Assembly: GCA_965224245.1 (NCBI GenBank)
Contig: OZ245046.1
Span: 6,387,235 to 6,451,234, forward strand
Length of the DNA: 64,000 bases
DNA from: Candidatus Eiseniibacteriota bacterium
GTDB lineage: Bacteria; Eisenbacteria; RBG-16-71-46; CAZAMP01
Direction of reading: 5' to 3'
Positions within the stretch are counted from its first letter, which is position 1, and each line of letters opens with the position of its first letter. Shown in pieces: positions 1 to 64,000 of the stretch. Both the position numbers and the translations under genes were made by a program. The notes beneath the pieces were generated by a model. The model was not told the DNA's origin. It was given only the letters and a program-made list of their open reading frames with translations, and searched no databases.

Positions 1-121
1 GATCGATGATCGAGGATCCCGATCACGTGATGAATGCCGGTTCGTGTCTATGCGATTTCAGGAGGATCCGTTCCCGGGGTTCCGGCGCAGCGCGCCACGC
101 TCTGGAATGGCATGCCACGCA

Positions 122-682
122 TCACCACACGCGAAGCAGCTTGCGCCGGTCCGTGAAGCTTCCGATCTGTGCGGACAGGTAGTAGACGCCCGGCCGCACC
201 GGGCGATCACGATCGTCGCGACCATCCCACGCGACCTCGTACCAGCCCGGAGCGTAGGCCCGATCGACGAGCTCGCGGACCTGTCGTCCGGCCACGTCGT
301 GCACGACGAGCCGGACCCTCGCTTGCTCCGACACCGCGAAGGGAACCTGCGTGATGGCACGGAACGGGTTCGGGTGCGCGCTACGCATCGCGTGCACGCC
401 GGGGAGCGGTGTCTCCGGCGTGTCGGCATCGAGGAGACCCGGATAGGGAACCCAGAATCCCTGGACGAGCTGCAAGCCGCCGCCCGAGGCAAACCCCACG
501 GGACCGGCCTCGGCCAGGGTCGCCTGGAGTCGGACTCCACCGCCGGTGGCGTCGGTGGCGCCTCCGGAGAACGCGACGCGACCGAGCGTATAGGCACCCG
601 CAAAGGATGCGGTGAGCGTCGCAAGCGCCAGGAGCAGCGCCGTTCGCGTCACGACAGAGCGATGACTGGAGAAACGCGGCAA
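122..682 (-). CDS. Small secreted protein: Gly-rich N-terminal domain plus FlgD-Ig/T9SS-like C-terminal sorting domain
   Basis: ORF 122..760. TTG at 682 chosen because GGAGG lies 9 nt upstream. Signal peptide (TRTALLLALATLTASFAGA), Gly-rich segment ending LQLVQGFW, then HPNPF...VHDVAGRQVREL...WDGRDD...PGVYY. Confidence 0.8.
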   Translation of the reverse strand: MPRFSSHRSVVTRTALLLALATLTASFAGAYTLGRVAFSGGATDATGGGVRLQATLAEAGPVGFASGGGLQLVQGFWVPYPGLLDADTPETPLPGVHAMRSAHPNPFRAITQVPFAVSEQARVRLVVHDVAGRQVRELVDRAYAPGWYEVAWDGRDDRDRPVRPGVYYLSAQIGSFTDRRKLLRVW

Positions 683-874
683 GATCCATGACCTCCGTTC
701 TGGGCGTGCGGCACGTCGGCCACGGACTGTCCCGATCAGGGTCTCCATTATGGCGCACAATCGGGTTGGCTGCCTAGTCGCTTGCGCCGCTCCCTACCGC
801 GGTGTCCAGGAATCCGATCGCAATGTCCGAAAACACGATCGCGCCGCCAAGCTGGAGGTCGCCTCGCGTCGGTC

Positions 875-3019
875 TCACTCGAGTCGGACCACCTCGCGCA
901 CGGTCACGTCGTTGCCCGCGACCAGCTCCACGAAGTAGTGACCGGGCGCCAGCTCGGCCGCGTCCCAGGCGACCTGCCGTTCGTGCCCGGTTCCCCTGCC
1001 CTCGAACAGTGTAGCGATGCGGCGGCCGGTCACATCGTAGACGGTCATGCGGATCTCCACGTCCGCGCGGGATTGGAATCGGACCGTGGTGTCGGTTCGG
1101 AACGGGCTCGGCGTGGCGATCAGCAGGGGGCTTCCCGGCGCAGCTCCCGGTACGCCGAGCGCGGGGGTTGCTTCGCCACGCACTCGGACCGTGGTCTGGG
1201 GAATCGGAACGTGGTTCTCCGGCGGACCCGGGTCGTACTGCTCGTCAGCCTCCGGTCCCGCGCCGAACCCGAACATCAGGCGTCCTGCCCCCGACGCGCT
1301 GCCACGACCCAGCAGCGCGATCCGCGGACCTTCGGGAGGGATCGCGGGCGGTATCTCGAGGTCGAGTCCGCTCAGGTCGAAGCTCAGCAGCGTGGGGCTC
1401 GTGAGTACGTCCGTGACGCGCACCACGCCGTGGCCTCGCACGATCGTGAGTCGATCCGTCACGTCCACGTGGAAGAGCTTGCCAGGACTGGAGGGGCTCG
1501 AAACGTCGCCGCTGACCGGCACCCCAGGTGGCCACGCCATCAGATCGAACTCCATCATCTCGAAGCACGGCGTCGGCCCCCGTCCCTGATCGCAGGGACC
1601 CAGACCGGTCGCCACGACCTCGAAACGGGTCAGTACCGTCGACTCCGTCACCTGGTCCAGCAGATGCACCACCAGGCTCACGTCGTCGGTATCCGTGTCG
1701 TGGTAGGACGAAACCCCGATCTCGGACTCGCCGCGCGATAGAGGCCCGAGTCCGTTTCGGAGGATGTCGGTCTGCGCGACGCAAAGCCGCGACACGTCCC
1801 CCTCTTCGGTCCCGACGAGCAGTTCCACGTCCTCGCCGTCGGCCAGCGGCCACCGGACGGCCAGAGCCGAGGCGTTGCTGCCGGTGCTGTCGATCCCGGT
1901 GGCGGAGACGATCGCGCCCGCCTCTGCATCGATCACGTGAACCCGGCCGACCTGATCGGGCGCGTAGACGGCGCCGGCGACCGGATCGAACGCCAGCAAG
2001 TAGGGTCCCCCCACGCCGTCCGGGACGACCGCGGTCCACTCCCAGGTGGCCGACGCTCCGTCGTCACGGGCCAGGTGCACCCTCCCGAGGAAATCGCGGA
2101 CGATGATCGCGTCGTGATACGGCGGGACGAACGGCGCGATCACGTCTGCACGTATCGGAGCCCCGCTGGGCACGGAAACCGACCAGCGAGGCGAGCCGTC
2201 CGCCGGGTTCCAGGCTGAGAGCTGGGTACCCCCTGCGGTGTACAGAACGTCGTTGCGGATGACCGCCGGTCCCCAGAGCCTGCCCGCGTCCACCGCCCAG
2301 GTCGACGTGGCCGTGATCAGGTCGAGTGCAAACAGGCTGGCGCTCGGCGTGATCGAGTTGTCCGCTCCCACGAACAGCAGATCGAGGAAGGGATCAATGC
2401 TCAACCCCCGCACCGCCCCCAGGATCTCGGATGCATTCGACTCGAACTGGAAGCGGGGCGTCGCCGTCTCCACCTCGATCCCGAGAACGAAGTTGGGCGG
2501 ACCGGAGCATTCCTGTGGGATCGACGAGGCCACGAACACGAGACCGTCAGCGTACGCTGTCCGAAACGAGTCCGACGCCCGGTCATACATGTGGACCACC
2601 GGAGTCGCTTCCATCCGGTCCTCGGGACACGAAGCGAGGTTGTGCGTCCACAGCGGATCGGCGAGCAAGCTGCCGTCGGGCTCGATGACGGACTCACTGA
2701 CGTACGCCGTTCCCCACACCGTGAAGGCGTGGGACGACCCGTCGTCCCAGGGAACGAGCACGCCCTCGCGTCCCCCGATGGTCGACGAGTTGTCGATGTG
2801 GCTCAACGTGCTCGGATGTCGGGTGTGCAGAAACATCTCGGTCCCGACGAGGAGGAAGTCGAACCCATCGGCTTCCAGGATGACGCCGGACGGAGTGAAG
2901 TCCAGATCCGCATGGGCGAGTGGGTTCTGGTCGATACAATCTCCCGCCCGGACCATCTGAATGGCCGAAGCGAGTAGGAGGGAAGTCACCGTAGCCGTCA
3001 GCGTCGATGCGACACGCAT
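875..3019 (-). CDS. Secreted PQQ-like beta-propeller protein with an unnamed middle domain and C-terminal sorting domain; paralogue of 43010..45208
   Basis: ATG 3019 after GAGGA. Signal peptide MRVASTLTATVTSLLLASA. Propeller blades (LFALDLITATSTW, LSAWNPADGSPRW). C-terminus TPSPF...VYDVTGRRIATL...PGHYFVEL. Confidence 0.8.
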   Translation of the reverse strand: MRVASTLTATVTSLLLASAIQMVRAGDCIDQNPLAHADLDFTPSGVILEADGFDFLLVGTEMFLHTRHPSTLSHIDNSSTIGGREGVLVPWDDGSSHAFTVWGTAYVSESVIEPDGSLLADPLWTHNLASCPEDRMEATPVVHMYDRASDSFRTAYADGLVFVASSIPQECSGPPNFVLGIEVETATPRFQFESNASEILGAVRGLSIDPFLDLLFVGADNSITPSASLFALDLITATSTWAVDAGRLWGPAVIRNDVLYTAGGTQLSAWNPADGSPRWSVSVPSGAPIRADVIAPFVPPYHDAIIVRDFLGRVHLARDDGASATWEWTAVVPDGVGGPYLLAFDPVAGAVYAPDQVGRVHVIDAEAGAIVSATGIDSTGSNASALAVRWPLADGEDVELLVGTEEGDVSRLCVAQTDILRNGLGPLSRGESEIGVSSYHDTDTDDVSLVVHLLDQVTESTVLTRFEVVATGLGPCDQGRGPTPCFEMMEFDLMAWPPGVPVSGDVSSPSSPGKLFHVDVTDRLTIVRGHGVVRVTDVLTSPTLLSFDLSGLDLEIPPAIPPEGPRIALLGRGSASGAGRLMFGFGAGPEADEQYDPGPPENHVPIPQTTVRVRGEATPALGVPGAAPGSPLLIATPSPFRTDTTVRFQSRADVEIRMTVYDVTGRRIATLFEGRGTGHERQVAWDAAELAPGHYFVELVAGNDVTVREVVRLE

Positions 3020-3252
3020 GCGTCCTCGATTCCGCTCCTCTGCGGTCTGCAAGCCAAGGCGCTCCAATTCCGTGGTATCCGAGAATCGATCGCGCTGCCA
3101 GATTGTAGCCTATGAGCCCTACGCGACGAGTCTGACCAGCGCCGGAGAGCGCCAGCGTCGACCGACCCCTGGTCTCCCGGTCCGGCCCCTTATCCGTTGA
3201 CGCAGCCCCGCCGATCGGTCATGCATGGGATCTCGGAGACAGGAGGTCAGGC

Positions 3253-4596
3253 ATGACATCGCGCCGGGCGGGAACGCTCATCGGGATCACGATCGCGCTG
3301 TCGATCGCGGGGCTTGCCGGCCTGTACACCCGCGGCGGCGATCAGCCCGAGGCGACGCCCGTCCCCGGATCCGCGGCTCCTCCCAGGCACGGCAAGGCCA
3401 CCGAGGTGAAGCAGAAGGCATCACCGAGCAAGTCACCCGAGGGGGCGCTGCCGGCGCTGCTCGTCTCCCAGGCCCAGTTCGAGACCGGCCCCGACGGCAA
3501 ACCCGCGGCCGGGCCCGCGAAGCTCGTGATCTGGCGCACCGACGGAGCGGACTGGTACGAGGAGGTCATCGAGGACGAGGGCTCCAACGTGTTCCACAAG
3601 GCGATCGGCTGGCGCGGCGGCATCCTCACGATCGCCGGAGCGCAATTCGGTCACGACCCGCCGTTGCCGGCGCAGCTGCGTGTCTGGAAGCCTTCGCAGG
3701 GCGGTTGGAAGCCCACGACCCTGTGGGAGCAGCGGTGGGAGGGCAAGTTCCAGCGGCTGCGCGATCTCGAGATCGGCGACGTCGATGGCGACGGCAAGGA
3801 GGACATCGTCCTCGCCACCCACGACATGGGCGTGGTGGCGGTCGGCACCGAGAACGCGGACGGAACCTGGACCTTCGTCGAGCTCGACGAGACGCCGGAC
3901 ACCTTCGTACACGAGATCGAGATCGGCGATGTGGACGGCGACGGACGGAACGAGTTCTACGCCACGCCCTCCGAGCGGAACCAGTCCAGCGGCGAGTCCC
4001 AGCCAGGCAAGGTAGTGCGTTACGACATGAAGGGCGGCCTGTGGGCCCGCAGCGACGTGGTGACCTGGGATGTGTCGCACGCCAAGGAGATTCTGGTCAC
4101 TGACCTGGATGGCGATGGCCGCGACGAGCTGTACGTCGTCCGGGAGGGGCACGTCACCAGCTCGGGCGCCGGCGCGACGGAGCTCAGGGATCCCGTGCGT
4201 ATCGCGCGCATGGACCCCGTCGATGGCGCCTGGGAGTCAACCGGCATCACCCAGCTCCAGGACCATCTGTGCCGATTCCTGGTCCCGGGCGACGTCGACG
4301 GCGACGGGCGCACCGACCTGGTTGCGGCGGGTTACAAGAGCGGGCTGTGGCTCCTGCGCCAGCAGCCCGACGGGACCTTCGAGAACCTGCTCATCGACGA
4401 GGACTCCGGCGGCTTCGAGCACGCGACCCACCTCGCGGACCTGAACGACGACGGCGAGCTCGAGATCTACGTCGCCGCCGACGACCAGCGCGAGCTGCGG
4501 TGCCACACCTGGAACGGACACGGGTTCGACGAGGTGAAGATCGCGGCGATTCCGCCCGGCCACATCACCTGGAACATCCAGGACGCGAAGCTGTAG
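3253..4596 (+). CDS. Membrane-anchored or exported FG-GAP/VCBS-repeat beta-propeller protein
   Basis: AGGAGG RBS, N-terminal hydrophobic helix, repeated Ca-binding motifs (GDVDGDGKEDI, GDVDGDGRNEF, DLDGDGRDEL, GDVDGDGRTDL, ADLNDDGELEI). Confidence 0.85.
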   Translation: MTSRRAGTLIGITIALSIAGLAGLYTRGGDQPEATPVPGSAAPPRHGKATEVKQKASPSKSPEGALPALLVSQAQFETGPDGKPAAGPAKLVIWRTDGADWYEEVIEDEGSNVFHKAIGWRGGILTIAGAQFGHDPPLPAQLRVWKPSQGGWKPTTLWEQRWEGKFQRLRDLEIGDVDGDGKEDIVLATHDMGVVAVGTENADGTWTFVELDETPDTFVHEIEIGDVDGDGRNEFYATPSERNQSSGESQPGKVVRYDMKGGLWARSDVVTWDVSHAKEILVTDLDGDGRDELYVVREGHVTSSGAGATELRDPVRIARMDPVDGAWESTGITQLQDHLCRFLVPGDVDGDGRTDLVAAGYKSGLWLLRQQPDGTFENLLIDEDSGGFEHATHLADLNDDGELEIYVAADDQRELRCHTWNGHGFDEVKIAAIPPGHITWNIQDAKL

Positions 4597-4834
4597 GCCG
4601 TCAGTCCGTAGGGGAAGCGCTATGTGGCGGAGACGCCGGTAGGCCACTGCGGCTGGTGGCTGCCACCGCGTCTCCGGCGAGCCTCGGCGCTCCGAGTCCA
4701 AAGCGGGGACGCAACCAGGCAAGAGCCTGTGTGTGGAAACCCCTGATTGCCGGAAGCCGCCATCACCGCGACGATGGACGGCGGCGGTGCACCCCAAACG
4801 TCCCCCACGAGACGACTGGCCGAGGAGGTGTCTC

Positions 4835-5434
4835 ATGCATGCACGTCGATGGATCCGGACCCTTTCGATGATCGCCGTCACGGCATCGATCACCTGGGCA
4901 ACTTCTGCCGCCGAGGGGATCGGGATCCGTGGAGGCCTGGGTACCGACATCGAAGGTGGTCTCGCCCTCGGAGCCGGCGTGAACTACCTCGTGGCGGCCG
5001 GGAAGGGATCGGCGGAGCTCGGCGTGCTGCTGTTCGGTGGGAGCTTCGAGGAGACAACCGAGGAGTTCCACACCTACGAGGAGACCACGGACCTGTTCGT
5101 GTTCGGACTCCTCGCGACCTACCTGCACAACCACGAGCCGAACCGTACCGCCCCGTACGTGCTCGCAGGGTTCGGGCTCGGTGCGATCAACGTGGAGTGG
5201 GAGGAGCGCAGTGACACCGACTCGTCACTGGGAACACCACTGCCGGGCGGCGGGAGCAAGCAGGCGGAGGACGGCTCCGCAGGCGGAACCGTGTTCACCG
5301 TGGGTGGCGGGATGGCATTCGAGAGCGGCGTCGACGTGCGTGCAGAGCTCCCGATCATCGTGACGTTCTCGGCTCCCGGTGAGGCATCGTCGGTGATCCC
5401 CACGTTCATCGCGACGGTCGGGTTTCGCTTCTAG
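4835..5434 (+). CDS. Outer-membrane beta-barrel protein (OmpA/OmpW-like, about 8 strands)
   Basis: GAGGAGG RBS, signal peptide, amphipathic strands (PYVLAGFG, FTVGGG), C-terminal GFRF BAM-type signal. Confidence 0.8.
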   Translation: MHARRWIRTLSMIAVTASITWATSAAEGIGIRGGLGTDIEGGLALGAGVNYLVAAGKGSAELGVLLFGGSFEETTEEFHTYEETTDLFVFGLLATYLHNHEPNRTAPYVLAGFGLGAINVEWEERSDTDSSLGTPLPGGGSKQAEDGSAGGTVFTVGGGMAFESGVDVRAELPIIVTFSAPGEASSVIPTFIATVGFRF

Positions 5435-5683
5435 CTGCGCTCGCGGAAGTCATCGCGTCCTCGAGAGCGACGTCGCCCGTCGTGAGCGGAGCGGTGGGTT
5501 GCTGACCAGGAGACGACGTGAAGGCGCCGTTCATGGACTCGGTCGAGCTCGTTCCTGCGAGTTAGTGAAATCACTACGCATTCACCTCGTTCGGTTTCTA
5601 CCTACTGCCAAGCCGGTATTCACCAACGATAATTGTGGAGCAGTCGTACAGAAGCAACGGTGGTCCGTCCGAGGGGAGTCGTC

Positions 5684-7852
5684 ATGGGAGCATCGAGATG
5701 GATGAGTGCCGTCCTGTGGGTGGCAGTGTGCGTCACCGCCTCGCACGGGGAGACCGGCTACAGCGAGAACATGGCGCTCGTGGGGAGATGGGGGCGCGGA
5801 CCGTGCGGGGACGGAGATGTGAACGGAACCGTCGCATACTTCGGCGACGGGGCTTACCTCAGGATCTACGACTTCGCGGATCCCGCATCGCCGGTGCTCC
5901 TGGGAAGCCATCTTGCACCGGGCCCGATCCAGGGCATCGACGTCGAGGGCGGTTACGCCTACCTCGCCGACTGGCAAGACGGATTGCGTATCGTGGATGT
6001 CTCGAATCCCGCCACGCCTTCGGAGATCGGGTATCTCGATACACCGGGAGACGCGAGGGGCGTCGCCGTCGTCGGGACGCTTGCATACCTGGCTGACGGC
6101 CTGAGCGGACTTCACATCATCGATGTCTCCAATCCGGCCGCTCCGTCCGAACGCAGCGTATTCGACACCGCTGGGCAGGCCTACGATGTTGCGATCAGCG
6201 GCTCCTACGCCTACGTGGCCGACACCTCCGGCGGCCTACGGATCCTCGACGTGTCCAACCCCGACGCCCCTACCGAGGAGGGCTCCCTCGCAACGGATGA
6301 CACGACCTACGACGTGGTCGTCAGTGGCGCCTATGCCTACGTCGCCGACCGATTCGGTGGCCTTCGTGTCGTCGACGTGTCCATGCCCGCAGCGCCGGCG
6401 GAGGTCGGTTCTCTGTACACGGGGTACGCCATCTCGGTCGAGATGGGTGGCGGCTTCGTCTACACGTCCGGCCAGGTCTTTCTCGACGTGGTCGACGTCG
6501 GTGATCCGACCAGTCCGACGACGGTGGGGTCGTACGATCCCACCGGTCTTCCGCTTCACGGAAAGATCGTCTACGACGCGGGCGTTGCATACGTGGCGGA
6601 CGTCCGGGCGGGCTTTCGGGCGATCGACGTCGCCGTTCCGACGGAACCGACGGATGTGGGTCACGTCGACGGTCTGGACATCACGTACGGTGCCGATGCA
6701 CAGGAGGGGTACGTCTACGTCGCGAACTACGTCGGCGGACTTCGTGTGCTGGACGTTTCCGATCCGTCTGCACCCGAGGAAGTGGGTTCCTACCGGCCGG
6801 GGTTCGACGTGAGGGATGTCCGGGTGGTCGGTGACTACGCCTACCTGGCGTGTGCGGCCCGTGGGCTGCGCATCGTGGACGTGTCGACTCCGACCACGCC
6901 CACCGAGGTCGGGGCAGAAGACCTTCCCACGTCAGCAGACGCCATCGACGTGTCCGGCGGTTACGCATATGTGACGGGTCAGCGCAGCTCGGGCGAGGAG
7001 CTCTACGTCCTCGACGTGAGCAATCCCGCGGCGCCGATCAGAGCCGACTCCCTGGACCTGCCGGGGACCACCCCGCGCGACGTGGTGGTTCATGGCACCC
7101 ACGCGTACGTTGCGAGCTTCGGGGAGGGGCTCCGCATCGTCGATGTCTCCAACCCGGCATCGATCGCCGAAGTCGGCGCCGAGACTTCACGTATCGCGAT
7201 CGGAGTCGCGATCCAGGGTGACTACGCGTACGTGGGCGCCGGTGGCAACACGATGAGCATCATCGATGTGTCCAATCCAGCGGCACCGGTCGAGGTCGGC
7301 ACCGCAGGCATGCTCGGGGCCGCCTGGGGAACGGCGGTGAGTGGCGACTACGCGTATGTGGCGAACGAGGAGTACGGCGTTCGCGTGTTCGACGTGACGG
7401 ATGTAACCAGCCCGGTCGAGGTGGGCAGGTATGACACCGGGGACGAGGCGCGTTGGCTCGTCATGCTGGGAGACCTCGTCGTCGCAGTCGACTGGCAGGA
7501 CGGTATCTGGATTCTCGAGATGGATCCGATCGCCGCGGTCGATGGTGACGTGCCAGTACCTGGCTTCGTGCTGTACCCGTGCGCACCCAATCCGTTCACC
7601 TCGTCGACCACGATCACGTACGCACTCGGAACACCGTCCACTGTGACGCTGCGCATCTACGACGCAAGAGGACGTCTGGTTCGTGTGCTACGAGACGGCG
7701 CCACGGATGGTTCGGGTCCACACTCGGTCACGTGGGATGGTGTCGATCGCCGGGGAGTGCCGGTGGCGCCCGGCGTCTACTTCTATCACCTGGAGGCCGG
7801 CTCGTTCACGGAGACGAGGAGCATGGAGCTGCTGAGGTCGACGCCAGAATAG
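5684..7852 (+). CDS. LVIVD-repeat secreted protein with FlgD-Ig C-terminal domain
   Basis: Signal peptide, more than a dozen repeats of G.YAYVA...GLRI(V/L)DVS(N/D)P..P.EVG, C-terminus APNPF...IYDARGRLVRVL...WDGVD...PGVYFYHL. Confidence 0.92.
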   Translation: MGASRWMSAVLWVAVCVTASHGETGYSENMALVGRWGRGPCGDGDVNGTVAYFGDGAYLRIYDFADPASPVLLGSHLAPGPIQGIDVEGGYAYLADWQDGLRIVDVSNPATPSEIGYLDTPGDARGVAVVGTLAYLADGLSGLHIIDVSNPAAPSERSVFDTAGQAYDVAISGSYAYVADTSGGLRILDVSNPDAPTEEGSLATDDTTYDVVVSGAYAYVADRFGGLRVVDVSMPAAPAEVGSLYTGYAISVEMGGGFVYTSGQVFLDVVDVGDPTSPTTVGSYDPTGLPLHGKIVYDAGVAYVADVRAGFRAIDVAVPTEPTDVGHVDGLDITYGADAQEGYVYVANYVGGLRVLDVSDPSAPEEVGSYRPGFDVRDVRVVGDYAYLACAARGLRIVDVSTPTTPTEVGAEDLPTSADAIDVSGGYAYVTGQRSSGEELYVLDVSNPAAPIRADSLDLPGTTPRDVVVHGTHAYVASFGEGLRIVDVSNPASIAEVGAETSRIAIGVAIQGDYAYVGAGGNTMSIIDVSNPAAPVEVGTAGMLGAAWGTAVSGDYAYVANEEYGVRVFDVTDVTSPVEVGRYDTGDEARWLVMLGDLVVAVDWQDGIWILEMDPIAAVDGDVPVPGFVLYPCAPNPFTSSTTITYALGTPSTVTLRIYDARGRLVRVLRDGATDGSGPHSVTWDGVDRRGVPVAPGVYFYHLEAGSFTETRSMELLRSTPE

Positions 7853-7941
7853 CGACGTCGTCGTCCTGTTTGGCTACAGAGTGCCGGCCGGAGCAGGTGC
7901 CTGTCCGTCCGTGCCGAAAACCTCGACGAAAGGTGCGGACG

Positions 7942-10758
7942 ATGCGGAGCTCCAGCAGTCGGTCGTGGGCGTCCCTGCTCCTGGCGGGAATCGCGGTTGG
8001 TCCGGTCCTCTCCGCCTGGCTCGTTCCATCGCGCGCGGCGTCACCCGCCACACGATCGGAATCCTCGTCCAGCAGCGTCGTGCCTCTCGTGGCACAGACC
8101 GCGCGCGTACCGGTCCCCGACACGCTGTGGTTCGGCGGGAAAGACGCGACGACGGGCCTGCCGCTCGAGGGCGGGACCTGGACGTTCGATGACGGCACGA
8201 TGCAGGGGTGGTCGTCGGCGGAGTCGTTCAATCCTCGACCGTACTTTCGTCACGTCACCGCTGACTCCGCGTCGACTCACGCGGACCCCGTGGATCCGAC
8301 GATCACGGCCGCCGGATCGGTGGGGTCCATGTGGTGTGGCGTGCATGCGGACGAGGCACTGGACATGTGCTGGCCAGGAGGCCAGGGGTATGGCAACTAC
8401 TGGTCGCAGGCGCTGCGCAAGACGTTCACGTTCTTGTTCTTCCCGTCGAGCATCTCCATCTCGCTGGATTACTTCGTCGATCTCGAGTGCATGTTCGACT
8501 TCGGGTACGTCTTCGCCTACCACGAACCCACGGGATACCGATCCGGACCTTACAATCCATCTCCGGGCAGCCAACCTTGCTTCGACCTCCAAAACCGCGG
8601 CTACTCGGGCTCCGTGCCGGAAGGCCTCGCGCTGGGCAGTCCCGCGTCGCCGATGTCGGCGAGCATGACCATTCTGGACTGGCCGTTCGCGGACGAGATC
8701 ACGATCGAGATCGTCGCCGTCACCGATCCGATCTACTCGGACGCACTCGACGAGCTCGGGATCTACCTGGATACGTCCTACGGCGCGTTCGGCGTGGACA
8801 ACGTCGACGTCGAGGGTGGCGGGATCGACGACCTGTCCGACTTCGAGCCCACGGAGATTCCGGGAGAAGAGTACGATGGATGGACGCCGGCCGTGATCGC
8901 TCCCGGCCCGCTGGCTGCGGTGTCGCACCTCTCGGGGCTGGATCCCGTTCCCGATCCTGCTGGATGTGAGCTCTCCGAGTATGTCTTGCATGTCTCCGCG
9001 ACCGGCGGATCCTCTCCCGCACACCCCCGTTGGCAGGCGGAGTCCGTGATCTCAAATGCGATCGCCGTGAGCGACGTCGCGGACGTCGAGGGCGTGGTCG
9101 TCGAGTTCGACGGCTTTCTGGAGGGTCACACGGAGTCGGGGGTCGGCTATCTCGTCCGCACCCAGTACTACCCGTGGACGTGCCCGGAGAACGGAACCGT
9201 CGGCTGGACACCCATCGGGGTCGGTCCCCTGGTCCTGGAGACCGCCGAGGGTTGCTCGAGGCACATCGTCGACAGCTCGGCGTTTCTTCCCCCTGACGGT
9301 GTCGATTCAGTTCGTGTGGAGCTGCTCGTCATCGGAGAGTGTGGCTGGATGGGTTACGGCACGCCCTGCGGTCCGGAAGGTTCGAACGACTCTCCCTACA
9401 TCGACAACGTACGGCTCGGCCTTCTGATCCCCGGTTCGCCCGAAGCAGATCTCGAGATCTTCGTGGGGCTCGCCGGGCTCCCCGGATTCGAAGGGGAGAC
9501 GATCACGTACGTACTCAGGGTGCGCAACCTCGGTCCTGACGCCGCGACCGGCGTCCGGGTGTCCGACCCGCTCCCATCGTCTCTCACGTTTCTCGAAGCG
9601 TTCCCGGACCAGGGGACGTACGACTCCACGACCGGTGACTGGGACGTCGGAGACGTGGACGTCGGCGCATCGTTCGAGATGAAGCTCCAGGCCACGGTGA
9701 ACCCCGGCACGGCCGGCACCACCATCGACAACACCGCCGTGATCGTGGCGTCGGATCAGGCGGATCCGCGGTCGATCAACGACTCCATGACGAGCTCGTT
9801 CGTTGTGTTGCACTCCGCCCCGGTCGACGCTCTGTACGGCGCCGCGGTGTCGGGCGATCTCGTACGCATCGACCCGGTCACCGGAGAGGGATCGCTCGTG
9901 GCGACGTACGATGCCACCTGGACCGCGCTCGCCGTCAGTCCTCTCGGTGGGCTGATCGCAACCCAGGACTACGACGTGGAGACGTGCTGGCTGGATGCCG
10001 AGGTGCCGCAGCGGACGTGCGTTCCGAACCCTTCGCTCTTCGATGCGATGGACTACTCACCCGACGGCACGCTGTACGGGCTTTGGTTTGGGATCTTCGT
10101 GACGTACGACTTCCCCACAGACGTGGTGCACTACGTCACGCAGATCGTGGACCCCGTGCTCACCGGCTTCGCCTTCGATCCTCTGGATGGCCGCGTCTGG
10201 GCATGCTCGGACGACTACATCTACACGGTGGATCTGGACGCGGGGACCGTCGACCCCGTCGGCCCCGCATTTCGTCTGGGTCTGCACGATCTGGAGTTCG
10301 ATTCCCTGGGTAAGCTCGTCGCGATCGGAGGTTTCCCTTTCGAGAGTGCGTATCTGGTCGACGTGGACAAGGAAACCGGAAGGACGATGAACGCTCGTAC
10401 CGTGTGGACCGATCAGATCCGGGACATCGCCAGGCTCGATGCGCCACTCCTCCACGCGGGGGGCACGAACTCGACACCCGCGGGCGCCTTCCTCGGGCAC
10501 GCTCGTCCGAACCCGTTCCGATCCAGGACCCGGATCTCGTTCCTGCTCCCGGTGCGCGCACGCGTTGCCGTGGACGTGTTCGATGTCTCGGGGCGATTCG
10601 TTCGATCGTTGACCCACGAGGAGTGGCCGGCCGGCGCCCACGAAATCGAGCTCTCGGCCGCGGACGCGCGCCGGGACAGGCTGCCGCCGGGCGTGTATTT
10701 CGTTCGCCTCGAGGCGGGGTCGATCGAGGCCACCCGACGAGTGATCGTGACCCCGTAG
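7942..10758 (+). CDS. Large secreted protein: uncharacterised N-terminal region, DUF11-like Ig domain, beta-propeller, C-terminal sorting domain
   Basis: Signal peptide from ATG 7942. ADLEI...GETITYVLRVRNLGPDAATGVRVSDPLP...NTA is DUF11-like. Propeller blades (LAVSPLGG, MDYSPDGTLYG, FAFDPLDG). RPNPF...PGVYFVRL tail. Confidence 0.85.
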   Translation: MRSSSSRSWASLLLAGIAVGPVLSAWLVPSRAASPATRSESSSSSVVPLVAQTARVPVPDTLWFGGKDATTGLPLEGGTWTFDDGTMQGWSSAESFNPRPYFRHVTADSASTHADPVDPTITAAGSVGSMWCGVHADEALDMCWPGGQGYGNYWSQALRKTFTFLFFPSSISISLDYFVDLECMFDFGYVFAYHEPTGYRSGPYNPSPGSQPCFDLQNRGYSGSVPEGLALGSPASPMSASMTILDWPFADEITIEIVAVTDPIYSDALDELGIYLDTSYGAFGVDNVDVEGGGIDDLSDFEPTEIPGEEYDGWTPAVIAPGPLAAVSHLSGLDPVPDPAGCELSEYVLHVSATGGSSPAHPRWQAESVISNAIAVSDVADVEGVVVEFDGFLEGHTESGVGYLVRTQYYPWTCPENGTVGWTPIGVGPLVLETAEGCSRHIVDSSAFLPPDGVDSVRVELLVIGECGWMGYGTPCGPEGSNDSPYIDNVRLGLLIPGSPEADLEIFVGLAGLPGFEGETITYVLRVRNLGPDAATGVRVSDPLPSSLTFLEAFPDQGTYDSTTGDWDVGDVDVGASFEMKLQATVNPGTAGTTIDNTAVIVASDQADPRSINDSMTSSFVVLHSAPVDALYGAAVSGDLVRIDPVTGEGSLVATYDATWTALAVSPLGGLIATQDYDVETCWLDAEVPQRTCVPNPSLFDAMDYSPDGTLYGLWFGIFVTYDFPTDVVHYVTQIVDPVLTGFAFDPLDGRVWACSDDYIYTVDLDAGTVDPVGPAFRLGLHDLEFDSLGKLVAIGGFPFESAYLVDVDKETGRTMNARTVWTDQIRDIARLDAPLLHAGGTNSTPAGAFLGHARPNPFRSRTRISFLLPVRARVAVDVFDVSGRFVRSLTHEEWPAGAHEIELSAADARRDRLPPGVYFVRLEAGSIEATRRVIVTP

Positions 10759-10881
10759 GGCGACGGGGCAAACCAGCCGCAAGCCGGAACTCCGAGCTGC
10801 TACACTTCGCCCCCGAGCGACTCGAGAGTCTCCAACGCCACACGCGCAATGTGCGGCGCTCCCGCTACCGAAGGCCGCCCG

Positions 10882-12111
10882 ATGACCGATCTGCTGTTTC
10901 CTGTGCTGGCGGCGCTCGGCGCGATGCAGGCCGACTCACTGCTCTTGCCGTACGTCGAGACGCTCGAGCGTGAAGGTCGCCCTCCGCACGAGTTCGTGAT
11001 CGCTCTGCTCGACGACGTGGACCTGATCGTCTTCGACGACGCGTGGCACCCGGCCCGGGAGCCGTTCGACCTCTATCGGGAGCTCGTCGTGTCTCCCTCG
11101 TTCCGGAGCCGAGCCACGCACGTCTTCCTCGAGGTGGTGCCCATCAACAAGCAGCAGCACCTCGATGCCTACTTCGCCACCGAGCCGGAAGACGCCACCC
11201 TGCTGTATCCGGCGTTTCAGGACGACTTCAGCGGAACCGGCTGGCCCCTGGTCAGCTACCTGGATCTTCTCCACGCGATCTATGTGACGAACCGATCGAG
11301 TGGCACCGAGCGGCCACTCTCGGTCATGGCGGTCAACGCGGCCACGTACTGGTCGGAGATTGTGACGGCGCGAGACGTCGAGCTCTTTCGGGCGACGCTC
11401 GCTGGAAACGATTACACGATGTACCGGACGATACTATCGACGCTCGACGGCTTCGACGGCGTCGCGAAAGGGATCTTTCTGACCAACACGCGACACGCGT
11501 ACAAAGGCATCCGCGACCGCGAGGGCCGTCTGTTCTGGAACGCCGGGACGTTCCTGCACCAGCGTCACCCCGGGCGGACCTACTCCATTCGTTTCCACAA
11601 CCTCGCGCTGTCCATTGCCGAGGAAAGGCGCGATGAGGGCACGGTCGAGACGACCGCCGGTCTGGAGCGGTATCACTACTCGTGGGTTCGCATGGCGAAC
11701 GGACTCTGGGACACGGCGTTCGAAGCGGTGGGGAACGCCCCGATCGCCGTCCCGCTCGAGGGCAACGTCTTCGGACGCGAGGCGTACGTCGGAAACCACA
11801 TGCACCGCGCCGCGGCGGACCAGACGATGTATGACGCATACGATGCGATCATCTTTCTCGCCCCGCTGGAAGCGTTACACAACTCGGCCAGGACTGACGC
11901 CATATACACACCGGCGTTCAAGGCGGAGCTGGCGAGGCGCTACCGGATTCTCTACACACCCGAGCAGCTGCACGCACGACTGGAGCAGGCCGGAGCCGAG
12001 ACGCTCGACGAGCTGATCCGGAAGGACTGTGCGGCGTCACCGGAGGAGCTGATACCGCAAGCGAAGGACCTACCGCCGAAGGACGCCTGGAAACGCCAGG
12101 ATTCGCGCTGA
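10882..12111 (+). CDS. Hypothetical exported protein, possibly of the EreA/ChaN/TraB fold
   Basis: Long ORF with host-like codon usage. Motifs LIVFDDAWH, HVFLEV, NTRHA and YDAIIF loosely match that superfamily. Confidence 0.6.
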   Translation: MTDLLFPVLAALGAMQADSLLLPYVETLEREGRPPHEFVIALLDDVDLIVFDDAWHPAREPFDLYRELVVSPSFRSRATHVFLEVVPINKQQHLDAYFATEPEDATLLYPAFQDDFSGTGWPLVSYLDLLHAIYVTNRSSGTERPLSVMAVNAATYWSEIVTARDVELFRATLAGNDYTMYRTILSTLDGFDGVAKGIFLTNTRHAYKGIRDREGRLFWNAGTFLHQRHPGRTYSIRFHNLALSIAEERRDEGTVETTAGLERYHYSWVRMANGLWDTAFEAVGNAPIAVPLEGNVFGREAYVGNHMHRAAADQTMYDAYDAIIFLAPLEALHNSARTDAIYTPAFKAELARRYRILYTPEQLHARLEQAGAETLDELIRKDCAASPEELIPQAKDLPPKDAWKRQDSR

Positions 12112-12158
12112 GGTTGCCTGTATCGTGCCGCGGCGTTGCCGCCTACGAGGAGGTCGAG

Positions 12159-12824
12159 ATGAAGCAGTCGATCCTGGTGTCCGCGCTCTGTGTGGCCGTG
12201 CTGGTTGCTCCGTCGGAGCAAGCACGTGGTGAGTCGGGTGAGGGTAGTGCGGAGTGGTCGATCGAAGCCTCGTACCTGGACGCATGCTGCTGTGCGCCCT
12301 CATGCCCCTGCCTGTTCGGATCTGCGCCGACGCTCGGTTACTGTGAAGGGGTCACACTGATCGACATCGACGAGGCCCACTTTGGCGGCGTCGGTCTCGA
12401 CGGAGTGAAGGTCCTGGCTGTCTATCGTGGAGGCACGTGGATCAAGTTCTATGTCGACGATACCGCAACCGCGGAGCAGACGGAGGCGGTGGTCGAGTTT
12501 CTGCCGACCTTCGAGGGCTTCTTCGCCGTCGAGAATGTCGTCGAGGTCGAGAACGTTCCGATTTCCGTCGAGAGAACGGAACGCACGATCAAGGTCTCGA
12601 CCCCGAACACGACCGCCCACATCGAGATGATGGTGGGCAAGAACGGCGAGGCGATCAAGATCGCCAATCTTCCCGGGCCCACCTTTCCCGCGCCACCGTA
12701 CATCGATCACACGCAGTACAAGACCATTCTCCTGCAGCACACGAGCGACGATCAGTCCTACGAGTACACCGGGACGAACGGCTTCACCGCGAGAATCGAC
12801 GTCGACTCCGGAGGAACGCACTAG
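12159..12824 (+). CDS. DUF1326-family Cys-cluster protein with signal peptide
   Basis: GAGGAGG RBS. YLDACCCAPSCPCLF...PT.GYCEG, then HFGGVGLDG and YVDD.AT.EQ.EA, all typical of DUF1326. Confidence 0.8.
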   Translation: MKQSILVSALCVAVLVAPSEQARGESGEGSAEWSIEASYLDACCCAPSCPCLFGSAPTLGYCEGVTLIDIDEAHFGGVGLDGVKVLAVYRGGTWIKFYVDDTATAEQTEAVVEFLPTFEGFFAVENVVEVENVPISVERTERTIKVSTPNTTAHIEMMVGKNGEAIKIANLPGPTFPAPPYIDHTQYKTILLQHTSDDQSYEYTGTNGFTARIDVDSGGTH

Positions 12825-13163
12825 GAGGTGGGACGGGCAGGAGAGAGATCCGGCCGGGGCGATGACGACTGCGGGCCTGAAGGCGCTCCGGGCGTGGAAT
12901 GGAGGTATGCGACCTGGCACCGGAGCGCGACACCGTGGTGCATACGACGAAGAGTCGGCCCGGCGGTGACGTAAGATCAAGCAACGCAACGGTTATGGGG
13001 CTTCAGGGCGGCACGGTCCATTCTGCCGGCGCCACGCCCTGGGTGCGGCTGATCGCCCATCGCGAGCGGCTCGGGGTCGAAGGAATCGACGAGATCGCGG
13101 TCCGTGTACTATGCTCGAAGCACCTTCCCAGACGTCGCACTCCTCCCAAGGAAGGAGGCACGG

Positions 13164-13622
13164 ATGCGGTTGCCGAGCATGGCCGCGGCGCTCCTCTCGT
13201 CGGCGGCACTCATCGGCTCGTCGTCGACCTCAGCGCCGGGCGCGGAGTGTGAGACACCCGCCGGGATCTACGGGAGCTGGAGCTGGACCGGAAGTGTGGG
13301 CGGCTACACCGGAGACTACTGGCTCGACGTGGAGCAACTCGGGTTCGATCGACTCGATTTCCTGCCATCGGGGCATGTTCAGAGCTACCTCGGCTGGGTC
13401 GTGCAGGGTAGCGGCACGTTCGAGTTCGTCGAAGGCGACTGGGGATGCCGGCTCTACACGGATCTCGACTTGTTCTGTCTCCCCTGGCACATCGACCTGG
13501 GTTCCGACCGGTTTGCCGGCGAGGACGTATGTGCGGATGGGTTCACGCACTACTTCGAGCGGGCACCCGATGTGCCGGTCGCCAGGTCGTCGTGGACACG
13601 CCTGAAGATGGTCTATCGCTGA
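13164..13622 (+). CDS. Small secreted lipocalin-like protein with C-terminal SWxxLKxxYR tag
   Basis: AAGGAGG RBS, signal peptide, IYGSWSW..SVGG.TG and CADGF.HYFER motifs. Ends VPVARSSWTRLKMVYR. Confidence 0.7.
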   Translation: MRLPSMAAALLSSAALIGSSSTSAPGAECETPAGIYGSWSWTGSVGGYTGDYWLDVEQLGFDRLDFLPSGHVQSYLGWVVQGSGTFEFVEGDWGCRLYTDLDLFCLPWHIDLGSDRFAGEDVCADGFTHYFERAPDVPVARSSWTRLKMVYR

Positions 13623-13834
13623 GCCACGGCGTCATCTCGTGATCGGGTCGAGGACGTACTCACCGCGATCGACCTCACCACGGTCGAGGTGTGGACGCCG
13701 CGAGGACTGACGACCTTCTCCGGGGTTGCGGAGATACGACCAGCGGGAGGCAGCGTGTGGGGCCGTTGCTCGGCTCGCGGGAGCTGCTTGACTCCACGTC
13801 CGTGAGCTCGGCCGAGTGTTCTAACCGAGCGGCG

Positions 13835-14386
13835 TCAGCATGGCTGAGATTCCGACCATGCCTCGACCGGGCGTGCTCGGGCTCCCTGGCCGCTCAGATC
13901 GATCTCGTAAACGAAGTAGTTTCGACCACAGCCGAACGTATAGTAGAAGATCTCGTAAATGTCCTCGTCGATCTTCCTGAGCATGACCCGAGACGTGAGA
14001 TCGACCGGCGGCTGTGGTGGATCGTCTGACGATGGCATCCCGACCGGATCATCCGTGATCGCCAGTACGGTCGGAATCGCAGCATACACCCGCCGAGCCT
14101 CCGACTCCGTCAGCCCCGAGTCGGCGAACAGCTCCTGAACACGGCGGCAGAACGCCTGGAGCTCCGCGACAGACCGCTCAGGGGGTTCGCTGTGCGGATA
14201 CTGGAGAACGGGATGCGGGTATCCCATGTCCGTCTCGACGACCTCCGCGGTCGGACACTCGAACTCCGGATTCACGTGCATGTCGCCGAGCCTGGCGTCG
14301 CTCTCGTCATTCGGATCGCTGCCGCCCGAGCAAGCCCCGACGAGCAGGATCATCGAAAGCACAAACCCACAGGGTCGACGGGGCAT
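13835..14386 (-). CDS. Hypothetical lipoprotein
   Basis: AAGGAGG RBS before ATG 14386. Lipobox LVGA-C followed by an S/G/D linker. Confidence 0.75.
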   Translation of the reverse strand: MPRRPCGFVLSMILLVGACSGGSDPNDESDARLGDMHVNPEFECPTAEVVETDMGYPHPVLQYPHSEPPERSVAELQAFCRRVQELFADSGLTESEARRVYAAIPTVLAITDDPVGMPSSDDPPQPPVDLTSRVMLRKIDEDIYEIFYYTFGCGRNYFVYEIDLSGQGARARPVEAWSESQPC

Positions 14387-14456
14387 CACGACAACCTCCT
14401 TCCAGCGAACGTCCACGGGACTCGGCGCGTAGCCGAGCCCCGCAAGTCGTCGATCG

Positions 14457-17400
14457 CTACTTCAACAACGCGATCTTAGCGGTCTGGACGACCGAACCTA
14501 CCTGCAAGCGGACGATGTAGAACCCACTCACCACCTGCGCACCGCGATCATCTCGGCCCGTCCAGCTGATCTCGTATCGGCCGGCGGCCAGCGAACCGTC
14601 CACGAGCGTCGCGACGCGCTCACCGCGAGGGTTGTAGACACACAACCGCACGTCGTCGGGGCGAGCGAGATCGAACGCGATCGCAGTGTGCGGATTGAAC
14701 GGGTTCGGACTGATGCGGAGACGCTCGTTCGCCGGCGCGCTTTCGACGTTCTGCGGGATCTCCTCAGTCGGCTCATCCGACGATCGGATGAACTGAGACA
14801 GCGCACCCCCTACCGGAGCGCCCAGCTGGAAGACATCCGTCACGAGAAAGTCTTGACCGGTGTCCCGCATGCGGAACTGCAGGCCGACAGAGCCATGCTC
14901 CGTCGTTGTCTGTGCAAGCGCTCCCACGTGTGTCGCGTCGAATACGATCAGCAAGTCCTCGTTGTGATCCCCATCGATGTCAACCAGTGCGGTGCGTACC
15001 GGGGCAGCCACGCCGGCTGTGTTACCTAGCCGGGCCCTCGCCGCCAGCACGCGCGTCGCATCGAATGCGAGGCGATCGATCAACCGGGCACCCCCCGGCA
15101 CGGTCTCGGCAGGTGGGTTCTCGAACGGGATCGAGGGAATCACGAACGAGACGAAGGCGGCCGTCTCGTCGACGGTCGTGCCGTCCTCGCTGAGCCCGCT
15201 GACTCCCCGGGCAACGGCGGCGCCCTGGTCGTGGGGGACGAGGACCTCGACGGACTCCGTGGTCGAGTTGCCCGAACAGTCCGCTACCGTGTAGGTTATC
15301 GTGTACGTGCGACCCTCGTCACTGAGCCCTGATCGCTCCGCGCGGAGGGCGAACGCCCTGTCGTCCGTGCCATAGGTCGCGTCCTGGATGTCGTCCTCTG
15401 TGCTGCCGTCACCCTGTCCGTCGTCCGGCTCGCTACTGGTGATCGAGTCCAGCGTTACAATCACGTCATCGTCACAAACGTCGGAGACCTCGATCTCCAT
15501 CGAGATGTCGACCATCTTGTGATTTGGCGGCCACAGGACATCACGGCTCGGCAGGAGTACATCGAACGTAGGTGCAACCGTGTCGACCACAGTCACGGTC
15601 GCCGAGCATTGCGAGCTGTTTCCTGCGTCATCAGTGGCAGTCCAGGTTACCACCGTGACGCCACCGCTGGCGGAGCATGGTCCTTCGAACAGAGGCGGCG
15701 CGTTGTCGACGATGGTGAGGTCGGAGTCGCAGTTGTCGCTCGCGGAGAACCCATCGAAGAAGTCCGTGAGCTGCGGGTCGTCGATCGGGACACCGCCTGC
15801 GACCGAGCACTCCACGACGACGTCCGGTGGGCACTCGACCACCGGGGGCGTCTCGTCCTCCACGGTAATCGTGGCGGTGCACGTTCCGCTCGCCCCTTTG
15901 TCATCGCTCACCGTCAGCGTGACTTCGGTCTCACCAAGACCATAGGGTCCCTCAGGAGACAACGACAACGTGATCGGATCGCCGTCGGGGTCGAACGAGC
16001 CGTCGTCGACATCCTCGGGCGCGACCTCGGCAAGGCATGCGTCATCCGCAGGAACAGTGACGTCCTGACACATCGCGACGGGTGCCGCGTTGCGGGACAT
16101 TCCGGAGTAGATCAGTGAGTACTGCTGCGGCGCATCGACCAACGATCCCTTGTGTGTGACCGAGATCGTGTACTGTCCGAGCGCTGCGTTCGCAATGTGC
16201 ACCTGCTCGACGTTGTCCAGGACGTTGTCTCCGGTGGTGGCCGCGTTGGCCGGACTCGCAGGATTCAGGACCCACGGCCGGTAGGTCGTTCCGGAGTCCA
16301 CGTGTGTGATCCGGAGGTCCAGGTCGTTGACCAGCATGACGTCCGTGGGGTCGAGTGCGTCCGCCGGGGGCGTACCCGCGGGATCGGTCCACACGATCGT
16401 CACACGGGCATCACCGACCGAGTTCACGTTGAGTGTCCAGGAGTCGGTTGCGGTGTCGGCGAGATCGTCTTCTACGATGCCTCGGTCGTCGAACTGGCCC
16501 GCTGCAATCACGTCTGCGGCGCTCTCAGTGTTCATGAGGCCCCAGCCATTCATGTAGTCCGGGCCATCGGCAGGACCGGCTTCGTCTGCGGTGTGGATGA
16601 TCAGGGCCTTCAATGTGGCCGATCGCGGCAGGACACCGTTCAGGTCCTGGAACTGCTCCCGCAGCAGATTCGCCGAGCCAGAGGCGTTGGGCGTGGACAT
16701 CGACGTCCCGCTCGTCGTGTAGTAGTCAGTATCGCTGTCTGCTCCGGTCGAGTAGAGTGAGACTCCATTGGCAACGATGTCGGGCTTGATTCGTCCGTCG
16801 TCGGCAGGCCCCCAGCCGCTGAACGCAGACTGTACGACGTCGCCCGCACCCGTATAGCCGCCGGGGATGTCGTCGACGGCGCCGACCGTCATGATGTTCT
16901 TCGCCGTCCCGTATGTGGGTATCGTGTCGTAGCCGAGCGGATCCCCGTCGGAGTCGTGCGTGTCGGTGAAGGTCGCTCCGTCGCTGCCATGCATGTGGGC
17001 CGTTCCGGGCGGAGGAGCGAAATCGTTTCGATCATTGCCCGCGGACTTGAAGATGAGATAGTTCGGTGCCGCAACTGCGAGCTGGTCCCATTGCTGGGCT
17101 TGCGCGTTGTAGAAGCCGAACTTCCAGTCCTCGTTCTGATCGATCGACGTGTCTCCGTACCAGTTGCCATCATCCACTCGCCATCCGCAGATACGGCCGT
17201 AGGAGTGGTTCGAGATCAGCAACCCCGCGGCCGCAGCTGCGGTCATTTCACCGGTGTCGCCGGCGGCATCGTAGGCATTCATACTGGCGGCGAACGACAT
17301 TCCCTGCGCCGCAGCATCCATGCCTGCCGCGAGCATGGTCCCCGCAACGTGTGTCGCGTGATCGCTCAGTGTTCCGCCATCGATCTGGGTGATGCGGCCG

Positions 17401-17873
17401 CCGAACTCCTGATGACTCACGCGGACCGCCCCGCCGGCTTCCCAGATCCCGAGCGCGGCCGCCGCCGTACCAGCCCCATCGAGGCCGTAGCCGGAACCGC
17501 CGCCAGGCCACACCTCGTCGGTGCTGATCGTACGGGCCGCGTTGAGATTCGTGGTCTCGAACCAGACCGGCTGGCCGCGATCGTCGATGTACGCGAGCAT
17601 GACGCCGGGCTCGTCCAGCAGTCGTGAGCGTGGGTCCTCACGATCGAGGATTCGCTGATAGACCGCAGGTTGGTGGTCACTCAGCCACTGATTGAATGTC
17701 GTCGCCAGCTCGAGGAGACGCGCCTTTTGTGTCGAGGACGGCTCCCACGCCTGCGCGCTGCATGGCTGCGGTGACGTGAGCCAGGCGGTGAGGACACCCA
17801 GAGCCAGCCACCGAGCTGCGCGAGGCGTACGGGTACGGATTCGGGCATTGCGAGTCACAGCTACCGAAGGCAT
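14457..17873 (-). CDS. Secreted S8 (subtilisin-like) serine peptidase with HYR/Ig-like repeats and FlgD-Ig C-terminal domain
   Basis: Signal peptide and prodomain. GIWEAGG, DHATHVAGT, KSAGN, KPDIVANG, SGTSMSTP. Cys-containing HYR-like repeats (TVEDETPPVVECP). SPNPFNP...WTGRDDRG...SGFYIVRL tail. Confidence 0.93.
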   Translation of the reverse strand: MPSVAVTRNARIRTRTPRAARWLALGVLTAWLTSPQPCSAQAWEPSSTQKARLLELATTFNQWLSDHQPAVYQRILDREDPRSRLLDEPGVMLAYIDDRGQPVWFETTNLNAARTISTDEVWPGGGSGYGLDGAGTAAAALGIWEAGGAVRVSHQEFGGRITQIDGGTLSDHATHVAGTMLAAGMDAAAQGMSFAASMNAYDAAGDTGEMTAAAAAGLLISNHSYGRICGWRVDDGNWYGDTSIDQNEDWKFGFYNAQAQQWDQLAVAAPNYLIFKSAGNDRNDFAPPPGTAHMHGSDGATFTDTHDSDGDPLGYDTIPTYGTAKNIMTVGAVDDIPGGYTGAGDVVQSAFSGWGPADDGRIKPDIVANGVSLYSTGADSDTDYYTTSGTSMSTPNASGSANLLREQFQDLNGVLPRSATLKALIIHTADEAGPADGPDYMNGWGLMNTESAADVIAAGQFDDRGIVEDDLADTATDSWTLNVNSVGDARVTIVWTDPAGTPPADALDPTDVMLVNDLDLRITHVDSGTTYRPWVLNPASPANAATTGDNVLDNVEQVHIANAALGQYTISVTHKGSLVDAPQQYSLIYSGMSRNAAPVAMCQDVTVPADDACLAEVAPEDVDDGSFDPDGDPITLSLSPEGPYGLGETEVTLTVSDDKGASGTCTATITVEDETPPVVECPPDVVVECSVAGGVPIDDPQLTDFFDGFSASDNCDSDLTIVDNAPPLFEGPCSASGGVTVVTWTATDDAGNSSQCSATVTVVDTVAPTFDVLLPSRDVLWPPNHKMVDISMEIEVSDVCDDDVIVTLDSITSSEPDDGQGDGSTEDDIQDATYGTDDRAFALRAERSGLSDEGRTYTITYTVADCSGNSTTESVEVLVPHDQGAAVARGVSGLSEDGTTVDETAAFVSFVIPSIPFENPPAETVPGGARLIDRLAFDATRVLAARARLGNTAGVAAPVRTALVDIDGDHNEDLLIVFDATHVGALAQTTTEHGSVGLQFRMRDTGQDFLVTDVFQLGAPVGGALSQFIRSSDEPTEEIPQNVESAPANERLRISPNPFNPHTAIAFDLARPDDVRLCVYNPRGERVATLVDGSLAAGRYEISWTGRDDRGAQVVSGFYIVRLQVGSVVQTAKIALLK

Positions 17874-17980
17874 GGGGGACGCTCCTTGTGTGGGATCTTC
17901 GGTCGGTAACCCAATCGGTCCTGTTCGCGGGGATCATAGTGAGCGACCGCAGCTGCTCTACCACCACGGACGCGAGTGCG

Positions 17981-18160
17981 TTATTTCCTTCAATAGTTAA
18001 ACTATATCTTCAGATTTTGAATTTGTATAGAGCAATAGCGCAAGAGTTGGATCGCCGAAGGTATATCCCAATATCACTTTCTGCCATCGGACCGCTCCAG
18101 CATTTTGCGGGGAGTCCGCCGAAATATCGAAACAGCATATCTATCAGGCCATTACGAGAT
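17981..18160. promoter_or_regulatory. AT-rich segment between divergent genes, probable promoter/regulatory region
   Basis: Markedly AT-rich against the high-GC background. Five ATATC copies (18004, 18063, 18071, 18124, 18137) and a TTCA-N5-TGAA inverted repeat. Confidence 0.45.
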
Positions 18161-18635
18161 TGAGGCGTCGAGCGACGTCTGGCTCGGAAGAGGTGCGTCG
18201 CGCAAGCAGGGGACTGCCGGGTGAGTGAGAGTCCCGAAGCCGGACCGGACCGGGACCTACGAACTCGTGCCGGCCGTCGCATCCAGTCGTGGCAGCCCGC
18301 ACACGCGGTAGCCCGACGCGTCCCGTGGGACCAGCTCGGGTCCGCCAGCCTCCGTGGCGGAACTCGGAGGTGAGGGCTCCTGGCCCGAGGCGACGAGACC
18401 CCAAGCATCTGTCCAGGCGCAGAACGGAGGTGAGGTGACCTCCGGAGAGGTGGCACATCGGGGTGCAACATCGACTGGCGCAATGGTGATGGGTCTTGGC
18501 TGACACGCTGAAGCCGTCGGCCCCGCTGGTGTAGAATTGGAGACCTCAGGGCACGGGCGGGGAATGCTCAGGTGGACGCGCGCCCTGCGGAATGCGGCCA
18601 CCTCAATCCCCACGATCCAGCCAGGAGGCCGCAGC

Positions 18636-21600
18636 ATGCTCACGCTTCGGATGACGATTGCCTCGTCTGCTTTGGCATTCGTCTTGACTCCACTCGCCCA
18701 ACCAGCGTCTGCAGCATCTCGAACGTACTCCGAGGACTTCACGACCAAGACGTACTGCGACACCCTGAGTACGACGGCCTGGTGGGATACCGAGGCAGGG
18801 GAGCTCAGGCTACATGCCTTTGCCCCTTCCCTGGTCGGAATCCACGACACACCGGGGTCGGCCTATTCCGTCTCGGTTTCCGGCGATCATGCCTTTGTCG
18901 CGGACTATACGGACGGTCTTCACATCATCGACGTCACGGATCCGGCGAACCCGGCCCTGCTCGGCACGTACGGCACTCCTCACAAGGCCGCTGACGTGGT
19001 CGTAGCCGCGGATCATGCATTCGTGGCCGATGCGCTGAGCGGCTTGCAGATCATCGACATCACCGATCCAAGCAGTCCCACCTTCGCGGGTGCATACGAC
19101 ACACCAGACCTGGCACTGGGTGTGACGATGGATGGCGCTCATGTGTTCGTGGCCGATGGTGTGACCGGACTCCTCGTGTTCGATTGCTCCGACCCGTCGA
19201 ACCCCGTTCTGCTGGGTCTTCGGGATACCGCGGGAAGTGCGTGGGACGTAGAGGTGTCAGGGGACCTCGCGTTCGTCGCCGATGACGTGGCGGGACTCGT
19301 GGTGATGGACGTTTCCGATCTGACGAGCCCGACGATTCTCGGCACATACGACACGCCAGGAGCCGCCAGGGATGTCGCCGCGGCCGGAGATCTGGCATTC
19401 GTGTCGGACGAAAGCGGCGGCCTTCAGGTCATCGACGTCTCCGATCCGGCAAACCCCCTGCTCGTCGGCACTGTTGCCACACCGAGCAACGCCGTGGGCG
19501 TCACCGTATCCGGCAATCTCGCGTATGTTGCGGACGAGTCGGATGGCCTCCTGGTCTTCGACGTCGGCAATCCATCGAACCCGGTCATCGTACATTCGTT
19601 CGATACGCCCAGCGTCGCGACGGGCGTCGCGGTCTCCGGTGATCTGGCCTTCGTGACCGACACGACGGCCGGTCTCCATGTCGTCAGGATCGGACATCCC
19701 AGGAAGCCTGGGCTGGAGAGCATCTTCACGAACGGCGAGTCGATCATCGATGTCTCGGTGTCCGGAGACCTTGCATTCGTGGCCGCCGGCCTTCTGGGGT
19801 TGCAGGTCATCGACATCACTGACCCGACGGCTCCGGTCGTCATCGGCAGCTACGTCACGCCGGCGCCCGTCGATCACGTTGCGATCTCCGGCGACGTCGC
19901 TTTCCTGGCGGAGGAGGACTACTCCACCTACCAGTACAGATTGCTGGTCTTCGACGTCGCGGACCCTTCGAATCCCGTGCTCATCAGCTCGTACGCCGCG
20001 ACCGACTGGATCAACAGCCTCTCTGCTGCCGGTGATCTGTTGCTCATGCAGGTCTCGTTCTCCGGAGTCGAGATACTCGACGTCAGTGATCCAGCCAATC
20101 CCGTGCTGGTCAGCATCTATAACGGTAACCGAGGCGGCGGCACCACCATCTCCGGTAATCGCGCCTATCTGGGGGGTAACCCTTTTCGGACTCTCGACAT
20201 CAGCGATCCGTCGGTTCCAGCACTGATCGGGTCGGCCTCGCTGTTCGGGAACGCTGGTTTCGGCGTGGAAGTCGCGGGCGACCTGGCCTATCTCGCCAAT
20301 GGAATCTGGGGCCTCGCGGTCGTCGACATCAGTGACCCTACTGCGCCCGCGACCGTTTCATACACCTGGACCGAGGAGGATGCCAGCGACATCGCGGTCA
20401 GCGGTAACCTGGCCCTCGTCACGGACTACAACTGGGGGCTGCACGTCTTCGACATCACCGACCCGGTCAATCCAGTCCTCACAGATGTCTACGATACACC
20501 GGATCGCGCTTGGCGGGTCGTGGTCGACGGTGAGTTCGCGTTCATCGCAGACGTGACGGGCGGCCTGCACATCCTCCGCATCTATCAGAACGAGCTGGAT
20601 ACCATCAACGACACGGGTCGATCTCTCACGGTCAGTGGAGGCGCCGGCGCGATCCCGCGTGCCCGGCTCTCGGAAGTAGGTACCGGTACGGTCTCCTGGG
20701 AGGTGAGTGCCGACGCGGGCGCCAGCTGGACCGCCTTCGCCACGCCCGATGCATGGACGCGGATCGCATCGCCGGGTGTCGACCTTCAGTGGCGATCGCT
20801 GCTCGTTCTCGATGGAGTGAATCATCCCACCGTGTCGGAGCTCACCGTGGAATGGCTGAACGAGTTCGGCCCGGTCGTGTCGATCACCGACGTTCCCGAT
20901 GATCAAGGTGGCTGGGTGCATCTCAGCTTCGGCCGCTCGGGCTACGACTTCGCCGACGAGAGCAGCCTACCGGTGGCGACGTACCAGATCTATCGACGCC
21001 TGGATGACGAGTCCCTTCGCCTGCGGGTTCGCACGGGCGGGCACGTCATAGATCCCAGGTCGCTCGAGCGCGCGCCGCTGTCCTCCTTCGACCCATCAGC
21101 CATTCGGAGCCTCGATGACCGTCTGTATGTGCTGGGTGAGGAGGAGAGTGCCCGAGGTGGGATGCCCCCCGGCGTATGGGAGGTTCTGACGACGGTCTCG
21201 GCCCTGCAGCAGGACGAGTACGTGGTCGCGGTCCCAACCCTCGGGGATTCGAGCGCAACCGGCGTCGACTGGTCGGTCAATCTCGTCACCACACACACGA
21301 CGACACCATCGATCTGGTTCGCCTGTGAGCCCGACAGCGGGTACTCCATCGACAACCTCCCGCCCGGCATCCCGACGGGTCTGGCGCTGGTCGGCACGGA
21401 CCTCTCCTGGGATGTCGCACCGGAGTCCGACTTCGAGTACCACAGCATCTACGGCTCGGCGGAGGCCACGTTCGATCCGTCGGCCACGCTCATCGGCTAC
21501 ACGGTCGATCCCACCTACGACGTGAGCAGTGCCTCGTACGGCTACTACCACGTGACGACGACGGATCACGCGGGCAACGAGGGAGAGGCGGCTAGCGTGG

Positions 21601-21917
21601 AGGGAGACCTCCTCTCGTCGCCGGACGCACCGGTCCCGGCGGCGTACGTGCTGTCTCCGCCGGGTCCAAACCCGCTCCGCAGCGGAACGTCGTTGACGTT
21701 CTCACTGCCCGAAGCGGACAAGGTAAGGCTGGTGATCTACGACACGAGTGGTCGCGCGGTGCGTACACTGGCGGACGGAACGTACGCGGCAGCCGTCCAT
21801 CGTGCGGCCTGGAACGTTTGCGACGACGGCGGCCGGCTCGTGGGACCGGGTGTCTATTACGCGCGGATCACGGCGGGGACGTACGAGGCTGAGCGTCGTC
21901 TCACGGTGATCCGATGA
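18636..21917 (+). CDS. LVIVD-repeat secreted protein with extra beta-sandwich domains and FlgD-Ig C-terminal domain
   Basis: AGGAGG RBS, signal peptide, about 14 SGDLAFVAD..GL.V.D.SDP..P repeats, DVPDDQGG...SGYSIDNLPP module, GPNPL...PGVYYARI tail. Confidence 0.92.
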   Translation: MLTLRMTIASSALAFVLTPLAQPASAASRTYSEDFTTKTYCDTLSTTAWWDTEAGELRLHAFAPSLVGIHDTPGSAYSVSVSGDHAFVADYTDGLHIIDVTDPANPALLGTYGTPHKAADVVVAADHAFVADALSGLQIIDITDPSSPTFAGAYDTPDLALGVTMDGAHVFVADGVTGLLVFDCSDPSNPVLLGLRDTAGSAWDVEVSGDLAFVADDVAGLVVMDVSDLTSPTILGTYDTPGAARDVAAAGDLAFVSDESGGLQVIDVSDPANPLLVGTVATPSNAVGVTVSGNLAYVADESDGLLVFDVGNPSNPVIVHSFDTPSVATGVAVSGDLAFVTDTTAGLHVVRIGHPRKPGLESIFTNGESIIDVSVSGDLAFVAAGLLGLQVIDITDPTAPVVIGSYVTPAPVDHVAISGDVAFLAEEDYSTYQYRLLVFDVADPSNPVLISSYAATDWINSLSAAGDLLLMQVSFSGVEILDVSDPANPVLVSIYNGNRGGGTTISGNRAYLGGNPFRTLDISDPSVPALIGSASLFGNAGFGVEVAGDLAYLANGIWGLAVVDISDPTAPATVSYTWTEEDASDIAVSGNLALVTDYNWGLHVFDITDPVNPVLTDVYDTPDRAWRVVVDGEFAFIADVTGGLHILRIYQNELDTINDTGRSLTVSGGAGAIPRARLSEVGTGTVSWEVSADAGASWTAFATPDAWTRIASPGVDLQWRSLLVLDGVNHPTVSELTVEWLNEFGPVVSITDVPDDQGGWVHLSFGRSGYDFADESSLPVATYQIYRRLDDESLRLRVRTGGHVIDPRSLERAPLSSFDPSAIRSLDDRLYVLGEEESARGGMPPGVWEVLTTVSALQQDEYVVAVPTLGDSSATGVDWSVNLVTTHTTTPSIWFACEPDSGYSIDNLPPGIPTGLALVGTDLSWDVAPESDFEYHSIYGSAEATFDPSATLIGYTVDPTYDVSSASYGYYHVTTTDHAGNEGEAASVEGDLLSSPDAPVPAAYVLSPPGPNPLRSGTSLTFSLPEADKVRLVIYDTSGRAVRTLADGTYAAAVHRAAWNVCDDGGRLVGPGVYYARITAGTYEAERRLTVIR

Positions 21918-22071
21918 GGCCGAAGCCAGCCCGACGATCGGGATGCCGGACACCGTTTGCCTGGCAGCAAACGCTCACTGCCACGAGTCGAGCTTCCCGC
22001 GTCACCGCCTGGGTAAGGCGGGGACCCTACGGCGGCAACTGACCTGGTGGTAGCCTCCAGGTGGTATCGGA

Positions 22072-22635
22072 TCAGTCGTCCGCCCGCACGACGGTGACCG
22101 AGTACGTCATCTCCGCCCGGCACGTGCTCCGCTGATCGATCACGAACGTGATCACGCCCACCTGTCGGTCCGCGTCGTACAGGTCGTACTCGCTCGTGCC
22201 CCATGGCATTCCGGGCATCGTCGCGTCGTGTACGACGTGCCTGCCCATTTCGAAGTCCGCCACGGAGTCCAGCTCCCGCATCGCGAGGCGGACCCGGAAC
22301 GAGATGCCTTCCCGGCGCTCGAGACGAAGGGTGACGTGCTGGCCGGGATCCCACGCGGTGTCGTCGCCGGCGGTGAAGCTGCCGTAGTCGGGGTCGAGGT
22401 AGACCCGGCCGTCGGCTCCATCGACCACCTCGGTCACGTAGAACTTGTAGGCGAACTCGCCGTCACCGGCGGTCCCCTCGTCGCAGTCGCGGATGATGGC
22501 GATCCGGTCGAGCGAGATCGTGACGTCGTCGAAGATCGGCTCGGCGGGTCCAGTGGGCTCGGTTGGGGAGCTCGAGTCGCTCCCGCAGCCGACGAGAAGC
22601 ACGAGCCCGAGCGGAACGAGACAACACAAACGCAT
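22072..22635 (-). CDS. Hypothetical lipoprotein
   Basis: GGAGG RBS. Lipobox LVG-C followed by GSDSSSPTEP linker. Beta-rich body (DCD...GDGEF). Confidence 0.8.
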   Translation of the reverse strand: MRLCCLVPLGLVLLVGCGSDSSSPTEPTGPAEPIFDDVTISLDRIAIIRDCDEGTAGDGEFAYKFYVTEVVDGADGRVYLDPDYGSFTAGDDTAWDPGQHVTLRLERREGISFRVRLAMRELDSVADFEMGRHVVHDATMPGMPWGTSEYDLYDADRQVGVITFVIDQRSTCRAEMTYSVTVVRADD

Positions 22636-22786
22636 GACGTCCTCCAGGAAGTGGATGAGAATCGACCCCGATCATCCGGAGAAGCGCAAGCCGGCTCCGG
22701 ATCACGCAACCGCCCCGCGGGGATGGACAATCGGCGCACGGATGGCGGTCGGGCAGTCGCCACGAGTCCGAGTGTGTAGCCTGTAG

Positions 22787-22800
22787 TGTCAATCTTGACA
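22787..22800. promoter_or_regulatory. TGTCAA-N2-TTGACA palindrome, operator-like
   Basis: Perfect inverted repeat in the intergenic region between divergent genes. Confidence 0.4.
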
Positions 22801-23183
22801 ACGATTTACGCGAGGTTTCCTCGTCCCGCGAGCTCCGCGACCCTGAGGCCCCGCAGGGTAGCCGTGTCCAGCACCGCCGCACCTCGACCTCGAGCTGCCA
22901 GCTCCGCCGGGCCGGACCAGTAACGCCATGGAGAGAGGTGCCCTGGAGCCGTTCTCCGGGCTCGGACGAGTCGCTCGACCCGACGCGCCAGAGGTTCGAC
23001 CGCTTCGTCGACATCGAGCCCGGTCGTCACGACGACCGACGTCGCTGCGGTCGAATCGAGCGCTCCTTCGAGTCCGTCCGGCTCGCTCCGAAGATCCCGT
23101 CACATTGCGACCACGCCTTCATCACGCCCTCCCGAAAGGCGTTATGTCCAGGTCCCCGAACGGGACTCGCGCATGCTCGTACA

Positions 23184-23198
23184 TGGCACGGCTCGTGC
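23184..23198 (+). promoter_or_regulatory. Candidate sigma54 (-24/-12) promoter
   Basis: TGGCACG-GCTC-GTGC has exact GG-N10-GC spacing and one mismatch to TGGCACG-N4-TTGC. About 135 nt upstream of the next CDS. Confidence 0.45.
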
Positions 23199-23333
23199 GT
23201 CTTTGCTGACTGTCATCGGCGCGCTCGCGCCGAGCCAGCCGCTTCGCCGGAGCGAAGCGATCCACGAGTCAACCCCGCCCGCGCCCCGCACGTGTCCGTC
23301 GTTTCCTCATCGAGAGGAAGGAAGGAGTCGGAG

Positions 23334-24425
23334 GTGAGCGCGTCAAACGTCACGAGTGAATGGAACGAGACGACCGGCAGTCGAAGCCCGCACGCGGCGA
23401 TGGAGCTCCGGACTCCGCGTCGCGGAACGGGAGCGCTGATTCGCTGTGCATTAGGACTCGCCATGCTGGGTGTCTTCTGCTCGTCAGGGGTGGCCCAGGT
23501 GTTCGAGAACAATGGCACGACATCCGAGTACGACAACGACGGCGGCTGGTTCGGCTGGTCGCAATACAACGTCACGGCATCCTGGACGGTCATCGTGGAC
23601 GCCCGTCCGTCCGAGACCCAGCACTATCTCGTCACGCTGTGGGAAGACGACGTCGACTGGGACGATGAGCTTGGACGGAAGATCGCGTGCATCGAGCCCG
23701 CGCAGTGGGTCGAGCGAGGGGATGGCCGCTTCCAGGTCACGATCCAGAAGACCTGGAATCGGATCAGCACGTACTACGGGGACGACTGGATCTCGACGAT
23801 CGAGAGCGTCAGCGAGCGACGCGCGCTGGCAGGCGTGTGCGAGGGGCCGTCATGCGGAGCGATCAGCACGACCTTCGAGCAGTGGACCGAGTTCGATCCG
23901 CTGGAGCAGGTCATTCGTCTGGAGGAGTCGGCGTGCACGATCGTGGAGTTCCGCTATGGCGAGCATCACAGTGACTTTCGAGAGGACCCCATCCTCCCGG
24001 GCGAATCGCGTCTCGTGCGCTACGATCCTCAGGGTGGGTTGCAGCCGTTCGAGATCACGTTCGAGGGTGGCCGAGTCGAGGCCGGGACGCTGATCGGAAT
24101 GGTCGATCCGGATGCTCTCGCTGCCGATGCACCGCCCGGTGGGGCCGTGATCCACGTGAGCATGACACCGCATCCGTTCGCCGCGGGCAACGCCCGGTTC
24201 CGGCTGTCGCTGCCGGAGGCAGCGGTGGTCAGTCTCAGAATCCATGGAGTCGATGGACGGCTCGTCCGCACGCTCCTTCGCGACGAGAGCCTCGATGCCG
24301 GCCTCCACCCGATCGGCTGGGACGGCCGCGACGATTCAGGACGCAGGGTCGCCAGTGGCGTTTATCAGTACGTTCTCGATACTCCGGCGGGTATCCGCTC
24401 GGACGGCCTCGTCGTGACCCACTGA
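23334..24425 (+). CDS. Secreted hypothetical protein with FlgD-Ig C-terminal domain
   Basis: GTG 23334 after AAGGAG (alternative ATG 23400). Hydrophobic signal LGLAMLGVFCSSGVAQ. TPHPF...IHGVDGRLVRTL...WDGRDDSG...SGVYQY tail. Confidence 0.8.
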   Translation: MSASNVTSEWNETTGSRSPHAAMELRTPRRGTGALIRCALGLAMLGVFCSSGVAQVFENNGTTSEYDNDGGWFGWSQYNVTASWTVIVDARPSETQHYLVTLWEDDVDWDDELGRKIACIEPAQWVERGDGRFQVTIQKTWNRISTYYGDDWISTIESVSERRALAGVCEGPSCGAISTTFEQWTEFDPLEQVIRLEESACTIVEFRYGEHHSDFREDPILPGESRLVRYDPQGGLQPFEITFEGGRVEAGTLIGMVDPDALAADAPPGGAVIHVSMTPHPFAAGNARFRLSLPEAAVVSLRIHGVDGRLVRTLLRDESLDAGLHPIGWDGRDDSGRRVASGVYQYVLDTPAGIRSDGLVVTH

Positions 24426-24619
24426 TCTCGCCAGACATGCGACCAGAGGACCGGAGCGATCGGACCCGGCGGGGGAGGAGGCACCACCGGCGCGCTGCTC
24501 GGCCGAGCGGCCCGCCGGTTCCCGTTTCCGAGACCCTGTTGCCTGCGCTGAGTAACTGCCAGGAGGTCGCCGTGCTACACTCGCGACCCTGTTACATCGC
24601 ACCCAGGAGAACGTCCATC

Positions 24620-25354
24620 ATGCGCATCCGTCTCTCGGTTCTGACCGGCGTCTCGGCCCTGACGGTCCTCTCGGCTCTGAGCACGCCCGCCTTCGCACAG
24701 TTCCTGTTCCGGGCCGACTTCGAGGACGGTGTCGTCGGCATGGCGCCTCCCTCGTCGCCGGCCGGGGAGCCCGTCGGCGATACGATCGTCGTCCGTGACT
24801 CGGCGCCGGGGTCGATCACGGTTGCCGACGGCATCGCCGGGATGAGTGGCAACGCCGTGCTCATGGACCGTTCGGTGGGCACCGGGACTTTCGCCGTCGA
24901 CTGTCTTCCCGCACCCGAAGCGGGCGAGGCGAGGGTGTTCGAGCTGCGCTGGCGGTCGGTGGCCCTGACTCAGCAGTTCCTGCTGAGCGTGACCATCCGG
25001 GCGGGTGCGTATCTGATGGGCTCCGTCCAGTTTCGCCGCGAGGGCGAGATCACCTTCGGCTCCGCGGACAACACCCTCGACGTGACCTGGCAGCAGGGCA
25101 TCCCGCAGGAGTTCGTGCTCGCCGTCGATCTCGACAAGGAGCTGACGCTGCTCTATGTCGACGGCGTCCAGATCCCGCTCCCCTTCTCGCTCTCCGCCGC
25201 GCCGGAACCGATCGATCGGATCGGGTTCGAGATGGGTGGCCAGGGCCTCGACGACTTCGCCTTCGATGACGTCGAGCTCGAGATCGTCGATGCGATCGTG
25301 CCGGCTCGACCCTCCACCTGGGGCGCGCTGAAGGAGCGCTACGATCCTCGCTGA
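24620..25354 (+). CDS. Secreted jelly-roll/CBM-like protein with C-terminal TWGxLKxxY tag
   Basis: AGGAG RBS, signal peptide ending AFA-Q, LFRADFEDG start, LYVDG and FDDV motifs of a ConA-like sandwich. Ends IVPARPSTWGALKERYDPR. Confidence 0.8.
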   Translation: MRIRLSVLTGVSALTVLSALSTPAFAQFLFRADFEDGVVGMAPPSSPAGEPVGDTIVVRDSAPGSITVADGIAGMSGNAVLMDRSVGTGTFAVDCLPAPEAGEARVFELRWRSVALTQQFLLSVTIRAGAYLMGSVQFRREGEITFGSADNTLDVTWQQGIPQEFVLAVDLDKELTLLYVDGVQIPLPFSLSAAPEPIDRIGFEMGGQGLDDFAFDDVELEIVDAIVPARPSTWGALKERYDPR

Positions 25355-25753
25355 CGTCCTCTGAACTCGACACGATGCCCAGCAACGGGATGAGCTGCTG
25401 GGCACTCGCTCGTGTCGAATCGCCGGTCGGACCCGGGCTATACGACTGCAACCATGGGGCGTTCCGGCAGTGACGGGCACGGTCGTCCGCACCGTGAGCT
25501 CGCAACCGACAGCTCGATGACATCGCGGGGCTCCGGAAGCTCCTTCGCGGTGTCATTGGCGCCGGAGAACGTGATTCCCCGAGCGCAGGTATTTTTCGCG
25601 CCCGAGGGCAATCAGCTGGGCGAGAGGACTTGGCGAGTCGTTCGACTCCGCCGGCCGGGCGGTGTTGATGAACTGGCGCGGCGAGATCTGCATCCGCCCG
25701 GAAGGGGCTCGGAGCCGCTCTTGCCGATCGTCGAGAGTGAAATGGAGTGCACG

Positions 25754-28435
25754 ATGTGCCCGGCTGCCCGGTTCCGCCGACTTGCGATTCTCGTGGCAAC
25801 TCTCCTCCCAGGCTCGGTCAGCGTCGTCGCAAGTGCCCCGCCGTCGCTCACGGAGACTCGGTTCCTGCCCGGCGATGACACGCCAGCGGCGGCCATCGGC
25901 ATGCAGAGCAACCCCCAGATCTGTGCGGGCGACGAATCCTATCTCGCGGTGTGGGTGGACAGCCGGGCGTCGATCACCCACATCGGCACCTTCTCGGGTG
26001 GACCCACGTACGACGAACACACCGGAAGCATGTGGGACATCTACGCGGTGCGGTTGAACGCAAACGGAGACCCGATCGACTCGACACCGATCATCGTCGC
26101 ACAGCAGGTGATGAACCAGGGTATTCCCGACGTGGCATGGAACGGCGAGAACTGGCTCGTGATCTGGACCGGACAGGTCGGTCTCCAGTGCTGCGCCAAC
26201 GAGGATCGGTATGCGGCTCGCGTGTCACCGGACGGCGTGGTGCTCGACGAGACGCCGATCGCGATCGCGAGATACCCGGAGGCGGAGGCATTGTGGCCGG
26301 CGGCGGTCGGGAGTGACGGAACGAACTGGCTCGTGGTCTGGATGACCCGTGGCACGTCGACGTCGTTCCGCGTGAATGCGACGCGGGTTGCGCCGGACGG
26401 CACCGTCCTCGACCCCGGCGGTGTCGAGATCGCGGCCGGCAGCTCTCCCGGAGACTTCGACGTAGCGTTCGCCGGGGGCGAGTACTTCGTCACGTGGTCG
26501 AGCGGGGGCATGACCAGCGGCGGCGACATCCTCGGACAGCGTTTGCAGCCAGACCTGACGCGAATTGGTGGCCCGATTCGCGTCAATCTCTACACGCCGT
26601 CGCTCGGCTGGAACGGTCGGGTGGCCACCGACGGCACGGACTACTTCGTCACGTGGTGGGAGCATCGGTACGACTACTACTCGGCGCTGGTCGGCGCGCG
26701 TGTTACCCATGACGGCACCGTTCTCGATCCGGACGGTCTCTTTCTCACCGAAGCTTACGGCACGCAGAACTACTTTCCCTCGGTCACCTTCGATGGTGTG
26801 AACTACGTCGTCGTCTACGACCGGAGCGACCGTGATCTCTACGCGACCCGCGTCACGCCGGCCGGCGTGATCCTCGACTACGACATCGATGCAATCCCGG
26901 TCTCCTCGGCCCCCGAGCCACAGTGGATGTCGGCTGTCGATCGCCTGCCCGGCATGGATCGCTCGCTGGCGATCTGGAGAGACGATCGCCACAGCCCGTC
27001 GGTGTTTGCGTCGATCGGTGACATCTTCGCCGCGACGATCGAAGCGGATGGCTCCGTGGGATCGGAGCACTGCGTCGCCCTCGGTGCGCCGCGTCAGACG
27101 CTGTTACGACTGATCCCGAATGACACCGGACATCTCGCCGTGTATCGGAGTGAGACCTCGAGTGAAACCCGGATCCTGGCCCAGCGCCTCGACGCCGGAG
27201 GAACCGCGATCGACGCCGAGCCGGTGGTCGTTGTCGCCGGCGGCGCCGGCATCTCCAGCCCGGCTGCCGCGTGGAACGGATCGGTGCACCTCGTGGTCTG
27301 GGAGGACGGCGCCATCAACCAGGCTTTCGGGCGTCGCTTCACCGCCGATCTCACCCCCCTCGACGTGCTGCCGATCAGCATCATGCCCGGCAACATGACC
27401 GACGTGGCCGCGCTCGACGATCTCTTCCTGGTCGTCACGTCGTGGGAGGAGCCGCACGAGGTGCGCGGCGGCTACGGCGTGCGCGTTCGTGGATCCGACG
27501 GGGCCGTCCTCGACGCGACCCCCAGGCTCTTCTCCAGCGGATACACAGTCCATCCGCGCGTGGCTACACTCGGTGATCGGTGGATCACCGTGTGGGAGAG
27601 CCACGCGACACACGACACCCCTAGCTCGACCGCCAAGGGCAACTTCGTCGATCAAACGGGCGCGCCGGGAGCTTGGTTCTACGTCGATCTCGACGCCAGG
27701 AAGCCGGTCGTAGCCGGTAGCGGTGATCAGGCTCTCCTCGTGGTGGATGGTCGCAACTGGCCCCTCAACCAGGATGTCTACGCCCGCCGCATCCTTTCCG
27801 ATGGAACGCTCCTCGACGACTACCGCGAGATCGTCGTGGCCGAGGTGGCCGAGGAACAGTTCGACACCGCGGTGGCGTGGGACGGAAGCGAGTTCGTCAC
27901 CACGTTCAGCGATTTCCGCGACGACACGTTTCGTAGCGATCTCTACGGAGCGCGTGTCGGCGGGGACGGAGCGGTTCTCGACCCCGGGGGCTTCGTGGTG
28001 GTGAACGACAGCATTCCCGAGATGTTCTCGGCGGTGACCGGCTCCGGCGGGGAGTTCGTGATCGGAGGATCGATCTTCCGGCCGGACGACGGATACGCGA
28101 ACTACCGGATTGCCGTACGAAGCTCGTCACCGGTCGTGGGAACTCCGGGCGTGGGGGACGACATCCGGCCGCCGTTGCTGACCTTGACTCGGAATCCCAC
28201 GCCGGGACCGATGTCGATCGTGCTCACCCCGAGCAACTCGGCTCCCGTGACGGTGAGCGTCTTCGATGCAGCCGGACGCCTCGTGTACACGCTGTTCGAG
28301 GGGCGTGCGCACGGGGTGCTGCGCCTCACCTGGGACGGGCGCGACGCGCGGGGACGAGAGGTTGCCCCGGGGACGTACTTCGTGCGGGCGGCGACGCCAG
28401 CCTCGGAGTCCGTGGTGCGGGCCGTTCGCCTGTGA
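25754..28435 (+). CDS. Secreted repeat (probable beta-propeller) protein with FlgD-Ig C-terminal domain
   Basis: Signal peptide, about 14 units of P.VA..G..YLVVW...DIYA.RV..DG.VLD, TRNPT...FDAAGRLV...WDGRD...PGTYFVR tail. Confidence 0.85.
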   Translation: MCPAARFRRLAILVATLLPGSVSVVASAPPSLTETRFLPGDDTPAAAIGMQSNPQICAGDESYLAVWVDSRASITHIGTFSGGPTYDEHTGSMWDIYAVRLNANGDPIDSTPIIVAQQVMNQGIPDVAWNGENWLVIWTGQVGLQCCANEDRYAARVSPDGVVLDETPIAIARYPEAEALWPAAVGSDGTNWLVVWMTRGTSTSFRVNATRVAPDGTVLDPGGVEIAAGSSPGDFDVAFAGGEYFVTWSSGGMTSGGDILGQRLQPDLTRIGGPIRVNLYTPSLGWNGRVATDGTDYFVTWWEHRYDYYSALVGARVTHDGTVLDPDGLFLTEAYGTQNYFPSVTFDGVNYVVVYDRSDRDLYATRVTPAGVILDYDIDAIPVSSAPEPQWMSAVDRLPGMDRSLAIWRDDRHSPSVFASIGDIFAATIEADGSVGSEHCVALGAPRQTLLRLIPNDTGHLAVYRSETSSETRILAQRLDAGGTAIDAEPVVVVAGGAGISSPAAAWNGSVHLVVWEDGAINQAFGRRFTADLTPLDVLPISIMPGNMTDVAALDDLFLVVTSWEEPHEVRGGYGVRVRGSDGAVLDATPRLFSSGYTVHPRVATLGDRWITVWESHATHDTPSSTAKGNFVDQTGAPGAWFYVDLDARKPVVAGSGDQALLVVDGRNWPLNQDVYARRILSDGTLLDDYREIVVAEVAEEQFDTAVAWDGSEFVTTFSDFRDDTFRSDLYGARVGGDGAVLDPGGFVVVNDSIPEMFSAVTGSGGEFVIGGSIFRPDDGYANYRIAVRSSSPVVGTPGVGDDIRPPLLTLTRNPTPGPMSIVLTPSNSAPVTVSVFDAAGRLVYTLFEGRAHGVLRLTWDGRDARGREVAPGTYFVRAATPASESVVRAVRL

Positions 28436-28687
28436 ACCGGGGATCCGGATCCGAGCCGCCTCGGGTCAGGGAAACGACGATCGCAGGCTTGGGCGGGCCC
28501 CAGCGTGGAATGGATGTCGGCGGTGACGGCAACCGAGCCGTCAAGAGCGTAACGTCAACTGAAGCAACGCCTAAGCGTTCTCGGGGATGGACGACGACTC
28601 AGGAATGCGAGCATCGGGTGTATCTTTCGCCCGTTACCCGAAACCACATGTCAGGACCATGGACGGTCGAGGGTTTTTTTCTGATAC

Positions 28688-28707
28688 TTTTCAGGATTTC
28701 CTGAAAA
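28688..28707. promoter_or_regulatory. TTTTCAGGA-TT-TCCTGAAAA palindrome, operator-like
   Basis: Perfect 9-bp inverted repeat in an AT-rich patch about 190 nt upstream of the 28901 gene pair. Confidence 0.5.
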
Positions 28708-28900
28708 TGGGCCCCTGACACCCATCCCGACCGGATGTCGGCCGGCGGAGCTGGCATCGGAGACCCGTTACGGACGTTCGATGGCCTCCTGTCCGATCGT
28801 CGCGGACCGAGACCATCTTCCAGATCCCTGCACGACGAGTGGGAGGCCCGCACGCCGCATCCAGCCCCCGAGCGGCGCGCATCCACACGAGGAGAGGACG

Positions 28901-30331
28901 ATGAGGCGAGAGAGATCCCTGCGACGAGGCGCCGTCTGGATGGTCGCGATGCTGGCGGCGCCCCCCTCGTTCGCCGCGGAGCCGTGCGCGGACTGGGAGC
29001 TGGTCGACACACCGAATCCCGGCACGACGTTCAACTTCATCAACGGCGTCGCGCGGCTGGGCGCCGGGGATGCTCTGGCCATGGGGCGAGACGGCCAGGG
29101 AGCGTTCGCGTTGAGGTGGAACCGGACGACATGGTCCGAGATCGCGATTCCCTCCACGGCCGAGGTCGGCGGTACGTACATCGTCGAGGGTTGTGGAAGC
29201 ACCCCCGCCGGCGACGTGTGGGCGGTCGGAGCTGTGTTCCTGAGCTCGTTCGATTCTGCCCCACTGGCCATGCGTCACGACGGCACGGACTGGGATCTCG
29301 TCGAGGTCGTCTCGCTAGATGGTGCACGCACCGGCGGCGCCGTGGCCGTTCATGCGCTCGCCGACGACGATGCGTGGGCGGTCGGTGCGAAAGGTGGGGA
29401 TGGTGGCGGTGTCGGCGGGAGTCCCGTTCTCGCCATGCACTGGGACGGTTCCTCGTGGACCGAGTTCCCGGCCCCGGCCGTCGGTGATCGCCAGAACCAC
29501 CTCGAGTCAGTCTCGATGGTCGCGACCGACGACGTGTGGGCGGTGGGGGATCACCAGAACATCGTCCAGTCGCCACTCGGCTTCCACGCCACGACGCTTC
29601 ACTGGGATGGCTCCACATGGAGCGAGATCGTGAACCCGGGTTACTCCATCGCGGAGGGGACCCACCTCATGAGCGTGGCGGCCGTCGCGACCGACGACGT
29701 GTGGGCCGCGGGCTACGGTCCCGACGGAGTGCTGTTCATGCACTGGGATGGTTCGGGCTGGTCGATCGTCCCCGCCCCCGCCACCTCGAGCAGCTTCGGT
29801 GGCGGCCTGACCGTGCTCGCACCCCACGACATCTGGGCTACGACCGGCCGGGAGTTTCTGCACTGGAACGGCGCGGACTGGCAGGTCGTGCTCCCGGCCG
29901 AAGTGCCCGGAGCCTCCGGCATTGCCCTTGGCCAGCTCGCACGGATCGGCGCGTGCGAGCTGTGGGCGGCCGGGAGCTACCAGCCCGAGGGTGCACCGTA
30001 CGCACGCACGCTCGCGCAGCACTTCCAGGCGGGCGTCGTCTCGGTGCCCGGGACCGTGACCGCACCGTCGATCATCTCCGGGCTGATCGCCCGCCCCAAC
30101 CCGCTCCGGGCGCGTGCCGTCATCGGCTTCGATCTGACCGAGAACGCAGTGGTCAGCATGAACGTGTTCGACGCGAGCGGGAGGCAGGTTCTGACGCGTG
30201 CGGGCCGACGCCATCCGGCCGGCACTCATGCGGTCGAGCTCGATGCCACCGGTCTGGCATCAGGAACCTACTTCGTGCGTGTCGAGGCCGGCGCGGAGTC
30301 CATGGCGATGCCGATATCGGTGCATCGCTGA
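28901..30331 (+). CDS. Secreted beta-propeller (DVWAVG/HWDG repeats) with C-terminal sorting domain
   Basis: GGAGAGG RBS, signal peptide, about 7 repeats of D(V/A)WAVG...HW(D/N)G..W, RPNPL...FDASGRQV...LASGTYFVRV tail. Confidence 0.88.
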   Translation: MRRERSLRRGAVWMVAMLAAPPSFAAEPCADWELVDTPNPGTTFNFINGVARLGAGDALAMGRDGQGAFALRWNRTTWSEIAIPSTAEVGGTYIVEGCGSTPAGDVWAVGAVFLSSFDSAPLAMRHDGTDWDLVEVVSLDGARTGGAVAVHALADDDAWAVGAKGGDGGGVGGSPVLAMHWDGSSWTEFPAPAVGDRQNHLESVSMVATDDVWAVGDHQNIVQSPLGFHATTLHWDGSTWSEIVNPGYSIAEGTHLMSVAAVATDDVWAAGYGPDGVLFMHWDGSGWSIVPAPATSSSFGGGLTVLAPHDIWATTGREFLHWNGADWQVVLPAEVPGASGIALGQLARIGACELWAAGSYQPEGAPYARTLAQHFQAGVVSVPGTVTAPSIISGLIARPNPLRARAVIGFDLTENAVVSMNVFDASGRQVLTRAGRRHPAGTHAVELDATGLASGTYFVRVEAGAESMAMPISVHR

Positions 30332-30369
30332 TCCATGATCGGCGGGTGAGCACGGTGAGGAGGTGAGGA

Positions 30370-33090
30370 ATGAGCAAGAGCATGATCATCGGGACGTTGC
30401 TGTGCCTGGGCATCACGGCAACCGAGCAGACGGCGCACGCGTCGGGTGACCGGGTCGGCGCGGATGCATCGTACTTCCTGGCCCCGTGGCGTGGCTGGGA
30501 TTGCGGCTACTTCGCGGACTTCTCCGGAATAGACGACGGAGGATTCGGTCCGGAGGCGCTCGCAGTCGGAGACCTGAACGGAGACGGGACACCGGACGTG
30601 GTGATCTCCCACTCGTACCATGGCTTCCCTGGCATCTCGGTTCTGCAGGGTCTTGGCGGGGGAGCGTTCGCCCAGCCTACCTACCTCGGCACCCCGGGGA
30701 ACTTGACGGTGTTCGAGGTCGAGCTGCACGACTTCGATGCCGATGGCGACCTCGACGTGTTCGCGGCGCTGCACGGTGGATCCGGCAATGGTCAGGCGGT
30801 CGGCCTGTGGCGCAACAACGGCGACGGCACTCTGGCCACCCGGCAGGATCTGACGGTCGGCACCGGTCCACGCGAAATCGCACTGGCCGACGTCACCGGA
30901 GACGGGATCGCGGACCTGATCAGCACCAACCACGGATCCATCTCCGGGAACACCGTCTCCATGCTCGAGCACAACGGCCTGACCGGACCGGCGGCCGGCT
31001 TCCTGCCCCGGGTCGACTCCCCGACCGTGACTGGAGCCAACGGGCTGGCGGTGGTGGACATGAACGGAGACGGCCTGCGGGATGTCGTCGTGGCCGGAGA
31101 CGGACGCCGGATGGGCGTGGGCATCAATGCCGGCGGCGGCGTGTTCGACGCCCCTGAGGTCGAGTACAACCTGAACTACCTGAGCAGCTACACCGCCAGC
31201 TGCCTGGCGGCCGGCGACTTCGATGCGGATGGTGACGTGGACGTGGCCACGTCGTCGAACGGCCATCTCCTGATCTGGCGCAACGACGGCTCGGGGGCTC
31301 TGTCCGGAGAGGGCGGCACAGAAGCACTCCCGTTCGCATCGCCCGTGCCGCTGGACGACGGCGTCACGTTCTCGGGTGTGAACGCCTACCGGATCCGCGC
31401 CGAGGACGTGAATCTCGACGGCTGGGTGGACCTCCTCACCGCGAACTCCAACGGGCGTTCGGGGGAGAGCTGGAACCTGGTGCTCGGCGACGGCGCGGGT
31501 GGATTCCTGGATCCGCTGGCGTTTCATTGCTCGCAGAACACGCAGGACATCGGTGCCGTGGACGTCGACGAGGATGGTGATCTCGACGTGCTGACGCTGG
31601 CCCACTTCTCGAGCGCGCTCACCGTACACCTGAACCGGGGCAGTCAGGGGTTCCGTGCGATCGCCGACCCGGCTCCGGTGCAGCCCCTGAGCCAGCAGAT
31701 CGCGGTCGCGGATCTCGACCTCGACGGAGACGTCGACGCGATCACGATCGCCGACGATGCGACCATCCTGCGCAATCCCGGCGACGGGCTGCTGGTCCCC
31801 GATGCACTTCGCTTCTTCACCCCGACGAACGGAAAAGACGTCCACCTGAAGGACGTCAACGGGGACATGTATCCGGACATGATCCTCGGTCCCGACGAGC
31901 AGTACCCGCCTTACGTGGTCGGCGTGGCCCACAACGACGGGGCCGGATCGTTTCTCCCGGGCTACATCCTGTGGCCCCTCGATCCGAGCTGTGGCACAGG
32001 CACGCTGGCGACCGGAGACTTCGACAACGACGGTGACGTCGACATCGCCTTGAGCGAGGAGCAGGGGTGTTTCGGATCGGTGGATCGACGGATCTTCCTG
32101 TTCGAGAATCTGGGCGGTGGAAGCTGGGTTTCATCCATCGCCACCGATCAGGTAGGCGGCCACTTCGGTCTCTCCACCGCCGACTTCAACGAGGACGGAA
32201 ACCTGGATCTGATCACGGCCCAGGTCGCGATCGACATCACCTACACCGTGTTTCCCGGAAACGGCGACATGACTTTCGGCCCCGCCCTCGTGAGCCCGGG
32301 GCCGATCGGCCCCACACGTACGTATCTCGGGCTGTTCGACGTCGGAGACCTCGATCTGGACGGCCACCTGGACGTGGTCTCGCTGTTCGAAGATCGCTCG
32401 TTCGGAACCGACGTCGTGGGTGTGTTGCTCGGCCAGGGCAACGGCTTCTTCGATCCGCTCCCGGTGAACGTCGCGCCGGGGTCCAGCGCGCTGGAAGCCC
32501 TGCGCATCGGACTGGACGTGGACCTGCCGGACATCGATCAGGATGGAGACCGGGACGTCGTGATCACCAACTACGCCTCCAACGACATCTCGGCTTTTCT
32601 CAACGATGGATCCGGTCACCTCCGCTCGCACGCGCGGTACGGGGCCAATCTGACCCCTGTCGAGACGATGGTGGCCGACATGGACGGTGATGCGCTCGAT
32701 GACCTCTGCGTACTCGTGAGCCGGCCGAATGTCGGCGGTGGGGTGATCGTGCTTCCCGGACTCGAGGTCGAGAACCCCGTGGATGTGGAACCCGCCTCAC
32801 CTGGTGATCCCGCGATGCCCATCGTGCATCGGGTCTACCCCAATCCGGTGGGAGCCGCGGGCTTCATCGGCTACGAGCTCCCCCGATCCGCGGTCGTCGA
32901 GGTGTCGGTGTACAGCTCGATGGGGCAGCGGGTCCGGGCTCTGTGGAACGGACGGCAGGATGCCGGGCATCACGTCGTGGAATGGGACGCGACGGCGGAT
33001 GACGGAGAGCCGGTGCCCAGTGGGGTCTACTACATCTCGTTCGAGGCCGATCGAGCTCGCGCGTCTCACAAGACAGTGGTAGTAAGGTGA
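30370..33090 (+). CDS. FG-GAP/VCBS-repeat secreted protein with FlgD-Ig C-terminal domain
   Basis: GAGGAGG RBS, signal peptide, more than a dozen (G/A)D(L/F)(N/D)GDG..D repeats, YPNPV...WDATADDG...PSGVYYI tail. Confidence 0.92.
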   Translation: MSKSMIIGTLLCLGITATEQTAHASGDRVGADASYFLAPWRGWDCGYFADFSGIDDGGFGPEALAVGDLNGDGTPDVVISHSYHGFPGISVLQGLGGGAFAQPTYLGTPGNLTVFEVELHDFDADGDLDVFAALHGGSGNGQAVGLWRNNGDGTLATRQDLTVGTGPREIALADVTGDGIADLISTNHGSISGNTVSMLEHNGLTGPAAGFLPRVDSPTVTGANGLAVVDMNGDGLRDVVVAGDGRRMGVGINAGGGVFDAPEVEYNLNYLSSYTASCLAAGDFDADGDVDVATSSNGHLLIWRNDGSGALSGEGGTEALPFASPVPLDDGVTFSGVNAYRIRAEDVNLDGWVDLLTANSNGRSGESWNLVLGDGAGGFLDPLAFHCSQNTQDIGAVDVDEDGDLDVLTLAHFSSALTVHLNRGSQGFRAIADPAPVQPLSQQIAVADLDLDGDVDAITIADDATILRNPGDGLLVPDALRFFTPTNGKDVHLKDVNGDMYPDMILGPDEQYPPYVVGVAHNDGAGSFLPGYILWPLDPSCGTGTLATGDFDNDGDVDIALSEEQGCFGSVDRRIFLFENLGGGSWVSSIATDQVGGHFGLSTADFNEDGNLDLITAQVAIDITYTVFPGNGDMTFGPALVSPGPIGPTRTYLGLFDVGDLDLDGHLDVVSLFEDRSFGTDVVGVLLGQGNGFFDPLPVNVAPGSSALEALRIGLDVDLPDIDQDGDRDVVITNYASNDISAFLNDGSGHLRSHARYGANLTPVETMVADMDGDALDDLCVLVSRPNVGGGVIVLPGLEVENPVDVEPASPGDPAMPIVHRVYPNPVGAAGFIGYELPRSAVVEVSVYSSMGQRVRALWNGRQDAGHHVVEWDATADDGEPVPSGVYYISFEADRARASHKTVVVR

Positions 33091-33206
33091 TGCTCGATTG
33101 CAGCTCACGTCGCGGCCGGAGCCGGAAGCGGGCCGGCCGCGGCAACCCATGACCCCGGTACCAGCCGGTGCCCATCCGGGGCGATCATACCATCGGACCT
33201 CGCACG

Positions 33207-34700
33207 ATGACCGTGGACGGAAAACCGCCCGACCCCATTCAGGACGTCCGGATTCTCGACTCGGTCAAGGAACTCCGTGTCATGGCCGACGTCACTCGAC
33301 TGGAGATCATGAGGCTCCTTAGCCGGACGGCGATGACCGGTACCATGATCGCTCGCGAGATCGGGATCCCTGCAAACCGCGCCCATTACCATCTGCAGCG
33401 GCTGCTCTCGGTGGGGCTCGTGCAACAGGTGCGAACGGGGCGCAAACGATGGCGCGACGAGCGGTACTTCGTCTCGGTAGCCCGCCATTTCGTGGTCGAT
33501 CCGCAGCTGGGGTGCCGGGACGCTGGAACGACCGCCACCCTGCGCCGGGCGATCGAGACGGCCTTCATGGACTGGCGTCGGGCCGAGGTCCTGTCTCTCG
33601 ACTGGACGCCCCTGGTTCGACGTCTGGTCCGGGAGTCGCTGCAGGTGCGGCCCGGGGAACACGTCCTGGTCGCGCACGGTCCGTTCGTCCTCGAGCTCGC
33701 CGAAGCGATACTGGTGGAGATCGATACCGTGGGCGCCATCGGTCACGCCAAGCCCTGGTCCCGAAACGTGCTCGTCAGGACGCTCGACAGTCACTCTCCC
33801 GCCGAGCTCGATCAGCTACGCTTCGTGCCCGAGTCCATCGACCGCGAGCTCGGAGCGGTCATCCTGGTGACCAGCAGTCTCGTACAAGGCACGCCGCCCA
33901 CCACCGCGCAGCGCGAGAAACTCCCGCACTTTCTGGAGATGCTCTCCCGGTGGGATCGATCGGTGAAGGAACGTGGGATCCGCAACATGGAGGTCGCGCT
34001 GCCTCATCGCGGCGAGTTCGCGGAGGGTGAGCTCACCGCGGAGGAAGCCATCGACACGTTCTGGCGATGTGTCGAAGGAGATCCGGGGCTGCATTGCGCA
34101 CGAGGACGTCAGCTTCAGGACCGGATGCAGGGCCGCCCGGAGATTCGGGTGTCCTGCCCCGAGGGAACGGATCTGCGGTTCCAGTCGGAGCCCGCGCTGA
34201 CCCGAGTGCATGACGGTGTGATCTCCACCGAAGATGTCCGGGACGGGCACACGAGCGACCGTCTTCCCTCCGGACTCCTCTCCGTCGTACCGCGCGAAGG
34301 GTCGGCCGAGGGTGTGCTGATCGCCGACTACACGCACAGCATGGGTCGTCATTTCCGCGACATCCGGGTCGAGCTCGAAGAAGGCCGCATCGTCTCGATC
34401 CGGTCCCGCGAAGACGAGGACACGCTTCGGCAGCTGATCGATCGCGAGAGCGGGGATCCCGAAGTGCTCGGTCACATCACGATCGGTCTCAATCCCGGCG
34501 GCCGCGCGTCCACGGGCAAGCCATCGCTGGATGCGTGCCACGAGGGTGTGGTCAACGCCAGCTTTGGAGACGATGAACGCGCGGGCGGCATCGGTCGGTC
34601 CACGCTGAAACTCAATCTCCCGTCCAGGAAGATGTCTCTCCGAGCGGGATCCGAGACGCTGGTCGACGGTGGAGCTCTCGTGCTCGACGGTGCCGGCTAG
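33207..34700 (+). CDS. ArsR-type winged-HTH regulator fused to a degenerate M29 (aminopeptidase T-like) domain
   Basis: N-terminus MADVTRLEIMRLL...IAREIG...HYHLQRLLSVGLV...ERYF. C-terminal part LQVRPGEHVLV, GTDLRF, LPSG, AEGVL, EEGRIV, IGLNP, LVDGG follows the M29 layout. Confidence 0.82.
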   Translation: MTVDGKPPDPIQDVRILDSVKELRVMADVTRLEIMRLLSRTAMTGTMIAREIGIPANRAHYHLQRLLSVGLVQQVRTGRKRWRDERYFVSVARHFVVDPQLGCRDAGTTATLRRAIETAFMDWRRAEVLSLDWTPLVRRLVRESLQVRPGEHVLVAHGPFVLELAEAILVEIDTVGAIGHAKPWSRNVLVRTLDSHSPAELDQLRFVPESIDRELGAVILVTSSLVQGTPPTTAQREKLPHFLEMLSRWDRSVKERGIRNMEVALPHRGEFAEGELTAEEAIDTFWRCVEGDPGLHCARGRQLQDRMQGRPEIRVSCPEGTDLRFQSEPALTRVHDGVISTEDVRDGHTSDRLPSGLLSVVPREGSAEGVLIADYTHSMGRHFRDIRVELEEGRIVSIRSREDEDTLRQLIDRESGDPEVLGHITIGLNPGGRASTGKPSLDACHEGVVNASFGDDERAGGIGRSTLKLNLPSRKMSLRAGSETLVDGGALVLDGAG

Positions 34701-34954
34701 ACCCTGCGTCGATGCGCCGTGAGGCGGGGACTCGCTCGAAGCTGATAGACGCCGACCATCGATCCTCGGGCCACAACGGAGCTCCTGGCCATGATGACGG
34801 GTCTGCGTTGCAGCCAGATGGTAGTATCGGCTTGTCTGCCCGGAGGACGACGTCCCGATGGAGGGCGTCGGCCCGCTCGGATCGATGGGCGGGCTCGTGT
34901 GCGATTTCGACGTACGCGGGGTTATCCTGGCAGTCCGGCGCCCAGGAGGACTCC

Positions 34955-35488
34955 GTGAACCATCCACTGCTCGCCGTCGTCGTGCTCGTAGCCTCCGCAC
35001 CCGCTGACGCCGGTGCGCTCGAGCTGGTCGCCGACGCCATCGCACCGGTGGCGGGCGGAGGCGCGATCGGCGATCGCTCGGAGATCGGCGCCGCCGGGCT
35101 CCCGCTCATGGGCCCGGGACAGGGTGGCTCGCTCGTCCTTCTATCCGGCCATCTCGCAGCCTACCCGCCACCGAGCGCGCTGGACATCACCACCGATCCG
35201 ATGTCGTCCGTGCCCGTGCTCACCGAGCTGCGCGTGTGCAACGCGAACCCGGTGCGTGCAAGCGCTCATCTCGAAGTGCGAATCGCCGGTGACACGGACG
35301 CGTCCGTGTCGCTCGAGGTGTTCGACGTGCGCGGGCGCCGCGTGGCGGTGCTCGTCGACGGCACCTTGCCGCCCGGATCGCATGATGTTCGGTGGGACGC
35401 CTCCTCGACCGTATCGGCCGGCGTCTACTTCCTCAGACTGCTGGCAGGTGACCTCGTGGATCGGAGACGACTGGTCGTCGCCGAATGA
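34955..35488 (+). CDS. Small secreted Gly-rich protein with C-terminal sorting domain, similar in architecture to 122..682
   Basis: AGGAGG then GTG 34955, signal peptide, GGSLVLLSGH segment, NANPV...FDVRGRRVAVL...AGVYFLRL tail. Confidence 0.8.
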   Translation: MNHPLLAVVVLVASAPADAGALELVADAIAPVAGGGAIGDRSEIGAAGLPLMGPGQGGSLVLLSGHLAAYPPPSALDITTDPMSSVPVLTELRVCNANPVRASAHLEVRIAGDTDASVSLEVFDVRGRRVAVLVDGTLPPGSHDVRWDASSTVSAGVYFLRLLAGDLVDRRRLVVAE

Positions 35489-35522
35489 GGCCGGCGGTCT
35501 TCCTCGAACCGGAGTGATCGAC

Positions 35523-36815
35523 ATGCTACGTGATGCCGTACGCGTTCGAAGGACGCTCGCGTCGCTGATCCTGGGCGTGCTCGTCAGTCTATCGGGCCAC
35601 GCCGCTGGTCCCGACCGCATCAACTACCAGGGATCCCTGAGCGACAGCGGGACGCCCGTGGACGGGATCGTCGACATCTCCGTCGCCCTCTACGCCGCCG
35701 GCATCGGCGGCGAGGCGCTCTGGTTGGAGGCGCACGCCGACGTCGTGGTCACCGCGGGTGTCTTCCACCTGGTGCTCGGCTCGCTCAGTCCCCTGGACGC
35801 CTCGCTCTTCGACGGAGTGGAGCGCTGGCTCGAGCTGACGGTCGATGGAGAGACCATCACGCCCCGGCGACAGTTCCTGAACGCACCCTACGCCATGCGC
35901 GCGTCGGTGGCCGACGTCGCGCTGTCCGGTGGGGACGGCCCGTGGGAGGTCTCCGGCGACGACATGACGTCGGGACTCGCCGGCAACGTCGGGATCGGCG
36001 TGGAGACCCCGCTCGAGAAGCTTCACGTGCGAGGCAGCGCCGCACTCGACCTGGGCAGCCTCTACCTGCGCGACTCCGCCGATCGCACCACCATCGAGCT
36101 CGATGCCGAGGAGGGGAGCGCCCTCGGCGACATCACGTTCTACGACACCGACGGCTCCGCGAAGATCCAGATCGATGCCTATCACGGCACCGGCGGCGAT
36201 GCGCGCATCACGATGGACGGCGCCCTTCACCTCGCGAGCGACGATCTCTATCAGCAGCCGACCACCGGCCGGATCAACATCGAGGACCAGCTGATGTTCT
36301 TCCGCGACGGCGACGGCGACGGCGACTACGACTTCGACCTCTTCGGCGCTGGGAACCTCTATCTGGGCGCGGAGTCGTCGATCCACCTCATGATCAACGA
36401 GTACGCGGCCGAGCGCGGGCGCCTTCGGATCACCACCGACGGCAACGCCAACTACATCCAGTCCGGGACGAGCTACTCGGGAACCACGTCGAAGGACCTG
36501 CGCGTCGGACCCATGAACACGTCCCAGGCGTACCTCACCGTGCAGGCGGAGACGGGCAATGTCGGGATCGGCACGCGAACGCCGACGAGCAAGCTACACG
36601 TCATCGGGAAAGCGACGTTCACCGGCGGCGTCGATCCGCCGTACATCTCGTTCAGCGCGGAGAGCCACCGGACGATCCGCGAATACGCAAAGGACCTCGA
36701 CCCGCACGAGGTCGTGATGCTGTTCTGGAACGACGACGCGAAGCGAATGCAGGTGTATGCGCGCGACGATGACGCGTTCTACACGCTGGACGGGGAGCGG
36801 GTACCGGAGAGATAA
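35523..36815 (+). CDS. Secreted fibre/adhesin-like protein (INYQG head domain, GNVGIG repeats)
   Basis: ATG 35523 after GGAG, signal peptide, INYQG...LW.E...G.F...LG...WLEL.V.GE..PR...PYA domain, two GNVGIG..P..KLHV repeats. Confidence 0.8.
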   Translation: MLRDAVRVRRTLASLILGVLVSLSGHAAGPDRINYQGSLSDSGTPVDGIVDISVALYAAGIGGEALWLEAHADVVVTAGVFHLVLGSLSPLDASLFDGVERWLELTVDGETITPRRQFLNAPYAMRASVADVALSGGDGPWEVSGDDMTSGLAGNVGIGVETPLEKLHVRGSAALDLGSLYLRDSADRTTIELDAEEGSALGDITFYDTDGSAKIQIDAYHGTGGDARITMDGALHLASDDLYQQPTTGRINIEDQLMFFRDGDGDGDYDFDLFGAGNLYLGAESSIHLMINEYAAERGRLRITTDGNANYIQSGTSYSGTTSKDLRVGPMNTSQAYLTVQAETGNVGIGTRTPTSKLHVIGKATFTGGVDPPYISFSAESHRTIREYAKDLDPHEVVMLFWNDDAKRMQVYARDDDAFYTLDGERVPER

Positions 36816-36850
36816 GAGGGGCGATCGTCTTCCCGTGACCGGAGGAGGAG

Positions 36851-37753
36851 ATGGAACATCGGTTCGTACCGGAGCACTACCATCGAACGCTCGGCCCGCA
36901 TGAGCCTGTTCTGCGAGTCTCTGACGGAGACACCATCGTCACGACGACCGTCGATGCCGGTGGCCGCGATCATCTTCGCGAGCAGGTGACCCCGGGGGGG
37001 AACCCACAGACAGGGCCTTTCCACGTAGAGGGCGCCGAACGAGGTGACACGCTGGTCGTGCGCCTCGAGAGGATCACCCCGAATCGCGTCTACGGGTTCT
37101 CCGGGTCCTCGGTCGCGGAGAACGTCGTCGATCCCGACTACGTCCCCGACCTGCCGGACGCGCCGGGTGCCGAATGGGAGGTCGATGTCGAGGCCGGCAC
37201 GGCGACGCTGGTGGGGCCGGAGTCGTCCCTGGGAACCCTCACGCTGCCGCTCGAGCCGATGCTGGGCTGCTTCGGTGTGGCGCCCTGGGGCGGTCAGGCC
37301 ATCTCGACGGCGACATCGGCGGAGCACGGCGGCAACATGGACTATCGCGGCTTCACTCAGGGAACCACTGCGTACTTCCCGGTCTTCCAGCCGGGGGCGT
37401 TGCTCTTCATCGGTGACGGGCATGCGCTCCAGGGCGATGGTGAGATCGTCGGTGCGGGCGTCGAGATCTCCATGGACGTTCGCGTGACCGTGTCGGTACT
37501 CGAGAAGCACAGGATCCGCTGGCCGCGCGGCGAGAACGACGACTGGATCTTCACCGTCGGAAACGCCCGGCCGCTCGATCAGGCAACGCAGCATGCGACG
37601 ACGGAGATGCTGCGATGGCTGCAGCAGGACTACGGCCTCGATGCACTCGGGGCAAACCTGTTGCTCTCGCAGTGTGTCCGCTACGACCTCGGGAACGTGT
37701 TCGACCCGGCCTACACCATGGTGTGCAAGTTGCCGAAGACCGTCCTGCCCTAG
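36851..37753 (+). CDS. Acetamidase/formamidase family protein
   Basis: GGAGGAG RBS. NPQTGPFHVEGA..GDTL, HGGNMD, GDGHALQGDGE and GVE motifs. Confidence 0.93.
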   Translation: MEHRFVPEHYHRTLGPHEPVLRVSDGDTIVTTTVDAGGRDHLREQVTPGGNPQTGPFHVEGAERGDTLVVRLERITPNRVYGFSGSSVAENVVDPDYVPDLPDAPGAEWEVDVEAGTATLVGPESSLGTLTLPLEPMLGCFGVAPWGGQAISTATSAEHGGNMDYRGFTQGTTAYFPVFQPGALLFIGDGHALQGDGEIVGAGVEISMDVRVTVSVLEKHRIRWPRGENDDWIFTVGNARPLDQATQHATTEMLRWLQQDYGLDALGANLLLSQCVRYDLGNVFDPAYTMVCKLPKTVLP

Positions 37754-37876
37754 GTGACGGCGTGCATGGCGCACCCGTCGGGACGACCGAGAGCGTCGAC
37801 GATGCGAGGCGCTCTCTTGCCCCAGCGAGCATCTGGTCCGCGTTCCCGGGCACAGACGCTCACACGGCGATTCTCG

Positions 37877-39118
37877 CTACTGCGCCAGCACCACTCTCTG
37901 GGACGTCACACGCCCCGCGCTCGCGAGCTCGTAGAAGTACACCCCGCTCGGCAGCCGGCGGCCGCCGTCGTCCGTGCCGCTCCAGCGAAGGTGATGCACT
38001 CCGTCCTCGAACGTTCCGGAGGCGAGAGAACGCACGCGGCGCCCCCGGGCGTCGAACACGTTCAAGGTGACTTCATCGCCGCCGGACACCTGGAACGAGA
38101 CGTCCGTGAACGGGCTGAAGGGGTTGGGTCGACTGGCGATGAGCTGCAACATCGGCGGCGTCTCGCTCCCGGCGTGCTCGCCGGCGCTCACGACCGACCC
38201 CGTGCCGGCCAGCTCTGCCAGCGCCGCGATGCTGACCTGTATGGCCTGGGTCATGCACGGCAGGTTCAGCGTCTCGATCGTGTCCGTGCTGCGATGGTAG
38301 AAGGGGGTGGACTCCCCTCCGATCCCGCCGTTGTGAGCTTCCCAGCAATCCATGGCGGTGACCGCCGGGATGCCGAGTGCAGTGAACGACACGTGGTCGT
38401 CACGACAGACGCCGCTCAGCTTCTTGGAGATCGGAATGCCCACGTAGCGGTCACAGGCCGAGATGACGGCATCGGCCAGCCACTCGGATACGGGCTCGTA
38501 TGCGACATCCAGGTCTCGTCCCCAGCCGGTGGGCCAGTAACCGATCATGTCGGCGTTCAGGACGGCCACGATGTCTTTGTCCGCGGCCAGGTAGTCCTGC
38601 GCGACGGCGATGCTGCCCCTTCGGCCCTGCTCCTCGGCGTTGTAGCAGATGAACTCCACCGTGCGCTGCAGGGGGTAGTCCCTCGAGATGAACGCGGCTT
38701 CCATTACGGCGGCGATCGCGCTTGCGTCGTCGTCGGCGCCCGGTGCGAGCGTGGTGGGCTGCTCGGACGTGGAATCGAAGTGACCGGAGATGATCACGAT
38801 CTCGTCCGGGTACGTCGTTCCCGGAATGCGCGCGATGATGTTCTCCTCGGTGTGCCCGCTGAAGCTGAACGCATGGCGCTCGACCATCACACCGATGTCG
38901 GTGAAGTAGTCGACGAGCCAGTCCCCTGCGTCGGTGTTTCCCTGGGTATACGTGTGTCGGGTATCGAAGTCCTGAAGCGCCTGAACCCAGCCCGTCACGC
39001 GCGCCTCGGACACCGCGGTCACCATCTCCTCGACGAGCGGATCTGTCTCGGCGTCGGCCGCGACCATCGGAACGGCGACCAATCCGGACAGGATCAGCGA
39101 GCCCCACGATGTGTTCAT
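37877..39118 (-). CDS. Secreted M28-family zinc (amino)peptidase with FlgD-Ig C-terminal domain
   Basis: Signal peptide. Ligand motifs SGHFDS, GADDDASA, NAEEQG..GS, LNADMIG, DH.SF, YH..TD. RPNPF...LPSGVYFY tail. Confidence 0.93.
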   Translation of the reverse strand: MNTSWGSLILSGLVAVPMVAADAETDPLVEEMVTAVSEARVTGWVQALQDFDTRHTYTQGNTDAGDWLVDYFTDIGVMVERHAFSFSGHTEENIIARIPGTTYPDEIVIISGHFDSTSEQPTTLAPGADDDASAIAAVMEAAFISRDYPLQRTVEFICYNAEEQGRRGSIAVAQDYLAADKDIVAVLNADMIGYWPTGWGRDLDVAYEPVSEWLADAVISACDRYVGIPISKKLSGVCRDDHVSFTALGIPAVTAMDCWEAHNGGIGGESTPFYHRSTDTIETLNLPCMTQAIQVSIAALAELAGTGSVVSAGEHAGSETPPMLQLIASRPNPFSPFTDVSFQVSGGDEVTLNVFDARGRRVRSLASGTFEDGVHHLRWSGTDDGGRRLPSGVYFYELASAGRVTSQRVVLAQ

Positions 39119-39525
39119 GCCAGTCCCCCTCGTTCAGCGACCCGGGCATTCCTCTACTCACCCCACATGATGCTAGCGGGTTCGTGAGCAATCGCCATCG
39201 TGGAGATCACGTACCGTACGGGCGGCGAAACGAGCGACGTGAAGGGCGACGGATCTTGAGGGAACGCCTCCTGGCAGAGGCATGCATGAGTACCTCGGGA
39301 AGCTCAGCAGCGACGATTGACGAATGTAGTGATTGCCGGATAATCGGGGGAATCACCTACACCGCTGATGTCCCGACCCAAGTAGCATCGAGTTTCCTCG
39401 ATATGGCACCTTGCTGCCCCCGGCTTCTCGCGATCGCCGGAGGTGCTGGGACACGTACGCCGGTGCGGACTGGCGCCCGTCACGCGACGTTCGCGGCGTG
39501 CAGGGGCTTTCGGAGAGGAGGCGCA

Positions 39526-40122
39526 ATGAAGAGGATGCAAACAGCGACCGGCGTGAAGGCAGTCGCGGGGATTCTGGCGTTCGGAATCTGGATGGTTCGG
39601 CCAGGTGAGGTGGTCGCGCACTGTGATTCGCTGGATGGTCCCGTGGTCCTGGAGGCCAAGGCAGCTCTCGTCTCGGGCGACGTCACGCCCATCCTGAAAT
39701 GGGTGAAGGAGGAGCACGAAGCTGAGGTCCGCATCGCCTTTGAGAAGTGCGTCGCCGTGAGGTCTATGGGCGCGGAGCCGGCCGAACTGGCCGACATGTA
39801 CTTGTTCGAAACTCTGGTGAGACTGCATCGAGAAGGTGAAGGTGCGCCTTACACCGGCCTGAAGCACGCGGGCGGGATAGAGCCGATCGTGGCTGCCGCC
39901 GACGAGGCCATCGATGCCGGCGGCGTGGATGATCTCGCTGAGAGAATCGGGCAGGCGGCCGAGCACGGTGTTCGAGAGCGCTTCGAGAGTCTGATGGAGG
40001 CACGCGAGCACGAGGACGAATCGGTTGAGGCGGGGCGCGCGTACGTGGAGGCGTACGTGGAGTTCGTGCACTTCGTGGAAGCCCTCCACGATGCGGTTGC
40101 TCGCGGATTGGAGCACCACTGA
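39526..40122 (+). CDS. Exported helical protein of the HCDxxDGPV family (DUF6448-like)
   Basis: GAGGAGG RBS, signal peptide ending VVA-HCDSLDGPVV, FETLVRLHREGEGAPYTGLK, GRAYVEAYV.F.H. Confidence 0.85.
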   Translation: MKRMQTATGVKAVAGILAFGIWMVRPGEVVAHCDSLDGPVVLEAKAALVSGDVTPILKWVKEEHEAEVRIAFEKCVAVRSMGAEPAELADMYLFETLVRLHREGEGAPYTGLKHAGGIEPIVAAADEAIDAGGVDDLAERIGQAAEHGVRERFESLMEAREHEDESVEAGRAYVEAYVEFVHFVEALHDAVARGLEHH

Positions 40123-40253
40123 GACGCGCATGCCGTGCAGCGCACAGCGGCACAGTGGTCGGCGGCGACCATGCGACCGCCCAGGGGCAGGTGAGGGTCT
40201 CCGAGCGGGCTCGGTCCATCCACCAGGCACCTTCCGGTAAGCCCGTTCGCGCG

Positions 40254-41090
40254 CTACGCGTGACCATTCGCCAGGGAATTGACCCTGGATCTGAACTCGG
40301 CGAGCGAGGAATCACACTGGGCGAAGATGTCCTGGACTCTGGCGAAATCGAGCAGCTCCACGTTGTGAAGGGTGGGGCACACCAGAAGGTCGGGCGACCG
40401 TTGGCGCAATCTCTGATCGAGGAGCGTCTTCTGCAGGATGTCGATGGCGCCGGCCGAGGCCTCGAGGCTCGACGGCGCCTCCTCGCTCTCGGGAGTGCGT
40501 GCTCCGGCCGCATTGATCGCGATCGTGACGTCACAGTGATCGAGCAAGTGGTCGTAAGGCAGCTCGTTGACGAGACCGCCGTCGACGAGGATCCGCCCGT
40601 CGAGCTTGCAGGGGGAGACGAGCCCCGGGATCGAGATACTCGCCCGGATCGCGGTCAGCAGATCCCCCTCTTCGATGACGACCTCTTCCGCTCGCCAGAA
40701 ATCCGTCGCCACGATCGATAGTGGGATCTTCAGGTCGGCGAAAGTCTTCCCGGCGAGTGGCTCGAGCAGATGCTGCAAGAGGCGGTCGACATCGACGAGG
40801 CCACTTCGCCCGAGCCGGAGCCTCGACCGTGTGAGGATCTCGAGTATCGTGAGGATCTTGCGGAACGCCCGGCGCAGCGATGCCGGTTCGATGAAGTCGT
40901 ACTGCTCCACGAGCCGCCTGATCTCCGCGCCGGATCGCCCCGCGGCATAGAGGGCGCCCATGATTGCGCCCATGCTGCAGCCGGCGATCGTTGACGGCTG
41001 GATTCCGAGCTCGTCCAGCGCTTCGAGGTATCTGATGTGTGCGAAGCCGCGCGCCCCGCCCCCACCGAGCGCCAACCCGATTCGTTTCAC
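40254..41090 (-). CDS. Patatin-like phospholipase (NTE/RssA family)
   Basis: GGGGARG, GCSMGA nucleophile elbow, AS.SIPG and DGG motifs. Confidence 0.93.
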   Translation of the reverse strand: MKRIGLALGGGGARGFAHIRYLEALDELGIQPSTIAGCSMGAIMGALYAAGRSGAEIRRLVEQYDFIEPASLRRAFRKILTILEILTRSRLRLGRSGLVDVDRLLQHLLEPLAGKTFADLKIPLSIVATDFWRAEEVVIEEGDLLTAIRASISIPGLVSPCKLDGRILVDGGLVNELPYDHLLDHCDVTIAINAAGARTPESEEAPSSLEASAGAIDILQKTLLDQRLRQRSPDLLVCPTLHNVELLDFARVQDIFAQCDSSLAEFRSRVNSLANGHA

Positions 41091-41272
41091 TTGGTACTAT
41101 CCATGCTAAGCGCTAGCGGCGAACGCGACTCGCGCTTCCGGCAGGCCTTGCGATCTCGTTCCCGGACCTTATCGCGATGCGACACTCCCGGATCCTCGCA
41201 TGAACGGTCCGCCAGGAGAAGCCAGGACGTACCTCAGCCGAGTGGGTACGGGTAAAGCCAGATCAAGGCTCG

Positions 41273-42664
41273 TTACTGGTCGTCGTCATCGGTTGCGTCC
41301 AGCGCGCGCATCATGTCGTCGTGGCGCGTGAACTTCACGCGTGGACGCCCTTCGCGCGCGCCCCGTGCGATCTCACGCCGGTCGAGAAGCTGCCAGTCGG
41401 CGTAGTGCACGACGCGGACGCCGCGCGCCTCGAGCATGTCCAGAAAGGCATCGGCGTCCGCGGGGAGCGACGGCACGAGCCCGTCCCTCAGAAGGTCCTC
41501 GCGCACCGCCTCGACGGTCTCGGCCGCGTCGGCCTTGTTCGTCCCGATCAGCCCGCGTGGGCCCCGCTTCGCCCAGCCGACGACGAACTCGCGGGGAACA
41601 GGATCTCCGTCTGCCGACACGACCCGTCCGGCGTGGTTTCGGATCGCCGCCCGATCGGTGTCGAACGGCACGCCCGGGATCGGGACCGACCGATACCCGA
41701 TCGCGCGAACCACCTTCGTCACCTCGAGGATCGACTCCTCGTCGGTCGCCCGCACGGTGCTCGTGCCGTCCTCGGCGTAGAGGATCTCGTTCCGGCACAC
41801 GCGAAGTGAAGACACGCACCCATTCCGGCCCAGCACCTCGATCGGCGAGGTCAGAAAGCGAAAGCGGATGCAACGCGCGTTCCGGCGCGGTCGCGTGCGA
41901 AAGCCCCGGAGGATCTCGAGGTTCTTCGCAGCGACCGGGTCGGCGTCTCTCATGTGCTCCTGGCGCCGGCTGAGCACGAGGTCGCGCTCGTCGACGAGCA
42001 CGTCGACGTCATCGATCGCTCCCAGCTCGGCGAGCTCGGACGGCGTGCACTTGGCCTCGAGCACCCCACGACGCGCGAGCACGTGGATGTCGGTCACGTC
42101 GCTCTCGCGCAGCCGCTCGAGGGCCGGATCGGCGATGTCGGTGCGCCCCAGCGTATGCGTGGAGGTGGCGAGGATTCGCGCCACGTCGATGGCCACGTTT
42201 CCGATGCCGACGATCGCAATCTGACGATCGTGCAGATCTAGCGCGAAGTCGCCGTAATCCGGATGACCGTTGTACCACGCCACGAACGTCGTGGATGCCA
42301 GACATCCCGCGAGCTCTTCGCCGGGGATGCCGAGCTGCCGGTCCGCTTCCGCTCCGACGGCGTAGATCACCGCATCGTAGAACCGATGTAGATCCGCCGC
42401 CGTGACGTCGCGACCGACGGTCACGTTGGCGATCAACCGGACGCGCGGGTCGGCCGCGACCTTCTCGTAGACGCGCGTGACGTTCTTGATCTTCGGATGG
42501 TCGGGTGCCACACCGTAGCGGACGAGACCGAACGGCGTGGGAAGTCGCTCGATCAGATCGACGTCCATGTCGAGGTCGGGGAGCCGGCGAAGCGCGCTGG
42601 CCGCGTAGAAGCCGGCGGGTCCCGCGCCGACGATGGCGATCCGGTAGGGTCGTGTCGAAGCCAT
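41273..42664 (-). CDS. Ferredoxin--NADP+ reductase of the adrenodoxin-reductase/FprA type
   Basis: IVGAGPAGFY, PTPFGLVRYGVAPDH, WYNGHPD, G.GNVAIDVAR, GWAKRGP.GLIGTNK.DA.ETV, E..RG...GRPRVK. Confidence 0.92.
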   Translation of the reverse strand: MASTRPYRIAIVGAGPAGFYAASALRRLPDLDMDVDLIERLPTPFGLVRYGVAPDHPKIKNVTRVYEKVAADPRVRLIANVTVGRDVTAADLHRFYDAVIYAVGAEADRQLGIPGEELAGCLASTTFVAWYNGHPDYGDFALDLHDRQIAIVGIGNVAIDVARILATSTHTLGRTDIADPALERLRESDVTDIHVLARRGVLEAKCTPSELAELGAIDDVDVLVDERDLVLSRRQEHMRDADPVAAKNLEILRGFRTRPRRNARCIRFRFLTSPIEVLGRNGCVSSLRVCRNEILYAEDGTSTVRATDEESILEVTKVVRAIGYRSVPIPGVPFDTDRAAIRNHAGRVVSADGDPVPREFVVGWAKRGPRGLIGTNKADAAETVEAVREDLLRDGLVPSLPADADAFLDMLEARGVRVVHYADWQLLDRREIARGAREGRPRVKFTRHDDMMRALDATDDDDQ

Positions 42665-43009
42665 CTCGCGCCTCTTGCCTCGGGGTCGTCGTCGATGGTC
42701 GCCAGCCTAGCAAGGCCGTCGGCCGGGGGTCCAGGGAGCTGGAGAGGGTTTGCCGTGTCGGGCGGCTTCAACCGGACACCGTGGACTCCCGGCATGGGTC
42801 ACGGGCGCCGTCTGGAGCACAGGTGAGCGAGAGATCCTGTGGAGCCCAAAAGACGCTACAATCCAGGCATGCCGATCACCCGAAAGGGGCGTCATCCAGC
42901 CAGCCGACGTGGGTGCCCATGCAGATGAGACCCGACGTGTTCCGGTGGTCCGGACGGCGAACAGCAACCTGAAGCGAGGCGGTATGCGGGACCCGGTACC
43001 GACAGGCAC

Positions 43010-45208
43010 ATGAAGTCGCTGGAGATTCCGTATCCGGCGCGAGCGCTCTCGATCTCGATTCCGGTCTGCGCTCTGGCCCTGACACACACCGGGGCGCTGG
43101 CGCAGGACTGCCCGATCGGAAGTCGGATCGCCTCCTACCAGTTCTCCGGCATCGACCACGCTCGGACGCTCGATCGCATCGACGCCGTCGACTACCTGGT
43201 GTGGGGGGGCGACTCACGCGTTCAAACCAGAGACCCCGACACCTTCGACCCGTGGGAGTACCACGACATGACCGGCATCCCGCACTCGATGACGCTGGCG
43301 CCGTGGCGCGCGACGTCCTCCTGGGAGGCCGTGGTCGTTCTCTCTCACGAGAACGCGTATCTGGATCTGGTGGGCATCGATCAGTTCGGCACCTTCGGAG
43401 CCGGGTTCAGCGGCGTCTATCTGGGCAGAGGCGGCTCCTGCGTCGACGACATCGCACCCGCCTTCTTGCATCGATACGAACATACCTCCGACGCATGGCG
43501 CGCGCTCAACGACGGTCTAACCGGGATCCTGTACGTCGGAACGCGGCACGGGCCCGAGTGCGCGCCCCACGACACGGGAAACAAGGTCTACTCGGTGAGG
43601 CTGGACGACGGCGTGAAGCTCGATGCCTTCAACTGGGACGGCACCGACGGAGAGGTGGACGACATCCAGGGCATGGTCCTCGATCCCATCGAGGATGTGC
43701 TGTACGTCACCACGGAACAGTCGGACGCCTTGCAGAACAGCCTGTGGGCGCTCGACGTGAGAACCATCTCGCCCTCGGAGCGCTTCAGCGTGAACGCCGG
43801 GCGCATCCGGGCGGCCCCCGTCCTGCGCAGCGGACGCCTCTATACCGTCAGCCTCGTCGACGGCGTGTCCGCGCGAGACCCCGCGGACGGTACGGTGATC
43901 TGGTCGATCACGACGCCCGGGTTCATCCCCGTCCAGTCGAATTTCCTGGCTCCGCTGACCCCGCCGTATCACGACGCCCTCATCGTCCAGGACTTCTTCG
44001 GCGACGTGCATCTCGCCCGCGATGAAGGCTCTTCAGGAAGCTGGGAGTGGTCGGCGATCATCCCGGGCGACGGCCAGCCGCCCCGGGGCCTCCTGACGTT
44101 CGACCCGGTCGCGGGCGCCATCTACGCCCCGGACGATTCGGGACTCATCTACCAGATCGATGCCGCGGATGGCGCGATCGTGACCTCGTTCGCCGCCGAC
44201 AGTACTGGAGGCTTGCCGACTGCCGTACAGCTCGACTGGCCGCTCGAGGACGGTGAGCAGGTGGAGATGCTCGTGGCGACCGACGACGGGACGGTCGCCC
44301 GGCTCTGCGTCGCCGACGGCGGCATGCTCCAGAACGGGCTCGGGCCACCCGAGCGTGGCGAGCACTGGGTGGGCTACTCGTCGTACCACGACACCGACAC
44401 CGGAACGTCGAACGTGATCCTGCATCCGCTCGACGTCGCCGGACCGACGCTCCTCACGTTCTTCGAGGCAACCGCGACCGGAGTCGGTCCCTGTGATCTC
44501 GGCCGGGGTCCGACGCCGTGCCTGGAACAGATGACGTTCTTCATCATGGGGTGGGACGCGGGCGCAATCGAGGGGGATCCCACCGACCCCGAGGCTCCCG
44601 GGAAGCTCTTTCACGTGGACGTGACCAGCCGACTCACGCTCGTCCGGGGGACGGGCTACACACGCTACGGCGGCGGAGACCTCATCGAGACGGCGCTCCT
44701 CAGCTTCGACCTCACGGGTCTCGGCCTCGTCCTGCCCTCCGCTGGCGGCAGCGTCGCGCTCATGGGAGAAGGGAGCGCATCTGCGCTCGGCGAGCTCTCG
44801 TACTCCTTCATCGACGGAGGCGGAGCAGAGACGGATTCGCTACACGTCTTTCCGGACGACACCACGACCCCGTTCCCACAGACCGCGGTCCGTGTCAGAG
44901 GGGAGCCCGCGGAGGCGGCGGATGTCGCCGATGGCGTCCCCGCGTCGCTTCAGGGCCGGGTCCACGTCGCACCGCATCCGGTCCGGACGACGGCGGCCGT
45001 AGCCATCGCCGGGGCTGAAGGTGACCCGGTGCGCATCGAGCTGTTCGATGCCGCAGGCCGGCGGGTGTCACGCATCCACATTGGGCACATGCGGGGTCCA
45101 CGAGAGGTGATCACGTGGAATGCCACCACCGTGTCGCCCGGCATCTACTTCCTGCGCACCCTGATCGGACGGGAGGTCCTCACGCGGCAGATCACTCGCG
45201 CACCCTGA
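43010..45208 (+). CDS. Secreted PQQ-like beta-propeller protein with an unnamed middle domain and C-terminal sorting domain; paralogue of 875..3019
   Basis: Signal peptide. Shares PPYHDA.IV.DF.G.VHLARD, FDPVAGA.YAPD, GPCD.GRGPTPC and PGKLFHVDVT.RLT with 875..3019. APHPV...PGIYFLR tail. Confidence 0.82.
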   Translation: MKSLEIPYPARALSISIPVCALALTHTGALAQDCPIGSRIASYQFSGIDHARTLDRIDAVDYLVWGGDSRVQTRDPDTFDPWEYHDMTGIPHSMTLAPWRATSSWEAVVVLSHENAYLDLVGIDQFGTFGAGFSGVYLGRGGSCVDDIAPAFLHRYEHTSDAWRALNDGLTGILYVGTRHGPECAPHDTGNKVYSVRLDDGVKLDAFNWDGTDGEVDDIQGMVLDPIEDVLYVTTEQSDALQNSLWALDVRTISPSERFSVNAGRIRAAPVLRSGRLYTVSLVDGVSARDPADGTVIWSITTPGFIPVQSNFLAPLTPPYHDALIVQDFFGDVHLARDEGSSGSWEWSAIIPGDGQPPRGLLTFDPVAGAIYAPDDSGLIYQIDAADGAIVTSFAADSTGGLPTAVQLDWPLEDGEQVEMLVATDDGTVARLCVADGGMLQNGLGPPERGEHWVGYSSYHDTDTGTSNVILHPLDVAGPTLLTFFEATATGVGPCDLGRGPTPCLEQMTFFIMGWDAGAIEGDPTDPEAPGKLFHVDVTSRLTLVRGTGYTRYGGGDLIETALLSFDLTGLGLVLPSAGGSVALMGEGSASALGELSYSFIDGGGAETDSLHVFPDDTTTPFPQTAVRVRGEPAEAADVADGVPASLQGRVHVAPHPVRTTAAVAIAGAEGDPVRIELFDAAGRRVSRIHIGHMRGPREVITWNATTVSPGIYFLRTLIGREVLTRQITRAP

Positions 45209-45395
45209 TCCGTCGCGAGAAAGCGCGATCTGTCCTGGCCGGAGACCGGCTACGCGGCCGAGTCCCACATCCATCCGATCCTGGATCGCGCCGTTCTCGT
45301 CCCGCGCCTGACACACATCGTCGCCTGCACGGGTCGGCAAAGTAGGGTATGATCTGGCCATTCTCACGCGACCAACATCATCCCGGGGGGCCAAC

Positions 45396-48137
45396 ATGAC
45401 TTCAGCTAACCCATGCCGCAGCACGGCGCTCGCACTGGCCGCGTCGATCACCGCCTGTTCGCTCGCGTTCGGGCAGCCGGATCACTTCGAGAGCCCCCAC
45501 GTGCATCCCATCGACATGACGCCCGACGGACACACCCTGCTCGTCTGTCACACCGCCGACATGCGGCTGAGCGTGTTCGACCTGGACGGCACCTCGCTTC
45601 CGGCCCGATCGATCGAGATCCCCGTCGGGATCGAGCCCGTGACGGTGCGGGCCCGTACGAACGATGAGGCCTGGGTCGTCAATCACGTCTCCGACGACGT
45701 CTCCGTCGTCGATCTCACGACCGGGAACGTGGTGCGCACGTTGCTCGTCGGCGATGAGCCCACCGACGTCGTGTTCGCGGGCTCGCCCGAGCGCGCGTAC
45801 GTGTGCGTCTCACAGGAGGACGTGATCCGCGTCTACGATCCCACCGACCTCGACGCACCGCCGGTCGACATCCCACTGGATGCGAGTGATCCGTTCGCGC
45901 TCGCCGTGGGCAAGAACGGGGCATCGGTCTACGTGTGTGTACTCGATTCGCAGAACCGGACGACCATCGTGCCGTTCGACGTGGTCGAGGCGGGGGGCGG
46001 ACTCCCGCCGCCGTCGCCGCCGATGGCGCCCGGTCTACCGCCGGCGCCTTCCACGTCGTTGATCGTGAAGCATGACGGTACGCACTGGGTCGACGAGATC
46101 GGACGGCAGTGGGACTCGGATCTTCCCTTCACGCTCCTCGATCACGACGTGCTGGAGATCGACACCGCGTCGCGTACGATTGCGGGAACGGTATCCGACG
46201 TCGGGACGACGCTCTTCGCCATCGCGGTGAATCCCGACGACGACACGATCTACGTGACCGGTCAGGAGGCGTTCAACGAGGTCCGTTTCGAGCCCAACCT
46301 CAAGGGGAAGTTCGCCGAGACACGTCTCGCGTCGATCGACGCGACGACGCTGGTCGCGACCACGACCTCGCTCAATCCACACATCGACTACACGAATCCC
46401 GCCGGAAGTGAGGCGGAGCGTGCGCTGAGCCTCTCCACACCGACCGGCATCGCGGTCTCAGCGGCGGGAACCGAGATCTACGTGAGCGCGCTCGGCTCCG
46501 ACGCGGTGGCCGTGCTGGATCCGGCCGGAGCCGTGCTCCGTCGCATCGACGTCGGAGCCGGCCCCACGGGCGTCGTGCTGGACGAACCCCGCAATCGACT
46601 GTACGTCGTCGGCCGGTTCGAGAGCACGATCTCGGTGGTGGACCTGGGCACGGACACGTCGGTCGAGGTGGCGATCGGCTTCGACCCCTCGGATCCCGCG
46701 GTGACCGCCGGGCGGCGACTGCTGTACGAGGGTCGGCTCTCGTCTGCGCACGGCGACCTCGCCTGCGGGACCTGCCACGTCTTCGCGGGCATGGACAACA
46801 TCGCGTGGGATCTCGGGGACCCCGAGGGTGAGTTCGTGCCGAACGGCTTCAACGGCAACCACCCGATGAAGGGCCCGATGACCACCCAGTCGCTGAAGGG
46901 GCTCGCCGAGACCGACCCGTTCCACTGGCGCGGGGATCGGACCACCCTCGCGGACTTCAATCCCGCGTTCGTCTCGCTCCTCGGGCGCTCGAGCGAGCTG
47001 TCGGCCACGGAGTTCCAGGCGTTCGAGGACTTCCTGGCGACGGTGCGGTATCCACCGAATCCGAACCAGAACCTCGACGGCACGTTGCCGGATCCGCCCT
47101 CGGGTCCGAACCCGACGCGCGGCTTCGACGCGTACACCACGGGCAGTCTCGTCGGCGGGATCGAGTGCGTCGATTGTCACACGCTGCCTACCGGCGAGCA
47201 GGGACTCGTGATTCCCGCGCAGCTCCTGCAGGAGCCGCAGGACATGGTGATCCCCCAGCTACGCAACATGCACGAGAAGACCCGGTTCGATCGCGAGTCC
47301 CCGACCACGGTCCGCGGCTTCGGGTACACGCACGACGGTGCGGTGGACGACCTCCTCGAGTTCCTCCGGTTCCCCGGGTTCACGTTCTCGGGGGACGCCC
47401 AGCGAGAAGACGTCGCGGCATTTCTCCTGGCATTCGGGTTCGAGACGCCGGCAGCGGTCGGCGCCCAGTGGACGATGGACGGGGCGAACGAAGTAGTGGG
47501 CCTCCCCCGCGTGACCACATTGCGCGACGTCGCCGACACCGGCGTGATCGGGCTCATTGCCAAGGGCCCCGATGCATCGGGCCAGGCGCGCGGCTGGCTG
47601 TACGAGGGAAGCGACGGGTGGACGTCGGACCGCGAGGTCGAGGCCCCGCTGACGACCCAGGCGCTGGTGGACATGGCCGGGGCGGGGCGCGAGATCACGT
47701 TCACCGCCGTGCTCGCCGGCACCGAGTTTCGGCTCGGCATCGATCGGGACGCCGACGGCTATCGCGACCGGGACGAGATCGATGCCGGCTCGGATCCGGC
47801 CGATCCCGCATCGACACCCGACGCGCTCGCGGTAGGCGTGACGTCCGGTCGACCGGCGCTCTCTCTGCCACCGGTGCGGCCCAACCCGATCCGTTCGGGG
47901 GTGGCGACCATCTCGATCGACGTCGGTCGAGATGCGGCGATCGACGTGACCGTGCACGACGTTCGAGGCCGACGGGTCATGGCGCTCGCGAGCGCGGCGG
48001 CGCTCTCGCCGGGACGTCACACGATCACGTGGGATCTCCGCGACGAGCGCGGGAGCGTGGTGGCGTCGGGCCTCTACTATGTACGGGCCAACTCGGCGGT
48101 CGGACGCGCGGTCCGACGCCTGGTGGTCGTCCAGTGA
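45396..48137 (+). CDS. YVTN/YncE beta-propeller plus diheme cytochrome c (CcP/MauG-like) with FlgD-Ig C-terminal domain
   Basis: Signal peptide, propeller (IPVGIEP, WVVNHVSDDVSVVD), CGTCH and CVDCH, HPMKGPMTTQSL.GL, PFHWRGDR, RPNPI...SGLYYVR tail. Confidence 0.88.
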   Translation: MTSANPCRSTALALAASITACSLAFGQPDHFESPHVHPIDMTPDGHTLLVCHTADMRLSVFDLDGTSLPARSIEIPVGIEPVTVRARTNDEAWVVNHVSDDVSVVDLTTGNVVRTLLVGDEPTDVVFAGSPERAYVCVSQEDVIRVYDPTDLDAPPVDIPLDASDPFALAVGKNGASVYVCVLDSQNRTTIVPFDVVEAGGGLPPPSPPMAPGLPPAPSTSLIVKHDGTHWVDEIGRQWDSDLPFTLLDHDVLEIDTASRTIAGTVSDVGTTLFAIAVNPDDDTIYVTGQEAFNEVRFEPNLKGKFAETRLASIDATTLVATTTSLNPHIDYTNPAGSEAERALSLSTPTGIAVSAAGTEIYVSALGSDAVAVLDPAGAVLRRIDVGAGPTGVVLDEPRNRLYVVGRFESTISVVDLGTDTSVEVAIGFDPSDPAVTAGRRLLYEGRLSSAHGDLACGTCHVFAGMDNIAWDLGDPEGEFVPNGFNGNHPMKGPMTTQSLKGLAETDPFHWRGDRTTLADFNPAFVSLLGRSSELSATEFQAFEDFLATVRYPPNPNQNLDGTLPDPPSGPNPTRGFDAYTTGSLVGGIECVDCHTLPTGEQGLVIPAQLLQEPQDMVIPQLRNMHEKTRFDRESPTTVRGFGYTHDGAVDDLLEFLRFPGFTFSGDAQREDVAAFLLAFGFETPAAVGAQWTMDGANEVVGLPRVTTLRDVADTGVIGLIAKGPDASGQARGWLYEGSDGWTSDREVEAPLTTQALVDMAGAGREITFTAVLAGTEFRLGIDRDADGYRDRDEIDAGSDPADPASTPDALAVGVTSGRPALSLPPVRPNPIRSGVATISIDVGRDAAIDVTVHDVRGRRVMALASAAALSPGRHTITWDLRDERGSVVASGLYYVRANSAVGRAVRRLVVVQ

Positions 48138-48508
48138 TCGTCAATCGGTGACGAGAGGCTCGCCGGCCTGCCCCGAGGAGCCTGTGCGCGCGTCCTCCGG
48201 CGTTTCCGAAGCCGCAGGTCGAGAAGCGCACCACGGCGAGAGCGGCGGAACGCCTCCGGATCCCACACTCCCGGATACCCCACTTCGATCGGATCACGAG
48301 GTGTCCGAGGACGCTAACGAACTATGGCTGCGAGATTTACGGATGTGCTGACTTCGCTCGACACGTGACGCCCCAGCTCCGCGCGTGTGCTTCTCACGGG
48401 TGAGATCGTGGCTTTCTCTGCGTGTTCTCCGATCGGCTTGCGCTCTACCCGGTGACGGGGCGAGACGCACCCGCCCCTCCGACAGGGTGAAAGGACGGAG
48501 TACATACC

Positions 48509-49354
48509 ATGAGGACGCAGACTCGATTCCGCATCGCGCGACCTCTCGCCGCGATGCTCGTCAGCGCCATCGGCCTCGTCGGCTGCGGGGAGGACTCCTC
48601 GGCCCCCACGGCTCCAGCGTCGACCACCACTCCGCACACGTTGCTTCTCGACGGTGACGTTGGCGCCGCCACGATCGTGGCCGACCGGGCAGACTTCGGC
48701 TTCATCCACGGCACCCTCGAGTTCACGATCGAAGCGTGGGTGCGCCTCGATGATCCCGAGGACGATGCCTTCTTCACCATTGCGGGAAGCACGCCAAGGA
48801 GGCTCGAGCGAGGCTTCTTCTTCGGATACGAGAACCGCCCCGCTGTGGGCAATCAGCTCCTGCGACTGGGTGTGGTCCGGGGCACGGGCACGCAATACGC
48901 GATTCAGGCGTTCGGAGACGGCTCCGATCTCGCTGACGGCGAGTGGCATCACGTGGCCGTCGTCTCGGACGGCACCGGCCACGTCCTGTTCTACGTCGAT
49001 GCAAACATCATCATCCCGACGATCGATGAGTACACAGGGAGCGGTGACGGCGAGCCGACGCGCGACCTCCAGATCGGCGACCTTCATTCCGTCGAGACCG
49101 GAGGCGACTTCTTCCTGTCCGGCGGCATCGACGACGTTCGGATCTGGGACGTCGCGCGCTCGGCGTCCGAGATCGCGGCGACGCGCACGCAGAACCTCGG
49201 AGCTCGGAGCGGCCTCGTTGGCTACTGGCGCTTCGACGAGGTTCGGGACCTCGACGGAGATGGGGAGACGAACGATGTTCCGGACTCCTCGGGACACGGA
49301 AACCACGCCCGGCTCGAGGAGACAGCACGGCTCGTCGAAGGGCAGCTCTACTAG
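48509..49354 (+). CDS. LamG/ConA-like domain lipoprotein
   Basis: Lipobox LVG-C. FTIEAWV, GEWHHVAVV, FYVD, G.IDDVRIW..ARS..EI, GLVGYWRFDE. Confidence 0.9.
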   Translation: MRTQTRFRIARPLAAMLVSAIGLVGCGEDSSAPTAPASTTTPHTLLLDGDVGAATIVADRADFGFIHGTLEFTIEAWVRLDDPEDDAFFTIAGSTPRRLERGFFFGYENRPAVGNQLLRLGVVRGTGTQYAIQAFGDGSDLADGEWHHVAVVSDGTGHVLFYVDANIIIPTIDEYTGSGDGEPTRDLQIGDLHSVETGGDFFLSGGIDDVRIWDVARSASEIAATRTQNLGARSGLVGYWRFDEVRDLDGDGETNDVPDSSGHGNHARLEETARLVEGQLY

Positions 49355-49649
49355 ACGGAGCTCGCGATCGTTCTCGCCGACGGTCTCTGCGGGTGTCGTG
49401 CGAAAGGAACGTCGAAACGGTGGGGTCTCCGCACCGCGATGCAACGAATGGCCGGGTGAAGGTCGATCGGGAGACGGTCCGGATACCTGAACGTCGAGAG
49501 CGCTGAACGCGATGTCGCCTCTGCACCCGAGCAGCAGGACTCCCTTCACGTCGCAGAACAGACGGCCAGCGCGAGATCAATCAGATGGGCGACGGCCAGT
49601 AACACGTGTGTCGTCACGACGTGTCCCCATTCGCGAGCGACCGGGGTAC

Positions 49650-51359
49650 CTACAGCACCACGAGACGGACCATGTCCGACGATCGACCCAGATCGATCTT
49701 CACGAAGTAGACGCCGCTCGTCACCAGCCCGCCACGATCGTCGCGGCGATCCCACTCCCAGTTGACCAGACCGCCCGCGAGCGCACCGTCATGGAGCATG
49801 CGCACGTGGCGTCCCGAGACGTCGTGCACGGACACCCGGGCGACGTCCGCGCCCTCGCCGCGGTAGCGGACGCGCGTGAGGTGTCGCACGGGGTTCGGTC
49901 GGGCCTGGATGAGATCGACGATCAGGTCCGCATCGGGAACTGCGATCGTCGGGGTGTTGAGGAACACGTAGTTGCCGACGTTCGAGTCCCAGTTGGTCAC
50001 TCCGAGGTCCAGATCCTCGGAGTAGGTGTAGTCGATTTCGACCGAGAGGCCGTTTCCCGGCTGGCTGGCGAAGGAGATCCAGCCGTTCACGAGGTGTGCG
50101 ACGTAGGCCGTGGCCGGCTGCGTGATGCCGTCGACGCGCACCGCGTCGATCGATCGGACGGGCGCGTGCCCCGTGTGGAAGAACGTGCGGGTGCCGGTGC
50201 CGATCGCCATCGTGAGGCCGTCGGCCTGAAGCCCGTCGTTGTCGACGTCGCCCCAGAACATGTTCTCGATGACCGACGACGTGGCCGACGTCCAGACCGC
50301 ACTCGGGCTGAGGTCACCGCCCGTGTTCTCGTAGATCCGGGCCGCGTCGAACCAGCGACCGGTGGTGAGGTCGGAGTCGCCGTCCAGGTCGAGGTCCTGC
50401 CAGGAGACGTGCGAGCCGTAGCCACCGGTGGCGGACTGCCACGAGGGAGTCGTCGCGAGGTCGCCGCTGGTGTTGGGGTAGACCTTGAAGCGTCCCGGCC
50501 CGCCCAGCTGGTCGTTGTCGGCGACGGCGAGCTCGGGGTAGCCGTCTCCGTTCCAGTCACCGAACGCGGTCGTGTTGCCGTTCTGCGGCGAGTCGGTCGA
50601 CTCCCACGTCGGAGTGGTGAGAAGGCCTCCACCCGTGGTCTGGTCGTTCCGGTACACGCGATTGGGTGAGAGGATGCCGCAGAACGCGAGATCGAGGTCC
50701 CCGTCGGCATCGACGTCGTCCCAGAAGGCGTCGAGCGCGAAGCCGAGGTCGGCGGCGACCCAGGACGGCATCGCCTCGAGGGTGCCCGCGTCGTTCAGGT
50801 ACACGCGGTGGTGGTCGGGATCACCGAAGTACGATTCGCCCGAGGTCGCGGCGAGATCGAGGTCGCCATCTCCATCCACGTCGCCGAGGGCGCAGGAGAA
50901 GGTGTAGAAGCTCTCGCCTGAGACCCAGTCGGGCGTGGACGAGAACGCACCGGCCCCATCGTTGTAGTAGACCTTGAGCCTGCCGGGCTCGGAGAAGCCG
51001 GCCGGCCCGATGTAGACCGACACCGCCACGTCGACGAGTCCGTCGCCGTTGATGTCGCCGAGGTCGAGGTGACCGTGGTAGTCGACGTCGGATGACGACC
51101 ACGTCGGCGTGAGGGGCAAGGTGCCGTCCCCCTGGTTGTGATAGATGACGACGGACTGTCGCTCGATGTCGTTGCCGTTGGCGACCACCATGTCCAGCCA
51201 GCCGTCTCCGTCCACGTCGGCCCACGCACCGCCGGTGGCGACGTGACCGAGTGGGGTGGATGTGTACGCCGGTGACGTCTCGAGTGGAACGGCGGCGTCG
51301 GTGCCGGACGCGAGAACACCGAGCGCGGTGACGAGCAGGACCGGTCTGGGTGAGTGCAT
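49650..51359 (-). CDS. FG-GAP/VCBS-repeat secreted protein with FlgD-Ig C-terminal domain
   Basis: GAGG RBS, signal peptide, repeated (W/L/F).D(V/I/W)(D/N)GDG..DL units each followed by Y.N..G....P.W, RPNPV...SGVYFVKI tail. Confidence 0.9.
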   Translation of the reverse strand: MHSPRPVLLVTALGVLASGTDAAVPLETSPAYTSTPLGHVATGGAWADVDGDGWLDMVVANGNDIERQSVVIYHNQGDGTLPLTPTWSSSDVDYHGHLDLGDINGDGLVDVAVSVYIGPAGFSEPGRLKVYYNDGAGAFSSTPDWVSGESFYTFSCALGDVDGDGDLDLAATSGESYFGDPDHHRVYLNDAGTLEAMPSWVAADLGFALDAFWDDVDADGDLDLAFCGILSPNRVYRNDQTTGGGLLTTPTWESTDSPQNGNTTAFGDWNGDGYPELAVADNDQLGGPGRFKVYPNTSGDLATTPSWQSATGGYGSHVSWQDLDLDGDSDLTTGRWFDAARIYENTGGDLSPSAVWTSATSSVIENMFWGDVDNDGLQADGLTMAIGTGTRTFFHTGHAPVRSIDAVRVDGITQPATAYVAHLVNGWISFASQPGNGLSVEIDYTYSEDLDLGVTNWDSNVGNYVFLNTPTIAVPDADLIVDLIQARPNPVRHLTRVRYRGEGADVARVSVHDVSGRHVRMLHDGALAGGLVNWEWDRRDDRGGLVTSGVYFVKIDLGRSSDMVRLVVL

Positions 51360-51626
51360 GACGGAGTCCTCGAAGTTGAAGGAACGCCCCAGAGTCGACC
51401 GACCACACGAGGACATTCATGATCGAGGACAGGGCGCCCAGCCTGTCCATAGGGGACTTCCCCTACTCATCCCTCACTGGAAGCGTACCGACGGGATGCT
51501 GGATGCCGCGGCATGTTGTGCAAGGGGACAACGTGGATGCGCCTTCGGGCCACGCGAGCAGAAGAGACGGTGATCGAGTCCGAGCGATCCGGTACCCTCC
51601 GCTCGACCGCCGCCGAAGGAGTACAC

Positions 51627-52511
51627 GTGATCCGTCGTGCGATTCAGCTTGCCCTTCCCGCCGCTCTGATGGTGTCCAGCGCACCCGGCGCCGTCACCGA
51701 GAACGCGAGCCCCGGCTGGATCGTCTTCTCCTCGGCCCGGAGCGGCGACGGCGACCTCTACCGACTCGATCTCGTGGCCGCGGAGCCGGAGCTCCTGGTG
51801 AGCAGCGCGTTCGGCGAGGGGGGCGCACGCTACGACGCATTCCGACGGCGGTTGATCCACGTGCGGTACGAGGACGACCGCGCGCTCTTGATGGCCGGCG
51901 ACGAGGTCCTGTTCCCCGACCCGAGCGGGGACGTTCCTCCGGTCTGGTCACCGGATGGCCGCTGGATCGCCTTCGCGTCCCGGCGCGACGGTCGCGAGGA
52001 TCTCTACCTGGCTCGTGCGGACGGATCGGGCGTGACCGCGGTCACCACCGACGACGAGCCCGACCGGTATCCGGCGTGGTCGCCCGACAGCCGCCGCCTG
52101 GTGTTCGCCCGCCAGCTCGAGTCGGGGTGGGACCTCCACACCATCACCGTCGATGAGAAGTCCCCCCGGGTGCACAGGCTCACGGAGGAGGGTGCGTATG
52201 TCGGCCATCCCGACTGGTCTCCCGATGGTCGATCGATCGCGTTCGATACCCAGGTCGACGATCAGACCGAGATCGCGATCCTCGATCTCGAGACGAGATC
52301 GATCCGACGTCTCACGGACCGCCCGGGCAACGATCTCGTGCCGGCCTGGTCGCTCGACGGGACGCACCTCGCGTTCGGCGCCGACTCCGGCGACGGCAAC
52401 TGGGAGCTCTGGAGCGTGACCGTCACGACCGGGGATCTTCGCCGGCTCACCGACTCGCCGGGGTTCGACGGAGGCCCGGTCTTCGTCCCGTCCTCGGTCG
52501 CATCTCGGTAG
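51627..52511 (+). CDS. TolB-like PD40-repeat periplasmic protein
   Basis: AAGGAG then GTG 51627, signal peptide, repeats PVWSPDGRWIAF, PAWSPDSRRLVF, PDWSPDGRSIAF, PAWSLDG. Confidence 0.88.
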   Translation: MIRRAIQLALPAALMVSSAPGAVTENASPGWIVFSSARSGDGDLYRLDLVAAEPELLVSSAFGEGGARYDAFRRRLIHVRYEDDRALLMAGDEVLFPDPSGDVPPVWSPDGRWIAFASRRDGREDLYLARADGSGVTAVTTDDEPDRYPAWSPDSRRLVFARQLESGWDLHTITVDEKSPRVHRLTEEGAYVGHPDWSPDGRSIAFDTQVDDQTEIAILDLETRSIRRLTDRPGNDLVPAWSLDGTHLAFGADSGDGNWELWSVTVTTGDLRRLTDSPGFDGGPVFVPSSVASR

Positions 52512-52674
52512 CTTCCCGCCGGTCGCGCCGTGATCCCGAGAACCGATGACGATACCGACGGTTCTCGGTGTCGGGTCACGGACATAGCGCCGACGCGATG
52601 GTGCGCGGGGCCCGGTATCGCCGTGGCTCGATGCTCGGGAAGCGCACTACAAGACGTGCTCCACTGAATTGGTC

Positions 52675-52680
52675 TATAAT
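52675..52680 (+). promoter_or_regulatory. Candidate sigma70 -10 element
   Basis: Perfect TATAAT in an AT-rich patch about 70 nt upstream of ATG 52749. No convincing -35. Confidence 0.35.
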
Positions 52681-52748
52681 TCTCATTACTCACCTTGGGA
52701 CTCGCGACTAGACGACCGTGGCATCGTGGCTCTTTCATGGGAGGCGGC

Positions 52749-53771
52749 ATGAACCTTGGCAGTGCTGTATCTCGCGCGTTGCTCCTGTGCATCGTGGGAT
52801 CGCTGGTCGGCTGTTCTCGAGGGGGTGAAACGAGAGATTCCGTGGCGGCACCGGAACGGGACGCCGCGATCCGGGACGTGAGTCAGGATGCGAAGTGGAG
52901 AGCGCGTATCGCCGCGCATCTTCAGAAGCATCGAGACAACTCCGCCATCTACCAGGTCGACCTCGATCGCGTCGGAGACCAGGACCCACTGCCGATCCCC
53001 GGCGGGCTGGCCGAGGGTGTTCACGTGTGGCTCCCCGGTCCGACCCACCTGGGCTTGCAGGGCACGGATGTCGATCCGAACACGATCACGAACTACCGGG
53101 GCTTCTCCGCCGTGGCGTTCATGGCGGGGGAGGTCACGGGGTCCGATGGCGTGACGTACGATCAGTTCCACGACATCAGGGTCTTTCGCGGCTTCTATCG
53201 CGGCGAGGACCGAGCGTTGAACTACGGTACGTTCGCGTTCATATGAATCGACCTCTTCGATCCCCGGTCAGGGGATCAGGTACATGACTACACCCCGGGC
53301 ATCGCGCCAAACGGTCTCTTCTGGACGGTGCGAGTTCCTGAGAGCGCGGTTCATTTCGGACCCCGTTCGGTGAGCATCGTGATCGAAGATCTGGATGTCG
53401 TGGACACGTTCCAGATCTTCAGCGGCGTCGAGGTTCCGGCCACCGTGAGCTTCGACATCACGTTCACGCCCAACGGGCGGCTGCGCGTCCTTCATCCTTC
53501 CGGGGACTCGCTGCAGCCGACTTACGTGGCGGGTGCGGTCCGAGATGTGCTGGCGGAGGGCTACTTCTCGGCCAGCTCGCTGACGGAGCCCGGAGGTGAG
53601 CCCTACTCGTTCGAGAACGCGTACGCCAGCTCGGCCCCCGCCTGGGCGGAGATGGGTCTCACACGAAACGGCTCGTTCTTGAACGGTGGCCGTCGTGCGG
53701 CGCCGGATGACGACGACGCCCGGCTGGAAGAGATGGAGCAGGGGATCTTCCGGCTGCTCCAGGCGCGGTAG
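52749..53771 (+). CDS. Lipoprotein with in-frame TGA at codon 166; candidate selenoprotein (340 aa on read-through)
   Basis: GGAGG RBS and lipobox LVG-C. The frame continues past TGA 53244-53246 (GTFAFI-*-IDLFDPRSGDQVHDYTPGIAPNGLFWTVRVP) into ORF 53328..53771 with no further stop. A hairpin follows the TGA. Confidence 0.72.
53251..53281 (+). promoter_or_regulatory. Bacterial SECIS-like stem-loop
   Basis: GATCCCC (53259-65) pairs with GGGGATC (53271-77) around a GGTCA loop. ACCT/AGGT lower stem. Loop starts 20 nt after the TGA. Confidence 0.65.
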
Positions 53772-53846
53772 TACGGGCTCGGTAGGGTCGGAAGCCGGGT
53801 GCCGGCCCTACCGAGAACCGGCACAGGGTCAACCGGGACGACGTTC

Positions 53847-56159
53847 ATGAGCTCTCGGGCTGGACAGGGAGCCGCGCGCAGGCGGCTCCGGGCCGGCAGT
53901 CTGCGATGCATGCTCGTCGTGCTCGTTCTCGCCGCAGCGCCTCCCACCGTGCAGGCGAATCCTCCGACTGATTCCGCGCGCCTGGATCGCCTCGTGGATC
54001 TGGGCAAGCTCTGGGGGACGGTCAAGTTCTTCCATCCGTATCTGGCCTACAGGCCAGTGGACTGGGACTCGGCCCTGGTCGCGGCGATACCCGCCGTCGA
54101 AGCCGCAACCGATTCCACCTCCTTCGGCGCCGCCGTCCAGCTCATGCTCGACGCTCTCGATGACCCGGCCACCGCGGTCGTCGTCCGTGAGTCTCCAGCA
54201 CCGCCGCCGCTACCCGTCGACGAGCTCGACTCGCTCTCGCACTGTACCCCCGACAGCGTGCTAGTGGTGACGATCAGACGGGAGACCATGGGAGACGACT
54301 TCTGGTCGACCGTCGGGCGGTTTCGTGAGCTGGAATCCGAGATCGTGAGGGCTCGTGGCATTCTGTTCGATCTTCGCTCCGACGCGCCTCGAGGAGATCT
54401 TGGTACGCTCGACTACTACTTCTCGGCAGCCCGTCTGGAGGCGGCCCTGATCCGGGCTCCCGTGACTACACCAGGCCATCGCTCGCGAACGCACATGGGC
54501 TACGTTCCCCAGCAGGGCCCGACGTCGGGCGGCTACTTCTCCGGGTTCGTTCTCCAGGACGGTACACAGATCGCGCCGAGCGTTTCCGGTGCGGACGTGC
54601 CGGTGGTGTTTCTCGTCAACGAGAACTCCGACGTCCCATCGGTTGCTCTGGCGATGCAGAGCGCGGGCCGGGCGGCCATCGTGAGCGAGGGGCCGGTCGG
54701 TGATGCGGCTCTCGTCGAGACGCATCGGATGACGCTGAGCGACGGGATCGAGGCTCGGCTGCGCCTCGGTGAGCTGGTGCATGCCGACGGTACGGGCGGC
54801 TTTGCCCCGAACCTGCAGCTCTCCAGTGCGGACACCGGCGATGCCGCGCGGCAGCGGTGCCTCGCCTTGCTCCGGGACTTCGAGGTCGCGCCGGCGCCAC
54901 GCCCGCGGCTGCCCCCGGCGAGCGCGCGTAAACCGGACAGCACGCATGACGACACGGCATACCCGTCTCGCGAGTACCGGATGCTGGCGAGCTTTCAGAT
55001 CTGGGTCGTGATCGAGTACTTCTTTCCGTATCGAGATCTGATGGACGAGGACTGGGAGGGTGTGCTGCGCAGCTACCTCCCGCGATTCATGGCTGCTGAG
55101 GACTCACTCGCCTATCACCTGGCTGTTGCCGAGATGTACGCTCACATCCGCGACACGCACGGGTTCGTCAGCAGTAGCGTTCTGTCGAAGTACCTGGGCA
55201 CGGCCTCGACGCCGCTCTATCTCCGCTGGATCGAGGACGCGCCGGTCGTGGCGGGCTTCTACGACGCGGAAACCGCGCACGCCGCCGGTGTGGAGATAGG
55301 GGACGTCATTCTCGAAGTCGACGGGGATGACGCCCTCCAGCGCGCGAAACGCCTCAGCAAGTACTTCGCGGCCTCGACGCCGCAGGCACTCATGAGCCGC
55401 GCCGTCGGACGCATCCTGTCGGGCCCCGAAGGCCATGCCGCGACGCTGAAGGTGCGAGGCCGGGACGGCAACACGAAGACCGTCGATCTGCCCCGAAGCC
55501 GGGACTACCGTCAGGGGTTCACCTATCGGACCGGAGATGTCGTCCGACTGCTGAACGAGAGCATCGGCTACGCCGACCTCGACCGCCTCACGAGCTCCCA
55601 GGTGGACGAGATGTTCGATCGATTCCGGGACACCGATGCGATCATCTTCGACATGCGGGGCTACCCGAACGGCACGGCGTGGACGATCGCTCCGTACCTG
55701 GCTGACGAGCCGGCAAAAGGTGCGGCGCGGTTCGAGCGTCCGATGCTCCTGGGTCCCGACGAGTCGGGACGACAGGTCGTCACGTTCACGCAACGCATCC
55801 CCGAACCCGGACCCCAGGTCATGCACTACACGGGAAAAACGGTGATGCTCATCGACGAGCGCACCATCAGCCAGGCGGAGCACACCGGGCTGTTCTTCGA
55901 AGCGGCCAACGGCACCGTCTTCATCGGCAGCCACAGCAACGGAGCGAACGGCGACGTCACGAGCTTCTTCGTGCCGGGCGGAATCCGGCTTGGATTCAGC
56001 GGTCAGGCGGTCCGTCACGCCGACGGTCGCCAGCTGCAACGCCTCGGACTGGTCCCCGACGTCGAGGTCGATCCGACCATCGAGGCAGTTCGAGCCGGCA
56101 GGGACGAGGTACTCGAGGCCGCCGTGTTGTATCTGAAGAGGACACATGCCGCGGACTGA
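53847..56159 (+). CDS. S41-family peptidase with PDZ-like insert and a duplicated N-terminal module
   Basis: Hydrophobic signal, KLWG.VKFFHPY and IW..IEYFFPY, GDVILEVDG (PDZ), IIFDMRGYP, TISQAE, GANGD, LQRLGLVPD. Start uncertain (alternative ATG 53910). Confidence 0.9.
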   Translation: MSSRAGQGAARRRLRAGSLRCMLVVLVLAAAPPTVQANPPTDSARLDRLVDLGKLWGTVKFFHPYLAYRPVDWDSALVAAIPAVEAATDSTSFGAAVQLMLDALDDPATAVVVRESPAPPPLPVDELDSLSHCTPDSVLVVTIRRETMGDDFWSTVGRFRELESEIVRARGILFDLRSDAPRGDLGTLDYYFSAARLEAALIRAPVTTPGHRSRTHMGYVPQQGPTSGGYFSGFVLQDGTQIAPSVSGADVPVVFLVNENSDVPSVALAMQSAGRAAIVSEGPVGDAALVETHRMTLSDGIEARLRLGELVHADGTGGFAPNLQLSSADTGDAARQRCLALLRDFEVAPAPRPRLPPASARKPDSTHDDTAYPSREYRMLASFQIWVVIEYFFPYRDLMDEDWEGVLRSYLPRFMAAEDSLAYHLAVAEMYAHIRDTHGFVSSSVLSKYLGTASTPLYLRWIEDAPVVAGFYDAETAHAAGVEIGDVILEVDGDDALQRAKRLSKYFAASTPQALMSRAVGRILSGPEGHAATLKVRGRDGNTKTVDLPRSRDYRQGFTYRTGDVVRLLNESIGYADLDRLTSSQVDEMFDRFRDTDAIIFDMRGYPNGTAWTIAPYLADEPAKGAARFERPMLLGPDESGRQVVTFTQRIPEPGPQVMHYTGKTVMLIDERTISQAEHTGLFFEAANGTVFIGSHSNGANGDVTSFFVPGGIRLGFSGQAVRHADGRQLQRLGLVPDVEVDPTIEAVRAGRDEVLEAAVLYLKRTHAAD

Positions 56160-59100
56160 CCCCGATCGCGACTACCTCCACACGTGGGCAGTAGTGTCCC
56201 TGATCGTGTTGCTCAGCGCGGTTCTCACCTTCGGCGCGGCTGCCGACACGATCCACGACAACGAGACCATCGACGTGCCGGTGACCTGGGAGGCCGATGG
56301 GAACGACCACGTCGTCGTCGGTGTGGTCACCGTCAACTCCGATCTCACGATCGAGGACGGGTGCGTCGTCCGGTTCGATCACGGCGCGAATGTCGGTGTG
56401 TACGGATCGGTGATCGCGACCGGGGACCCAGAGGAGATCCTGTTCACGCGCGAGGATCCCAGCGACGAGTGGTGGGGCATCCGGTTCTACCCCGGGTCCA
56501 CCGGGACACTGACCCACTGCACGTTCGAGCACGCCACATACGAGGCCGGCTTTGCCATCTACGCCTCGAGCGCGACCGTGGACTTCCAGGACTGCGAGTT
56601 TCGGGAGAACGACACCGGCATCGACATGGTGGCCATGGCAGCGGTGAGCATCCAGGACTCCTGGTTTCACGACAACAGTGGCACCGCCATCGAGGCCGTC
56701 GGACGCATGCCGGAGCTGGCCGGCACCACGATCGAGCGCAACGCGATCGGTCTCCACGCCAGGTCCGTTCCAGAGGCGAGCCTGTCGTCTCCCAACCTGT
56801 TTCAGGACAACGACATAGGCGTCAGGTTCGAGTCGTGCACGAATCCCGCCATCTCGAACCAGACGATCACCGGTAGCAATGGAGTCTACGGGGCGCTCTT
56901 CATGGACACGACCGGCCAGTTTCACATCGGCACCGGCAACACCATCACCGGGAACAGCTGGGGGCTGTCGATGTCGATCGGCTCCTATCCCGATGCGGCC
57001 TCCGCCCCGAACCTCCCGGTGGCCGGGAACACCAACGACGACGGGATGCAAGTGCGGGGCGGCGACACCGCGGGCGACATCGTGTGGCACGATGTCGGGG
57101 AGCGGTTCGTCCTGACCGGCACGAGCGCCACCGTCAGTGCGGGCGACACGTTCTCGATCGAGGACGGGGTTCAGGCAGCGTTCGATGATGGGATGTACCT
57201 GCGCATCTGGGGCACCATCGTGGCCACCGGTACCGCGTCGCCGGGCGTTCTCTTCACGCGTCGCGACATCATGGACGAGTGGTGGGGGTTGTGGTTCTTC
57301 GGCATGTCGGTGGGATCGTTCGACCACTGCACGTTCGAGCATGCGACGTACGACGAGAGTCGCGCCATCAACGGCGCCTTCGCCCGCTCGATCGACGTGC
57401 AGAACTGCGAGTGCCGTTTCAACGACACGGGCATCTACCTTGCCAACGTTGCCTCGTCGAGCGTGGATGCATCCTGGCTGCACGACAACGGTGACGTCGC
57501 GATCCGTTCCGAGGGCGTCATGCCCGAGGTCGGCAGCTGTACGATCGAGAACAACACTACCGGTCTCCACGTCGAGTCGGCCTCCCCGGCCACGCTGTCG
57601 AGTCCCAACGTCTTTCAGAACAACGTCACGGGCGTCATCTTTCGCTCGTGTACCGGCCCCGACGTGTCGAACCAGACGATCACCGGAAGCAACGGGGACT
57701 ACGGAGCGCTCTTCATGGACACGACCGGCCAGTTCCACATCGGCACCGGCAACACCATCACCGGCAACAGCTGGGGGCTGTCGATGTCGATCGGGTCCTA
57801 TCCGGATCTCGCGTCCGCTCCCAATCTGCCCATCGCCGGCAACACCAACGACGACGGAATGCAGGTTCGGGGTGGTTCCACCGCGGGAGACATCTTCTGG
57901 CACGACCTCGACGAGGACTTCGTCGTCTCCGGCGTCAGCCCCGCGATGAACCATGCGTTGCTCATCGAGGACGGCGTGCGGGCGGCGTTCGACCACGGAA
58001 TGTCGCTGAACGTCGGTGGAACGGTCGTGGCCGTGGGCAGCGCGTCTCCGGGTGTCCTCTTCACCCGCCGTGACCCTGAGGACGAGTGGTGGGGGATCTG
58101 GTTCAGCGCCGCATCCTCCGCCACGTTCGAGCGGTGTACGTTCGAGCACGCGACCTACGGCTCGGCCTACGGCATTCATGCTGCCTCGGCGGAGTTCATC
58201 GACATCGAGGGCTGTGAGTTCCGCGACAACGACACGGGGGTCTACACGTCGCACGTGTCGTCGGTTGGCATCCAGAACTCCTGGTTCCACGACAACGCCG
58301 CCGGCGCGATCCGAGCGCACGCCGGAATGCCCCTCGTTCGAGGCTGCATGATCGAGCGGAACAAAACGGGTCTTCACATCCAGAACGCCACCGGAGCAAC
58401 GCTCGTCGACGCAAACGTGTTCCAGGACAACGACACCGGCATCAGATTCGAGTCATGTGTGAATCCTGACGTCTCGAACCAGACGATCACCGGGAGCAAC
58501 GGGGACTACGGTGCACTCTTCATGGACACGACCGGGGAGTTCCACATCGGTGCCGGCAACACGATCACCGGTAACACCTGGGGGCTGTCGATGTCGATCG
58601 GCTCCTATCCGGATCTCGCGTCCGCGCCCAATCTGCCCGTCGCCGGGAACACCAACGACGACGGGATGCAGGTGCGGGGTGGCTACACCGCGGGGGACAT
58701 CGTCTGGCACGATCTGGGTGAAGACTTCGTCGTCTCCGGCGTCAGCCCCACGATTCTGGCCGGGCACACGCTGAGCATCGAAGACGGTGTGCAGGCTCGC
58801 TTCGATCACGGACTGTCGATCCAGGTCGAGGGAGCGTTGACGGCCACGGGGATGCCGTCGTCGGGCATCCTCTTCAGCCGCCGCGATCCCACCGACGATT
58901 GGCGGGGGATCTGGTTCGGAAGCGGCTCGACCGGGAGCTTCAAGCGGTGCACGATCGAGTACGCCACCTACACCGGCGCCTTCGGAGTCCACGCGGTCGA
59001 CGCGGACGCGATCAGCTTCGACGGCTGCTTGATCCAGGCCAACGACACCGGCGTCTACGCCGGCGGCTGCTCGCCGAGCTTCCTGAACACCGTGGTCACC

Positions 59101-59682
59101 GGCAACTCGGAGTACGGCGTCCATCTCGACGGTGCATGCGCCCCGTCGTTCGGCTCCGGATTGGCGGAGTGGAACGACATCTACGGGAACGGCTCCGGAA
59201 ACCCGGGTCGCGACCTCCGGAACGGGACCCTGGACATCACCGCGGAGTACGTGAACTGGGGTGTGGTCCTCGAGGCTCAGATCGAGGAGCGGATCCATCA
59301 TGAACCGGACGACGGTTCGCTGGGTCTCGTCGACTACAGCCCCTGGACCGACGCCGAACACGAGCTGGCGTACGACGAGGACCCACTGGCGGTCACTCCG
59401 CCATCGACTCCGATGCCGATCGCCTTGGCACTGTCACGGAATCGACCCAACCCGGTCCGGTCCGGAGTAACCTTCCGCTATGCGCTACCCGAGGACGCCT
59501 TCGTGTCGCTCGAGGTGTTCGGCGCGGACGGACGCAGGGTAGCGGTGATCGAGAGCGGATTCCGGTCGGCTGGCTTCAAAGAGACCAAGTGGGACGCGAC
59601 CTCCCTCGCCAGTGGGACGTACGTGTATCGCCTTCGCGCCGGGACCGACGTCCGGAAGCGCAAGCTGGTCGTCGTACGGTAG
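56146..59682 (+). CDS. Right-handed parallel beta-helix secreted protein with about 270-aa tandem repeats and C-terminal sorting domain
   Basis: Signal peptide, repeated WWGIWF, CTFEHATY, FRDNDTG and ITGN.WG motifs, RPNPV...LASGTYVYRL tail. Overlaps the upstream gene by 14 nt. Confidence 0.9.
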   Translation: MPRTDPDRDYLHTWAVVSLIVLLSAVLTFGAAADTIHDNETIDVPVTWEADGNDHVVVGVVTVNSDLTIEDGCVVRFDHGANVGVYGSVIATGDPEEILFTREDPSDEWWGIRFYPGSTGTLTHCTFEHATYEAGFAIYASSATVDFQDCEFRENDTGIDMVAMAAVSIQDSWFHDNSGTAIEAVGRMPELAGTTIERNAIGLHARSVPEASLSSPNLFQDNDIGVRFESCTNPAISNQTITGSNGVYGALFMDTTGQFHIGTGNTITGNSWGLSMSIGSYPDAASAPNLPVAGNTNDDGMQVRGGDTAGDIVWHDVGERFVLTGTSATVSAGDTFSIEDGVQAAFDDGMYLRIWGTIVATGTASPGVLFTRRDIMDEWWGLWFFGMSVGSFDHCTFEHATYDESRAINGAFARSIDVQNCECRFNDTGIYLANVASSSVDASWLHDNGDVAIRSEGVMPEVGSCTIENNTTGLHVESASPATLSSPNVFQNNVTGVIFRSCTGPDVSNQTITGSNGDYGALFMDTTGQFHIGTGNTITGNSWGLSMSIGSYPDLASAPNLPIAGNTNDDGMQVRGGSTAGDIFWHDLDEDFVVSGVSPAMNHALLIEDGVRAAFDHGMSLNVGGTVVAVGSASPGVLFTRRDPEDEWWGIWFSAASSATFERCTFEHATYGSAYGIHAASAEFIDIEGCEFRDNDTGVYTSHVSSVGIQNSWFHDNAAGAIRAHAGMPLVRGCMIERNKTGLHIQNATGATLVDANVFQDNDTGIRFESCVNPDVSNQTITGSNGDYGALFMDTTGEFHIGAGNTITGNTWGLSMSIGSYPDLASAPNLPVAGNTNDDGMQVRGGYTAGDIVWHDLGEDFVVSGVSPTILAGHTLSIEDGVQARFDHGLSIQVEGALTATGMPSSGILFSRRDPTDDWRGIWFGSGSTGSFKRCTIEYATYTGAFGVHAVDADAISFDGCLIQANDTGVYAGGCSPSFLNTVVTGNSEYGVHLDGACAPSFGSGLAEWNDIYGNGSGNPGRDLRNGTLDITAEYVNWGVVLEAQIEERIHHEPDDGSLGLVDYSPWTDAEHELAYDEDPLAVTPPSTPMPIALALSRNRPNPVRSGVTFRYALPEDAFVSLEVFGADGRRVAVIESGFRSAGFKETKWDATSLASGTYVYRLRAGTDVRKRKLVVVR
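56280..59060 (+). repeat. Intragenic tandem repeat, three full units plus part of a fourth; boundaries approximate
   Basis: CTCTTCATGGACACGACCGG recurs at 56896, 57709 and 58516, giving periods of 813 and 807 nt. The W(W/R)G.(R/W)F block occurs four times. Confidence 0.9.
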
Positions 59683-59864
59683 TGACCGGAGATGGACCGC
59701 TCGGGCAGGGATCGGGAAGCACAACGTAGTTTCTACTCGACCGTGTGAGATCGAGACGGTCGCCACGGCGTTCTCCGCGCGACTTCCTCATCCGCGCGCC
59801 TCGCTGGATCTGTATCTCGTTGTTTCACAAGACGATGCGCCGCCACGCCGATCAACTCACCAAA

Positions 59865-59879
59865 TGGCATGCGGCTTGC
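59865..59879 (+). promoter_or_regulatory. sigma54 (-24/-12) promoter
   Basis: TGGCAT-GCGGC-TTGC has exact GG-N10-GC spacing and lies about 95 nt upstream of ATG 59976. Confidence 0.65.
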
Positions 59880-59975
59880 CATTCCCATCTAGAAACGCGA
59901 CCCGAAGGTCTCGGGTCCGGGCTCGACTATCACGGCCGCGCCGAGCGCGCCGGCCCTCTCGAAGGAGGCGACGAG

Positions 59976-60585
59976 ATGCGACTCACGTCCACGTGGATCG
60001 CGGCACTCGTGGTGCCGCTCATTCTGTCCGCCGGCTGCACGGCGGGCGACTCGGCCGAAGGCACGCCCCACGACGAAGCGAGCTCGACCCCCCTCGAGGT
60101 CCCGGCCGGGACCACGATGACCGCCGAGCTCCTGGGCGAACTGGACTCGCGTGAGATGGATGGGAGCGTGGCGATTCAGGCCCGGCTCTCCCAGCCCATC
60201 ACGGTGGACGGCGCCGCGATCATCCCCGTCGGTGCCACCGTTCGGGGCTCGGCCACGCGGACCGAGCGGGACGACGCGACCATCGTCACGCTCCGCTTCG
60301 AGGAGATCCACCTCCCGCAGGAGGGCTCGCGGGGGATCGACGCACGACCGATCGAGCTCGTGGCCAGGCCGGACGCCGGCGCCAACGCCCTGAAGATTCT
60401 CGGGGGTGGCGCGGCGGGCGCCCCTCGGGGCCCTGATCGACGGTGGTGACGGCGCCGCCATCGGCGGTGTTGCCGGCGCAACCGCCGGAACCATCGCGGT
60501 GGTCATCGCGGGCAATCACGTGAACGTCCCTGCCGGTCAGAGCATCGCGATCCATCTCACCGACGCGCTGACCGTCCACACGTGA
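59976..60585 (+). pseudogene. Glycine-zipper lipoprotein interrupted by a frameshift at about 60421-60424 (real or a sequence error)
   Basis: AAGGAGG RBS, lipobox SAG-C, VPAGT...IPVGATVRG. After GGGAAGA the expected LGALIDGGDGAAIGGVAGATAG...VPAGQ continues one base out of frame to TGA 60585. Confidence 0.75.
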
Positions 60586-60621
60586 GCTCGACTCGACCTG
60601 CACTCACGAGGAGGAACGACA

Positions 60622-61077
60622 ATGCTGACCAGGACAGACATCCGTACATGGGGCATGGCGATGTTGCTCACCGGCGTGATCGCCATGCCCGCCGCATCCG
60701 ACCCCTTGCTCGGCATCCGCGGCGGCGTGAACCTCGACCATGACGATCCGGTGCTCGGCGGTGAGCTGCTTGCCGCAATGGGTGGTGGGTGGTGGTCGAA
60801 CCCCAACGTGGAATACACCCTCGGCGCCGATGTGCTGGGCTTGAACGCCGACTTCCACTATGACTTCGCGACGAGCACTCGAACGTCGGTGTGGGCGGGG
60901 CCCGGACTCGCGGTGCTCATGGCCGATAGTCCCGGAGGTGACGATGCCGATGTCGGCATCAATGGCGTCTTCGGTGTGGCGTGGGCCACGCGGAGTGGTG
61001 CATACCCTTATCTTCAGACGAAAGTGACCTTCGCCGATTCGAACATGGCGCTCGTCACCGCAGGCGTCCGGTTCTAG
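60622..61077 (+). CDS. Small outer-membrane beta-barrel protein
   Basis: GAGGAGG RBS, signal peptide, NPNVEY, LNADFHYDF, WAGPGL, C-terminal GVRF. Confidence 0.82.
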   Translation: MLTRTDIRTWGMAMLLTGVIAMPAASDPLLGIRGGVNLDHDDPVLGGELLAAMGGGWWSNPNVEYTLGADVLGLNADFHYDFATSTRTSVWAGPGLAVLMADSPGGDDADVGINGVFGVAWATRSGAYPYLQTKVTFADSNMALVTAGVRF

Positions 61078-61269
61078 CGAGCCCCGGACACCAAGGCACC
61101 GGACCGGCCAAGCGGGCGGACGAACGCCGGCTTTCCTGCCCAGCTCAATCATGCGAGACTGCCACGGGTACGGGGTCGGGGCAGTGACCCGACCCCACGA
61201 GGTCCCATCCGGTCCAGGTGTCGGTGGGGAGTGCGTCCAGCACGTGCTGCGAACGGCGAGAGGGACAGC

Positions 61270-61719
61270 ATGCTAGAGATCAGCTTCTCGCAGGTTCTCT
61301 CGCACCTGGTCCGTCTCCTCGTGGCGTACGGTCTCGCGTACCCGATTGGTTGGGATCGAGAAGCGGCCGCACGCAGCGCCGGCCTCCGCACGTTTCCGCT
61401 CGTCGCGATCGGTTGCTGTGCATACATGCTGATCGCACGGGACGTACTACCGGATCCCGAGTCTCACGCCCGGGTCATGTACGGACTCATCACCGGGATC
61501 GGTTTCATTGGCGGAGGTGCCATTCTCAAACATCGTGGCAGCGTGACCGGCACCGCCACCGCCGCGAGTATCTGGAACACGGGCGCGATCGGGATTGCCG
61601 TCGCCTTCAGTCGGATCGAGATCGCGCTGGTCCTCGCGATAACCAGCTTCGTCACGCTCCGCTTCATCCGACGGTTCAAGTCAGGCGCGAGCTCGACGAT
61701 GGCTAGTGGCCGAGAATAG
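61270..61719 (+). CDS. MgtC/SapB family membrane protein
   Basis: IGWDRE...AGLRTF.LV..G, GIGFIGGG.I, TA.AA.IW..GAIG. Confidence 0.92.
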   Translation: MLEISFSQVLSHLVRLLVAYGLAYPIGWDREAAARSAGLRTFPLVAIGCCAYMLIARDVLPDPESHARVMYGLITGIGFIGGGAILKHRGSVTGTATAASIWNTGAIGIAVAFSRIEIALVLAITSFVTLRFIRRFKSGASSTMASGRE

Positions 61720-61903
61720 GAATGCGTTTCCGGAATGTCAGCCTACGAAGCCCATGCTGGGCTTTGAGTTTTGGGCATGCAGGGGCTGCCACCTGGTGAT
61801 CCACGGGCTCCCGAGTGTAAGATGACATGGTGAGTTGAGGGCCTCCGAGCTTCCTCGCGCCCCCAGATCGTCGAGATCGAGCCCATGCGATGGAGGTTCC
61901 ACG

Positions 61904-63631
61904 TTGAACCGCCTCGCCGCCCTCTCCGTCGTCGTCGCGCCGCTCGCGGTGGCAATCGTCGAACCCGTGTGCGCCGAGGTCGGCTCCTTCGAGCCCATGA
62001 CCAGCCTGGAGGGGACTGTCCGCGATTCCAGCGGCCCGGTGTCCGGAGCCATCGTGTGTGTGCAGGCCACGACCCGGAGAGCGGTCTCGAACGAGCACGG
62101 CTGGTTCGCGCTGCATGATCTGGAGCCGAGCCGACCGATCACGCTCACGGCCTGGGCCCCCGGATACTACATCGGCGGGGGCACCGACCACGTTGCGGGA
62201 GTCGACCCCGTCGAACTGACCCTCACGCCACATCCCGCCGAGGACAATCCGGACTACCGGTGGATCGGTGCGTTCTCCAGAGACGGTGATGAGGAGAGCT
62301 GCGAGAACTGTCATGCGCGGGCGGACGCCCGCGATCCCCCGCTTCTCTTCGATCAGTGGACGCACGACGCCCACGCGAATGCGGCCCGGAACATCCGGTT
62401 CCTGACGATGTACGCGGGAACCGACGTCCACGGAAACAAGAGCCCTGACACACGGCACGGAGCGATGCGTGACTACGGGACGTTTCCCCTCCCCGTCGAC
62501 AGCCGTGTGGCGTACTTCGGTCCCGGATACAAGCTCGACTTCCCGGCCACGTCCGGCAACTGCGCGAGCTGTCACGCACCGGTCGCTGCGGCGGACGCCC
62601 CATACGGAACGGACCCGACGACGCTCGAGGGGCTAGAGGCCGAGGGCGTCAGCTGTGACTTCTGCCACAAGGTGTGGGACGTCCGGTTGGACCCGGACAC
62701 CAGACGACCGTATCCGAACATGCCAGGAGTCCTCTCCTACGAGTTCCGCCGTCCGCCGGACGGTCATCAGCTCTTCGTCGGTCCCCTCGACGACGTAGCA
62801 CCCGGAGAGGACGTGTATCGGCCGCTTCAGAGGGAGAGCCGCTACTGTGCGCCGTGCCACGCCGGCAGCTTCTGGGGCACGCCGATCTACGACTCCTTTG
62901 GCGAGTGGCTCGAGAGTCCGTACAGTCATCCCGACTCGGGTCGAACCTGCCAGGACTGCCACATGCCGCGAGGATGGGGCGACCACTTCGCGAGGCTCGA
63001 CAAGGGCGGTCGGCGTCGAGATCCCGCCACCCTGTCCGGTCACCGCATGCTCGGTGCCGGTGATGAGGCTTTCCTGCGCGGTGCGGTCACCTTGACCTCC
63101 GTGGTCGAGATCCAGGGCCCCAGACTCTCCGTGGAAGTCGAGATCATCAACGACGGAGCCGGCCACCATGTGCCGACGGACTCGCCGCTGCGTCACATGA
63201 TTCTCATCGTGAGCGCCACCGACTCCGACGGCGGTCCTTTGGATCAGCTCGACGGCCCGACGATACCCGACTGGTGCGGCGTGGGAGACCCCGACGAGGG
63301 CTACTATGCCGGCCTTCCAGGTACGGCCTACGCGAAGATCCTCCGGGACTCGTGGACTGGAAGCTCTCCGACAGGCGCATACTGGAACCGGACGCACATC
63401 GTCCGTGACGATCGCATCCCGGCCCTGGGACGCGATGTGACCCGGTTTGACTTCGACGCCCAGGGCGCCGAAACCGCCGTCGTCGTGTCCGTACGACTCG
63501 TCTACCGTCGCGCATTCATAGAGCTCGTGGATTGGAAGAGCTGGGACGTTCCGGACGTGGTGATGGCCCGTCGGGTGCTGTCCATCAAAGAGGGGGATCG
63601 GGACGGCCGGTACGACATGATCCGGTCTTGA
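61904..63631 (+). CDS. Exported pentaheme cytochrome c with an N-terminal carboxypeptidase-regulatory-like domain
   Basis: GGAGG then TTG 61904, signal peptide, GTVRD..GPV.GA.V, five CxxCH (CENCH, CASCH, CDFCH, CAPCH, CQDCH), GAGHHVPT. Confidence 0.9.
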   Translation: MNRLAALSVVVAPLAVAIVEPVCAEVGSFEPMTSLEGTVRDSSGPVSGAIVCVQATTRRAVSNEHGWFALHDLEPSRPITLTAWAPGYYIGGGTDHVAGVDPVELTLTPHPAEDNPDYRWIGAFSRDGDEESCENCHARADARDPPLLFDQWTHDAHANAARNIRFLTMYAGTDVHGNKSPDTRHGAMRDYGTFPLPVDSRVAYFGPGYKLDFPATSGNCASCHAPVAAADAPYGTDPTTLEGLEAEGVSCDFCHKVWDVRLDPDTRRPYPNMPGVLSYEFRRPPDGHQLFVGPLDDVAPGEDVYRPLQRESRYCAPCHAGSFWGTPIYDSFGEWLESPYSHPDSGRTCQDCHMPRGWGDHFARLDKGGRRRDPATLSGHRMLGAGDEAFLRGAVTLTSVVEIQGPRLSVEVEIINDGAGHHVPTDSPLRHMILIVSATDSDGGPLDQLDGPTIPDWCGVGDPDEGYYAGLPGTAYAKILRDSWTGSSPTGAYWNRTHIVRDDRIPALGRDVTRFDFDAQGAETAVVVSVRLVYRRAFIELVDWKSWDVPDVVMARRVLSIKEGDRDGRYDMIRS

Positions 63632-63647
63632 TCGAGGAGGGCGCGAG

Positions 63648-64000
63648 ATGAACCGTCTGTTTGCGGGCAGCGCGACCACACTGTATGCATCGCTTCTCGT
63701 GTCGTCGAGCTTCCGGCTCGCAGGAGCTCAACCGGACGATCCCGCCTACCTGCTGGAGCCGTGGGTCCGACTCGGGGGTCCCCCCGGCGGTATCGGGTAC
63801 GACATCCGCATGCAGCCAGACGGGCCGGACACGATGTACGTCACGGACAGCGGCGCCGGCATTTTCCGGAGCACCGATGGGGGGCAGAGCTGGGAGCCGA
63901 TCAACGAAGGCATCGAATCGACCCCGGACACGGGGATACTCGTCTTCTGTGCGACGATCGATCCACACGATCCGAACACGGTCTGGATCGGCACTCAGTT
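63648..64000 (+). CDS. BNR/Asp-box (sortilin/Ycf48-like) beta-propeller protein, 5' part only; runs off the window
   Basis: GAGGAGG RBS. Translates MNRLFAGSATTLYASLLV...WVRLGGPPGGIGYDI...GIFRSTDGGQSWEPINEG...IDPHDPNTVWIGT. Absent from the ORF track because it has no stop in the window. Confidence 0.85.
   Translation, partial: MNRLFAGSATTLYASLLVSSSFRLAGAQPDDPAYLLEPWVRLGGPPGGIGYDIRMQPDGPDTMYVTDSGAGIFRSTDGGQSWEPINEGIESTPDTGILVFCATIDPHDPNTVWIGTQ

Follow-up and report, generated by a model that had tools for sequence, protein, structure and literature searches.

A predicted one-component regulator that joins an ArsR-type winged helix to a pseudo-M29 aminopeptidase domain

The window analysed here, a stretch of 64,000 nt from a Candidatus Eiseniibacteriota genome, contains a gene for a 497-residue protein in which a DNA-binding domain is joined to an aminopeptidase fold, raising the question of what such a fold does in a putative regulator, and which genes the protein might control. 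The features on which the argument draws are listed below, with window coordinates and, in brackets, the supporting evidence.

14457-17873, minus strand: S8 peptidase (window context)
28688..28707, no strand assigned: predicted operator, perfect palindrome TTTTCAGG-ATTT-CCTGAAAA, in the 345-nt gap before the gene at 28781
28781..30331, plus strand: first cluster gene, 516 aa, C-terminus of the Por_Secre_tail/FlgD_ig kind, N-terminal part not assigned to any known family (Pfam)
30370..33090, plus strand: second cluster gene, 906 aa, with FG-GAP/VCBS repeats and a FlgD_ig tail (Pfam FG-GAP_3 3.6e-60, FlgD_ig 4.7e-11)
33207..34700, stop included, plus strand: regulator gene, 497 aa, winged helix-turn-helix and pseudo-M29 domain (ORF and translation)
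33282..33425, plus strand: ArsR/HTH_20 winged helix-turn-helix, residues 26-73 (Pfam, VIA-align)
33483..33590, plus strand: strand and long helix bridging the two domains, residues about 93-128 (DSSP of the model, dimer prediction)
33576..34694, plus strand: pseudo-M29 domain, residues about 124-496, with the M29-aminopeptidase fold complete but the metal ligands lost (fold and ligand columns)
36851-37753: FmdA_AmdA amidase (window context)
37877-39118, minus strand: M28 peptidase (window context)
53799-56159, plus strand: S41 peptidase (window context)

Domain layout and the M29 metal site

The open reading frame begins at the ATG at 33207, with a GTG at 33168 as alternative start; the ATG is favoured because homologue alignments begin at residues about 5-15. 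The AlphaFold2 model of the protein reached a pLDDT of 95.5 and a pTM of 0.91. As the first-pass annotation had proposed, the N-terminal part was recognized as an ArsR-type winged helix, both HTH_20 (residues 26-73, 36.6 bits, cut-off 27) and HTH_5 (23.1 bits, cut-off 22) exceeding their Pfam cut-offs, while VIA-align matched model residues 12-129 to PH1932 (2cwe) with a Z of 12.0 and the domain to CzrA, SmtB, and CadC with a Z of 10-11. Profile comparison also matched residues 3-94 to 1uly (E 4.6e-20), and the recognition helix lies at about residues 56-68 (IPANRAHYHLQRL). The HTH_20-type ArsR/SmtB regulators PH1932 (1uly/2cwe) and Phr (2p4w) share the succession of winged helix, strand, and long helix (H106-128 in the DSSP of the model), and for the 497-aa protein the predictions include dimerization and a palindromic operator; it differs from them in having an M29 fold as C-terminal partner. 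The classic metal sites of ArsR/SmtB proteins are thiolate sites. In the translation, cysteine is absent from residues 1-102, so that sites of this kind are impossible in the regulator, and the NCBIfam metalloregulator model NF033788 scored 35.5 bits, under its cut-off of 55.

The assignment of a full-length M29 domain rests on structure, since the Pfam Peptidase_M29 match (PF02073; 30.0 bits, cut-off 27) covers only residues 347-416, corresponding to positions 238-308 in a profile of 406. The top structural match of model residues 124-496 in VIA-align was NicX (7cn3, Z 27.3, 310 aligned), and over model residues 123-495 the values were Z 26.3 with AmpT (2ayi, 355 aligned), 25.8 with PepS (4ics), and 25.4 with AmpS (1zjc); Foldseek gave E-values of 1e-17 to 1e-19 for the NicX, AmpT, PepS, and AmpS entries. 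The whole two-lobed fold is thus common to the regulator and the M29 aminopeptidases (1zjc, 2ayi, 4icq/4ics; Z 25-26, 347-359 residues aligned), to which profile E-values range from 5e-23 to 6e-24, and the earlier reading of this region as a complete AmpT/AmpS-like domain is borne out. With respect to these enzymes, the regulator carries an extra N-terminal winged helix, has all five metal ligands replaced, and would use its N-lobe in the predicted dimer.

The metal ligands of AmpS are Glu253, Glu319, His348, His381, and Asp383, according to PMC4661694. None of the five is kept in the 497-aa protein: profile alignments to 1zjc and 7cn3, together with the column tables, place L357, H423, N450, K468, and N470 at the positions of E253, E319, H348, H381, and D383, respectively, and A443 at the glutamate of the M29 ‘DE’ motif, reproducing the motif equivalences and the ligand loss that had been noted from the sequence. 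The same holds for the fused family as a whole, in which the complete set E, E, H, H, D is kept in 0 of 38 sequences and 24 of the 38 keep no ligand at all; that the columns are correctly aligned follows from the unfused relatives included in this alignment, since 25 of 81 retain all five. On the evidence of these alignments and of the modelled fold, the protein has lost the dinuclear M29 metal site and is probably a pseudo-peptidase. No NCBIfam model was found for the C-terminal domain of the fused family.

A predicted homodimer and the role of the M29-like domain

One-component regulators built on enzyme folds include MocR/GabR, which combine a winged helix with an aminotransferase fold, and the ROK repressors, and PepA is a DNA-binding aminopeptidase. 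The 497-aa protein appears to be a one-component regulator of this already known kind, with a pseudo-enzyme domain; by analogy it would follow the same logic, a DNA-binding domain joined to an enzyme-derived metabolite-sensing domain, on a fold, that of M29, different from those of the other systems (GabR, 4tv7, was among the weak Foldseek matches of the model, E 1.2e-3). We consider it probable that the protein is a homodimeric ArsR/HTH_20-type regulator with a pseudo-M29 domain in its C-terminal 370 residues, which binds a palindrome, controls the cluster 28781-34700 and is released by a ligand. A description of a regulator with an M29-derived domain (M29/ArsR, Peptidase_M29/HTH_20) was not found in the literature covered, which lay largely outside subscription journals. 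If the reading is true, M29 would be a further enzyme fold recruited by one-component regulators as a sensor or scaffold domain.

The regulator is predicted to be a homodimer, with an ipSAE of 0.66 (runs 0.63-0.79) against 0.00 for the best of three controls, agreement between runs in at least 55% of contacts, and a partner pLDDT of at least 78. In the calibration of the tool, the mark was reached by 20 of 30 solved homodimers and by 1 of 23 single chains, and the pass obtained here may partly reflect likeness to known structures, since ArsR and M29 dimers have been solved. The predicted symmetric interface comprises helix 1, residues 93-127, and the N-lobe (152-214), and is centred on the strand and long helix between the two domains; the contacts of lowest error pair residues 112, 115, 116, and 119 with their counterparts in the second chain.

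The participation of the N-lobe, through which M29 peptidases also dimerize according to PMC10070186, would fit a domain that serves exclusively as a dimerization or oligomerization scaffold, in a ligand-independent DNA-binding regulator whose activity would depend on its own abundance or on partner proteins. The pattern of conservation in the wider family can be read in the same sense: across 37 fused sequences, Gly and Pro make up most of the invariant or near-invariant positions in the C-terminal domain, the others being W286 and N429, as would be expected no less of a ligand that varies than of a domain with none. Nevertheless, the fused domain has been kept intact over its 370 residues at about 25% identity across several phyla, a costly solution given that ArsR proteins dimerize without such a domain, and numerous polar and aromatic residues (E166, W184, W249, R256, D336, D442) do not vary within the close clade. 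The scaffold role is thus judged unlikely, and a ligand-responsive regulator is the preferred reading.

What such a ligand might be is suggested by CgnB and CgnE of crocagin biosynthesis, the only other non-catalytic use of the M29 fold that we found described. PMC10070186 presents both as M29-derived, peptide-binding proteins devoid of aminopeptidase activity, CgnE having lost metal binding. The M29-like domain of the regulator possibly senses peptides, the one precedent pointing to this being the metal-free, peptide-binding CgnE (PMC10070186). Structurally, CgnB and CgnE (6zsv, 6zsu) match the regulator with Z of 13.3-14.1, much more weakly than the peptidases do. They are monomers that lack most of the N-terminal dimer-forming part, whereas the N-lobe of the regulator is present and lies in the predicted interface, and they act as partners in RiPP biosynthesis, without an HTH, rather than as regulators.

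The likeness to NicX (2,5-dihydroxypyridine 5,6-dioxygenase, 7cn3/7cup) bears on a further alternative, namely that the domain is still an enzyme with NicX-like or metal-independent chemistry and that the protein is both enzyme and regulator. NicX ranks first among the structural matches and has the motifs GxxP and GPN..GG in common with the regulator, whose C-terminal third aligns better in sequence to NicX than to the M29 peptidases. Of the NicX iron ligands His265, Ser302, His318, and Asp320 (PMC7910607), the first two are kept as H423 and S452. However, K468 and N470 replace His318 and Asp320, and H423 is present in 1 of 38 fused sequences, namely this regulator, so that the family has no conserved metal-binding set; NicX itself is, according to PMC7910607, a hexamer without a DNA-binding domain, unlike the regulator. 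A retained enzymatic activity is therefore regarded as highly improbable.

Distribution of the fused architecture and its gene neighbourhoods

The possibility that the fusion was peculiar to this assembly had been raised in the first-pass annotation, and it does not hold, since the architecture recurs across genomes and phyla. Homologue searches in a representative library returned 1389 matches at E<=1e-3, of which 34 reached E<=1e-30; many full-length ones (470-540 aa) were among the matches. Within the phylum, 23 full-length copies were found in 13 of 201 genomes, with up to four per genome and three in the present one (6.94 Mb), and more distant fused proteins, every one named “aminopeptidase”, come from Bacillota, Cloacimonadota, and Aegiribacteria. 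A contig scan with a Zhaonella-type fused sequence (P0192) returned 24 loci, mostly from Ktedonobacteria, among which no neighbourhood of a distant fused member was found; in the two loci inspected (L059, L057) the relatives have a single domain each, being an unfused M29-like ORF of 367 aa and an HTH ORF of 274 aa. All named members seen are called “aminopeptidase”, “leucyl aminopeptidase (aminopeptidase T)” or, generically, “helix-turn-helix domain-containing protein”. On the present evidence, they would be better read as transcription factors without the peptidase metal site. Their hosts belong to little-studied candidate phyla, with no genetics in the organisms, and Candidatus Eisenbacteria MAGs are the nearest relatives that carry a name. 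Secreted proteins with FlgD_ig/Por_Secre tails number in the hundreds in these genomes.

Genes for proteins of this secreted type are the recurrent neighbours of the regulator. The 906-aa FG-GAP gene ends 116 nt upstream of the regulator gene, and its product is a full-length homologue of that of the gene beside the paralogue at L005 in the same genome (L005 6438-9140, E 1e-84) and of the protein encoded upstream of the L052 regulator. The 516-aa protein is homologous, over 478 aa with 29% identity (E 5e-41), to the products of genes in L047 and L048 that adjoin regulator orthologues and are preceded, at 27 nt, by the palindrome of those orthologues. With genes called by our own GC3 heuristic, a Pfam match to FlgD_ig or Por_Secre_tail was obtained in 14 of 19 loci for the closest called gene to one side, and stop and start codons overlap in L039, L040, and L051. 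Some of this adjacency is to be expected by chance, because FlgD_ig-tailed genes are abundant in this genome (at least 150 scored matches among 451 candidates).

The S8, M28, and S41 peptidases and the FmdA_AmdA amidase to which the regulator had initially been linked are indeed in the window, but the link finds no support: what recurs beside the regulator is genes for secreted beta-propeller-type proteins with FlgD_ig/Por_Secre tails, not for peptidases. Its description as the only evident regulator of the window agrees with the Pfam scan (E 1e-3 or 1e-4), in which no other HTH protein was found among the 35 other ORFs scanned, 9 of which had no Pfam match at the thresholds used.

Predicted operators and the mode of regulation

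A search for TTTCAG-N4-8-CTGAAA gave a single match in the 6.94-Mb genome, at 28689-28706, and none for the reversed-pattern control; in the window, one palindrome of this type was found, against 0 in 100 shuffles. The site lies 75 nt ahead of the co-directional cluster 28781-34700. With one mismatch allowed, TTTCAG-N6-CTGAAA had four further sites in the genome compared with two for the reversed control, and thus no evidence of further targets was obtained in this genome. In four related genomes, the pattern TTTCAR-N6-YTGAAA occurs once each, in every case some 50 nt ahead of the regulator, and a fifth (G099) has three sites, one before a regulator copy and two before beta-propeller genes; reversed-pattern controls in the related genomes gave 0. 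The palindrome at 28688-28707 is accordingly proposed as the predicted operator of the regulator. This was one of two palindromes initially put forward as candidate sites. The other (TGTCAAtcTTGACA, 22787-22800) is real and was rejected as a site of this regulator, being of a different type and having no comparative support.

Across the loci, an AT-rich 7-8-7 palindrome was found within about 170 nt upstream of the aligned N-terminus of the regulator in 11 of 19 loci, in a scan with 32 such sites in about 340 kb, whereas 7 of 19 loci, L049 included, had no palindrome by the criterion used; since the loci are kin, these counts overstate independence. The paralogue at L005 has a genome-unique palindrome of its own, TATGCAA-N6-TTGCATA, just upstream. 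Differences in the winged helix accompany those in the palindromes: the signatures T/S-G-S/T and IPANRAHYHL are common to the window protein and the six orthologues with TTTCAG-type sites, and the group with ATATGCA operators has the HTH signature PN(Q/R)ASYHL. The discrimination is incomplete, since L046 has IPANRAHYHL with no site found and L005 has PANRAHYHV yet a different operator. These comparisons suggest AT-rich 7-8-7 palindromic operators that differ from one orthologue group to the next. That the palindromes are promoter elements or sites of another factor, near these genes for reasons unrelated to binding by the fused family, would fit the relative AT-richness of intergenic DNA in GC-rich genomes and the loci without a palindrome, but it is barely plausible given that the motif is genome-unique in five genomes and each time lies beside the regulator or, here, heads the cluster, that different palindrome arms go with different HTH sequences, and that the paralogue has its own unique palindrome.

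The predicted operator is 4.5 kb from the regulator gene, so the link between them depends on co-transcription of the three genes. No inverted repeat was found in the 116 nt directly upstream of the regulator gene or at 30300-30400, and a crude scan detected no plus-strand terminator-like site between the 28688 palindrome and the regulator, the sole one being on the minus strand. A scan of 28300-35200 for sigma-70-type promoters gave 0 sites and is uninformative for this phylum.

The winged helix and the comparative evidence for the 28688 palindrome support the transcription-factor reading of the first-pass annotation. In the preferred reading of a ligand-released dimer, the regulator would bind the palindrome at 28688-28707 and control, most likely repress, the cluster 28781-34700, its own gene included; a ligand, perhaps a peptide or an amino-acid derivative, would bind in the cleft that once held the active site and release it from the DNA. 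Because genome-unique predicted operators pair with specific regulators, the hypothesis is testable in vitro with purified protein and a 22-bp duplex.

More tentatively, and with doubts on our part, the fused proteins may form a hitherto unrecognized one-component class in which a degenerate M29 domain, as receptor for peptide N-termini or amino-acid-like products, gates the winged helix over genes for secreted beta-propeller proteins with sorting tails, the paralogues of a genome being separate regulator-operator pairs with a single or few targets each. Such paralogues may serve as orthogonal regulator-operator pairs.

Domain architecture and metal ligands

The regulator is the product of the following gene:

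33207-34700, + strand: wHTH + M29-like regulator gene, open frame of 497 codons

The HMM search proposed in the first-pass annotation bore out the winged helix, with Pfam matches above cut-off to HTH_20 (residues 26-73; 36.6 bits, cut-off 27) and HTH_5 (23.1 bits, cut-off 22), but Peptidase_M29 was matched over residues 347-416 only (30.0 bits, cut-off 27). In NCBIfam, the ArsR/SmtB match was sub-threshold and the C-terminal part gave no match; thus, a full-length M29 domain was not evident from sequence models alone. In the AlphaFold2 model, built from an alignment of 119 sequences (mean pLDDT 95.5, pTM 0.91), Foldseek detected PepS, NicX, AmpS, and AmpT with E-values of 1e-17 to 1e-19. VIA-align superposed NicX on model residues 124-496 (Z 27.3, 310 aligned), AmpT (Z 26.3, 355 aligned), PepS (Z 25.8), AmpS (Z 25.4) and, on residues 12-129, the ArsR homologue PH1932 (Z 12.0). 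Since these matches cover both parts of the protein, the predicted model confirms a two-domain architecture, winged helix plus M29 fold, in agreement with the earlier reading of a winged helix joined to a full-length AmpT/AmpS-like domain.

The AmpS residue set, as listed in PMC4661694, comprises Glu253, Glu319, His348, Tyr355, His381, and Asp383. Profile alignments to 1zjc, whose chain numbering is that of the literature plus 3, placed L357, H423, K468, and N470 of the regulator at Glu253, Glu319, His381, and Asp383, with N450 at His348. The columns are correctly aligned, because 25 sequences of the 119-row alignment, all of them unfused proteins of about 365 aa, show E, E, H, H, D exactly there. 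Both results sustain the five motif equivalences previously proposed and the replacement of the M29 ligands, all five of which differ. None of 38 fused sequences carries the complete set and 24 carry no ligand at all, the best keeper, the homologue P0027, retaining four. With respect to the NicX iron ligands (His265, Ser302, His318, and Asp320 as given in PMC7910607), H423 and S452 match, whereas K468 and N470 differ. As this set is incomplete and H423 occurs in 1/38 fused sequences, the window protein alone, the fused family is, judging from the alignments, without a conserved metal site. It is against these columns that a rival explanation, a residual non-M29 enzymatic activity of the domain, has to be weighed.

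Of the 81 M29-like relatives that lack the fusion (about 360-420 aa), in an alignment also including fused ones, only 25 keep all five ligands; a large fraction of the standalone proteins annotated "aminopeptidase" in this superfamily may likewise be non-peptidases.

Distribution of the fused family

An exhaustive search of cluster representatives retrieved 1389 homologues at E<=1e-3, 34 of them also at E<=1e-30; proteins of 470-540 aa aligned over residues ~10-491 of the regulator are frequent. Pfam detected HTH_20 in 34 and Peptidase_M29 in 31 of 37 full-length fused homologues; in distant members the M29 match spans nearly the entire profile (positions 5-388 of 406 in P0027). An ESM Atlas cluster of 388 members carries PF02073 in 90% and PF12840 in 55%. 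The fusion, which might have been peculiar to this assembly, is present in distant phyla and in 13 of 201 sampled genomes of the phylum, with 23 full-length copies in total, at most four per genome and concentrated in four families. In the own genome, three copies are fused, at 100%, 43%, and 27% identity, and a single relative lacks the fusion.

At 47-48% identity, the nearest relatives that carry a name come from Candidatus Eisenbacteria MAGs, many named "leucyl aminopeptidase (aminopeptidase T)" by JGI, and distant fused members in Zhaonella formicivorans, Candidatus Cloacimonadota, Aegiribacteria, and Sabulitectum are named "aminopeptidase". The names of all named members found denote either an enzyme or, generically, a helix-turn-helix protein. 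Regulators combining a DNA-binding domain with an enzyme-derived domain are already known as a kind; no description of an M29-derived one was found in the full-text literature, a coverage mostly excluding subscription journals.

At a further own-genome locus (L007 8378-10948), the gene for a standalone M29-like protein of 317 aa (Pfam, 27.6 bits) adjoins that of a TPR protein and is paired head-to-head with the gene for a 556-aa radical SAM protein. This gene order recalls RiPP clusters, in which the M29-like CgnB/CgnE are peptide binders.

Palindromes and neighbouring genes

The regulators' upstream 300 nt, in genomes whose G+C content is 61-71%, hold conspicuous AT-rich palindromes. The survey covered 19 loci (16 best orthologous, two own-genome paralogue loci, and the window), with genes called by an in-house GC3 heuristic. 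A scan for 7-nt arms (<=1 mismatch, 2-8-nt spacer, >=60% A+T) returned 32 sites in ~340 kb, 11 of which, in 11 of the 19 loci, lie at most ~170 nt upstream of the regulator's aligned N-terminus; others immediately precede neighbouring tail-bearing genes (L047 at 6404 and 12444, L051 at 14037).

Arm types by locus
TTTCAG/YTGAAA: L039, L040, L041, L045, L051; weaker copy in L049 (by eye)
ATATGCA/TGCATAT: L038, L047, L048; TATGCAA variant in the paralogue locus L005
TGTTCA/TGAACA: L043
ATACAC/GTGTAT: L050

TTTCAR-N6-YTGAAA occurs once in each of four related genomes (G102, G053, G155, G182; 3.2-5.4 Mb), always ~50 nt upstream of the regulator, and three times in G099, preceding a regulator copy, a Reg_prop+FlgD_ig gene, and a Rax2/DUF5122 propeller gene; controls gave 0 in all five. 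The palindromes could alternatively belong to another factor. On this point, the wHTH signatures T/S-G-S/T and IPANRAHYHL are common to the window protein and six TTTCAG-type orthologues, and the ATATGCA group carries PN(Q/R)ASYHL; this correspondence is only suggestive, since the signature is an imperfect discriminator of operator type (exceptions L046 and L005) and the loci are kin by descent.

No such AT-rich palindrome was found in the gap directly upstream of the window regulator. The palindrome pointed out earlier at 28688 is of the TTTCAG type, perfect, and unique in the genome:

28688-28707: predicted operator (from sequence), perfect palindrome TTTTCAGG-ATTT-CCTGAAAA

It stands 75 nt before the ATG at 28781 and heads a co-directional run (28781-30331, 30370-33090, 33207-34700) with internal gaps of 38 and 116 nt. 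TTTCAG-N4-8-CTGAAA matched once in the window (0/100 shuffles) and once in the whole own genome (reversed control 0). Likewise, TATGCAA-N6-TTGCATA is unique in the own genome (L005 10647-10668, G000:C1 ~3465647), just upstream of the 43%-identical paralogue, after which comes an FG-GAP+FlgD_ig homologue of 30370-33090; L005 is thus a predicted second regulator-operator-target set.

The palindrome TGTCAAtcTTGACA (22787-22800), which precedes the FlgD_ig-tailed gene 22938-24425 by ~140 nt, was rejected as a site of the regulator, its arm type being unlike those associated with regulators; another factor may bind it, or it may simply hold a -35-like TTGACA.

Regarding neighbours, Pfam detected FlgD_ig or Por_Secre_tail (C-terminal sorting-type tails) in 14 of 19 loci in the called gene closest to the regulator on one or both sides, at 1.5-1.8 kb in L045 and L050, usually together with Reg_prop, FG-GAP, LVIVD, or Sortilin/BNR repeats. 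Neighbours in L038, L039, and L041 are Reg_prop-type or BLAST-linked with no tail match at that threshold, and those in L046 and L049 are unrelated. The next gene's start overlaps the regulator stop in L039, L040, and L051. Full-length homologues of the FG-GAP gene 30370-33090 adjoin the own-genome paralogue (E 1e-84) and lie upstream of the L052 regulator, and homologues of the 516-aa gene at 28781 flank the regulator in L047 and L048 (E 5e-41). Adjacency by itself is only moderately informative, because tail-bearing genes are common across the genome.

Indeed, the 6.94-Mb genome yielded at least 150 scored tail matches among 451 candidates; bearers in the window include S8 and M28 peptidases and FG-GAP, LVIVD, and DUF11 proteins. 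Directly downstream of the regulator, a 258-aa ORF (34712-35488) has a weak FlgD_ig-like C-terminal tail (E 0.0018) and overlaps 35013-36815, a long-ORF call that probably starts further in, near a signal-peptide-like stretch; gene boundaries here are uncertain. The FmdA_AmdA-family amidase (36851-37753) and DUF6448 protein (39109-40122; E 8e-58) farther downstream showed no sign of belonging to the regulon.

Predicted mode of action

On the best-supported reading, the protein would be a dimeric winged-helix regulator that controls its own gene through a predicted single local operator. Two-copy prediction gave an ipSAE of 0.66 (runs 0.63, 0.66, 0.79; best of three controls 0.00); in the calibration of the method, 20/30 solved homodimers and 1/23 single chains attain the pass mark. 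The score may partly reflect recall of solved structures, as ArsR and M29 dimers are both known. Runs share at least 55% of contacts (partner pLDDT >=78), and the symmetric interface would involve helix 1 (residues 14-39), residues 93-127, and the M29-like N-lobe (152-214).

The dimer would act at this one operator, its own gene included, most likely by repression, given that ArsR-type proteins are usually repressors and that the palindromes lie 20-170 nt upstream of start codons. The family brings concrete, testable operator predictions. By analogy with CgnB and CgnE, the pseudo-peptidase domain may sense something; alternatively, it could be a pure scaffold. PMC10070186 describes both as M29-derived precursor-peptide binders without aminopeptidase activity, and CgnE as metal-free; their structures align with the regulator model at Z 13-14.

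A third TTTCAG-type palindrome of G099 (L078 6003-6020, G099:C2) lies between divergent genes, one a Rax2/DUF5122 beta-propeller; as it stands far from any regulator copy, it hints at multiple targets for some paralogues.
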